64,000 nucleotides of DNA from Nemertoderma westbladi (taxonomy: Eukaryota; Animalia; Xenacoelomorpha), in NCBI GenBank assembly GCA_032718475.1, contig JAUCBJ010008261.1:1-64000 (forward strand). The letters are read 5' to 3'. Of the stretch, positions 1 to 64,000 are shown piece after piece. The translations under genes were made by a program, and so were the position numbers. The notes beneath the pieces were generated by a model. The model ran no database searches and had not been told where the DNA came from. It was given only the letters and a program-made list of their open reading frames with translations. Position 1 is the stretch's first letter. Each line of letters starts with the position of its first letter.

Positions 1-562
1 TAAATCAGGAATCCCATATAATGAAGGTATGCTGAACATACGTGAGCGAGAGACTGAATCAAAGGCCTTGAAGAAGTCAACAAAGATAACAGCCAGATGC
101 ATGTCTTTCTTTTTTGATATCTCTTCAATTATCCTTCTAAGTGCCAAAATGGGCTCCATGGTCCCACGACTTTTACGGAACCCATTCTGATTTCCACGGA
201 GCAGTCTCTCAATGGGATCCCTGATGCGATTTAATATAATTATATTGTATAGGTTTGCAGCAATCGAGATCAATGAGATTCCCCGAAAAGAATCATAGAG
301 TGTTTGGTTGCCCTTCTTGGGAACTGGCACCAACTTATTTGTTTTCATTTCTTGTGGGACTCTTGTTGTTCGGTACATGTCTACTATGATGGGATAGATG
401 AGCTTTAAACACTCAGGTATTTTAAAGACCTCAGGGGGAACACCATCTACTCCACTGGCACGATTGGTCTTAATGCTCTTTGCAGCAGCCTTCACTTCTG
501 CAAAGGAGATATCACCAATGGGAATATCTGGGAGTGCAGACTCAGTCACTTTTACTTCTATA
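1..562 (-). pseudogene. RTE-clade LINE reverse transcriptase fragment (runs off the window start)
   Basis: Minus strand reads IEVKVTESALPDIPIGDISFAEVKAAAKSIKTNRASGVDGVPPEVFK...VPVPKKGN...FRGISLISIAANLY...LRGNQNGFRKSRGT...IFVDFFKAFDSV, the N-terminal motifs of a non-LTR RT. Its first ~80 bp are nearly identical to the element at 60212-60296. Confidence 0.9.
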
Positions 563-1809
563 ATAGTCTTTATAATAGTTCTTTGATAAGTAATAAAACA
601 TAAGGAGATCGATCAGAGGGCTGATGTTCTAGAGCACACAACATTTAGAATACGTTTTTATGTAAATTCAAAGTAACAATAATAAATGTTGTAAACGTTC
701 GTACCGGTATATATATTCCGCTGTATAATGTGCAGCGCTCCTGAATATTATTAAGAAAGTGAATATGTAGACATATAAATATTATACAGAATAAACGCGC
801 TGGGTTGGATTTAGGATAATCTCAAATCAGTATCTTTCCCTCATATACCCACAATTGTAAAACCAACAGAATCGGCCACGCCAGTATATAGTGACTGCTA
901 GTGTATTACGACTCAGTGATAGATAGATAATACATGATGCCAAAACAAAACAAATACAGCAAACAATGTATAATAATGTATATATATATATATATTGTCC
1001 AATACTAGAACGCCATCAAGATGGCTTTAAACGAACCTGTCTTAAACAGACTCCAAGAAACAGATGGGATTGGAAGATGCAAACCAAGAATGACTTGCAT
1101 CAACCAAAAAACTGCCTCCCATCTAATGTAATACACATTCGCCTAGGCAAACTAATCATAATCACAATTACTGCGATGTGTGAAATGTTATCCATATCCA
1201 CATCCACAACCTGGGAAACGGTCCAAAAGAGCAGTTTATTCTGCGGAGGGGTCTTTCTGTATTAGATAAATAAAATAAAGAACACTAATTATTTATACCT
1301 AATACATTATCAGTTAGCCTAATAAAAACATCGGAGCAACCAATATAATGTACATGTACAAGCCTCCTATGAAAATTTGTGAAATCTTCCATAAGTCTAC
1401 CCAACAGCCGTTGGTACCCGGCTGGCTTACAATTGAGCTTATCCTGAGTTGATGACAGTATTATAACGATGACAATTAGGCCCTATAGATACATACGATA
1501 TATAAATGATGTACTGCTTGATATTACACTAACTGACAGAATAGAGATAGAACAATAATTAATGATATAATTAATGTACGTAACTCCAATTGACAATAAG
1601 TAGTGAAATGATGTTCAGCTGTAAAAGTGTAGTTGTAGGTATTTAATTTCGCGTTGAATAATGTTGAAAATATGCTGATAATTCGAATATCGCACATCGA
1701 ATCGTTGCCAACTTTTTTTATTCAACAACTAGTTACTAATTGATAGATAGTCGCGTTAAAAAATTTTGCGTACCTGCTTAAGTTTTTGAGATATTGGATG
1801 GTTTTACAA

Positions 1810-1860
1810 TACACACAGACACACACCCCCCCACACACACAAACACACACACAAACACAT
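1810..1860. repeat. Imperfect (CA)n microsatellite
   Basis: acacacagacacacacccccccacacacacaaacacacacacaaacaca seen directly. Confidence 0.8.
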
Positions 1861-2265
1861 TGTGTTTTTGAACTGCTCAACTCTTGACAAGATCTACCCA
1901 GTCTAAAGACAGGTTCGTTATAACATATATGATTACAACTAAAGTTTTGCAGTATTATTTCTAAGGGGGTTCTAGATGTTACTTGGTTACAAATACAATA
2001 TTACACAAATACGCTACGCTAACCTAAAACTAATATAAAACGTAATTATTGAAAATGTGGCGTGAGTGACTCTATAGATGAAATTTAAATAACGGTTGAA
2101 ATAGTAGTACCTAGTACCATCTAGAAATTTAGTATATAATAGCGAAAATGTTCGTGAATCCTAAACAAAACATACAAGAGAAATGGCCAATATTATATAC
2201 TGTATTTATACCCTTGTTAAGTAATCCAGAAATTTAACAATAAAACAACATATTACTTTATATAT

Positions 2266-2395
2266 ATTGTGTATAATGTACCTTTATCTCACTTCGATTC
2301 CTCGTTTCAATATTCCACTCACTCGTTTCGCTCGTTCGTGTAGATATTAACACTCGGGACCGGCGTGAGATAAAGTGCTACATTATACACAACAT
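2266..2395. mobile_element. Short hairpin-type non-autonomous element
   Basis: Arms ttgtgtataatgta..ctttatctcac / gtgagataaag..tacattatacacaa flank a ctcgtttcgctcg core. A similar structure lies in the opposite orientation at ~55270-55410. Confidence 0.55.
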
Positions 2396-3089
2396 AATAA
2401 ATAGTTATTATCTAATGAAAGGCAAGTAAAGCATCATGCCAAATTTGTAAAGACGAATTGTTTAATAATTGCTTTTTCGATAACAAATTAATGTTCCTTC
2501 GTTAGGCACGCCTCTTCTTTAGGTTAATCAGGGTATGCACACCATACCTTTCCTCCCATGTTTTAAAAAAACTAGTTAGGCCTACTGTACTTTTTAAAGA
2601 TTTGTTTGAAATGTTCTAAAACATGTTGAAGTAATATGAAAAGGTTCAAGAACAAATATGTTTGTTCTATAACGTTAGATGTTCAAAATTTTAAAAAATG
2701 TTCTAGAAAAAGAAAAAATTGTTCTGGAATACTATAGTGAATGTTTCCTAGATCATTAAAAAATATAAAAATCTAGCTATATTTGCATATGATTTTTAAA
2801 ATTAATTATATTCAATAAGAATTAAAGAAAAATAATATTTTATTGTTAAATTTCTGGATTACTTAACGCTCGTCTATGGACGAGCGGTAAATAATCCACC
2901 TATTTATTTCTCGGTACTGGTTCAGTATGCGTACACCCCCCACCAAAATTTATTTACAAGTTAGTTTTTGATAATTTATTTTTATGTACCAGAACATGTT
3001 AGCTATTGTACTTTGAAAAAATTAATGTTCTAGTACAACTATTTTAGACTAAAGCTGGTTTGTATTTAAAAAGTATGGGATGTAAAAGG

Positions 3090-3560
3090 GGAACAGTTCC
3101 GCCCGTGCCAACATTTTCGTTGTTTTTTTTTTCAACAACTTTTCATGCTTTTTTTGTCAGTTTTTTTTCTTGCTAAATGTTCTAGAACGTATTTGAATGT
3201 TCTAGAACTTGCAAAAAAGTACTAGAACATTTTAATTGTGAATTTTCGAGAAAATAATTTTCTTTTAAAAAGAAAATTAGTAATAAAATTGTCAAATTTT
3301 ATTATTTTGTATGCTATTTTGCCTGTTTTTTGATTTATATGAGTTCTAGAACATTTATTAAATGTTCTAGAACTTGTACCAAATGTCGTAGAACATTTTA
3401 ATTAACAATTTTCGATAAAAAAAATTCTGGAATATTTGTTCTTTTAAAATAAATTATTAAATTGATTGTTTAATTTAAAAAAAATTGGAATACAGAACAA
3501 CTAACCATAACGATAGCATTCTAGAACAATTTTTAAAATGTTAGCTAGGGCTATTAATGA
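3090..3560. repeat. Dispersed repeat rich in GTTCTAGAAC; inverted copy at ~14715-15147
   Basis: gaacagttccgcccgtgccaacattttcgttgttttttt... is the reverse complement of ...aaaacaacgaaaatgttggcacatacggaactgttcc ending near 15147. Confidence 0.7.
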
Positions 3561-4000
3561 GTACGCGGCCTACACTATAATGGCAACATTTAAGTGTTCT
3601 AGAACAATATAAAAGTATCCTATACTATTCTAGAACATAAATAAAATAAAAAAAATAATCTTCTAGAAAATATAGCTAGTTTTATTTTAATTTTAAAATC
3701 GCTAGTAAATTAAAAAACATAATTATTTATAAATAAGTTTCTGAATAGGCCTACATTTAAATTAATATTGATTAAATAATGTATTTGTATAACGATGTAG
3801 GCCTAACTTAGTTTATTTATCCAATGGGAATTGGCTTTTGTTTGTTGGCCTTTAATATTAATTTTCCTTTTCTTATAATATGTTGCCTCCTCGTGTATTC
3901 TGTCAGTTTATCGTAGAATATCTCTTCATAGTTAATGCACTCCACAGCCTCACACAAATTTCTGGCGTTGTAAATTTTTCTTATTTATAGTACAGTATTG

Positions 4001-5017
4001 GGAAGCAGGACAATTCAGTACGGACAATTCGGTCCCGGACAATTCGGTCCCGGAAAATTCGTGGACAATTAATTTTGTGTTTTGGGACCGAATTGTCCGA
4101 TACCGAATTGTCGGGATACTGTCTAGGACAATTCGGTCCCAAAACATACATATTAGCCTAATGGGACCGAATTGTCTTGGACCGAATTATGCGGGACCAA
4201 ATTTAATTGGTACTATATAATGGTGAATGTTCTAGAAACTTAATAGCTTTTATTATATGGTAACTAGTGATGTTGTTGGTTCGTTAACAAGCCTAAATTA
4301 TTATACTAGATAATAGCTGAATCTCATTCAGGGACACTTTGCTGAATTTAGATAAAAAAAACTGTACCGCCACACGATGTTCAGCTTAAACTGTTATAAT
4401 ATCATCAGTATTTTTGGTAATTATTCTTCAACAGTTTAGGCCTAATTCTGAAATATCAATGTTTTCACCAATTTTTTTGTAATTTGAAGAAAATGCTAGC
4501 TAGTAAAAAAATCACTAGCTTCACCTTAATAAATAAAATATAATAATATTTACCTTATAACAAAAAATAAAAAAAAATATAGTTTTTTTTTTAATTTAAA
4601 ATAATTCTAGCTAGTAAAAAAACACTAGCTACCGGTATACCTTAATAATAAATAAAATATAATAATATTCTCGAACACTTACCAATAACAAAAATAAAAA
4701 AAAATACAGTATTTTTAAAATTAAAAAAAATAATACAGTAGCTAGTAAAAAAACACTATATCATAAAAAAAAATAAATCTACTAACATTCTAGAACATTC
4801 ACCAATATCAAAAAAGCACTAAAAACTTGCTATCAGGAACAATTCGGACAATTCGGTCCCGGACAATTCGGTCCCGGACAATTCGGTCTCTTTTATTCAG
4901 TGTTTTGAGACCGAATTGTCAGGGACCGAATTGTCCGGGACCGAATTGTCCGGACAGAATTGTCCGTGACCGAATTGTCCGGGACCGAATTGTCCGGGAC
5001 CGAATTATCCTACATCC
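4001..5017. mobile_element. Foldback-type MITE with 15-bp subterminal repeats (GGACAATTCGGTCCC) in both orientations
   Basis: Termini GGAAGCAGGACAATTC / GAATTATCCTACATCC are imperfect inverted repeats. Arrays lie at 4009-4200 and 4838-5010. TSD not resolved. Confidence 0.6.
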
Positions 5018-5917
5018 ATGGTATTGTATTGTATTTATTTATGTTTGTGCATTTAGCACCCCAAACATTTTTTTAAAATTTCTTTAATTACTATCTATTA
5101 TAATTTTGAAAAATAACTAGCTATATGTTCTAGAAAATTATATTTTTTATTTTATTTATGTTCTAGAACAGTGTATAATATTTATATTTTGTTATAGAAC
5201 TCTACAACGTTGCCATGGTACAGTAACAATGATTTATGTTATAAAAATGCAGTTCTATACGGAACTGTTACCATTTTTACTAGCTATAATTATAAATTAT
5301 TACTTGAGTACATAAAATTACTAGATATATATGTTAATTATACAAAAAAGTGTTAAAAATACAAAAAACCGAAAGGTGCAAAAAGAACCGTTCCCAAAAA
5401 TAATAGGTAAACTCTCTCAGAAGGTGAAATTTACGTTCTAGAACAAAAAACATCATGATAATATCTATTAACCTTCTATTTCCCAACCCTCTTTAAATCT
5501 GAGCAAATTCGTTGAAATTTTTGAAACCGTTTTAAATCGTGTCAACTTAAACTATGCAAAAAAAATTTTTTCATTGCGCCTATTAGTTTTCTCAAAAAAG
5601 ACCTGTTCCCATTTGGGAACACTGGCATCACAGCAAATCCAATATATTTTATATAATAACAAAAATAAAAAGTTGTGATTCAAAATATTAAAAACTACAA
5701 ACAGACTCCAATTGTATAGACTTTTATACAATTTTATTGGTCTTGGGGCCATCTTTCATGTCCCATTTGGGAACACTGGTGATGTTTTTTGGGTGATTTG
5801 AATTAGTAAACGATGGTGAGGGATTTTGTTTGATTTGAATTACTTTACAACTTAGGGAGATGCTTTGGTTGAAATTATATTTTACTATTAAGAACCACGT
5901 CAGTCCCATTTGGAAAC

Positions 5918-6043
5918 AGATCTATTTTCGAGTCCTGAGCCGAGCCAACACGCTCTACTGCGCTCCATTAGATCTATTCTCACGTCCTGAACCGAGCCAA
6001 CACACCTTATTGCGCTCCACTAGACCTGTTCTTGCATCACGAG
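5918..6043 (+). repeat. 52-bp satellite, left remnant (~2.4 units)
   Basis: Same unit and orientation as 15626-17150; register continues across the insertion. Confidence 0.85.
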
Positions 6044-7576
6044 CAAGGCGTACTATTTACAAGGCCATGCCATCGAGTTAACTGGGGGCAGTGACTGGGG
6101 GCAAGATTTTTTTTTACAACAATTTGATATTTTGATATTGGGAGAGTTCTATAAATTTTCATTTGCTGCAATTTGGTCAATGGGTGTAATTGAAGCATCC
6201 TCGTTAAGTAAGATACAAAATTTTATGGTAACTGTTGTTTTGGAAAGGTTTAGCTAGTAATTTCGACACTGGTTCCCTCATCCTACTTCCCTCTATAAAT
6301 ATTTTGTAGTAGCTAGTTCTTATCACTAATTGTATAGAAAATGTTCCAGAAGATGATAGATATTCATTTTTTAAAAGAAAATTATGTTCTAGACCAAATA
6401 TTTTTGGTATTACTACACCTTGGGTCACACCTGACAAATTTAATTATAAGCATGTTTTATAGTGTTTTATAATATTGTTATTATATATATTATTATATAT
6501 TATTATATATATTATTAATATACATTGTATATATATATATTATTATATATTATTATATATATATATGTATATGTATAACGAACCTTTTACGCCCAAAGAA
6601 TATGTAAAACGGTTTACGTATGCAGTGGCGATTTCGTTCCCAAATATATATTGACGTTCTGTACACATTCGAAGATACTTTGTAAAGCGCATGAAAATAA
6701 TTAGTGTATACAGTAGCGTTTTCGTCAAGAAAAAATTCGTCAAAACTTACGATCTTTTAAAAAAACGCAGTATGTTAGTTTTATACAGTATATTTAATAA
6801 AAATTGTTAAGTGTAGGTTAACTTTACTGACTTTCAAGTACTGTACAAGTAGAGTAGTTGTATTGAGTAGGATATCAGCCTACTGTATATACAGTAGTGC
6901 AAAACTACTGTAGGCCTACTATACATTCCGATTATTCTGTGTTTCGGTTTATTTATTATTTAATTATTAATTCACAGCCAAGTTTGATATATTTTGTTTT
7001 ATTAAAACCCTATATCACTATATAACCTGACAATTTCAAATGGGAAGGGGGGGGGATATACGCAAGAAATATTTAACCTACTTCAAGGGAAAATCGATGC
7101 GCAAATACCACCAACCAGCAAGAATGAAATGGGAACTTACGATATAAACTCTCATGTCACTCAGTTTCCCCTTTCTTCACACATTTATTCCCCTTGTAAG
7201 CTTAATCCATGCTTTGTTAGCGTTAGGTAAACATGCGAACATTGAACATACAATTTCATTTCAGACGTTAATAAAATTCCGTTTTGACGACCAACAAGTT
7301 ACATTACATACTGTAGTAGGCCTATGTAAAAAATGAACAATGATACGTAAAGTCAATCGCCAGAGACTACTTGACTTTACCTGACATACTTGACTTGACA
7401 TTGCATTGACTTGAAATATACCCCATTTGGCTTTGTCATCCTTCAGTTGATATACTTCAATTCTCATACTTGATTTGACATACACATACTTGACTTGAAA
7501 TTCTTCTGCCAAGATAAGTCAAATAATATGCTAAGTTAAGTACGTCAACTTTAAGTCAAGTATAGTGATCACTTAA

Positions 7577-9131
7577 CCCTATTAGTACCGGGCTATAAAA
7601 TGCTGTACAAATACCGGGGGGGGGGGTCATATTGACCCCTCCCTCTAAAATCTACAAATATTAACGAAAACGTCTGATTTTTTGTTTGTACGTAGGTATC
7701 ACTAGTCTGGATCCGACGGAAAAAAAAATTTTTCGAAAAAATGTACTGGGATGGTTATATTGCAGCACCAAAATTAAAAGTAGAGCACAATTTTCACAAA
7801 ATTTGAAAGTTACATTTTTCGGGTAATTGTTGTTCAATACAGGTTTTCTGGGGCTCAAAATGCATTGGAAAATATTTAAAAATGATATGATTACTATAAA
7901 TGGCTGTTTAGTCCTCTCTGCGTAGAAAAAAAATGAAAAAAACAAGTAACCAGCACTTTTCAGTTACAACACAAAATTTTTAATTCACTTATACGATGCT
8001 ATAAATTCTCATTTTCAGGTTTTCGAGGGCGCTGATTCTAATGGAATACATTTCTAATATGCCAGATCAATGCTACTTCTATTTTTCGGCGTAATTTGGC
8101 AAATTTTGGTGCTAGCACCAAATTTCGTACCCATCACCTAAAAGTACAAGTTTGCGATGTCCAGTGCTGTTTTTATTGATTTTATCGGATTCAGGACCCT
8201 CATAAACCCGTATAACGCAAGAAACAAGGTGATACTATCTACTGATCAATTTGCATATTTTCCAAAATTTGGTGCTGGCACAACAATTTTCACCCACCGG
8301 CGAAAAATACAAGTTTGAGAAATCTTATGAAATTTTTACTGATTCCATTGAATTCAGAACCATCACAAACCCGTATAACGCAAAAAACAAGGTGACACAA
8401 TCAATTGATATATTTGATGGTTTTCAAAATTTGGTGCTAGCACAACATTTTGCACCCACATCCGAAAAATACAAGTTTGAGATGTCTAGTTCGATAATTA
8501 TATTTTCCATTGAATTCAGAACAGCCATAAACCTCTAAAACGCAAGAAATAAATTGTCACAAGCAGTTTTATCTATTGAATGGATTTTCAAAATTTCGTG
8601 CTAGCACCAAAATTTGCACACAGCACCGAAAAATACAAGTTTGATACGCTTGGTGCAACTCGTATATATTTCATCGAATACAGAACCCCAAAAAACCCCA
8701 ATAGCGTAAAAAACAAGTTTCAAACAATCAATTTTCAAAATTGACTTATTTCAAAATTTGGTGCTGGCACCAAAATTTGGCACCCACCGAAAAAAACAAG
8801 TTTGAAATTTCTAAATAAATTTATATGAATTCCATCCAATTTCTAACACCAAAAAACCGGTGTAAATCAAAAATAGAGATGTTACAATTCATATTTATTG
8901 AAATGTAATTTTCAAAAAACGTCTCAAAAAAAGTGCCAAAAGTAGGGTTAAAAAATGGTGCTATAACTCGAAAAGTACCCAATATTTTTGAAAACGGTTT
9001 TCACTACTAGGAAGACAATAGATTTTTAGGAAAAGTCATAAAATTTCAGATTCCCAACTGCGTTTGTTTCAGAATTATAATAAAAAAACCACGGGAGGGG
9101 TCATATTGACCCCCCCCCGGGTTTAATAGGG
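7577..9131. mobile_element. Non-autonomous piggyBac-like element
   Basis: TTAA at 7573-7576 and 9132-9135. Termini CCCTATTA...TAATAGGG, with subterminal palindromes ggggtcatattgacccc at both ends. An empty-site-like paralog (gtgatcacTTAAacaggctat) is on the minus strand at ~12363-12383. Confidence 0.85.
8100..8870 (+). repeat. Degenerate ~163-bp tandem repeat (~5 units) inside the piggyBac-like element
   Basis: aaattt(g)gtgct(a/g)gcac...aaaatacaagtttga recurs at ~8105, 8268, 8430, 8595 and 8757. Confidence 0.75.
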
Positions 9132-9139
9132 TTAAACAT

Positions 9140-12100
9140 AAACAGGCTATGATTTCTACATTATTTATGCATACATTTTGTCATTGTCACCACTATATTT
9201 CGTCAATTTAAGTCGATGAAATGCCAAAGGTAGGAAAAAATAAACATTTAAAGTCACAAATACGCCACAAATAATCCAAGTCGACATTTTATATATAGGA
9301 ATAATGTAACAAATTCTCCAATCGGTGTTGATAAAACGCCTTTCGTATAAAAAATAAATCTAAAGGGTTACAAATACGTCACATACAAAGCTTGTCTTCA
9401 CATCGCGGAAAGTTTTGCTATCAGTCGCATTTTTTCTAAGCCCTGACATATTAGGCATTAAGCCTATTTATATTAAGCCTACTGTACCAGACTGAAAATG
9501 ATATTTTTTAGATTGTTGGCTGGTCATATTTACTTAACATACTGTACTTTATTTGACATACAGTATTTGACTTAGCATACTCTACTTGACATAATTGACT
9601 TGACATACTTGACAAAGTTGATTTCACTTGATATACTTGGCTTGACATACTAAACTTGACTTGACATGTTTGAATTGACCTGACTTGAAATTCTTCAGTA
9701 AAGACAAGTCAAATAGGTAAATTCAAGTCAAGTATTCCAAGTTAAGTAAAGTAGGCCTTAACGTCAACTTATGTCAAGTTTAGTGATTACTATAACAGGC
9801 TTATGGATGACTACTACATTCTGTAAGTTTAAATTTTTTTAATGTCACCACTTAATCGCATAATGGAACTATTTAGTCAATTGAAGTCGATAAAACTCCA
9901 AAATGTAGAAAAAAAATTAATATTTAAAGTCACAAATAATACAAATAATATAATTGGACATTTTATATTGTAGAAAAATGTATAATGTAGCAAATTCTAC
10001 AAATCGGTGTCGATGAAACGCCATTTGAATAAAACAATAAATCTAAAGGGTTACAAATACGTCAAAAATAAAGCCAAGTCGCAGAGGAAAGAATAAAACT
10101 AGAGATTTTAACTGAACATTATTTAGAAAAAATATCTTGGGCTGAAAAACTAATGGAATAACTGGCATTTTAAACTGAAACTTGTCCTCACATATCGGAA
10201 AAAGTTGCTTTCAGTCGTACAATTTCTAAGCCCTGACATTGTGCGTGCATTAGGCCTTTTTATATTACTGCACCAGACTGAAAATGATAATTTTTTAGAT
10301 TCTACTTTATAAAAAGAACACCGATTACCTGACATACTTGACATTGCATACTTGAGATGGCTTGACATACTTAAATTGAGATATGCCCCACTTCACTTGT
10401 CATACTTGATTTTATATGGGCTTGCTTGTCTTAACATACTGTATTTACTTGACATACAGTACTTGATTTGACATATTTGACTAACATACTTTACATGGCA
10501 TACTTGAATTAACTTGGCTTGACATACGTGACTTCCACTTGAAAGGCCTTGCTTTAATTTACATACTAGATATACTTGACTTGACATACTGCACTTGACT
10601 TGACATAATTGACTTCATATACTTGAATTAACCTGACTTGACATACTTGATTTAACATGGCTATATTACATCGTTTGACATACTATTCTTGATATAAGAA
10701 ATTGTCTCCCAGACATTATCTCAACTCAATTATTCTTGATATACTCATTCATTATACTATATACTTGTCTTGACATATTTGACTAACATACTTTACTTGA
10801 CATTCTTGACTTGACTTGACTTGGCCTTTACATAACTGACTTGAGATACTTGACTTCACTTGATAAACCGTGCTTGACTTGACATACTCGACTTTACTTG
10901 ATGCACTTGACTGATACACTTGATTCCATTATTTATGCATACATTTTTTCATTGTCACAACTTAATCGCATTATGAAACAATTTCATCAATTGAAGTCTA
11001 TAAAACGCCAAAGGTAGAAAAAAATAATAATCTGCACTAGGCCTACCGAAGGCCATTTTCGTTGAGGCTTTGAGGTTTTTGGTCAATCAGTTATTAGTCA
11101 TTAAATTCATTAGTTATAGACACTTGCTTCTTCTTATCGTTTTTACATTTTGATTGAAACATAATTCCAGGGTATATACCCCCCCCCCCCCCCCCCCCCC
11201 CCCCTCCTCCTATGCCTTAATATGGCTATGTCAGAGTGAAACGCGGGAGGCAACCTAAAGAGTCTATCTTCTTTCTCTTGGAAGTTGCCTGTAACCTACC
11301 TCATCAATTGCAGGTTGATTTAACTAAGATGTGCCAATAATGCTCCTACAGGAACCATCAGCTATTACAAAAAGCCCGATAAGTGTCAATCATCTATGTA
11401 ATCTTCAGGAAAACCAATTTCATAATATAATAGCCGATTTATCTGGAGTCCAGCCAATGGCATTCTAGAACGGTTTATGTAGCACAATGTAGCGACGTCC
11501 ATAAGTACGCTGATTTGCCAACCCTGCGAGTTAGTAAATATTCGGATTCTAGGCCTGGGACGGTATTATGATGGGGGGTGGTAGTGCTGGTGTCAAGTCT
11601 AGCATGTCAAGTCAAGTATATCAAAATAAATTAAAAATTAGAACCTTAACATTCCTACACCATTCCTGAATATAGTGTCTTTATTTTAGTGTCGATATTA
11701 TATTGCACCAGTTGCGCCGTTATTCTTCGTACTGTATTTATAGTGAATTTAGGGTTCCAAAGGAAAGGTATCATGGAAGCGTGTCAGAAAACGCGGCTAA
11801 AAGCGCGGAAAAAACGCATCAACGAAAATGACCTTCGGTAGGCCTAGTGCAAATTATTATTTGTTTTCTACCTTTGGCGTTTTATGGACTTCAATTAACG
11901 AAATTGTTTCATAATGCGATTAAGTTGTGACAATGAAAAAATGTATGCATAAATAATCACAAGGTATTCATAAGGTATATCATAAGGTAACAAAGTATTC
12001 ACAGTGTTGAAGTCAATGGCTTCTATGTCCAACTCAATTTATCGATTATACTCAATGTTATTGAGTTTATTATTTTCCTTAAAGTTACCCACTCTTCAAC

Positions 12101-12870
12101 ACATGTGTGTGAAAGTCAAAGCCAAGCTAACATTAAAGCATAGAACATCGCCGTGACCGTCACAAAAGTCGACCCCCCCCCCCCCCCCCCTGTCACAAAA
12201 TGTCACGCAAGCTCTACCCCCCCCCCCCCCCCCCCCCCTAGTGCGTGACATACTTTATGAACGCCCCCCTTGTCATTTTATCGACTTCAATTGACGAAAT
12301 AGTTCCATTATGCGATTAAGTTTTAACAATGAAAAAATTTATGCATAAATAATGTAGCAGACATAGCCTGTTTAAGTGATCACATTACTTGAGGCACTTG
12401 ACTTCTCTTGGCGGAAGAATTTCAAGTCATGAATTTCATTTCAAGTATGTCAAGTCTGGTCAATTCAAGTATGTCGGGTCAATTATTTTGTCAAGTCAAG
12501 TCCTAGTTTGTCAAGTAAAGTGTATCAAGTGAAGTCTAGTATGCCAAGTCAAGCACATTTATATCAAGTGAAGTCAAGTATCTCAAGTCAGTTATGTCAG
12601 GCCAAGTCATGTCAAGTCAATAATTTCAAGTCAAGTTAAATATGTTAAGTATTGTGTCAACCAATGTAATTTGGTAAACCAAGTTTGTCAAGTCAAGTAA
12701 TGTATGTTACGTAAATATGTCAACAGAAGTATATCAAATCAAGTAGGCCTATATCTTTAAGTTAAGTGGAGTATGACAAATAAAGTATGTCAAACCAAGA
12801 ATCACAAGCCATGTCAAGTACCGATATGTCAAATCAAGTATGACAAGTCAAGTATGTCAAATGAAGTTCA
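9140..12870. repeat. Large foldback region built from (CTTGA/TTGAC) low-complexity arrays
   Basis: acttgac-rich tracts at 7370-7510, 9540-9690 and 10330-10920 are mirrored by gtcaagt tracts at 12430-12865. Inner arms 10928-11065 and 11818-11957 are clear inverted repeats. The blocks starting at ~9160 and ~9830 are diverged direct duplicates. Confidence 0.7.
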
Positions 12871-15625
12871 TAGATGGGATTCAGTTGTTTCCGTCGCTCT
12901 CTCTATATATAGACAGTAAACAGCAACACAGATTAGCGACGAACTTTATATGAAATACCAGTTGAAGACAGTTTTTACTTAGAAACCATGAATGGGAGAC
13001 AGCTTAATTCGCATTATTTTATAATTTTGTGTTAAGTATTTTTAGATAATTAGTCATTATTATCGTATGTAATAATTCACACAAGAATTTGCACCACAGG
13101 TTTCTTGGACGTATTTTTAACTTGTATATTTATTTTTTATACAACAGACGTGTTTCATCAGTACTAATTACATAATTTGTTACATTATTCATTCTTGCTG
13201 TATATATTGCATATAATGGCGAATTAATGCTATTAACTTTTGACGCATTTGCAACTATATATATATATATTTCATGTGTATGATAAAAAGGCATATATGT
13301 TACATACATATATCGCATCATTTTACTACAATTCAACATTGTTTTGGTGATAGCATTAACTAATGTTTCCTTTATTAAATGAGAAAAAAATATTTAAAAC
13401 AAAAATAATATCTAAAAGTATTAGTTAGTTAGTTTATTTATGATGATCTTAATCTGATGATTGTAATCTGAACACTGTATATTGTATAATTCATAGCCCC
13501 ATAATAAAAACAAATTGGCAAGATACCATCATATCAGTTCATTATTACCAGCATTAATTCAACACAGTGGCGATCCACTTAGACTATTTACTATATCTAA
13601 TGGAAACTACCCATTTACAAGCGAGTTTATCAAAAGTGAAGCAGTTTAGCACAGAAAAAGCTTTCTTCGTGGTGGATTAAGTAATTTTATGTTCATTGGT
13701 ACTTTGCACTGGTTGAACAAAAAAATAGTGTGTGACATCTGACTTAAGTCAGATGTCGTGAAGTCAGATGATGTGACATCTGACTTAAGACCTAAAATAC
13801 ACTGAGAGCGCCACAAAGGCGTAATCGTTACAAGTAGTCAATACGCCCATTTATCCATGATAACGCCCTTGTTACATTTCCCAAAATCGTTAAAACGCCG
13901 TTATACATAACCATTTATGTCGAATTCGCTACGTGTTACATCCATATATATATATATATATGTATACATTGTATATATATATATTATTATATATTATTAT
14001 ATATATTATTAATATACATTGTAGAACAATATTAGTATTCTTAAATATCCTATTTAAGTATTAAAAAAAAATATATTATAATATATATATATAATTATAT
14101 ATAATAATATATATATATAATTATAATAAAATATATATAATATATTATTAATATACATTGTAGAACAATATTAGTATTCTTAAATAACCTATTTAAGTAT
14201 TAAAAAAAATTTCGTAGGTGTGACCCAAGGTGTAGTAATACCATATTTTTTGTTCTAGAACATCTTTTAGAATAAAATCTGGATTATATTTAAAACGCAT
14301 GGAATCGTTCTAAAACGTGTTTAAAATCAATAAAAAAATTTCAAAATTTTTTTTTTCAAAAAAGTATTGGCTAGATTTCCGTATGTGCCAACATTTTCAG
14401 TTTGCTCTAAAATGTGTTTAGTTTACTAGCTACTACTTTTTAATGTTAGTGTGAAGTATTCTAAGATATTTCGAATTATTTTTTTGTTAAAAAATGTTCT
14501 AGAACATATAATTTTTGTTCTAGAACATTTTTAAAAATTTTATTTTTTTGTTTTTTTTAACACTTTTTTGTATAATTAACATATATCTATAGTAATTTTA
14601 TGTACTCAAGTAATAATTTACAATTATAGCTAGCAATTTATATCTATAGCTATAGCCTATAGTCTATAGCCTATAGTCTATAGCCTATAGTCTATAGTTA
14701 TATCTATAGCTAGCCCTAGCTAACATTTTAAAAAATGTTCTGGAATGCTATCGTTATGGTTAGTTGTTAATAATTATTTTTAAAGGAACAAATATTCTAG
14801 AATATTTTTTCCTCGAAAATTGATAATAAAAATGTTCTAGAACATTTGGTACATGTTCTAGAACATTTAATAAATGGTCTAGATCTCTTGCCAATAGATA
14901 AAAACCAGGCAAAATAGCATAAACAATTTTAAAATTGAAAATTTTTTTTAATAATTTTCTTTTTAAGAGTAAGAAATTTATTTTCTCGAAAATTCATAAT
15001 TAAAATGTTCTAGAACATTTTTTTAAAGTTCTAGAATAATCAATATACGTTCTAGAACATTTATCAAGAGAAAAACCTGACAAAAAAGCATGAGAATTTG
15101 TTGAAAAAAAAACAACGAAAATGTTGGCACATACGGAACTGTTCCCAAATTTTTTAAACAATATTTTTTTTCACAATTTTTTTTATTGATTTTTAACACG
15201 TTTTAGAACGATTCCATGCGTTTTAAATATAAACCAGATTTTTTTCTAAAAAATGTTCTAGAACAAAAAATATTTCTTCTAGAACATAATTTTTATTAAA
15301 AATGAATAGCTAACATCTTCTTGAACATTTTCTATACAATTAGTAACTAAGAACTAGCTACTACAAAATATTTATAGAAGGAAGTAGGATGTCGGAACCA
15401 GTGTCGATATTACTAGCTAAACCTACCTAAAACACTAGCTACCATAAAATTTTGTATCTTACTTAATGGGGAGACTTCAATTACGTCCATTGACCAAATT
15501 GCAGCAAATGAAAATTTATAGAACTCTCCCCATATCAAAATATCAAATTGTTGTAAAAAAAATATTGCCCCCAGTCACCGCCCCCAGTTAACTCGATGGC
15601 ATGGCCTTGTATAAAGTACGCCTTG

Positions 15626-17150
15626 ATCACGAGCCGATCCAACACGCCCTACTGCGCCACATTAGATATATTCTCGCGTCCTGAGCCCAGCCAACACGCC
15701 CTACTGTGCTCCATTAGATATATTCTCGCGTCTTGACCCGAGCCAACATGCCCTATTGCCTTCCATTTGATCTGTTCTCACGTCATGAGCCCAGCCAACA
15801 CGCCCTACTGCGCCCCATTAGCTCTATTCTCGCGTCCTGAGCCCAGCCAACACGCCCTACTGCGCTCCATTAGATATATTCTCGCGTCTTGACCCGAGCC
15901 AACATGCCCTATTGCCTTCCATTTGATCTGTTCTCACGTCATGAGCCCAGCCAACACGCCCTACTGCGCTCCATTAGATATATTCTCGCGTCTTGACCCG
16001 AGCCAACATGCCCTATTGCCTTCCATTTGATCTGTTCTCACGTCATGAGCCCAGCCAACACTCCCTACTGCGCTTCATTAGATATATTCTCGCGTCCTGA
16101 GCCCAGCCAACACTCCCTACTGCGCTTCATTAGATATATTCTCGCGTCCTGAGCCCAGCCAACACGCCCTACTGCGCTCCATTAGATATATTCTCGCATC
16201 TTGACCCGAGCCAACATGCCCTATTGCCTTCCATTTGATCTGTTCTCACGTCATGAGCCCAGCCAACACGCCCTACTGCGCCACATTAGATATATTCTCG
16301 CGTCCTGAGCCCAGCCAACACGCCCTACTGCGCTCCATTAGATATATTCTCGCATCTTGACCCGAGCCAACATGCCCTATTGCCTTCCATTTGATCTGTT
16401 CTCACGTCATGAGCCCAGCCAACACGCCCTACTGCGCCCCATTAGATATATTCTCGCGTCCTGAGCCCAGCCAACACTCCCTACTGCGCCCCATTAGATA
16501 TATTCTCGCGTCCTGAGCCCAGCCAACACGCCCTACTGCGCTCCATTAGATATATTCTCGCGTCTTGACCCGAGCCAACATGCCCTATTGCCTACCATTT
16601 GATCTGTTTTCGCGTCCTGAGCCCAGCCAACACTCCCTACTGCGCTTCATTAGATATATTCTCGCGTCCTGAGCCCAGCCAACACTCCCTACTGCGCCCC
16701 ATTAGATCTATTCTCGCGTCCTGAGCCCAGCCAACACGCCCTACTGCGGTCCATTAGATATATTCTCGCGTCTTGACCCGAGCCAACATGCCCTATTGCC
16801 TTCCATTTGATCTGTTCTCACGTCATGAGCCCAGCCAACACGCCCTACTGCGCTTCATTAGATATATTCTCGCGTCCTGAGCCCAGCCAACACGCCCTAC
16901 TGCGCTCCATTAGATATATTCTCGCGTCTTGACCCGAGCCAACATGCCCTATTGCCTTCCATTTGATCTGTTCTCACGTCATGAGCCGATACAACATACC
17001 CTACTGCGCTCTATTGAATCTATTCTTGCATCCCTAGCCGATCCAACACGCCCTACAGCACTCCATTAGATATATTTTCGAGTCCAGAACCGAGCAAACA
17101 CGCTATACTGCGCTCAATTAGACCTATATTATCTCGCGTCCCGAGCCGAG
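15626..17150 (+). repeat. 52-bp satellite (~29 units, two interspersed variants)
   Basis: Unit gagcccagccaacacgccctactgcgctccattagatatattctcgcgtcct, with the variant gacccgagccaacatgccctattgccttccatttgatctgttctcacgtcat every 2-4 units. Confidence 0.95.
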
Positions 17151-17973
17151 ACTATACACAAAAAATTGTTCCCAAATGGGACAAAAAATTGATAATAAGG
17201 TCTAATTCATCTATACATATTGCATTCGTCCTACGTACATCAATAGTCAAACAGTATTTGGTTAAATTTTACTATATTACTTTGCAGAAGAAATACGTTC
17301 CCATATAGTGTTCCCAAATGGGACAATAGCTGGTCGTTTTTGATACAGTAGGACACAAATAGGGCCTGTATATTCGTTATGTAATTTTAAATGATTTTTT
17401 TTAGAGTAATACATCGAGTAAAATTATTTTATAATTTTTGATATTCTATTTTGTTTTTTATAATTTGGCATGTCAAAAGACCAACTTGAAGTTTGAAAAC
17501 ACTTGAAGTTGAAAATTAAAAACAATATTCCACTCTTCCTAAACATATTAACATTAAGAAAAGTAATACGGTATAAGTCTAAATTAAATTTCCTCCAGTT
17601 GAATTTAAAAAAGTGCTCCCAATTGGGAACACTGGGAGAGTTAATATGGTAAAAAAATTGTTAAAAAATTAGGTACCAAATATTTGGTTTTGTAATTTTA
17701 AAAACAGTAGCTACCTAAAAAAAACACTAGCTACCACAAAAAAAAACAATAGCTACCACAAAAAAAAACAATAGCTAACGTCTCTCAGAAGATTACATTT
17801 CTGCATTTATGTTATAAAACAAAAAACACCATGATAATAGTTATTAACATGGACAAATAATTGGTTAAAAAGTGGATACCCATAACATAGTAATGCCGCT
17901 AGTGAATAATTACTAGCTACTTTGACTTTCAAATAAAAATTACTAGCTACGATGACTCATGAATTATGGTTGG

Positions 17974-18140
17974 AGTTCCGCCCGTGGCTACATTTTGTTC
18001 TTATAGTTCCACCCGTGGCTACATATTGTTCTTATAGTTCCGCCCGTGGCTACATTTTGTTCTTATAGTTCCACCCGTGGCTACATTTCGTTCTTATAGT
18101 TCCGCCCGTGGCTACATTTTGTTCTTATAGTTCCGCCCGT
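17974..18140 (+). repeat. 31-bp minisatellite (~5 units)
   Basis: gttccgcccgtggctacattttgttcttata repeated; a single inverted copy at 24858-24880. Confidence 0.9.
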
Positions 18141-18570
18141 TTAAAAATAAATATTGTTTGAGTCTTTGACTTTGGATTTTCTAAGATGTTTTCATTGATA
18201 AATGTTAAACATTAATAAGTGACTAGGCCCTACTGTAATTGTTATTTAATCCAGCTAGTGTTTTTAATATTAGCTATTGTTTTTTTTATGGTAACTTATA
18301 TCAAATATTTTTAAAAACATTTTTTAATTGATTTTTTTTTGTGTTATGTTATTGATGTTAATGTTTAAGCAACACTGAAAATATATTTTTTAGATTATTA
18401 GCTAATCCGCTACCACAATTTTAAAAAAATAGTAGCTAAAAATAGTTCCGCACACCTCCCCACTAGCTACCAGAAATAATATATTTTTAGCAGCGGGATG
18501 TTTTAGAACACTAATATGTGAGAAACTGCTTAGAGATAGCTAGTTAAGCTATAACGATACCGGTATAACT

Positions 18571-19088
18571 AAAGATAGCTAGCTAATAAGTAAAGTAAAG
18601 ATATAGCTAGCTAATAAGTAAAGTAAAGATATAGCTAGCTAATAAGTAAAGTAAAGATATAGCTAGCTAATAAGTAAAGTAAAGATATAGCTAGCTAATA
18701 AGTAAAGTAAAGATATAGCTAGCTAATAAGTAAAGTAAAGATATAGCTAGCTAATAAGTAAAGTAAAGATATAGCTAGCTAATAAGTAAAGTAAAGATAT
18801 AGCTAGCTAATAAGTAAAGTAAAGATATAGCTAGCTAATAAGTAAAGTAAAGATATAGCTAGCTAATAAGTAAAGTAAAGATATAGCTAGCTAATAAGTA
18901 AAGTAAAGATATAGCTAGCTAATAAGTAAAGTAAAGATATAGCTAACTAATAAGTAAAGTAAAGATATAGCTAGCTAATAAGTAAAGTAAAGATATAGCT
19001 AGCTAATAAGTAAAGTAAAGATATAGCTAGCTAATAAGTAAAGTAAAGATATAGCTAGCTAATAAGTAAAGTAAAGATATAGCTAGCT
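18571..19088 (+). repeat. 28-bp satellite, left part (~18 units)
   Basis: Unit atatagctagctaataagtaaagtaaag, almost homogeneous. Confidence 0.97.
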
Positions 19089-19294
19089 TTTTTTACTCTG
19101 ACTGTCTGATTTTTTTTTTTTTTTAACTTACTAGTTTATTATATAATTTGCACAATATCAGCATAACTCTTTTACAGGCACTTTATTAATAGAACAAAAT
19201 AAATAATTCCTACACCGATACCGATAATAAAAAAAATAATAAATAAAGAAAGAAGGGCCTGTTTAGAGGCCTATGACTACCACTGACAGTCAGT

Positions 19295-22200
19295 CTAGCC
19301 GGTGTTGGTATCAGCGTTAGTCAGGCGAATCGAGTCTGCGGACACCTGATGATAAACGGGGCGTTTGGTGGCGGATCTCGCTCCACGGAGACACATCAAA
19401 CTGGAGCGGAGAAGCGCGAAGCTTATCTTCCTCCGCGTCCAGCAGATACACTCAGAGTAGCTGAGGTCGCGACGATCCGAGAGTTTAAGCGATAAACGCT
19501 TAACGAACTGTTGCATCGCTGGCGCGGTACCACCAAAGGCTGAAAGTATCAGAGGCACAAACGACGACAGTTCGACCTCTCGGATGCGCTCCTCGTACTT
19601 CAGGCGTTTCCGCGCCTCGTGGTGGGAATAAGCGCCCTCGGTGGTCATGGCTGCGTTGGTGGCCGCTAGAGGGTTGTAGACCGAGACGTCGAAGTAAGTC
19701 TTCTCGAACCGGCCACCCCAGAACCCGCTGACAGAGACGTCCAACCTCGCCTGATCTTCTGTGGAGGTGGATCTGTGGGTGAACTCCTCACCTGTTAGAG
19801 GCTGGAGTGTTGGCTCTACTGCGACGTTGTGGGCTACTTCGGTTAGCGCGTCGGCAACGAAATCGCGTATCTCGTTGTGCCTTATCGAGGGATAACCCCC
19901 GGTGGGGCACGACAGGACGTGTGAAGGGGAAAATCGTTCCCCACAGACACAACGAGAAGGGAGCGACTTCGGTTGCCAGCCATAGCGCAGACACAGAGCG
20001 TCGCGGAACTCTTCCTTAGACAGGTGAGTTTTGTGAAGGGTGACCGGTTTTGAGTTCAACCAAGCTGAAGCCCCCTTCTCCGACACCAGCTCCCTCAGAT
20101 TCTGTTGGGACTCCGACAGCCGACCATGACATTCTGTTGTTTTGGTCTTAGACGCCACGAAGGATTCAGCCTTTATCAGATTAGTGATATGGTTCTGATC
20201 CTCCCTGATGTCTGACATGGTCTCGGCTGTCGCCCCGTCTAGCGGTTCGCAGACCCGGCAGGAGTTCGCAAACTGGTTGGTGAGGTCTGAGGGGAGAGGG
20301 ATACCCAAACCGCCGTTCCTTATGGGTAGAGAGAGGAGCTGGCGTTCGTTGTCTGGGATCGAAGGGCGGTCGGCAATCTTGCACAGACATCGCAGAACTG
20401 CGCCCTCAAGGTCATCGAAATGGAGGGCGGCGTTCGGGACCACCCTCGCGAGGAACCGCCAGCGACAGGACAACCCCAGCGCCAGGTTAGAGTAGGCGCA
20501 GTGGGGGTCGATGCTGGCGATGTCGCCGAGTCGGTCGACCTCTGCGACGAACTCCTCGACCTTGGAGGTGATGTAGGCCTGGCGGTACTCGGCAGACCCC
20601 ACCACACCGCCTAGGAGTTTGTTCCCCCCCGCGGAGATGACGATCCCGGTTCCCGCGAATATCTCCTCTGCTTCCGCCAGTTTCTCCGACTTCACCGTCA
20701 GGTGGCACTTGGATGGGTAGTACCCGTACAGTGGACCACGCGTTACCACCACGTCCCACATCTTCCTTAGTTCCCGGAGGGCACCCTCCGCGTTGCCGTC
20801 ATCGGCGAACCATTTCTGGTTCACCACGCAGGCGGCAGCGATCTCCGATAGCAATGGCCGCGTCCCAGCGGAGAACATTGGCATCGCAGCCGGGTCCCCC
20901 TGGGTCGACCCCTCCCTGGAGTAGATAGTCTCCCCCCCTACAAACAGTCGCGTTGGTTCGCTGTAACAGTTCGTTACGATGGTGTGAAGGGAGGGACAGA
21001 CGTGGCGGATGTTATGGATGGCGGCATCGCGGTTCAGCGAGTTGAATGCGTTGGTGGCGTCGATCTGGAGGACGGCCTCGCAGTCGTCCTCTGAGAATGT
21101 CTCGTTCAGACTGTGTATGGCATATTCTATGCCAGCTTTCTGGCCCATACACAGCTGAGTCGACCCACCAACGCTCTGAAGATCCTCTGTGATGCACCGC
21201 ATCGCCGCCTTCCCAATAACCCTCCGTAGAACCTCGCCGATGCCGATCGGACGAACTCCGGGGCACTTATCGAGCGCCAACAGCCGACAGGAGAGGAGCG
21301 CCGACATCACGCCAGAGGGCAGCACATCCTGACTAATCCGTTTCGCCATGTCGGCTATGGCACCACACAGGTCAACGGATTGTTGGCGGAACTTGGTCAG
21401 GATGTGCTTCCACCCCTGGACATCCAACCCAGAAGGACCAGCACCGTTACCTCTCATCCGGAGAAGACTCGATAGGATGAGGGGGCCATCTAGCCGCTCG
21501 AACACGACGTTATGGTGTTCTGGCGCTCCATCCCACTCCGTCAGGAGCACTGAACTGTCAGCTGGGGCGGCTGGCGGGTGTTTCTCCAGCAGAACGTCCC
21601 TCACCCATCGGGTAGCCCCGTTCTTATCAACAAAGGTGTCTGACAGTTTCATGGGACTACCTTTGTTGATATCGGAGAGACAAGGGGTGGCCGCTGACAC
21701 GTTCCCAGTCAGCATGTGGCGTACAAACGCCTTCCGGAGCGCCTCTGTATCTGATTTCTTTACCCGGGATGTTGGAAGGTGTTTTTTGATGGCTCTCGCT
21801 TCCGCCAACAGCTGTAGGAATCGACCAGCCTGCCAATCACACAGGCGACGTTCCAGAATCTTCCTGTGGGTCGCTGCGTTGGATGACCTACTGGGTTTCT
21901 GTAACAGGAGCGCTGGTATGCATATCAGTGCATAAAGGGCGATCTCCTGTAACTCTGATCCTGATGTAAACAGTTTAACCAGCCGTGTATACTCGGAGAC
22001 CAACTCTCTACCTCCAGCGCCCATAGGAACTAAAAATAGGTTGGGTCTCCAGTGTACGATGGTGTTGTACACCTTCTCCACAGAACTAGAGATCTCCTGG
22101 ACTGGTAGAGTTGTATTACACCAAGATACAGTGTGAGTTGGGATGGACGACTGACCCGCGACTGTAGGGGGCTGACACTTTGTTGAAGTGAGTCCAACAC

Positions 22201-22457
22201 TGGACAGGGAGGATGGCAGAGGTCGACCGATAGATGCCGAGGGTGCCAACTGGACTGGTGGGGGACCCGGCTGGATTGCTGGGGGACCCGACCGGACTGA
22301 AGGGGGACCCGACTGTTCTGAAGGGAGACCCGACTGGACTGCTGGGGGACCCGACTGGACTCCTGAGGGACCCGACTGGTCTGATGGGGGACCTGACTGG
22401 ACTGCTGGGGGACCCGACTGGACTCCTGAGGGACCCGACTGGTCTGAAGGGGGACCC
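19295..22457 (-). CDS. RT + zinc knuckle + restriction-like endonuclease ORF (N-terminally truncated, otherwise uninterrupted)
   Basis: GVRPIGIGEVLRR, IDATNAFNSLNR, EGSTQGDP, WFADDG (RT); CVCGERFSPSHVLSC, RHNEIRD, RLDVSV...YFDVSV...EARKRLKY (RLE). The motif style matches animal CRE-like elements. The ORF-track start is a junction artefact. Confidence 0.9.
22230..22457 (-). repeat. 21-bp coding tandem repeat (GPPSDQS/GPPAVQS-like heptads)
   Basis: gggacccgactgg... period 21, about 11 units. Confidence 0.9.
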
Positions 22458-22458
22458 A

Positions 22459-24728
22459 AAAGATATAGCTAGCTAATAAGTAAAGTAAAGATATAGCTAG
22501 CTAATAAGTAAAGTAAAGATATAGATAGCTAATAAGTAAAGTAAAGATATAGCTAGCTAATAAGTAAAGTAAAGATATAGCTAACTAATAAGTAAAGTAA
22601 AGATATAGCTAACTAATAAGTAAAGTAAAGATATAGCTAACTAATAAGTAAAGTAAAGATATAGCTAACTAATAAGTAAAGTAAAGATATAGCTAACTAA
22701 TAAGTAAAGTAAAGATATAGCTAACTAATAAGTAAAGTAAAGATATAGCTAACTAATAAGTAAAGTAAAGATATAGCTAACTAATAAGTAAAGTAAAGAT
22801 ATAGCTAACTAATAAGTAAAGTAAAGATATAGCTAGCTAATAAGTAAAGTAAAGATATAGCTAACTAATAAGTAAAGTAAAGATATAGCTAACTAATAAG
22901 TAAAGTAAAGATATAGCTAACTAATAAGTAAAGTAAAGATATAGCTAACTAATAAGTAAAGTAAAGATATAGCTAGCTAATAAGTATAGTAAAGATATAG
23001 CTAGCTAATAAGTAAAGTAAAGATATAGCTAACTAATAAGTAAAGTAAAGATATAGCTAGTTAATAAGTAAAGTAAAGATATAGCTAGCTAATAAGTAAA
23101 GTAAAGATATAGCTAACTAATAAGTAAAGTAAAGATATAGCTAGTTAATAAGTAAAGTAAAGATATAGCTAACTAATAAGTAAAGTAAAGATATAGCTAG
23201 TTAATAAGTAAAGTAAAGATATAGCTAGCTAATAAGTAAAGTAAAGATATAGCTAACTAATAAGTAAAGTAAAGATATAGCTAGTTAATAAGTAAAGTAA
23301 AGATATAGCTAGCTAATAAGTAAAGTAAAGATATAGCTAGCTAATAAGTAAAGTAAAGATATAGCTAGCTAATAAGTAAAGTAAAGATATAGCTAGCTAA
23401 TAAGTAAAGTAAAGATATAGCTAACTAATAAGTAAAGTAAAGATATAGCTAACTAATAAGTAAAGTAAAGATATAGCTAACTAATAAGTAAAGTAAAGAT
23501 ATAGCTAACTAATAAGTAAAGTAAAGATATAGCTAACTAATAAGTAAAGTAAAGATATAGCTAACTAATAAGTAAAGTAAAGATATAGCTAGCTAATAAG
23601 TAAAGTAAAGATATAGCTAACTAATAAGTAAAGTAAAGATATAGCTAACTAATAAGTAAAGTAATGATATAGCTAACTAATAAGTAAAGTAAAGATATAG
23701 CTAACTAATAAGTAAAGTAAAGATATAGCTAGCTAATAAGTAAAGTAAAGATATAGCTAGCTAATAAGTAAAGTAAAGATATAGCTAACTAATAAGTAAA
23801 GTAAAGATATAGCTAGTTAATAAGTAAAGTAAAGATATAGCTAGCTAATAAGTAAAGTAAAGATATAGCTAACTAATAAGTAAAGTAAAGATATAGCTAG
23901 TTAATAAGTAAAGTAAAGATATAGCTAACTAATAAGTAAAGTAAAGATATAGCTAGTTAATAAGTAAAGTAAAGATATAGCTAGCTAATAAGTAAAGTAA
24001 AGATATAGCTAACTAATAAGTAAAGTAAAGATATAGCTAGTTAATAAGTAAAGTAAAGATATAGCTAGCTAAAAAGTAAAGTAAAGATATAGCTAGCTAA
24101 TAAGTAAAGTAAAGATATAGCTAGCTAATAAGTAAAGTAAAGATATAGCTAGCTAATAAGTAAAGTAAAGATATAGCTAGCTAATAAGTAAAGTAAAGAT
24201 ATAGCTAACTAATAAGTAAAGTAAAGATATAGCTAGTTAATAAGTAAAGTAAAGATATAGCTAGCTAATAAGTAAAGTAAAGATATAGCTAGTTAATTTT
24301 TTTTTTTTTAACTTTACAAGCCTCATTTATTCACAAAATAATAAAAACCTTCAGAAATACAAACACAATTATAGGCACTATAACAAACAATTAAAAACAG
24401 TAATTACAGAAACGCGGGAAATTTAAAAAACAATTGTACAACCACCACCAGCTGTATTTGACGGCTGCCTAGTTAATAAGTAAAGTAAAGATATAGCTAG
24501 CTAATAAGTAAAGTAAAGATATAGCTAGCTAATAAGTAAAGTAAAGATATAGCTAACTAATAAGTAAAGTAAAGATATAGCTAGCTAATAAGTAAAGTAA
24601 AGATATAGCTAACTAATAAGTAAAGTAAAGATATAGCTAACTAATAAGTAAAGTAAAGATATAGCTAACTAATAAGTAAAGTAAAGATATAGCTAACTAA
24701 TAAGTAAAGTAAAGATATAGCTAACTAG
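22459..24728 (+). repeat. 28-bp satellite, right part (~75 units, three variants)
   Basis: Same unit with ctagct/ctaact/ctagtt variants; interrupted at 24297-24468. Confidence 0.97.
24297..24468 (-). mobile_element. Short poly(A) retro-insertion (3' end of a LINE/SINE)
   Basis: T-run from 24297, minus-strand AATAAA at ~24327-24332, TSD CTAGTTAA at 24289-24296 and 24469-24476. Confidence 0.8.
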
Positions 24729-24881
24729 ATTAAAAATACTAGCTACCATAGAAAAACATTATATTTTAATCAATACCAGTAACTTACATGTTCTAGAACA
24801 TTTAAAACAACAAAATGTGAGAACACTAACTAGTATAATAGTACAGTTAAAAATGCAAAAATGTAGCCACGGGCGGAACTG

Positions 24882-27705
24882 GGCGAGTGTGCATAAAACT
24901 CACGATTAATCGCCATCGTACGAGCAATTATCTTTTGTACTATTTTTACGATTAATCGTATGTTTGATGTGAATAAAATCGCACGTTGTCAAGATTGATC
25001 GTAGAAATTTGACGATTAATCGTGAAAAAGATTAATCATATTGCTATTGTGAATAAAATGTATCTTTACTACGATTAATCGTAAATAATTAAAGATCAAT
25101 CGTAGGTTGAAATTACGCCGTGTCCGTGACAACAACATTGCACGCTCGTCGCGGGTCGTCGCGCAGCACGAGACTCAGTTATTCGGAGTTAGTTAGTAAT
25201 TCGGAAATCACAACCCTAGACTAAAACTGTCTTTAACCCCACCCAACCCTACCTACACTATAAAATGAGACTGTTATAACATATTGCTCTCATTTACTTA
25301 AATTTTAAGTAAATTATTCATTTTATTTCCAGTAATTTTTTTATGTTATTGTACAGTAATTTGAATTGTTGTTTTGTAAATTTATTTTTTTATACCCGGC
25401 CCCGGCCTAAAGCAATTCCCCCGGCCCCGACCCCCGGTCGTTCACTACTGAGAACGAAAACAATAAATAAAAATAATAGACTCTACAGTAATAGGCAGGG
25501 AATGCAGGCTGGCTGGCTAAGAATATAAATAATCCATGTCTTGTCCTACAGAAGTTTCATACCCACCCCAGTCATTTATCCTAATTTACATTTTTTAAGC
25601 ATATCATAAAATGTGCTGTAAGAGCTAGAATAGATAGAAACCACTGTAATTTTAGAAAACGTTTGATTTATAATCAGTTTCAGAATGTCTAAGAATAGAG
25701 CTTCGTCCAATTATTATCTAGTCTAATTTAATCTACTCTGTCTGTCAGTCGGATTGTCTGCCTGACAGTCATACATTGTGACGATCAGATTCATAGGCAG
25801 AGATTCCACGATTACTCTGGAATTAAATTATATATCTCTACTAAGCCGTTTTAAGATTTGAAATACTCATTAAATTCTACTCTAGATGAAATAAAAAAAA
25901 CAAATATCTGAAACTTTGACTCTAGGGTGGCTACTCCCTTAATGAAATATTAAGTTCTTTTATCTCCCGATTTTCGGGTAATTCGAGCGAAAAAAGTAAA
26001 ATAAGTAAAATAATGTTACTTAAATACTGTAATGCGCTACCCCGGCTGTTCTCTATATCGACCTCTAATTACTCAATAAAGTCTGTAGAATTCCGCATTT
26101 CTGTGGGGCGCCGAGGCAAATTGACGCAACTAATGCTGATTTTATTACCACAACCTTTGCAATTAAACTCTCTTAGTTTTTCGCAGAAGCGAGCTCGAGT
26201 GCAGGAGTATTATGGACTCTAGTTGTTGATGTTATTTTATATTCAAGTTTGAGTTACATTGTTTGTTCGATTGCATGTTGTGTGTTGCATCTTTTATATT
26301 TTTTATTCCACTATCGCAAATATGTTACCAGCTTGACTGGTTCCCATCCGAATGACATGTACGTAATTAGAAACTGATGTTCTAATGATTAATAAATTAT
26401 TGTAGAAATTACCATAAAAAAGCTAAACTTGTTTAAAAAAGACAAAAATGGCCACATTTATTAAAACATATTAATATTAGCCAATTACTTTGCTTTATTT
26501 AAGGGGGGGAGGGGGGGGGGGGGGGGGGGGGGGTATACCCTCCCTAAGGTAAAATTTTCAAATTATTGTTTCTTTATTTCACCTAGATCAGAATTTCATG
26601 AGGATTACAACAGCTTAGTGAGACCTCTTTCAGTTCTCGAGTTATCACTGTTTTTCCGTATGACGGTCTGTCAAATTGTAAGAAAGACAACAGACTGACA
26701 GATAGACTAGATTCCACCAAAAATTTAAACTGACATTGGAATTGAAATCAGCGACCCCGAAAACCCCAGTAATGAACATTTTAGCTTGTTTGTGTGCATC
26801 CTTCGTGCCAGAAATAATTAACCAACCAGAACACAGACAGCCAATGTTGGCGGGACGGTTTAAACTTTGAAGGGCATTTTCTCGGAATGACATTTTTAAT
26901 TTTCGAATTACTACTCCTCCGTCATTTTTCAACCAATTTCTTCGTTTATGGCTCATTCGAACGAGCTTTGGAAGCTCTTTAAAAGTTATCTTATGGAATT
27001 TTGATAAATATAACCATTTTTTCTAATTAGCCATTTTTAATTAAAAATATGATTAATTAAAATAATTAATTAAAATAATTAATTAAAATAATAAATTAAA
27101 ATAATTAATTAAAATAATTAATTAAAATAAAATTGGCTAATTAAAAATTCTATAAGATAACTTTTGTAGAGTCGATCACGCTGAGTCCTAAAAAGTTGGT
27201 TTCAAGAAATTTGGACCAAAATTGAGGGACTAGTAGCAATTTAAGTGAAATCTTTAATTCCGCCGCAAGCCGCTAGGGGGAGGCTACAAATTTTCAAATT
27301 TTACTATAAAGGCTATTTCGCCTTCCATACAGTGGTTGACCATGACAAAATAGCAATATTATCATTTTACAGTAATTGACAGCCGTTTTAAAAAAAGGTT
27401 CATGGGGGGTATACCCCCCCTTAAGCTACGACACAAAATGTGAGTTGCCGTAAATATATGAAGGATTTCTAATACGTACGATCAATATTTACGACAACGA
27501 TCGTTCGTAAAATTTTATTCACATCAGCGTATTTTTATTTCCGTCATAAAATACGATTAATCGTAAAAATCGTACGATTAATCGTAAATGCCTTTATTCA
27601 CAGTGCAGTAAAAATATTTTGTTTTTACGAACAATATCATTCGTAAATATATTTACGATTAATCTTAACATGATACGATTTATCTTAAAGTTATTCACAC
27701 TCGCC
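24882..27705. mobile_element. Non-autonomous PIF/Harbinger element (copy A)
   Basis: TIR GGCGAGTGTG(C/A)ATAA...TTATTCACACTCGCC. CTG at 24879-24881 and 27706-27708. Many subterminal ACGATTAATCGT palindromes. Ends nearly identical to copy B. Confidence 0.88.
26503..27420. mobile_element. Kolobok-like MITE
   Basis: TTAA at 26499-26502 and 27421-27424. G-rich/C-rich termini with gggtataccc palindromes. Absent at the equivalent position of Harbinger copy B (~53450-53460). Confidence 0.72.
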
Positions 27706-28030
27706 CTGGGCGAGTGTGAATAAAACTCACGATTAATCGCCATCGTACGATCAATTCTAATTTGTACTATTTTTACGATTAATCGTTGCAAAGATTATTC
27801 GTATGTTTGATGTGAATAAAATCGCACGTTGTCAAGATTGATCGTAGAAATTTGACGATTAATCGTGAAAAAGATTAATCATATTGCTATTGTGAATAAA
27901 ACGTATCTTCACTACGATTAATCGGGATGATTCTAAATTAGGAAAACACTAGTAAAACAGTAAAACACTAGGAAAACATAGGAAGAGTACTGTAAAACAC
28001 ACGGAAAACAGTGAAAATATTGATCAGCAG

Positions 28031-29183
28031 TGTAAAAGCTTTTGCGTAATTAACCGGTTATTTTCCCGTAAAGTACTCTGTAGTTGGTTTACCAGGCATA
28101 AAAAGGCCGTGTCCTTACTGTATTGGTGTTTTAGAGGACATAAAAGTCATTTCTTCTGTATGTGTACTTTAGAGGACATAATCCGCAATTTCGTGACGCA
28201 ATAAGCTGGATACTCTTGAAAACAGTGTCGCTACCATGACGACGGCTAACAGCTGATATTGCCACGTCGAACATTTCTTTGTTCTTTGTTCTCTCTTTGT
28301 ACGGTCGACCAATCAGAGCGTTTTTTGTCTCTGTGTTGGAGGTTGGATACAGAAACTCAGGAATTCAGTGTTATGTTTTTGCCCAGAGCCTAAGAACACC
28401 GGCTTTTGGCACCTCCGTGTTTCAGTCTTTAGCTTAACATTAGTAGGCTTAATTATAGAACGTATATCTGTTATCAATGCAATTCATACCTCACTCTAAT
28501 AATCATTTATACCTTAACATTACTGCTTTTGCTGTTGGTTATTCATTATATTTGTTGATGAAATATTATATCGGAATACTGATCAATAGTCAGACACCCC
28601 AATCTTCTTGATATACTAAAGGTTAGAGAGACCGGTTACATATAAACGATTGCGACCTATGTTAAGTGGTTTGAAGTGAATCTAATGCTATTTCATAGGC
28701 CCTACATAAATTGTATGTTGCTCTCTTTATACGTGACTAAATTTAGTGAAGGTCGGCAGATTAGTGTGCAGTATTGTGCAGCATTGTGTATGATTGTAAC
28801 TGATAACAAAGCATCTCCTAAAGAATGCGCCATATACGTGAATCTATAGCCATTTCGTTGTGTCTAGTTTAAGTCATAACTCTGTTTACATATTTAGAGC
28901 GCCACGTCCTAAAGGAACTGTTAATATTTCCCGAAAGTGAATAATATTTGTCAGAGATTATATATTACGATCAGTCGAATAGTACAGTAGGCTTACACCA
29001 TCAATCAAGTTAAGCTTCCGAATTCAGTCTCCCGGGTATATCCAGCGGGTGAATGATTGCGCATAGACTGGCTTCGGCTAATGTAGTGTATCAAATACTC
29101 GTCATAGGCTAAAGACTATCTATCATCTAAAAGACATCCTAATTTGGCAGGTTAAACTGTCAAAGGTCTTAAAAGCGCAAACA
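28031..29183 (+). repeat. 5' LTR (1153 bp)
   Basis: Direct repeat of 47883-49037; about 16 differences by manual comparison. Confidence 0.95.
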
Positions 29184-29461
29184 ATAACAGATATTGCTTC
29201 TAGATTGCGGTGTAAGCAATCTAGTCGAAAGTACCGGTCGACCGGTAACCAGTAGGCCTGACTGCCTGATCATCCGGACCGGTACCTACAGCAGTACAGG
29301 TACAGCAGTATTATTCGATTGTGAAATTGTATACCGGTAGGCTGTTTAAGAGATTAGGGACTGTACACCCCTTGTTTCTTTTGGAGCTTACTTATTTCTG
29401 TCAGTTTTATTTATTTGTAGGCCAGTATTGAGCAGAAGGCGTGTAAGCCTGCTCAGATTGT

Positions 29462-30035
29462 ACAGATAATTTGTAGGCTTGACTGTTGTCTAACTGTTGT
29501 TAAGTCTGAACGGATTGCAGTGTGTGTAGAGCATCTGTCCGATAAAGTGCTAGTTAGGAAAGTAGGGGCTTCAAGTGCTGTGAGGTAAACCCCCTGTGAA
29601 AGAATAAGTCGTACTACTGGGTTAGAACGCATACTAACTAATCATTTCGGAGTCTGCATATACTGTAGTGTATTTGGGCTTGATAGTAGTCTGCCATCGT
29701 TTGGTCTGTACTTTGTTTGTGTAGTCTGTACGGGTAGCGTATAATTTTATTTAGATAATTTGTAGGCTGGATAGTTGTCTGGCTGTTGTTGGGTTTGAGG
29801 AAATTTCGGTGTGTGTAGAGCATCTGTCCGATAAAGTGCTAGTTGGGAACGTAGGGGCTTCAAGTGCTGTGAGGTAAACCCCCTGTGAAAGAATAAGTCG
29901 TACTACTAGGTTAGAACGCATACTAACTAATCATTTCGGAGTCTGCATATACCGTAGTTTGTTTAGGCTTGATAGTAGTCTGTCAGTATTTAGTCTGCAT
30001 TTTGTTTGAGTAGTTTGTACGCGTAGCGTAATATT
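29462..30035 (+). repeat. ~290-bp tandem duplication in the 5' leader of the BEL element
   Basis: agataatttgtaggct...gagcatctgtccgataaagtgctagtt...cggagtctgcatatac occurs twice, 290 bp apart. Confidence 0.85.
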
Positions 30036-31375
30036 TATTATTCAGAGTTTATGCGATTATTCGCAACATTCATATCCCCAAGTTTATTCCTACAGTAATT
30101 GTGTTTGTTATACATACCGTTATAGTTAAACTAACCTCGGTACTACATCAGGGCTGCTCGGCGTAGGTAAAGACTGGAGATTTTATGCTTTGGTCACTCC
30201 GGCAGATACCGTGGTTCTTTTAACTGTTCAAGTATTTTTAACTACTGATTATTTGTTGTACAAGTACTTGTACCTAATTTAGGGTTTAGTGTACAGTACT
30301 TTCCGAAGGTGATTAGTGTGTGGGCAGTATATTTGTGTTGTAAAGTGGTTAATAGGCACGTTGGTTCTGGTAGACCGCGGTAATTAATCTCTGGGTAGGA
30401 ACACTCCGTGATACATAACGTAGTACCTATAGCGATACGGCTATAGGTCGTCAGACGGTGGTATTTTCCTATCTGGACAACGCAGTATATTTACTACTAC
30501 TTATTATTTTCAAATACCGTAGTAACCTGTCCGTTGTAATAACCAGATATTCTAACCCTTTGTTAGGCTGGTTAGTAGACTTCTTGTAAAATTACCCTAA
30601 AAATTCGTATTTGTGTATTTGTAATTAAATTTTTGTGTTTATTTAGAGATTGTAATCTCAACCCAAATTGTACGTAATTTGTAGTATTAAGTAACTTAGG
30701 TAAATTAGAATTATTTGTTTTAGTGTCTAACAAGTAGCACTCCACTGAGAGCTCACAGCTTATGTGTGGTGACTCCCCCAGAAATAATAACATTTATTTC
30801 AAACATTGACAAAACCCATTAAACGGGTATATATATATTATAAATCAACTCAAACGATTTATAAATAGTAGGCCTGCCATACAACAATTAGGTCTCAATA
30901 TCAGTTGGACTACTGCTTAAATAACGGTAATAAAGTAAGTTAAAGTAACCAAGTAACCCTTAAAATTCAGAAATTCAATTATTTAAATAATTGATATACC
31001 GGTATTTACAATAGGCCTATTATCTTTATTTCTATAAATTTAGGCTGAAATTATACCGGTATTCTGTAATTAATTCTAGTCTGTAATTATACTTATATAT
31101 ATACATTATAAGTGTAAGCTGTATACCGGTATTCACGATAGGCCTATTATATATATAAATTTAGGCTGAAATCATACCGGTATTCTGTAATTAATTCTAG
31201 TTACTAATAATACTTATATATACTATAAGCATACCGGTATTCTAATATTATATATATATCACGCTACACTGAGTAGCAGTATCGGTAATTAATTACTAGG
31301 CTAGCAGTTAATGCTGAATTACTAGACTTGCTTAGACTGTAATATAGCAGTAGGCATTCAACTGTGCAAACAAAC

Positions 31376-34300
31376 ATGTCTGATACTAAGCAGAACCTGT
31401 CAGACAGTTTATTAGATGTAACTATCTGCGACTCAGATAAGGGTGTAGAACCGTCTACACCTAAGTTCAGTTCACCTCCCACTGTGAGGAAGGTCATCCC
31501 TCCAGTAGTAATATCAGAACCTAGGCTGGTCCAACATCGTAGGTCTATCATAGGCACTCGAGCTCAGGTCAAGCAGGACCAAGAAGCAGCGGAACAGCAA
31601 CAACCCGCGAGCCAAGAACTTATTTCTCAGCGGCCCGACAGCTCCAGTAGTGAGGATACTGTAGAGCTGACACCCGAGCGCGGAGCAAAGATGACGGATG
31701 CGGTTTATTCGGATCCCCTTCTCATCCTGCCTGCAGCCGTACTCACTAGGATATTGATCGCGGTGGAAGAACACCAGATCGATTGGGAGTGAAGTCAGCG
31801 ATCAACTAAAGATAGTTATGCGGGATACACAAGGGAAGAACTGAAGTCTATTGTCGAGTCGCAATGGAACTTCCCCGGACCCGGACTCCCGTTTGATTTA
31901 TCAGAAGCTGCCTGGGAAGACATACACCGGATGGGAGTAACCAAGGAAACCATCGATCCAGCTGTGTGGAAGAGGTCCGCAGCCGGATACGCACAGGGAT
32001 TCTTAAGCTCTATGGAGCGACTAAAAGAACAACTGTTTCAACAACCACAAGGACCTCAAGAGCAGGGACAACTGCTTTATCAAGTTAGAGAAAGAATTCT
32101 GCGAATCAGGCTAATCTTATCGGCCTTTGAAGAGGCTTCTAAAAGAAGACAAGACACGTCGTTGCAAGTTGCTGTAAAGACTTGGTTTCAGCGGGTGAGT
32201 CTCCAGGTTCAAGGAACAGCTCAGTGGAAAGCTCAGCTGGAGGAGCGCTCAACCCATGGAGAATCAACAGACGCTACTTTTTCCCAAGTGGAAAGTGAAG
32301 CGACGGCAGAGAAACCGCATAAGAGGGATGCCATTGACATCTATCTGTCAGACTATCAGCGTTTTTTAGGAGATGAAGAGTTGAGGAGAAGGTTAGATGG
32401 ACTTAGCCCTAATAGTGAAGGAGCCCAGCGTATGTTGGACGCAATTGATGTGGATAGGATAGCTGCGAACCAAGCTAAATTTGATGAAAGTATCCGCATC
32501 GCTAAGGTTCAAGAAGAACAAGTAAAGAAAAAACGTATAGAAGATAGAAAGACAGCGGCAGTGGCAGCAGCAGTGGCAGAGGCAGAAGCGGAAAGAAAAG
32601 CGGCAGCAGCAGTGGCAGCGGCAGAAGCAGAAAGAAAAGCGGCAGTGGCAGTGGCAGTGGCAGAGGCCGAAGCGGAAAGGAAAGCGGCATCGGCAGTGGC
32701 AGAGGCCGAAGCGGAAAGAAAAGCGGCACTGGCAACAGCAGAGGCAGTGGCAGAAGCAGAACAGAGGGCATCTGCAGAGGCAACCCAACTAGAGTTGGAA
32801 AATCTTCAAGAGAGGCAAGACAACTTCAATAAACAGTTAACAGCTAGTAATATGCAGATGATGAGTCGATCTACTCCCAAAAGACAGGGGTATACATCAT
32901 CTGAGGAAGGCGATACTACCGATCCTGAAGGCGGAGGAAATCAATCTCGCCTAAGCAGACGTAAAAGAATGTCCCACCGTCAGAAATTGCCTGAATTGCC
33001 TCCAGCTGTTAGAAGGCAACTAAATAACACCAACTTAGGTAGTACAGAACCCACAGACCAAATAATTACAATAGAAAGACTCCCTACTATAGTAGATGAG
33101 CCTGAAATAATTAGGCCTGTTCTTGAAATCACCCCTTCGGTGATAGAGACACCTGTGCTCCCTGAACCTACCTCTAAATTCCCTCTGCACAGCACTAAGC
33201 TACCTGTGCCCAGTAGAACAGCCCATGAGACAGTTCAGGTCCTGGACTCCGAGCGAAATATTCATGATTTGTCGCCCGTTGTCCCTCGTCCGCCCGCTAC
33301 AACGTTGACGAATCCCGCTTCGGCGGTCAAATGGGTGGATGAGAGACGACGGGGGATGGATCTCCTGCTCGGACAGATGCAGGAGACCGTTCAGCAATTC
33401 AAGGGCACAGTAAGGGAAAGTAGGTTAGAGTTGCAAGAAGTGCAGCAAAGTATCGCGCTAGAACGCGATAAATTAGTAAATACACAAAGGGGTATACCAC
33501 CACCCCCTGTAACAATGTGTCAACCTGTTAGGTCTGAAGTATCTCATGCGTAAGGTGTGGAGCCTACACGCATCTATACTGCTAGCGAAGTAGAAACTCC
33601 TATAGTGAACCCTATTAAGGGTAATTATAGACCTGTTGATAATGACATTCCCTATAGACCTGATCATAATCCGAGAAATTTATATACCGATAACTCGATA
33701 TTAAATAACACGATGGCCCAAGAAAGTTTTACGCGTCAAATGGCTAGAACCGAAGCCCGGCAAGCGGTAAAGGTGGGAGAGATAGTCAAGTTCAATGGAG
33801 ATGAGATGAAATGGTTACCTTTTAATGAATATTATAAAGATAACATACAGAACTCTGTACTATCTAATGGAGAGAAACTTAGATTCCTCATCGAGTGCTT
33901 GGAAGGATCTCCCAAGTTAATGGCGTTAAAGTTTATTGGACATCCAGATGGATTAAGACAAGTTTGGGATACACTAAACATCAGGTATGGTAATAGGAAT
34001 AACATAGCTAAATATTTGTATGCAAAATTAGTAGCGCCCCGAAAGTTCATTAGCAGCGGGATAATGGAGTTTTCCGATGAGATTCAAGAGATCTGTAGAC
34101 AATTAGATTGGTTAGGTAAGTCTCATGAATATCAGAGTTCTATGGTTATTGGAGCCGTGGCTTCTACTTTACCGAAGGGTGGAGTAGGTACACGCTGGGA
34201 TAAGAAAGTGTTATATATGATGGAACAACAACGACGAGACCCTACCATGGCTGATCTCATGTTATTCCTAGATGGAGAAGTGAAATTACAGCTCCTAAAA

Positions 34301-37300
34301 CTGTCCAGAGAGAAGACACCGGAAAACAAGGTAAGTGAAAAACCCGTCTCTAGGAGAAAGGTAACACCAGTGTGTTATACAGACGACGGCGAAAGCCAGA
34401 CTTCTCAAGGAGAGGATAGCGGGAAAGACACTGACAGATCTTATTATGTCAATAAAATGCCTAAAGATCAGGTAAGTAAATTCAAGTCTCGAACCAATGA
34501 CAGGAGAGAACAGGTAAGAAAAACTCCTCCTACGTCTCCTAAGAGAATTCAGGTGAGAAAGCCCGAAGAAAAAACAAGTGTACACAATGTTACTCAAAGT
34601 AAGGTAAGTAACATCAAACCGAAATGTGCGCTATGTGACGGGACCCATCGCTTGAATATGTGTGATGAATTCCTAAAGAAATCATTAACTGAGAGACGGG
34701 AAGTCATGTGGGATAAGCGGTTGTGTTATAATTGCCTCAGACAAGGACACCAACGACGAACCTGTTACTCCGACACAAGGTGTGCAAAGTGCGGTGCGAA
34801 ACATCATATCTTGTTGCACACTGAATTCGAGCGAAATAGTCCGAGTCAGGTAAGTGATTCTGAACTACATGTCCAATTCAGTGATGTGAACGACACTGAT
34901 CAATCTGAGATGGAAGGATTCTATACGGACGAGTTCTCCGACGAAAACGAATCCTGTTACATGATAAATACCGCAGTGTATCGAGCACTCACTTATGAAA
35001 AAGATACAGAAAGTGACCTCACTCTAACTACTTCTGATCGACAACCATTTTGGAAAGCGCCAACTTCCAATGTAGGGATTAGAGAATTTCCTGTGGTACA
35101 GGTAAGGGTCCACGGACCAAAAAGGAGTTATGTAGTGAACGCCCTCCTTGACTCCGGTAGTACAGGAACATTCATCGACAAAGAGCTAGCCGAAGACATA
35201 TTTGCTGGACAAACCAAGTTCCGAACTAAGCTAAACATGTCAGGAATTATGCAGGTTTGGAAATCTACAGTAACAGCGGATTATTATGTAGGTGCGTTGT
35301 CCACCCCCCAGGACGAACTAGGAGAACATAGCATAAGGTCAGTGAAAATGGTGGCAATAAAGAACTTCGCTACCACTCAAGTGGAACCTTATAACTGGGA
35401 CGAGGACGATTTCACCCAGCAGATGGAAATACCTAGATTCGACACCGATTACCCTGGAGTGCAAATACTCATCGGTCAAAACGCGCATGAAGCGCTCGAG
35501 ACATTGGAGAAACGGCCCGCTCAACCGCAACCATTACAACCTTATGCGGTAAGAACTAGAGTGGGTTGGTACTCTACTGGCCCTTCCCGTAGAACTCTCA
35601 TGGAAAGATTACCGAAAGATCAGGTATATCAAGTGCGAGAATGGGAAGTTGAGAACAGTGAGTTAGACGATCCAACTGAGGGAACTCCATACTCCTCAGA
35701 CAACGACGATATACATCAACTCTTCGATGAGGAGAATGCCATCGATCTCCTTAAGGAAAGCGAGACTTGGCAAAATCAAGTGAACTTATGTCAACTCCTT
35801 CTCCCATCAGAGCGAGACGACTATAACGACGAGCTTAATGACGTCATTGAACGTTATAATGCCAAGACTCGGGATGAACACGCCGTAAGATTCTTTACTC
35901 AAGAGGTTGTAGAGCCCAACTCCTACGATAAGGCCCTATCGGTGGAGGAAGAAAGAGCCAAGCAGATCCAAGCGACAACTACTCGTTTTCTTAAAGATCA
36001 AGGTAGGTATGAGATCGGACTTCCTTTCCGAAAGCGAGAACCAAAGTTCATTAACAACAGACCTTTGGCGGAGAAAAGAATTGCTCAACTACATCGACGC
36101 CTTACGGCAAATTCTTCAGCTAAAGAAATGTATCAAACGCAGTTGAAGAAGTTTATTAGCAAGGGATATGCGGAGCTAGTACCGGAAGAAACACCTATAA
36201 CTGAGAGAACGTATTATTTAACTCACCATTACGTTCCCAAACCCGGTAAACCCCATGAAGTACGAGTGGTGTTTGACGGTTCCGCCCTTTATATGGGCCA
36301 ATCTCTTAATTCTGAATTGTTACCCGGACCCAACTTACTCCAATCCTTGTTGGGAATACTATTAAGATTAAGACAATATTCCATTGCTTTCGCCTCAGAT
36401 ATAGAAGGCATGTTCTTGCAAGTCAAAGCGCTGGATAGGGATCGAGATAGCCTACGATTTTTGTGGTGGCCTGAAGGAGACCTCAACAAGAAACCGGTGG
36501 AGTACTGGATGACCATCCAAGCCTTTGGGATAATCTCGAGCCCTTCAAACGCCTGTTCCGTGGTGCGCACCATTGCGGATGACAACCGAGACGCCTTCTC
36601 TAAAGAGGTGATCGACAATATCAAACGTACGTATTCATATCAACTCCATGTGTTTGGAGACGCCAGCGATATGGGAATAGGTATAGTAGCCTACCTAAGG
36701 GTGGAAACTCCGGACGGAATCAAAGTCGCCTTGGTTACCTCTAAGGCATTGATAAACAACAAGTTGAAAGTTCCTCGAGCGGAGTTAAAATCGGCTCTAT
36801 ACGCTACAGCCATCGGCCGGAATGTAACAGAACAGATCGACTATCCCCTGGAGAAAACTGTCTATTGGACCGACGCTTTACTCGTGTTGGAGTATATAAC
36901 CAATGAAGTCTGTCAGTTCAGCGTCATCGTTACCAACAGAGTAGCTATTATACTCAGTCGCACGACAATGGATCAATGGAGACATTGCCCCGGAACGATT
37001 AATCCAGCGGACATCGCTTCCAGGGGAGCAACTCCACAAGAACTGGTAGATACTCCAGACTGGTTAGGTGGACCCGACTTCCTCTACAAAGAAGAAGAAG
37101 AATGGCCTCCTCATCTTACTACAGCAGAGATTAGACAGGCCAAGGGAGCGGAGAAAGTCAAACCTAAAACTCAGGCGAGTAAATCGAAGTTATTCAAACC
37201 CACAGTAGATCTGTCTGTACTACATACTTCCGGAGAACACGCTTTGGATCAGAAACCCACAGCCACAAATAAACCCGTTGTGGAAATCCGTGATAAGGAT

Positions 37301-37390
37301 TGGAAATCTGGCATACCAGACGTCTCGCAAGGACTCTCACCTCTTCTGCAGAGCGATACATCACTACAGTTCCTGGAATCGGCTCTGTAA
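31376..37390 (+). pseudogene. BEL/Pao Gag-Pol polyprotein (N-terminal extension, Gag, protease, partial RT, RNase H)
   Basis: Three ORF-track ORFs share one frame, separated only by TGA 31790 and TAA 33551. Motifs: KFNGDEMKWLPF...EKLRFL (DUF1759-like); CALC..H..C, CYNCLRQGHQRRTC, CAKCGAKHHILLH; ALLDSGS; VRVVFDGS, SDIEGMFLQV, FGIISSP; LHVFGDAS, PRAEL, YWTD, NPADIASRG. Confidence 0.92.
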
Positions 37391-39002
37391 GGCCGTTACA
37401 TATTTAAAGAGATGTTTTCACCATCACTACTCTGGGATGAAAACAAAGGGTGATACCGCTCCAATCACAACAGTGCAGGTCCATGTTATTAAAGATCTTC
37501 CCAAATATAAGATACCCGACAGGTTTCTGAAGGAGAAGATCAGTTATCAGGAGCATGAAGAAACCAACAAACAGATGCTGAGACTCTTGCAATGCTATGA
37601 AGATTCCGATAAGTATTTCCTGTTGTTGAGAAATCCACAGATGCGCTTAAGGGATCGTTTCTCTAGCACAATGATAGATGGGTTGATACGTGTTGGAGGA
37701 AGGTTAACGGATGCCCCATTATCCTTTGATACTAAGTTCCCCATACTCATTAGAAATCTTGAAATACAAGTCAAGATGATTGTAGATGTTCACAGCAAAC
37801 TTTATCATGCTGGTAGAGAACGAGTTCTTAGCGAAATTCGAACTCGCTATTATTTTTATAAACCCCGTAGAGCTCTGAACCAAGTTCTTAGGAACTGTAT
37901 ACCCTGTAGGAAAGCATTCAGTAGGCCTTTAACACAGCGAGAGGCAGAATTACCTAGGGAACGAGTAAGCTTTTATGAACCACCCTTTACTAATACCGGT
38001 GTGGATTTATTTGGCCCTATTGAAGTATATCGTGCTAGGACTATAGTCAAGAGATGGTGTGTAATCTTTGTTTGTATGACTTGTAGAGCCATCCATCTCG
38101 ATATGGTGAACGATTTATCTACCAACAGCTTTCTATTAAGCTTACGACGACAGATCGCTCGCTTTGGCACTAGTAACACGATGAGATCTGATAAGGGAAC
38201 AAACTTCATTGGTGCCAACAATGAAATCAAAGCTTACGTCAAAAATTGGAACCAAAGACAGGTGGACGACCAACTACGAGTAACAGCGTCTAGTTGGACC
38301 TTCAACGCCGCCGACGCCCCTTGGTGGGGAGGAAGTTGGGAGAGATTAATAAGAAGTGTGAAGACAGCATTTCATTTTATAGTGCCTTGCCGCGCTTATC
38401 TCACCGACGAACTTTTGCGGACGTTAATGGAAGAAATCGCCGCCTATCTCAACGAGAGACCGCTTATGCCAGTCTCATCGAGTCCCGATTCCCTGGAAGC
38501 GCTAACACCCGCGCACTTCCTACTGAAGAAACCTGTAGCCATGCTCCCACAATCGGAAATCACAGACGGAGACGAATACTGCCGACAAACTTGGCAACTC
38601 ATGCAGTTGTTATCCCGTCGTTTCGCTGACCATTTCGAAAAACATTATCTGCCCACGCTACAACTTCGAACTAAGTGGTTTGCGCAGCAAGAAAACGTCA
38701 GCGCTGGAGACATGGTTCTTATTGTGGATGTAGATCTTCCACGTAAGCGGTGGCAGACAGGTCGTATAATCGAGACCCACATCTCGGATGACGGTTTGGT
38801 GCGATCGGTAGAACTCGTCGTCATGCGACGTAACTTCAAGAAACCGGGAATTGTCTTCGAGACACAGCAGCTCAATCGCCCAGTTGGTCGCTTATGTTTA
38901 CTGGAAAGAGACAGAGAACTCTCCGGAAACTATGGGAGACAAGATACTCTTCCCACGACCACCTCCCTAATCCAACAAACATCTAGGGACTCCCCAACTT
39001 AA
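37350..39002 (+). pseudogene. BEL/Pao integrase (frameshifted from the upstream Pol)
   Basis: YSSWNRL, RVGGRL, HSKLYHAG...CIPC (HHCC), GVDLFGP, SDKGTNF, GGSWERL, NERPL, LTPAHFL. The frame change near 37350 is probably a post-insertion indel. Confidence 0.92.
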
Positions 39003-40322
39003 CAACGGCTGGAGTGGGTGTGTGACCATATTATTTTATATTTGTATTTGTTTTATTCTTTTATATTTATGTATGTATTATTATGTAATTTTATTTTAAT
39101 CGTTTTATTTAATTTTATTTAGTAACATGTTATTTTAGCGATTGTTTAGTAGATTAGTGCAATATATTCGCATTTATTACGTAATTACTTGTATTATATA
39201 TTTAGTGCGACGGCGAGAAATAATTCTTTTTCTCCTTCCTTACTGTCCGTATTACATTATAAATACGTGACTACGGTAAGATGAAATGTCCGTACTTATT
39301 AAAGTACAATAAAGCCACTACTATATTCAAGTATTATTGGTAGGCAGAGTATTAGGAATGCAAAGTTCAGATCCTCGTGTCTCGGCTAAACCAAGCTCTG
39401 GGTAGACCTTGGAAACGACTTGCCTCTTCACACTGACATTGCTTCGTGCGATATTGCTCTCATACCGTATATTAAATAATACATATAGTAGCGTGATGTC
39501 CCTTTAACAGTAGCGTATAACGCACAATAAATCTGTTAAACCCTTTGACCATCTGCAATTCTAGTCGATTAAGATATCGCGGCACCCACCGATACACTTG
39601 AAAGACAAAATTCTAGAATCAGTGGTTAACGTCCCCAGACAAGTTCTGGAATAAACTGGTGCCCATCCTAAATATTAATTATTAATATTTACAAAATCTG
39701 TCAAATTTTAGATCCTTTAAAATTCTAGTCCATTAACCTTCTAATTACCATGGGGTCGCTACCGACCCCAGAACACATTTATAATTTCTATAGATGCGTA
39801 CTAAATTATTTCCGGAAACAAAATGATCCGTGGTAAAAATTCTACCAGTGTTTTCTATAGCTGGTAGTGAAAAAAATCTAAATTGCTGTCCCAACACACT
39901 ATTTATTAGCAATTATAAAAAATGCAGCGTTATGTACCATGGGGTCGCTAGCGACCCCAACCATATACGTAGACGGCGAGACAGAACACAGGTGGAACGC
40001 TGGTAGGGGCATGGTAGATTATAAGCCACATGCAGATTACATGTCTGTATATGCTTGTACGTGTGCTTCTTAGGTTACAATTACATGAACAAGTGACTCC
40101 TCCCGTCCGCATACAGTAAGCCATAATCTGAGGAAATCTTCTCATTGGATGATGTACAGTATATTATCTCCGGCACAAACACGAGACAAATTTTCAGATT
40201 GCCCTAGCAACTCACATTAGCTATGTTATATTTATGTATATCTAACGAACAAGTGACTCCTCCCGTCCGCATACAGTAAGCCATAATCTGAGGAAATGTA
40301 GATTATAGGTCACCAAATTATT

Positions 40323-40797
40323 GGTCGGTAAATTGGTACCGGCCATGTGCCGGGGGTAAAGAAATTAGTTGTGTCAGTGGCGCCTCAGCCTACCCTCGTG
40401 TAGAAGCCAAGAGCTGAAGAGAGAGGTGGCTTTCATGGTTACCTCCGCTCCGGTTCAGTACCTACCTTGTTGTAGGCCTACTCACCGATCACTTTCTGAC
40501 TTTTTTTATTGGCTTGGGCGCTTCGCGCCGTTCGCTTCGCTCACCAACCCAATTAGGATTACCTGATTACTGTTAGATCTAGGTTAGGGTTGTAATGCAA
40601 TCCTAACCAAGGGACTAACCCTACCCCCTTCGGGAAGTCCATTCAAACAGTAAAAAAACGGGCAATTTGAATCCGACGCTAAACTCCATGTATGCCCGGT
40701 GGTACCGGACCGGTGGTAGGTAGGCCTACAAAAGATATCAGGCAGGATATAGGCCCTAGTAGGATACTGTACAGCCGTAACGGTACCGTTACCGACC
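40323..40797. mobile_element. 475-bp MITE in the piggyBac 5' region
   Basis: TIR GGTCGGTAA..GGTACCG / CGGTACCGTTACCGACC; candidate TSD ATTATT at 40317-40322 and 40798-40803. Confidence 0.65.
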
Positions 40798-40817
40798 ATT
40801 ATTATATATCTCAAAAC

Positions 40818-42506
40818 ATGTCTATCTGGTATACTGCACAGCAAGCCCTAGATATCATACTCAATTATGAAAGCGAGAGTGATGATGAAAATGAGGAGGA
40901 AATCGGCGATGTGAGCGACCAAGAGGAGGAGGATGTCGTTCTGGAACAGGATGGTTCTTCCGAGAGTGACGAAGTTGATGAACCGGAGGAGGCCACTCCT
41001 GCTGCTACAGCTGCTGCTCCAGCTGCTCAACTTACTTCGAAGGACGGCAAGGTCTGGAGCATCACCTCTGGGCTGGATCCACGAGGTAGACCTGCGCGTG
41101 CCAACATCCTTCGAGAAGCTGCTGGGCCAACTCGTCGTGTTAGGGAGCAGGCAGATACCCCTGCAGGTGCATTTTCCTGCTTTTTCACGAATGAGATTTT
41201 AAACATTATCATACAGTGTACGAACGAGGAGGGGAGCCGGGTTTACCCGGAGACTTGGAGTCCTATTGACCGGGTTGAGTTGCAAGCCTACCTGGGACTC
41301 ATACTATTGGCAGGAGTTTATCGAGCGAGATCGGAACCAGTGATACATCTCTGGAACCAGGAAAGTGGCCGCCCGGTCTTCGGCAATTGCATGGGAAGGA
41401 ACCGCTTTCAAGTCTTGACTCGTGTCCTCCGATTCGACTCACGCGCGGACCGCGAAGAACGGAGACAGCGGGACAAGATGGCGCCGATTTGCGTACTCCA
41501 TGACAAGTTAGCTGCCCTCTGCCGCAACAACTACAAAGTTGGCGCACAAGTTTGCGTGGACGAACAGCTGGTAGTGTACAGAGGCCGCTGCCCGTTCAAA
41601 GTTTATATTCCTTCAAAACCTGGGAAGTATGGCATGAAGGTTTGGGCGTGCTGCGATGTGGACACTGCGTACCTCACCAACTTCGAGCTGTATACGGGTA
41701 TGACTGGACGCGGTCCTGAAGTTGGACAAGCATTCAGAGTGGTCTTGCAGATGACCGAGCATCTTTCAGGAGCTGGACGAGGATGCACAATGGACAACTT
41801 CTTCACCTCATACGATCTGGCGCAGTCAATGCTGTATCGTCAGCTTACTTTGTGTGGCACCGTGAGGAAGAATCGCCGATTTCTGCCTCCTGCTATGCTA
41901 GACGTCCGTTCTCGCGCTGTTCAGTCCAGCAAGTTCGCCTTCCACAACGGCATGACACTAGTTTCATACGTGCCCAAGAAGAAAAAGAACGTGGTTCTTT
42001 TATCTACGCAGCACCACGATGCCGAAGTTCACGAGGATCGCCAAGACAAGAAACCGGAGATAATTCTCTACTACAATCGCACCAAGGGCGCCGTGGACAC
42101 GCTGGACAAGCTTCTGCGCACGTACTCGTGTCAACGCAAGTGCCGACGTTGGCCGCAGTTGTTCTTCGGGAATTTGGTCGACATTGCTGCTTACAACTCC
42201 TTCATTATCTTCTTATTTTGTTTTCCCGAGTTCATGGAAGGAAAATCCCATCGAAGACGCCTCTACCTGGAGAAGCTGGCATTCGAGCTGATGGCCGGGA
42301 AGATGATGCGGGACCGCCAGGAGGCGCAACCTGGTGCGCAGGCTGTGCCGCCATTGGCTGCAGGAAATGCCCAAAGACCGAGGAAGCGTGCCCGTTGCGA
42401 ATCCTGCCCTCGAGATCAGGATCGGAAGACCACCGAGCGATGCAGCGCTTATGGCAAGGCCATTTGTAAGGATCACCTCGGAGTGGTCTGTGTACACGGA
42501 TGCTAA
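40818..42506 (+). CDS. piggyBac transposase (PGBD4-like), open frame of ~562 aa
   Basis: Acidic N-terminus; VCVDEQ, PSKPGKYG, TMDNFFT, GTVRKNR, YNRTKGAVDTLD (DDD triad); C-terminal Cys-rich domain. The ORF-track start at 40692 lies inside the MITE, so ATG 40818 is preferred. Confidence 0.92.
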   Translation: MSIWYTAQQALDIILNYESESDDENEEEIGDVSDQEEEDVVLEQDGSSESDEVDEPEEATPAATAAAPAAQLTSKDGKVWSITSGLDPRGRPARANILREAAGPTRRVREQADTPAGAFSCFFTNEILNIIIQCTNEEGSRVYPETWSPIDRVELQAYLGLILLAGVYRARSEPVIHLWNQESGRPVFGNCMGRNRFQVLTRVLRFDSRADREERRQRDKMAPICVLHDKLAALCRNNYKVGAQVCVDEQLVVYRGRCPFKVYIPSKPGKYGMKVWACCDVDTAYLTNFELYTGMTGRGPEVGQAFRVVLQMTEHLSGAGRGCTMDNFFTSYDLAQSMLYRQLTLCGTVRKNRRFLPPAMLDVRSRAVQSSKFAFHNGMTLVSYVPKKKKNVVLLSTQHHDAEVHEDRQDKKPEIILYYNRTKGAVDTLDKLLRTYSCQRKCRRWPQLFFGNLVDIAAYNSFIIFLFCFPEFMEGKSHRRRLYLEKLAFELMAGKMMRDRQEAQPGAQAVPPLAAGNAQRPRKRARCESCPRDQDRKTTERCSAYGKAICKDHLGVVCVHGC

Positions 42507-43510
42507 CTGTTTTGGACACTTTACCCCGGTGTTGCAGTAAAAACTATTTTATTTTGTTGACCCAAAAATGGAATATAGCAGGTGGGGTCGCTAGCGACCC
42601 CATGGTACTTAACGTAACTTTTTTTCACGGTAATTAGAAGGTTAAGGTATCGTAGCACTTACCGATACTCTTAAAAGGACAAAATTCCTCGAACCAAGGA
42701 TCCCAGTCCCCAGACACGTTCTGGAATAAAATTGTGTCTATTTAACATTAAATAATAAAATTTAAGGGAATAAATTTAAATTCAGATATTTCAATGAATT
42801 TAATAAATTGTCATTTTATACAATTTATAACATTCCCAAAATTCCATTAATTAATAGATCATGGGAGCGGAGATTCACTCTATTAAGTGTATTTGTATGC
42901 GAGAATCTCCAATGTATAGTCAATAGCCGATAAAATTCATAGAATCATGTATAAAGGGGATATTGACCATTAAAGAATTACTATTAAATAGCATCCCAGA
43001 TCTGTATGCATGAGAATTACCCTAATTCTACCGCTAGCTTTTCATAATGTCACCATAGCAACAACCACGCTAGAATTAGAAGTGAGTTAAAAGAACAATA
43101 GAAGGCATGCCCCATTGAATAGCATAGGGAATAAATAGCGCACTGCTAGTATCCAAGGATACATAATAAATACAGTGACATTCTGGAAGGTACTGACTAA
43201 CGGACAAATGGCCCGAATGTGTGCAGTTTGTTGCAGTTGTGTTGAATTTGTGCGTTTGTAGGTGAATGTTACTACTAAGGTGTGTTTACAGTAGCGAGTC
43301 GCAATTGTGAAAGTAACCCTAACTCTCCAAGAAGAACCTGCAGTACATCTAAGCCTTTGGGACGGACAGTGGAGTGACTTGTGCCGGTTATCGTTGTCGT
43401 TGTGTGGCTACATCGTTGGCGAAAGCACAGCGACGACGGTACATCGGCGCTGAGGATCTTACACTGTCCGGGGGCAAAAGAGGGGTAGGCAGCGACGCCC
43501 GCTAGCCTAA

Positions 43511-43545
43511 TATATAAACTCATTATAATATTGATAAACTCATAG
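43511..43545 (+). promoter_or_regulatory. Candidate TATA/Inr core promoter for the extra ORF
   Basis: TATATAAA at 43511-43518; TCA with its A at 43542, 31 nt downstream; ATG at 43551. The AT-rich context makes chance possible. Confidence 0.3.
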
Positions 43546-43550
43546 CAGAT

Positions 43551-46500
43551 ATGACTGAGTTGATAGAAGATGATCTTGGCATCAGGGAGCGATATACTCT
43601 ACCTTTACAAGCGTTTGTCGATAGCTTGATACGCGGCGACGCTGGTCCAACTACTACGGTGGATGATGGTCGTTATATTGAACCGCCAATGTCCCCGGAG
43701 CAACTTACGCGTGAATTGGATTATAGAAAGTTCACTGCTCGCTATACGCATCGTAATGGCACGTATATGGACTTCTTAACTACCGGCCATCCTATCGATT
43801 TACACGATACGGACGATGTGGATACCGAAAGGGAAATGGTTTTATTTAAATACCATACCCAACGGAATCGGAACGATAAGCCAAGAATAGAACACGAGAA
43901 CTCTATTCGAAACAGACTCGAAAGAGAAGACGTTGAAGAGCCGGATAAACGCAACGACTTCAACGATTATCTGGAATTCTTGAGAGAAACATACCTCAAT
44001 ATTGCCAGTCAACAAAATCTCGTAACTTGATATCCTCAAGGTATACATCATGATCCTATGATAGAACTCAAACGACTCTATTTCACTATGATGTATCTTA
44101 CCGCCGATCGACCGCTACCTGTTGTCCCAGATAGCTTCGAACAGATGGAGGAATATTGTAAAACTGGAGAACGATCACCCGCGTTTCCTCTGCAGGACGT
44201 GCGTCTTTGGTATTACTGCGACGAATGCCCTAGACCCAATCAGCAAACGGAAAGACATAAACATCCGCGGAGACGTTGCGCTAAACACAGTTTTACACGA
44301 TATACTTATGGGAGTTTCGAGCGAAACCTTTTCGACGTGTCACCTGCGGTCGCTCGACTCAAGCGATCCTTGAACAAACCGATGATCAGAGTTCCGGAAT
44401 ACTCGGTCAGACCTCCGCATTCCTCAGTTAGACCTCAAACTCTTGACCCTAATAGTATCACGGATCCTCCCGAACTGTACTCACTGTTCAAAGATCTAGT
44501 GTTACCCGAACAGTTGATCGGTGGCACTCTGGTAGTAGGCTCATGAGACATTCGCCAACCCTACCTAGCTGGATTGGGACGTGGTCATCTAATATCGCCG
44601 TTTAACCCATACAACCGTCCCGGCTTCACCTCTATCCAACCCGTTACGGAAGTCGAAGAGAGCGTCGTACGAAACGCATTAGACGCTATTCGGCAGAAAA
44701 TCGGAAAGGGAACGTACGATTGTTTGGAGAAGCGTAAATTGCAGCAACAAGTCCAAGTGGTGAAGGAATTAGCTTTACCCCAGTTCGATAGAGAAATACA
44801 AAATCTCGAAGAGGACATCGAACGTGGACGAACCTACTCTTTACAAGAGTTTCTAGATGAGCGTCTACAACAACAAGCGGAGGAGAATCAGCTCGAGGAG
44901 AGACATATAGAACTGGATGAGAGAGAAGAAGCGGCTTTAGCTCAACCCGAAGCGCAAATCCTTATGACGGATCTCTACACTAAAACCATTCTTCATCCCT
45001 CGATGGTTCCCCATTTCGGAGACAAACTTTTTGCGACGGCACAACCCCAACCGGTTGATATCAACCTAAGATCTCGAGATCTTATCGCCGACGCTCCTAT
45101 GTTGCAGCGTCCGCCCATCGAATCCGCTCGTGTCGATGGTATACTCGTTGAACCTCCGGACAATAGAGCAGATCTTGTCCGTCGCATGGTACACGATGTA
45201 AACATACGCGCTAGACCTTTACCGGACTCGTTTTACGGGATCAAAGATCACCCTTATTACGTCAATCTAAAACAATATTACATGGTAAAACCGGAAGATC
45301 ATACACATAGTCTGAAGTTTCTACCGCTAATAAATCCTCTCGATCTTGTCGAACTCGAACAACTGCAGAAACATCTGGATCAGTTAGTTAAAGTAAACTC
45401 ATTTCGAAAACCATATAATGTTTCCAGAATAGAGAAAGAAACAATACCTCCGTATAATCTTGATGGATTCATCAAAACTCGTTTAGTGCACTGGAATCTT
45501 GATGTGTTATTCGAGGAGGAAAGAATACAACGATATGGAGATGTGGAAACATATACCACACAATATTTAAAGTATAAAGACCTGCCTAATGCTAGCGAAT
45601 GCGCTACCTTGTGGCATCCTGTGGGAATGACACTCGAAAACGCCACAAAAGAGTGGAACGAAACTCTTAATGTTATCGAGATGTATGGAGTTGTCACTTA
45701 CGATAACGAAGGTAGCGTTCCGGTTGGAGAACTTGGAACTACGCGGATGATACATATACGAGGACTCGCTGGTTCTACCCACGTATTTACTCGAGCGTGT
45801 TCCGACGTTATTGATTATTCTTTTGAAACTCTTACTGAGACACAAAAGAAACTCCGACATGGACAATTTGAACTCGCGCAGCGTTACGTCACCGACACCG
45901 AGCGCAAACCGGCCATGGGTATCGATGGATCGATGTTACCCCAACCCGTGCTCGAGATGTTGTTTAACGAAAGAATCCTTAAAATCGGCTCAGCTGTTTA
46001 TGGAGACCTACAGAACGACTTTCGGAATATGGAGAACATTCCATACCCCTTCGTTGATACTCAGCTGATTGCTCCTTGGGCAGAAGGCCGAGGTTTCTTC
46101 CGCACTATGTATGCCAATACACCCAGCGGAATTACTAAAGTACAACGAACCTCCATCGGACATCTTGCCTTTCAAGAATACGGATGGAATTTCAAGGTTG
46201 GAAATCCTATAAATTACCAACAAGTATACGGAGATCATTATTCTCGTTTATACTTTGATGGACCATTGACCGCACCTGGCGCCGTGTATAGCTTTATGAG
46301 TGTTCCACTTCGTCCCTCCTTAGCTATATACACGATCTTTGAAAACGCAGCACTTGCCGGTTGGCTAGCCGATGTGTGCAGTCGTACCATACGCGCCCAT
46401 CCCTTAATACTTGGAACCAAACTCGCCAAGTTAGATGAACACAATAAATTCATCCGCTTCGAATGTTTCAGGCGCTTTCTGACTCCGTTCCGTAACGTTG

Positions 46501-47804
46501 ATAGTCAGTTCAAGGACCGCGCTCTGACCAAGGTCAGCCTAAGAGACTCGGCTGCGGAGAAGCTAAACAGCGCGGGATTTGCCCTCTTTCAGGACGTTTG
46601 TATACAAAACTTACATTCATCTGTTATACAAAGACCCCGAATACCCACGGGTTATTCTGTCGTGGAAGTTCAGACAGTGGGTCCTCTTGCGGAGACAGCC
46701 GCACCTACGTCAGCTATGCAATTGGAAGACGAACCAATATGCTTAGAAGCTGAAGCGATTCAGCCTACAGCGCCCCGGAGCAGCGATAACGACTACGTCT
46801 TAGAGTGGTATCAAGGTCCACAATGTCTCACCGCATACGATTATCGACACGCTAACTATGTTTCTCGAAAACGTTGTCGATTATGCGCATCGAGAGACCA
46901 TTTCACCCCTATGGACTCAGATGTACCCTGCTCCTATTTCCACGAACAACCGATGATGGAGATATATTGTGCGTATTGCAGACTTAATAACTCTCATATT
47001 TTTGCAGTCTGCCCCCAATTTATGACTCAATGCCACCACTGTCAACTTAAAGGACATGCCAGTTATAATTGCCCCTTTAATCACGATTTAGAGAGCGTAG
47101 ATGAAATGATTACCCTGCGCTACATCCGAGCTTGGGAAGCGAACGCGGATTTACATTGTGAGTCCCGTCATCGATACTACCCTGGACGCTCTTACGAGGG
47201 AGTTTACGCGTTCCATCCTTATTTATTCGCGTCTGTGGAACAAAAAACACGCACACCGAGTTACGAACTAATGAAGCGTGTTGGTGAGTGTATTTCCACC
47301 AAATTCGTTCGAAAATACCTTAGGAACGTCAATCCTAACGATATTACTTCATACCATTTGATCAATTATATCCGTCAAGACCCTGAGTATGGCGATTTAT
47401 TTATCAACTCGCACCCTGAGTTACAGGAAGTATCTCGACGGCCCTACGAATATCGAGCCCGAGAACGCGAGCTGGAAAGAACTATTAAACCAAGGAAGTT
47501 TCTCACCACTCACGGTCCGCCTACCGCCGTTGTCCAGACGACCCGTCAAGGACCAGTAGGAGCTGCTGTCCTAAGACGCGCCCTAAAGACCGTTAGACCT
47601 CGCTCCACTGAAGTTGATATCGATCAACCAGGTACCTCGACCGGCGGATACACCGATCGCAATCCGAAACCTTCTGATGCAATTGTATTGCACCCTTCAC
47701 CCAGGAGTTACAGCCCTCCTAGCAAAGTGGCTCGCCCTAAAGAGAAAAGGACTCTTGCTAGCTTCAAAAAACTGCGTAAACGCCGTCCACGTAAGAAAGA
47801 CTAA
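43551..47804 (+). pseudogene. BEL extra ORF (~1417 codons, two in-frame TGA): coiled coil + DEDDy-like 3'-5' exonuclease + Cys/His knuckles + basic tail
   Basis: Three ORF-track ORFs share one frame with stop-free linkers. ExoI VVTYDNEG (45702-45710), LPQPVLEMLFNERILKIGSAVYGD (ExoII), FVDTQ, SIGHLAFQEYG, PLRPSLAIYTIFE (ExoIII-like). Knuckles at 46875-47075. Ends KKLRKRRPRKKD. Confidence 0.75.
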
Positions 47805-47882
47805 CTGTTTAGAGTATTTTTATATTTTAGAAACTGTGATTTGTTATATTTTATAGACTTAAATCCCATTTTCTGGGAGCGG

Positions 47883-49037
47883 TGTAAATCTTTTGCGTAA
47901 TTAGCCGGTTATTTTCCCGTAAAGTACTCTGTGGTTGGTTTACCAGGCATAAAAAGGCCGTGTCCTTACTGTACTGGTGTTTTAGAGGACATAAAAGCCA
48001 TTTCTTGTGTATTTGTACTTTAGAGGACATAATCCGCAATTTCGTGACGCAATAAGCTAGATACTCTTGAAAACAGTGTCGCTACCATGACGACGGCTAA
48101 CAGCTGATATTGCCACGTCGAACATTTCTTTGTTCTTTGTTCTCTCTTTGTACGGTCGACCAATCAGAGCGTTTTTTGTCTCTGTGTTGGAGGTTGGATA
48201 CAGAAACTCAGGAATTCAGTGTTATGTTTTTGCTCAGAGCCTAAGAACACCGGCTTTTGGCACCTCCGTGTTTCAGTCTTTAGCTTAACATTAGTAGGCT
48301 TAATTATAGAACGTATATCTGTTATCAATGCAATTCATACCTCACTTAATAATCATTTATACCTTAACATTACTGCTTTTGCTGTTGGTTATTCATTATA
48401 TTTGTTGATGAAATATTATATCGGAATACTGATCAATATTCAGACACCCCAATCTTCTTGATATACTAAAGGTTAGAGAGACTGGTTACATATAAACGAT
48501 TGCGACCTATGTTAAGTGGTTTGAAGTGAATCTAATGCTATTTCATAGGCCCGACATAAATTGTATGTTGCTCTCTTTATACGTGACTAAATTTAGTGAA
48601 GGTCGGCAGATTAGTGTGCAGTATTGTGCAGCATTGTGTATGATTGTAACTGATAACAAAGCATCTCCTAAAGAATGCGCCATATACGTGAATCTATAGC
48701 CATTTCGTTGTGTCTAGTTTAAGTCATAACTCTGTTTACATATTTAGAGCGCCACGTCCTAAAGGAACTGTTAATATTTCCCGAAAGTGAATAATATTTG
48801 TCAGAGATTATATATTACGATCAGTCGAATAGTACAGTAGGCTTACACCAGCAATCAAGTTAAGCTTCCGAATTCAGTCTCCCGGGTATATCCAGCGGGT
48901 GAATGATTGCGCATAGACTGGCTTCGGCTAATGTAGTGTATCAAATACTCGTCATAGGCTAAAGACTATCTATCATCTAAAAGACATCCTAATTTGGCAG
49001 GTTAAACTGTCAAAGGTCTTAAGAAAAAGCGCAAACA
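47883..49037 (+). repeat. 3' LTR
   Basis: TGTAAATC...GCGCAAACA followed by the AGCAG TSD. Confidence 0.95.
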
Positions 49038-50884
49038 AGCAGGGAATTTAACACATGTACTTCTTTGAATTGACAATCCTAAATGTACTCCTCGCATAGC
49101 ACCCCTTAAGTAATCACCGTAAAACATAGGGAAAACACTATAAAAACACTATAAACCTTCCGGAAAACAGTGAAAAAATTGATCAGCATTAAATTTTACC
49201 TATATGCTGCAAAAAAATAAATTGAAAGAGTCTAATACTGCCCAGAAAGCTTGTTGCCAGGCAACCAAAGAACTGTAACCACTCAGCATACGGTGCAGTA
49301 TCAGTACAGCAGTACTATCCTTGTTTTACCGGTCAGTTGGTAGAGGCGCAAAGTACCAGTATTGCTGTATTCTGGTAGGCCTATTACCTGATTGCAGATT
49401 ACGGTATTAGTGCTGTAGTGCAGTAGTGTAATGCTGTAATGTAATGTAATGCTGTAATGTCCCATGGCTATGGCACTATCTCTGTAACCAGGCTGCCAGG
49501 CTGTCTTAATACTGTAATGCTTACCGGTACTACTCAGCTCTAAATATAGAAATATTTACAGCTTTAAACCCTAACAATACTGCAATATCTGAATACTGAA
49601 ATACACTTACTGCACTACAGCACTAATACTGTAATCTGTAGTCAGGTAATAGGCCTACCGCTACCAGAATACAGCAATACTGGTACTTTGCGCCTCTTCC
49701 GACTGACCGGTAAAACAAGGATAGTACTGCTGTACTGATACTGCACCGTATGCTGATTGGTTACAGCTCTTTGGTTGCCTGGCAACAAGCTTTCTGGGCA
49801 GTATTAGACTCTTTCAATTGATTTTTTTGCAGCATATAGGTAAAATTTAATGCTGATCAATTTTTTCACTGTTTTCCGGAAGGTTTATAGTGTTTTTATA
49901 GTGCTTTCCCTATGTTTTACGGTGATTACTTAAGGGGTGCTATGCGAGGAGTACATTTAGGATTGTCAATTCAGAGAAGTACATGTGTTAAATTTCCTGC
50001 TGATCAATATTTTCACTGTTTTCCCGGTGTTTTACAGTACTTTTCTTATGTTTTCCTAGTGTTTTACCGTTTTACTAGTGTTTTCCTAATTTAGAACTAT
50101 CCGATTAATCGTAAATAATTAAAGATCAATCGTAGGTTGAAATTACGCCGTGTCCGTGACAACAACACTACCGTTAATATTCTTGAGCATATTATTGTTA
50201 AACGTGTAATTGAAAAACACACATTTGCATTGTATAGTCCCTACTGTATCCCCCTTTATTGGAGAACGTTTCAGTACTTCCGCACGGGCATGCATACGAC
50301 GCAAAGATTTTATTTGTACACCCTTATAATTCCGGATACCCGTAGGCATAGTGTGACCATTTTGGTTGATTTTTTTTATCAAAATGGTGACCACTTACGA
50401 AATATGAATGAATTTTAACATTTCATTTTTCGAACATGTTAAATTCGTTTTCAAACAATCGAAAGTTTTGTGAGCGCTATTGTTTGTTATTATGGTAAAG
50501 TGTTTTTCATTGTGGCTTAGTTAAACAATGTTTCTGAATGATATAAAAGACAGAAAATACATAAAAACATTTCAAATATATGTTTCGGTTTCTGCGTTTT
50601 CGGCGTTTTTAAAACACTAGCTAACAGTACCTTACAAAAATTTACTAGCAACCATAATAAATAACTAACAAAAAAAAATTAAAAATTAAAAAATTGTTGT
50701 TCGATTACACAACTTCATTAAATTCATAGTTAACTTGTTCGAAATTGGAACATAAGATAAAAATCTACAGACAGTACTAAGATGAACACAATATAATAAC
50801 AAAAAAATTGTCTTATGTTCTAAAATGTTCTAGAGCAACGATGATCACACAAGGCTTACTAGTATCGCATGAGTGAATGACCAA

Positions 50885-51776
50885 ATGGCAACAAAGAGAA
50901 AATCACCGAATTGGTCAATGGAATAAATTGCAGTGCTTCTGCATTGCGTTCAGGAGTACAAACCAAAGCTGTTCGGTACTGCTAATAAGTCTTGTGCCGG
51001 TATCGAGAAGGTTAAAAGGAAATACTGGGCGAAAACGGCAGACAAAATTACAGCTTGTGGTGTTGGTGTGCGAGATTTAAAAATGGCCAAGAAGAAATGG
51101 CAGGATCTGTCGTCGTATGCCAGGAAGTACAAACAACATTTCAGTAGGACAGGAGGTGGACCAAGACCTGTATCCAATGCGCTGTACGAAAATGTTCTGG
51201 ATGTTGTAGTGAAGGAGATGCAAGACGGCATCGTAGGATGGTGAGTCAGGAGTGGAACCAGCGCGATCCAACCATCCAGAACATGAAAGCGATTGCAGTG
51301 ATTCTATGAGTGTTCAACTTGATGATGAGGTGAGTGAAAATGATGGCCATCATCCAGTTGCTCAATGCCAATTACAACAAACTCATGCATCATCATAGAT
51401 ATCCATGCAGGATGTTACTGCTATTAGATCAAATACTACTCCTACATTTCAGAAAAGTTCAACATCAAATAAAACCTCACTGGTAAAGGAGACAACAGCT
51501 GCTGATATCTTAGCCATAGAACGCGAGAAACTTGAAACACTGACATCTATTGATACAACATTAAAGATCCTCGCTGAAGCAATCATACAGGGCGTTGAAA
51601 ACCAAAAGAAATACTCGAACCCAGCAAATAGTAATGGCATGGTTATTAATGACCTTCCCTACTCTATGTTGTCAACCTTAAGCGCTGCAGACCTCTCATC
51701 ATCGGAATTAATGCCAGGCGAATTTGTAGCAGACACGGCGGAGATGCCTAATGGAGGCGGAAGTGGCGATGCTTAG
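50885..51776 (+). pseudogene. Harbinger Myb/SANT-like DNA-binding protein
   Basis: MATKRKSPNWSME*IAVLL...KRKYWAKTADKI...KKKWQDL...RTGGGP and a C-terminal coiled coil (ILAIEREKLETL). Internal stop plus a frame break. Confidence 0.85.
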
Positions 51777-52039
51777 TTGCCTGACTAAATAGTGAATTAG
51801 GTTCCTAATGATGTTCATTGTGCATTTTTCATATATTAGGCCTAATTTATTGTTATTACACATCGCCGGTCGAGCCGATCAAAGTATACAAATTACTTTT
51901 AACCCCTCCCACCCAAACCCACCCCATTACTGAAGTAGTTCTGTGAGACATTCAACAATCTGAAATTATAATTAATTATTTATTTTAAGTCATATTTATT
52001 TGACGGGAACCGACTTTCAGTAAATTATATACAGTATAT

Positions 52040-52716
52040 TTCCATTTGGATTTATGGAAATCCATGAATTATAAGTAATATTGAACTTACGAGAACTGGT
52101 GGTAAATACGAAGTTATCGTTGACACTTCCTGGCCAACGTGCAACTACATTTTCGATAACGTAATTTGCTTTGCAAATTAATTGCACATTAATTTAATGA
52201 ACTCCCTTTCGGTTTATGTAGAACGGTTCAGAATCATTCAATGGTGCCTTATACAAACGAACATGAGTACAATATCAATCGCTCCAAGAACACCGGGCAT
52301 GTTGCACAAAGAATAGAAACCATGTTTCACCGTAAGTATATCACTTTCACTGGTTGGGAATTTTACACAGTTATTCAATTCGCCCATTATAACGGATGTC
52401 ACTCTGCTCACAACTTTGCACACTGTAGACCGCTCTACTCCAAAAATTTCTCCAAACACATTATGATGGGTTCCAGTGGCATAGAATCGCAACGTAATCA
52501 TCAAACTAGAAGGAAGGGCATAATTTCGTTTGGTCTTGTATTCCAATTTTTCTCCAAAAGTATCAAGCAACTTAAAAATTCCATCGCGAATCTGTAATTT
52601 TGAAGAATTTCTCTGTCGTTTAGAGTATCTAAAGGATTTCTTCTATCTCGAAAGAATCTTTCTCTTCGAGCGGCTCTGTTAGATTCACATTCTAAGAACA
52701 ATACAAAGCTCGCCAT
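52040..52716 (-). pseudogene. Harbinger (HARBI1-like) DDE transposase, frameshifted and 3'-truncated
   Basis: FRDRRNPLD..NYRF, LRFYATG, MPGVLGAID, YINRKG, NVQLIC, VVARWPGSVND. Confidence 0.9.
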
Positions 52717-53889
52717 TTTAAAGATATAAAATTTCGTTTAGGGCAGACTACAATGTTATAACAATTAGTATGTTAGTAAAGCCTTGTTGTGTTTATCGTA
52801 GCACTCTGGAATATTCAACAATACCATGGAAGCAAAGATACTAGCTTCGCTCTTTAGCATTATTTCTTTTAGTAAATGAATAATTTTCAAAATAACTACT
52901 GTAGTTGATATTCTTATTTTTTCAGTTCCGAATTTGTCGCCAATTTAAAAAATTCAAAAAAGTTAGTTTTTGGTAGCTATCCTTAAATAAAAAAATACAC
53001 ACACTCCTAAGAAATTGTCATGGAGTAGTGTTTTTTTATGTGAAAATTGTCATTCCGATATAATTTATAATTGCCTTAAAAGTTCAAACCTTCCCGCGCA
53101 AAACTGCCAGTCTTGAGTCTATGTAGATGGTTACCGGTAATAATGTCTGGCACGAAGGAAGCACACCACCAAGCTACAACTTTATTTACAGGGGTTACGC
53201 CGCTACCCCGCAATTGAATGAAAAATTAAAATAATTATTTATTACATGGGAAAAATATGTAAAATAAAAAGTAAAATAATGTAACTTTATTACTTAATTA
53301 TAAAAAATTATGTCCTAATGATTAATAAATTGTTGTAGAAATTACCATAAAAAAGCTAAACTTGCTTAAAAAATAAAAAAATGGCCACACATACGGAACT
53401 GCCTAAACATACAGAAAACATATTAATATTTAGCTATATTTACTTTGCTTTAGATAAGCTACGACACATATGTGCCGTAAATATACGAACGATTTCTAAT
53501 ACGTACGATCAATATTTACGACAACGATCGTTCGTAAAATTTTATTCACATCAGCGTATTTTAATTTTCGTCATAAAATACGATTAATCGTAAATGCTTT
53601 TATTCACAGTGCAGTAAAAATATTTTGTTTTTACGAACAATATCATTCGTAAATATATTTAAGATTAATCGTAACATGATACGATTTATCTTAAAGTTAT
53701 ATTCACACTCGCCCTGACCCCATAAAAAATACTAGCTAACACAAATCAAAATTACTAGCTACCATCTAACTGGCAGAAGGATAAATATTAGTCCAGAACA
53801 AAAAAACTTATGATAAAAGCTATTTTCATATGAATAAATTTGGTCAAAAAGTGGGTACCCATAACATAGTAATGCCGTTATATTATATA

Positions 53890-54764
53890 CACCATGTCCC
53901 GTAATATAGTGTCATTTTCAGATGACACGGACCCCCCCCAAATTTTTCTACAAATCTTTATCATATTGCTTGAAATTTGAAACACAACTAGTTCCACTCA
54001 CCGTCGATGACCCCATGGAGCCGGAATTTTGGATTTTGCCTTTAAATTTTTTTTATAAGCAATTTAAAAATGTGTCTTTTGCGAAATCGCACCCTCCGTA
54101 TCGTGGCCATTCTTCACATTAGTCGTATTTTTTATATCATTAAAAAGCTTGCGTTGCAAGGATTCCAAATATGTAACAATATCTGAATTTCGTTGAGAAA
54201 CAGCTGAGATATGGGCGTTCAAAGATTGCAAAAAATATCGTTCGCTGAAGGCCATTTATTCTATTTAATAAATACACAAAATTCTAGAATGTGTTATTTA
54301 TTTTATAAGTTGGTTGGCAACAACGGTATTCCTATTCAATAAGTCTATTGCGTAGCTATTCATACTTAAACAAAATGTTCCAGAACATTGTGTATTTATT
54401 AAAGAGAATAAATGACCTTCAGCGAACGATAATTCTTGCAATATTTGAACACCTATATCTCAGTTGTTTCTCAACGAAATTCAGATATTGCTACATATTT
54501 GGAATCCTTGGAACGCAAGCTTTTTAATGATATGAAAAAATTACGACTAAAGTGAAGAATGGCTACGATACACTTTTTTAAAACGCTTATAAAAAAAATT
54601 TAAAGGCAAAATCGAAAATTCCGGCTTCATGGTAACAACCACGGTGAGTTGAACTAGTTGTGTTTCAAATTTCAAACAATATGATAAAGATTTGTAGAAA
54701 AATCTGGGGGGGGGGGGGGGGGTCCGTGTCATCAGAAAATGAGACTATATTACGGGACATGGTT
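53890..54764. mobile_element. Palindromic Tc1/mariner-like MITE
   Basis: TA-flanked; CACCATGTCCCGTAATATAG... mirrored by ...CTATATTACGGGACATGGT. The arms are inverted over almost the full length. Confidence 0.75.
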
Positions 54765-55254
54765 TAATTAAGCGACATAATGTAACGAATAACAGACAAT
54801 GATTCAAAAGTCAAGATATTGAATGACGAAGTCCGCACAGTGATGGGCAAACAGGAACCAAGTTTGTTTGACATATAATGGCGAAACCGTCATATCACAA
54901 CATAAGTTTGATTCTATCAACGATGAAGAATCACCCGTCATTTATCGTCATCATCATCTGTGGAACGTCAGCGAAAATTATTAGTTATGCAGATATGAAA
55001 CTTTACTAGAAGAATATCCGTAAAAATGCTGCAATGTTATAGTGTGAAGGCCTACTATATATAACATTTATATGCGGGGGGGGGGGGGGGGGGGGGGTCT
55101 ATAGTTTCTTTTGGTCTGTTATCTTACTCTCGATCAACCATTTAGCTAAAAATATATCATATCAAATATATTAAAATAAATCCAAAACTAAGTTAATCTA
55201 ACCAATAAGGTAAAATACTATTGTTTTCTGCTTTCGCCGTCGATGTAAAATAAA

Positions 55255-56445
55255 TACAATAACTATTTACATCATTGTGTGCAAAGTAGCACTTTGCAGC
55301 GTTATGACCCGAGTTTATTTATGTACCGAGCGAGCGCAGCGAGGGAGGTTTCCATAAATAAACAAGGGTCTTTAACGCTGAAAAGCGACCTTTGCATACA
55401 ATGATGTATGTAATTTTGTTACTTATGTCAACTTATCAGTGTTCGGTATGTGAAGAAAGGATTTTATGGATGCTCATTTATCATATATAATCATTTACTA
55501 TTTGGAATGTTAGTGAAAATTATTAACAGGTACCGGTACTATACATTTATATATAATTAAAGTTTATTGGAAGTTATTTCCTGCTTGGATGTGATAAGTC
55601 TGTGTCTGAGTACGTCTGAGTCCGTTCAGTTTTACTGACCACTGTCGCCATATTTTCTTTGCTAATTTTCTCTAAAATGTCTAAACAGTCTTAGACGTTA
55701 ACAATTATTTACATAGGCCTACAGTAGCTAGTCCCGTCACTGCAAACTGGACGCACGCAATATGCAAACACGTGCTGCTTGATTGAATAAAGAAGCACGC
55801 ATTAACATACATGAAAATAATACATTCTGGAATACGGTAATTGAAGTTGTTTCCATGTTATTGATTACTTTGCAGCGTTCCGTCCTATAGGCTGCAACGC
55901 TGCAAAGTAGTACTTTGCACCGTTACGAGTAATTCACCAGAACGCTGTTAAGTTGACATAATGTAACAAAATTGAATTTAAAATTTAATTTTGTAATGAT
56001 GCATTGCATTGCATAATGTAATGCAGAATGTATTATTACCATTTATGTTAATGAGTGCTGCTTTATTATCCAGTTTGTAGTGACGGGACTAGCTACTGTA
56101 TGTAAATAATTGTTTAACGTGTACTGTAATCCATTATGGCGAAACGTCCAATAGAAAACACTAAAATGACCAAAGAAAATGGCGACAGTGTTCAGTAAAA
56201 TTGAATGAATAACGGACACAGGCGGAGATTGCTTCAGTCGACTATAGTAAGATGGATTAACGATTTATCACATCCATGCAGGGGATTACTTCCAATAAAC
56301 TTTAATTAGATTTAGATGTATAATTAATACTGTTAATAAAATTCACTTATATTCGATATAGTACATGATTAAAATGTATAAATGAGCATCCATAAAATCC
56401 TTTATTTACATACCGAACGCTGATAAGTTGACATAATGTAGCAAT
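55255..56445. mobile_element. Foldback non-autonomous element with hairpin modules
   Basis: 55423-55800 is the reverse complement of ~55990-56437. Hairpins at 55270-55410 and 55866-55910. Confidence 0.6.
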
Positions 56446-56499
56446 CTAAAAAAAACCGAATACCTAATAATCTCAAGAAAATATGACACTTACAACGAT

Positions 56500-57150
56500 G
56501 TATTAATTAGGAATACGGCAATTACACGGGCTCAACACACGAAGTTCTTAGGAATATGGATTGACAAGAAATTTATCATGGAAAACCAACTGCTCATACG
56601 TACTAAAAAAGATCTCAAAATCAATCGGTATATTTTTTAAACTACGTTATATACTGCCCACGCACATATTAACACAACTATACTACACACTAACCCACCC
56701 CTACATAACATACGGCCCAGTTATATATGGGGCAAACGCACACCAAGAGTACATTAACCCAATCAAAATCAAAATTAACAAAATACTAAGAGCAATAACG
56801 TTCAACCATTACCGAGCACATGCTCCACCCATCTATAAACAACTTAACACATTGCCAGTCGATAAACAACATCAACTAGATTCAGCCAAACTAATGTGGG
56901 AAATCTATAATAATAAAAAAAACAATTTATTACAACTCATTTCCAACAAACATCTATAGTACACACATACAATACCCGATCGACCACAAACAAAAATTAT
57001 TTCATACCACGCACACACCTACTACAAACACAACAATCTCTAAAATACCACGGTTCCGTCATCTGAATTCACTGTCTAACGATCTGAAACAATCCAAAAC
57101 AAAATAATACGTTTGCAAAAAACTATAAAATATACTTAATGAATACTATA
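56500..57150 (+). pseudogene. 3' fragment of an L2/CR1-group LINE RT (Crack/Daphne-like)
   Basis: KFLGIWID.., LSWK, KKISKSIGIFFKLRYILP, LYYTLTHPYITYG, HTYNTR; frameshifts present. Confidence 0.8.
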
Positions 57151-58976
57151 AGCACTTAATACAGTAATCAGTTTCTCCTACCTTTACCTTTACCTTCCAC
57201 TTCTACCTTTATATCTATAATACTGTGTAATATTGTAATATAATCCGCGAATACTAAAAAAATTAAAAAAATTTACTGGCTAAGCAAATGAGTATCCCGA
57301 CGGTTGTCCCAACCCCCCCCCCCCCCCCCCCCCCCCCCGATCACAGTGCTTAGACTGCACAATACTAGTAATGCTACTGCGCAGTCTAGTCACGCAAGAA
57401 ATTAGCCTTCAAAAAAATAAACAATCGGTCTAGTTAATCCAAAACAAAATGTACACGTAACGCAACAGTACCAGTTTTATTATTATCATTTAACTAAATG
57501 TGCGGTATTATTGAAAAAGATCGGCCTTCTCAATTAAAAGAGCTCTTATATCCAATACAGTTGTTCATCGGGTCAAAATATTGGCCAAAAATATTGAACA
57601 GTATGCCAATAATTAAACTTTTGGCCAATCTTTGACAAAATTTGGATATTTTTGACAATTTTTAAATACTTATAACTCTGTTTCTTTTAAATAGAACGAA
57701 ACCGTTCCACTTGCGTAATATAGAGGGAAGGTGGGAGTTCCATTACTGTTATTGATATTGTGCGTTGCCTGAATATTAAGGGCCGGAAATTGGGGCCAAA
57801 TAATGGTAATTTTGGTAATTGACAAAATAGGTTTTGGTAGAAAGTGGTTTTCTCCAAATTATGTCATTATATTTGTCTGAAACGTTAACATCACAGATGG
57901 AAAATATAGCTCTACATTTTATCAAATTAATGTTAATGCAAAAAGTATTTGCTTACTGTAGTAAATAAGGGCTAAACTTAAGAAATCTGTATTTTCTGGA
58001 AATTTAGCCCAAAATTAGGTACTCAAAATGCCATATATATCGGCTTAAATTGCATTTTTCCGTAAATCCTTCAAATTATGTAGTTTCTTAGAATTCCTTT
58101 GGGCACATCTGTGCCAAATTTCATGAAAATCTGAGCAAGTTAAGTATTTTTGGAAGTTTGGCAAATTTTGGCCAAAAATATATTTTCACTTTTAAATTTG
58201 TTTTTATTTTAGACTCAGATTACATCAAATTATACTATTTAGGTACATCCGTGTGCTGAATCCGAATATGCACGCCATTTTCGATTTCGACACTGTGTGT
58301 AGGTATGACAGACTAATAAAAAAAGTCCGTTAAATTACCGTCTTTTTGAAAGTTTGAGCTGTAGTTTAAAAACTTCCTAGCAATTATATTTTCTAAAACT
58401 GTGCTCAATTAAAGAACGTTTTAGGGTAAGAAATGACACTGGCAACAATTTATATGAGTTGGCCCAACCCACCCAATTTTACTCCAAACCGTCAAATTTT
58501 CACTGATTTTAACGAAATGAACCAATTTTCACCAAAAAATTACATATTTATCAAAAATAAAAGCAACTTCTTAGAAATTATATTTTTGTAACTTTGGTCC
58601 TTTTATAGAACATGATAGTAGAACAAAATTGACATAAAATAATATTCAGAAATTTTAAAGAGTTGCCTGAACCTGGTCAATTTTGTGGTCAAATCTGGAT
58701 TACGTAGCCACAAATTGACAATTCCCGGCACTTAAACTCTTATAGTTTAAAAATCATACCAAATATAAATATTTTGAGTATAGTAATTGTAAAATTGCTA
58801 TTTTGTTGTATTACTTAAACACTTTAAAATTTCCTCCATCAGTCCATTTAAATATCATACCATATGGCCTACATCATACACATACCCAACCAATGCTACA
58901 GCTCTAGCCAATAACAGATAGTTTGTATCCTAGGATGGTGACACTTCTTGTAGTGTGAGGCAAGGTTAATGACGAC

Positions 58977-60219
58977 TGGCGACTCGCCCTCGCGCCAGCA
59001 GATGATAGTGGCAATGGTGGAATTGGTCTTTTGATGAATCCAACTGCACATGCAGCATTGGACAAAATAGACCAAATCTCTAACCGCATCATCCGTTGCC
59101 ACTTCTCATGTTCTGGAAGACTGGCTAAGAAGTTTCCTAAGGTGGTTCTGATTGTGTGCTACTCTCCAACTAGTGTTGCCCCTGTAGATGAGGTATAAAA
59201 TTTCTACCACAATCTACAAGCAGCTACTGATGGAGTAGATCAGCATGCATTCTTAGCATTCCTGGGAAACTTTAATGCAAGTCTACATCAATCACCTACA
59301 TCGCCCTGGGTCTATAGCAATAGTGTTAACCGAAATTCTGTCCATCTTCAGGATTTTATCTCTGGAAATGGATTGTTTTCGGCTGGAACCCAGTTCAAGA
59401 AGCGAACTGGAAAGCTATGGACTCATAGTGGACCCAGTGGTTACAAGTCCCAGATAGACCATATTCTGTTTCGTAGGAAATACAGGAGCTCTATACAAGA
59501 CTGTAATGCATTTACACTTCGACCCTTCTCTAGTGATCACCGCCTTATTGTGGCCAAGGTAAGACTTAGTCTGCGTGCCAGCAGAACAACGAAATCTGCC
59601 TTGCCGCGGCATGACTGGTCCTCTCTGTTGCAACAGCCAAGTGTGAGATCCAGCTTCACACTACAGCTGAGCAACAGGTATGAGGTTCTTGCCTCTGAGG
59701 CGGCAGATCACTGTGAGGGCTATACTGCCTTCACAGAAGCAGTTAAGTTAGCAGCTGCGGAAACAGTTCCTGTATACCCTCGAAACAGGAAAAGGGCCCC
59801 CTGGACTGACAACAAAATTCAGAAGTGCCGAAATGACCTTCATAAGGCGCAGAAAGAGTCCAGACTCAAACAGACTACAGCGGCCAAGAATGCAGTTAAG
59901 GCTGCATCTAGGTCCCTGAACAGGCAGTACTCTGTTAATCTACAGGAGCTAATAAACCCACAGGTTGATGCCATCAATGATGCTGACGACAGCAGGCAAT
60001 CATCCCAGGCATGGAAATCGATCAATTTGCTTACTGGGCGGATAAGCCAACCAACCACCAAGGTTAAGGCTGAATCACCAGCCGATCGCCTCAATGGTTG
60101 GAAAGCCCACTTTGAAAAGCTCCTCAATAATGACAGGGTATTGAATGATAACTTTATAGAAGTAAAAGTGTCTGAGTCTGTACTCCCAGATATTCCCATT
60201 GGCGATATCTCCTTTGCAG
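58977..60219 (+). pseudogene. RTE LINE endonuclease region, left arm of a fold-back palindrome
   Basis: CYSPT, QIDHIL, SDHRL motifs; inverted copy of 60232-61473. Confidence 0.9.
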
Positions 60220-62100
60220 CAGCCTTCACTTCTGCAAAGGAGATATCGCCAATGGGAATATCTGGGAGTACAGACTCAGACACTTTTACTTCTATAAAGT
60301 TATCAGGCAATACCCTGTCATTATTGAGGAGCTTTTCAAAGTGGGCCTTCCAACCATTGAGGCGATCGGCTGGTGATTCAGCCTTAACCTTGGTGGTTGG
60401 TTGGCTTTTTCGTCCGCAAGCAAGGTGATCGATCTCCATGCCTGGGATGATTGCCTGCTGTCGTCAGCATCATTGATGGCATCAACCTGTTGGTTTATTA
60501 GCTCCTGTAAATTAACAGAGTACTGCCTGTTCAGGGACCTAGATGCAGCCTTAACTGCTTTCTTGGCCGCTGTAGTCTGTTTGGGTCGGGACTCTTTCTG
60601 CGCCTTGTAGAGGTCATTTCGGCACTTCTGAATTTTGTTGTCAGTCCAGGGGGCCCGTTTCCTGTTTCGAGGGTATACAGGAACTGTTTCTACAGCTGCT
60701 AACTTAACTGCCTCTGTGAAGGCAGTATAGCCCTCGAAGTGATCTGCCGCCTCAGTGGCAAGAACCTCATACCTGTTGCTCAACTGTAGTGTGAAGCTGG
60801 ATTTCACACTTGGCTGTTGCAACAAAGAGGACCAGTCATGACGTGGCAAGGCAGATTTCGTTGTTCTGCTAGCACGCAGACTAAGTCTTACCTTGGCCAC
60901 AGTAAGGCGGTGATCACTGGATAAGGGTCGTAGTGTAAATGCATTACAGTCTTGTATAGAGCTCCTGTATTTCCTACAAAACAGGATGTGGTCTATCTGG
61001 GACTTGTGACCATTGGGTCCACTATGAGTCCATAGCTTTCCAGTTCGCTTCTTGAACTGGGTTCCAGCCGAAAACAATCCATTTCCAGAGATAAACTCCT
61101 GCGGATGGACGGAATTTCGGTTAACACTATTGCTATAGACCCAGGGCGATGTAGGTGATTGATGCAGACTTGCATTAAAGTTTCCCAGGAATGTTAAGAA
61201 TGCATGCTGATCCACTCCATCAGTAGCTGCTTGTAGATTCTGGTAGAAATTTTCCACCTCCTCTACAGGGGCAACACTAGTTGGAGAGTAGCACACAATC
61301 AGAACCACCTTAGGAAACGTCTTAGCCAGTCTTCCAGAACACGAGAAGTGGCAACGGATGATGCGGTTAGAGATTTGGTCTATTTTGTCCAATGCTGCAT
61401 GTGCAGTTGGATTCATCAATAGATCAATTCCACCATTGCCACTATCATCTGCTGGAGCGAGGGTGAGTCGCCAACCACCCCCCATGTCCTTAATCAGAAC
61501 CTCATCAGTCTGTCCAGTCTGCATTCGGTGCTCTTGAACACCCACTGCACTAAGAGAAAGCTTATCTGCCAAGCCAGTCAGGAGATAACTGACGCCTGTG
61601 AGGCCGATTGTGTCCGGTAATTCCACTGGCCGGACCTCCGCATTACTAATGTAATCCATAGTGGGGGGTTGGGGGGTGCTTTTTTGCCGAGTCAGCTCTC
61701 GGGGCAAATACCACACCCTGGTTTGCCATTCCACAGGGTGGGTGTCGCAATGGAGACAGATATGAGGCCCATCACCTATATCTACTCTGGCGCACATGAC
61801 CCACCATTGGCTGTGCAGCTCATCTGCTGGGTCATGCCCTGTACCCCTGCTGCCAGGTGCAGGTCGCAGTGAAGTGCACTCATAATGGACATGACAACAC
61901 TCTACTCCTGACCAGCCATTGGTAGATCACCATCTGCCTGGTCAGGCCATATACCCCTGCAGCCAAGTATATGGGTCCTTAATCCAGGACCAAGGGCGTC
62001 CTTATCCCAGAACGAAGGGGGTCCTAGTTACAGGACCAGATTTGCCCTAGTAAGAGGGTCTATGCACCTCCTTTATGCTGTATGGAGGTGGCAAGTTTTC
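60220..62100 (-). pseudogene. RTE LINE 5' portion (5' UTR + APE endonuclease), right arm; left boundary at the fold-back point
   Basis: VGVQEHR, GNGGI, CYSPT, LGNFNA, QIDHIL, SDHRL. Frameshift near 60430. The 5' boundary is approximate. Confidence 0.88.
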
Positions 62101-62699
62101 TTGATCAATGACCTAGAATACCTGACCTGACCATAATATAATACTAAAGTACTAATGAATTGATATATGAGAGAAGTGACAATTAATGTAGAAATGCACC
62201 TAAGGAATGAAGTACTTGACCAAAAACACAATATAAAACCGCAATAATGACAATAATCACTACCAACATCTGACTAATCTAGGTATCACCTTCACCTGTT
62301 ATACACAAATTGTTAGCTACTCTTCCCCAGCCGTGAGTGACCCTGGTATTTCCCTCAAATGTATGTACTAATAGTCTCTTTTTACCATAACAAATAATCA
62401 GATGCATTGTTCCTCTGTACGTTCATACCTTTCTTAATGGCTATGTAATCATGTCATACCATCACTCACGCTGTAGCCAATATCACATCCCCTGTTACTA
62501 CCCTTCTATTTATGTAGCTTATTGGTTTGGGATTACTTCAATAACATAGCTCCTATTAAAGCTGCTAAAAACGGATTGTTTTAAAGGCTCTGATCTGATT
62601 CTTACAGCTGATGGAAATTTGGTGAAAAAGAGAGTTAATGATGGAACCAGACGGGATGGTAACGATGGCGGTACAAATGCTTAGGAATCCAGCCCTCAA

Positions 62700-64000
62700 C
62701 CTAACTTTGGTGATGGTATTATTAGTTTAGGCTGTTATAATGTGAATGGTTGGACTGTTTTTAACAAGGAACTACGACAAAGTATTATAGGTAATGAGAA
62801 CTTAAGATATAGTGGTTGTATGTGAAACCCATCAGTCTACTAATGACGATATTTCTTTTTACTTCGATGATTTCAAGTATAAATGGTACAGTCATCCTCG
62901 CTGTACAGCACACAAAGATAGTTCGCATACGTTTGGTGGTGTTGGAATATTTGTTAAGCAAACTATGTTGGATACTAATGGGTATACAGTCCATGTTTTT
63001 GATAAAGAGATGGAAGGAATCCTAGGTATAGAATTTAGGCATAAGGCGGAAGCTCGTTCTTTTGTTCTGTTTTGCGTGTTATCTCCCGCCTGAAAACTCA
63101 GTTTATGGCCGTGATTCAAATGAATTCTACGCAAATCTGTTGGCCCGTGTTTTTACTGCTGCAGATGAAGTAGATCACATACTTATAGCTGGCATACTTA
63201 TATACTAGCATACTTATATACTAAACAGTAGAATCGGTAATCTAACAGATGTAATTGCCGGTATTGATGAAGTTGCAGTTGAACGTCGAGCTATAGATAC
63301 GGTAAAAAATCATCATGGTAGAAACTTTATTGAGTTTTGCAAGGAAGCGCGCGTTTGTATCTGTAATGGTAGAGGTGACCCAAGCAACGACAATTTCACT
63401 CTCGTTAACAAAAGAGGTAGCTCAGTTGTAGACTATTTTGCTGTATCGCACGACGCGCTGAAATACTGTAAAGATTTTTCTGTTCAATTGACTTCGGAGA
63501 TAATGGAGAAACACAATCTAGGTAAACTCTGCTCTGAAAAGTCTAATCCTCCAGATCATTCGCTGATTTGTATGAATTTTCAACTGCCTACTTACGTTAG
63601 TGAGTGCACAGATTTTAATCAACAACATAGTGCCGGTAATCATAGTTCTCACCGTGTTGGAAAAATCAAAACCAAAGATATTCCGGTCTCCTTTATGCAC
63701 AACGCTATTTGGTGGGGAGCGATTGAAGTTCTTTGCAGTAGATTAGAGGAATTTCGAAGCAATCAAATTAAATTAGATGATTTGTATACAGATATATGTG
63801 ACGCGATTATAGATGAAGCGAAGTCTAGCTCTATCTTTGTTACGCCTACCTCAAGCTCAATGAGAAAGAGATTTAAAGTTAGAAACCATATAAACCATAT
63901 GGTTAAACCATATTGGGACGACGAACTACATTCGGCTTGGAAGAACTACAACAATAATGAGAAGATATATACAGAAAATAAGCGCACCCATGGACTAGTC
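62700..64000 (+). pseudogene. Decayed LINE ORF2 APE endonuclease (RTE-X/CR1-like), runs off the window end
   Basis: GCYNVNGW, VVVCETH, GGVGIFVK, LNSRIG, NHHGRNFIEFC, CNGR, GSSVVDY, PDHSLI across frameshifts. Confidence 0.82.

Follow-up and report, generated by a model that had tools for sequence, protein, structure and literature searches.

Organization of the locus

The window, that is, the whole 64,000-nucleotide stretch of Nemertoderma westbladi DNA that was analysed, holds a large LTR retrotransposon whose third open reading frame, ORF3, is the subject of this analysis. The features of the element and of ORF3 are as follows.

28026..28030, no strand: left target-site duplication AGCAG
28031..29183, + strand: 5' LTR, TG...CA, 1,153 bp
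31376..33553, + strand: N-terminal part of gag, long and of low complexity, in frame with the next ORF
33554..37390, + strand: gag (DUF1759, three knuckles), protease, reverse transcriptase and Pao RNase H (Peptidase_A17)
37209..39002, + strand: integrase (Integrase_H2C2, DUF5641), in a frame that differs from the rest of pol
39733..42645, + strand: nested piggyBac of 2.9 kb with a TTAA on either side; its transposase ORF spans 40683-42506
43551..47804, + strand: ORF3, 1,417 codons plus stop; codons 160 and 332 are in-frame TGAs, and the frame is unbroken over 44547-47804, which holds the nuclease-like domain and the knuckles
44217..44282, + strand: N-terminal CxxC..H..C motif of ORF3 (residues 223-244), putatively metal binding by sequence, with no Pfam match
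45654..46370, + strand: predicted DEDDy-fold exonuclease-like domain (ExoI D718 and E720; ExoII D819; ExoIII Y927 and E931)
46875..47225, + strand: zinc module with a triple Cys/His knuckle array and, C-terminal to it, the conserved segment E..A...R / G-x-aromatic-x-F
47766..47801, + strand: basic C-terminal tail KKLRKRRPRKKD, nuclear-signal-like as judged from the sequence by eye
47875..47882, + strand: short purine-rich tract ahead of the 3' LTR
47883..49037, + strand: 3' LTR, TG...CA, 1,155 bp
49038..49042, no strand: right target-site duplication AGCAG

The host element is a BEL/Pao-type LTR retrotransposon, present here as a defective copy. DUF1759, Peptidase_A17, Integrase_H2C2 and DUF5641 were found above the Pfam cut-offs, and the order of gag followed by protease, reverse transcriptase, RNase H and integrase is that of BEL/Pao. 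The two LTRs, both TG...CA and flanked on either side by the 5-bp target-site duplication AGCAG, are 98.9% alike (1,138 of 1,151 aligned bases identical, 6 gap columns). The BEL-specific domains and the paired LTRs bear out the view of an earlier note on this DNA that the host element is of BEL/Pao type. With the nested piggyBac excluded, the element measures 18.1 kb, about twice what is reported for the family (4.2-10 kb; PMC8742986), and ORF3 itself makes up much of the surplus length. The insertion site is the interior of a palindromic MITE-like repeat; a MITE cutting the 3' LTR was considered and rejected, as it is the element that inserted into the repeat.

This copy of the element is dead. 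The N-terminal part of its gag is broken by stops (Pfam gave no convincing family for this low-complexity part), and its reverse transcriptase lacks the catalytic YxDD region near 36630. One sister contig continues at this point with 109 unaligned letters, which fits a copy-specific loss of the reverse transcriptase core. The sequence after the 5' LTR of this copy does not open with the TGG of a canonical primer site, and Rfam gave no match within 27500-50500. The piggyBac, which sits between the integrase and ORF3, is not part of the BEL/Pao family; its summed contig depth in run X1 was about 100, whereas the element reached 1e5-1e6. The earlier placement of ORF3 between the integrase and the 3' LTR is therefore right, except that it overlooked the intervening 2.9-kb piggyBac.

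ORF3 is a constrained, non-env gene of the element family

Translation and stop counts confirmed that ORF3 is a single 1,417-codon frame interrupted only by two TGAs: the remaining two sense frames contain 65 and 85 stops, and in 1,000 base shuffles the best of six frames always had at least 48. The frame has no introns, and its stop codon lies 79 bp from the 3' LTR. All of the motifs quoted in the earlier note were found in the translation. As that note had also stated, there is no transmembrane helix (top 19-residue hydropathy 1.19), so ORF3 is not an env; its 1,417 residues matched no Pfam family and no fusogen. Visual inspection of the translation suggested a coiled coil and showed no signal peptide.

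ORF3 was covered in all four public runs examined, which carry two organism labels. Among the 13 listed differences between copies, a non-random subset drawn from the best-supported 40 of 4,083 rows, 11 are synonymous (0.34 expected; p = 2.4e-4); one lies just upstream of the nuclease domain and none inside it. Neither outcome that the earlier note had named as refuting it was observed: sister copies carry ORF3 with signs of constraint, and the domain has a remote DEDD-type match, as described below. Judged from its coverage in these runs and the synonymous bias, ORF3 belongs to the element family and is under constraint. Sister contigs that skip 43919-46724 or 44912-47670 also occur. Beyond the family, no close cellular homologue was found among 1.84 billion representatives. 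Searches of viral and metagenome contigs found no relatives of ORF3, and those with P0002, one of two remote relatives described below, and with the zinc profile found none in viral contigs. Word-index protein searches gave no match, one of them covering only proteins of 1,135-3,240 aa, a range outside the lengths of the known relatives. Phage tblastn gave nothing for ORF3; two weak phage matches of P0002 proved on inspection to be other than exonucleases.

The exonuclease-like domain

The earlier note proposed a DEDDy-type exonuclease, and the RNase D profile, NCBIfam and hhalign agree on a supported but remote homology of the predicted domain to RNase D-type DEDDy exonucleases. The NCBIfam RNase D model matched it at E 0.0029. 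A profile of 24 RNase D sequences scored 15.8 bits on the domain against at most 3.8 in 2,000 shuffles, and ranked it best of the 604 six-frame segments of the window. Atlas features gave PF01612 at 0.92, and all ten top-ranking family hits agreed. An unguided three-sequence profile, compared with 18 bacterial rows, reached an hhalign probability of 92.8% (E 4e-7), and in a blind search of 61 genomes nine of its ten hits fell inside PF01612 (RNase D) domains; 51 genomes gave no match, and the best hit overall reached E 1e-4. Pfam, PHROGs and PDB sequence searches had no match for the domain, and neither a PolA profile (10 rows) nor one stand-alone-group profile (20 rows) detected it. One profile-profile comparison was discarded as circular, with the window and P0002 on both sides.

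The profile significance is concentrated on about 45 residues around ExoII, where D819 marks the strongest sequence signal and is preceded by K-x-G, as in stand-alone WRN-type bacterial rows. At ExoI, which is separated from ExoII by an insertion of about 40 residues, D718 aligns with an invariant D and E720 with a near-invariant E, an alignment that varied with the rows chosen. ExoIII reads Y-x3-E (Y927, E931), not the canonical Y-x3-D; E931 in the alignment verifies the earlier remark on the last acidic residue, and relative P0002 likewise has Glu here. By these residues, the predicted domain is a variant of the DEDDy fold and not a canonical member. Our literature search found no paper on a D-to-E change at ExoIII.

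A guided structure model of the domain reached pLDDT 60.8, with core blocks at 77-91, and its highest Z against DEDDy structures was 12.9. This model is not independent evidence, because it rests on an alignment in which 38 of 41 rows are bacterial DEDDy domains; the single-sequence model had pLDDT 30.6. Foldseek against the PDB gave no match at E <= 0.001, and its top rows are nevertheless DEDD-type nucleases. In the fold search with the guided model, RNase D, Nibbler, Exd1, WRN, Rrp6 and TbRND lay within about 2 Z units. A special tie to the WRN/EXD1/Egalitarian/Nibbler piRNA factors, as the earlier note had it, found no support, since the best sequence match obtained is RNase D and the fold Z values on the guided model are near-equal.

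The zinc module and two remote relatives

The exonuclease-like domain is followed, after a linker of about 165 residues, by the triple Cys/His knuckle module, and this combination is shared with two remote relatives, P0002 and P0003. The three knuckles described in the earlier note are present, with the qualification that knuckle 1 has a non-canonical spacing (CX2CX4HX9C) and that only knuckle 3 shows the canonical CX2CX4HX4C. Pfam zf-CCHC_3 matched at E 4.9e-4, but its 20.4 bits fall short of the 27-bit cut-off, and the module is weakly similar to nucleocapsid, Air2, Lin28 and PDB entry 7c45.

In P0002, which is 30% identical to ORF3, the aligned columns likewise hold D, E, D, Y and E, a pattern that points to a metal site under maintenance. 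Its own match to PF01612 reached E 0.2 only, and its top Atlas cluster combines PF01612 with zf-CCHC in Euglenozoa (0.86), which we take as a lead only. P0003 has lost the ExoI Glu and the entire ExoIII and has kept two zinc modules, which indicates that the family can persist without catalysis. Pol was not seen on its 3,685-bp contig (L001).

Possible roles of ORF3

Our best reading, which we offer tentatively as quite possible though short of probable, is that a large BEL/Pao family carries ORF3 as a conserved accessory gene, and that ORF3 encodes an RNA 3'-end trimming enzyme that would blunt small-RNA silencing of the element. The knuckles would hold single-stranded RNA a few nucleotides upstream, and the 3' end would be fed to a two-metal site of D718, E720, D819 and E931 for trimming, by analogy with TbRND, the RNase D of Trypanosoma brucei. 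The basic tail, the separate ORF and the copies without the nuclease part suggest that the product would be nuclear, trans-acting and dispensable in cis. The substrates would be host small RNAs or their precursors, the least certain step. Counted against this reading are the E at ExoIII, the decay of P0003, the linker of 165 residues as opposed to 28 in TbRND, and comparisons that brought no link to piRNA factors.

A somewhat unlikely alternative is that the fold is kept with little or no catalysis, in which case ORF3 would be an RNA-binding adaptor or decoy like Egalitarian or Exd1 that caps or carries the element RNA, or sequesters factors of silencing or RNA surveillance. The Glu for the last Asp in both ORF3 and P0002, together with the decayed active site and doubled zinc module of P0003, would suit such a role; Egalitarian with all five catalytic residues mutated keeps its RNA binding and function, and Egalitarian transports I-factor RNA (bioRxiv 10.1101/2025.08.03.668247). 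The three acidic residues, the Tyr and the acidic fourth site are, however, all kept at 30% identity, and the fold search showed no preference for Egalitarian (Z 9.7, rank 21). Alternatively, the enzyme might act on intermediates of the element itself: its targets would be the tRNA primer, cDNA ends that were mis-extended, or the long genomic RNA at its 3' end, and its help to a genome of 18 kb would resemble proofreading. Such an enzyme is dispensable for most BEL/Pao elements, and a basic tail and separate ORF would fit badly with cytoplasmic particles. The element is indeed about twice the size of the family range (PMC8742986), but ORF3 accounts for much of the extra length. The likeness of the knuckles to nucleocapsid fingers, the missing canonical TGG primer site and the 3'-end processing proposed for the 40-kb Terminons, which also carry DEDDy ORFs (PMC6431247), favour self-processing, which we consider unlikely on balance.

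That ORF3 is a captured host gene, a passenger of no use to the element, is very unlikely. The relatives could be host genes, the P0003 contig showing no pol; the synonymous bias among copies, the 79 bp from stop codon to LTR, the lack of introns, the presence in all four runs under two organism labels and the lack of a close cellular homologue among the 1.84 billion representatives all argue otherwise. A chance match of motifs on a protein of another fold is a still less probable account of the likeness to nucleases. Several partly independent tests concur, and ExoI and ExoIII stand in register at the right spacing, against which can be set the lack of Pfam, PHROGs and PDB sequence hits, the restriction of significance mainly to the residues around ExoII, and the low pLDDT of the unguided fold.

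The reading of ORF3 as a 3'-end trimming enzyme can be extended to a broader and fairly doubtful idea, that unrelated LTR retrotransposon lineages repeatedly build a nuclease plus zinc knuckle protein as a one-chain counterpart of the host's Rrp6/Air-type machinery for RNA 3' ends, and in this way take over small-RNA silencing or the surveillance of RNA. On this view the D-E-D-E-y site and new zinc module of ORF3 would mark an independent origin, and ORF3 would be the founder of a new animal transposon counter-defence family. Few suppressors of small-RNA silencing in animals are known to be encoded by transposons. The ORF3 family, as a high-copy and constrained example, bears on the role of non-env third genes in animal LTR retrotransposons, and offers a predicted enzyme, a zinc module not described before, and an active-site change that recurs in a distant relative. 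Our literature search found no exonuclease ORF for the lineage of its host family. The surprise is limited, because the domain type has a 2017 rotifer precedent, as described in PMC5408684.

Comparison with known systems

The precedent named in the earlier note is real: DEDDy ORF3s were described in Juno, Vesta and Athena/Terminon of bdelloid rotifers (Rodriguez et al. 2017, PMC5408684). As far as that description goes, these are, like ORF3, non-env, placed after pol and RNase D-like, with an altered acidic motif and no transmembrane segment. The differences, drawn from the published description, are that the host here is BEL/Pao-type whereas the bdelloid hosts are Juno/Vesta or Penelope-like, that the motif is D-E-D-E with Tyr as opposed to DEED, and that ORF3 is 1,417 aa long with a triple-knuckle module and basic tail, while the bdelloid proteins are described as having no coiled coil and, in two families only, a Cys-His-Cys motif (PMC5408684). 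The same source found no unambiguous correlation of the bdelloid ORF3s with copy number, and states that they are themselves covered by small RNAs; both points count against the trimming reading of ORF3 given above.

Nibbler/Mut-7, Exd1, Egalitarian, EXD2 and WRN share the fold (Z 9.7-11.5 on the guided model), and sequence searches gave no match of ORF3 to any of them. We know of no knuckle module in these proteins.

TbRND (PMC7797062; PDB 7c42, 7c45) is described as a DEDDy exonuclease followed by C-terminal CCHC knuckles that replace HRDC, an arrangement like that of ORF3, and it aligns with the guided model at Z 10.3 (rmsd 3.8, 177 aligned). According to the same description, its knuckles bind RNA and raise cleavage, and it is a host enzyme of mitochondria, 390 aa long, in which canonical DEDD is joined to four fingers by a linker of 28 residues. 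In ORF3 the last site is E, the knuckles number three, the linker measures 165 residues, and the N-terminal side is longer by 700 residues. We take the likeness as a parallel of architecture. This parallel, the related architectures, the element size and the loss of the reverse transcriptase core were absent from the earlier note.

Env-bearing BEL/Pao elements, such as Roo and the mosquito BEL elements with a Chuviridae glycoprotein, resemble the present element in that pol is followed by a third ORF ahead of the 3' LTR (PMC13524379, PMC8742986). Unlike theirs, ORF3 has neither a transmembrane helix nor a fusogen match, and carries nucleic-acid-processing domains in the same position.

A constrained accessory gene in a BEL/Pao-type element

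From our analysis, ORF3, the extra gene between the integrase and the 3' LTR, is real and under constraint, and it forms an accessory gene of a giant family of the BEL/Pao type. The main features of the window copy are:

43551-47804, (+): ORF3, 1,417 residues, with X put at each of its two in-frame TGAs (at codons 160 and 332)
28031-29183: 5' LTR
47883-49037: 3' LTR; both LTRs start with TG and end with CA, and 1,138 of 1,151 aligned bases are identical
39733-42645: nested piggyBac with TTAA ends

Identical five bases flank both LTRs, and Pfam matches over the cut-offs follow the BEL/Pao order (DUF1759, Peptidase_A17, Integrase_H2C2, DUF5641); no TGG primer site was found after the 5' LTR. The window copy is dead because gag and ORF3 contain stops, the integrase frame is shifted and the reverse transcriptase lacks the YxDD region. 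The nested piggyBac looks young and low-copy; its transposase frame (40683-42506) is open over 607 aa (DDE_Tnp_1_7, E 1.7e-78) and its terminal repeats match. A direct repeat of 76% (39569-39691 and 42642-42764) in the integrase-ORF3 spacer flanks this insertion, and in the 2.2-kb pre-gag leader 289 and 121 bp are duplicated in tandem (29463-30046 and 30995-31222).

The other two sense frames over ORF3 contain 65 and 85 stops, and in each of 1,000 base shuffles of the stretch the best of six frames held at least 48. All the motifs cited in the earlier note, including the exonuclease-like block and Cys/His knuckles, were found in the translation, and its view that ORF3 lacks a transmembrane helix holds since 19-residue hydropathy peaks at 1.19; the coiled coil, the nuclear signal and the missing signal peptide were assessed by eye only. 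The CpG observed/expected ratio is 1.28 in ORF3 (43551-47801) versus 0.69-0.94 in gag, pol and integrase, which may reflect a different origin.

We aligned four of seven listed public runs to window positions 28000-47999, and every ORF3 bin was covered in all four. In one run, X1, 143,641 contigs aligned, with a summed contig depth (which is not copy number) of 1e5-1e6 on the element against ~100 on the piggyBac, a contrast that identifies the element as a large repeat family and the piggyBac as a private insertion. Among the best-supported 40 of 4,083 sequence differences, a non-random subset, 14 lie within ORF3. One of these is in the second stop codon, and in all four runs most depth there departs from the window, so this stop seems specific to the window copy; no difference at the first stop (codon 160) is among these 40. 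The other 13 include 11 synonymous changes (p = 2.4e-4 against 0.34 under random transitions) and none inside the nuclease domain, and 10 of the 18 gag-pol differences in the same subset are synonymous. Deletion derivatives without the nuclease domain also exist, as contigs skip 43919-46724 or 44912-47670, in two runs each.

Two further loci of the window were noted. An unbroken 1,057-aa ORF (19295-22468, (-)) has a weak RVT_1 match (E 1.3e-5) and a FADD motif, and its C-terminal pattern is of the Cys/His plus restriction-like endonuclease type; it looks like a CRE-type non-LTR element. It sits between 28-bp satellite arrays (18575-19088 and 22459-24727), and satellite targeting is possible. 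A long inverted duplication (58977-61473; arms of 1,056 nt, 95%) with two opposed APE-endonuclease ORF copies is probably a fold-back LINE 5' end.

A probable divergent DEDDy domain and its relatives

The ORF3 domain is probably a divergent DEDDy-fold domain of the form D-E-D-E-y. Pfam, PHROGs and PDB sequence searches with it gave no match, and NCBIfam returned RNase D well below its cut-offs (E 0.0029 and 0.019). With a profile built from 24 RNase D domains of Proteobacteria, it scored 15.8 bits (best of 2,000 shuffles, 3.8), and among 604 six-frame window segments ORF3 ranked first. Atlas features pointed to PF01612 clusters (0.92; recognition 2,856; 146-158 shared features, 170 being typical within a family).

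A full scan of 1.84 billion representative proteins (E <= 0.001) gave two matches, P0002 (1.1e-6) and P0003 (2.1e-4), both nameless singleton clusters with ~30% identity to ORF3 over the matched parts; three word-index protein searches and contig scans added no further relatives. Both have an N-terminal exonuclease-like part, a triple Cys/His module (two in P0003) and then a conserved segment with invariant E, A, R, G and F. The ORF of P0003 (L001:124-2075) contains no introns and lies on a contig of 3,685 bp that has no pol; ~40 bp, a purine tract and TGT follow it, resembling ORF3 ahead of its LTR. From this arrangement there is a weak hint that P0003 may also be retroelement-borne.

The unguided profile of ORF3, P0002 and P0003 matched 18 bacterial DEDDy rows (92.8% probability, E 4e-7, 116 columns) and scored 36.9 against all 64 such rows (at most 14.0 in 40 column shuffles). 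Run blind over 301 genomes, it matched in 55 at E <= 1; nine of its ten matches in the 61 genomes with mapped PF01612 loci lay inside PF01612 domains. The sequence signal is strongest around ExoII. In a 21-row alignment D718, E720, D819 and Y927 occupy the catalytic family columns and the P-L-x6-Y-x3 spacing is preserved, the final residue being E in the window (E931) and P0002. The ExoI register varied with the choice of rows owing to an insertion of ~40 residues.

Fold prediction without an alignment gave no usable fold for the nuclease domain. In a model guided by a 41-row alignment (38 rows bacterial; pLDDT 60.8) the core is confident and the insertion disordered. It resembled DEDDy structures: Z was 12.9 for apPol, 12.1 for RNase D (rmsd 3.0, 159 aligned), 11.5 for both Nibbler and Exd1, 11.4 for WRN, 10.5 for human Rrp6, 10.3 for TbRND (Trypanosoma brucei RNase D) and 9.7 for Egalitarian. 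The predicted model shows compatibility with a DEDDy fold rather than independent proof, and does not distinguish the subfamily.

Possible function

ORF3 would be an enzyme that trims RNA 3'-5' under the guidance of its knuckles, and it probably acts in trans and in the nucleus. On this analysis it may serve small-RNA counter-defence, a reading that we favour tentatively. A close rival, only slightly less probable, is that ORF3 serves as a decoy or adaptor that binds RNA but is weak in catalysis: the last Asp of the domain is altered, the active site is lost in P0003, and Egalitarian functions without catalytic residues (bioRxiv 10.1101/2025.08.03.668247), to be set beside the catalytic columns still occupied in ORF3. 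That ORF3 processes RNA, primer or cDNA ends of the element itself is slightly less probable again. Passenger capture, weighed with the excess of synonymous differences, appears improbable, and false nuclease homology, given alongside the shuffled controls, very improbable.

Comparison with known systems

The literature searched, which was mostly non-subscription and excluded Repbase/Dfam, yielded no exonuclease ORF in a BEL/Pao element. The word "exonuclease" is absent from the main texts of a BEL/Pao survey (PMC3118150), whose supplement with the sequences of 7,861 elements could hold such an ORF unannotated, and of a 2026 env survey (PMC13524379); PMC7968707 offered nothing further on retroelements. 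DEDDy ORF3s are described in the bdelloid elements Juno and Vesta and in Terminons, with DEDD altered to DEED and function not demonstrated (Rodriguez et al., 2017; PMC5408684), an account repeated in two reviews (PMC6431247; PMC6338049). The exonuclease TbRND has C-terminal CCHC fingers that boost cleavage and grip the nucleotides at positions 5-9 from the 3' end (PMC7797062). The top Atlas cluster of P0002 has this TbRND-type architecture (0.86), which serves only as a lead; nucleocapsid, Air2, Lin28 and entry 7c45 were weak matches of the profile from alignment A5. The zinc module of ORF3 is undescribed. In essence, the design of ORF3 is like that of the bdelloid ORF3s and of TbRND, yet membership tests place it outside both, and TbRND is the nearest worked-out parallel for its mechanism.
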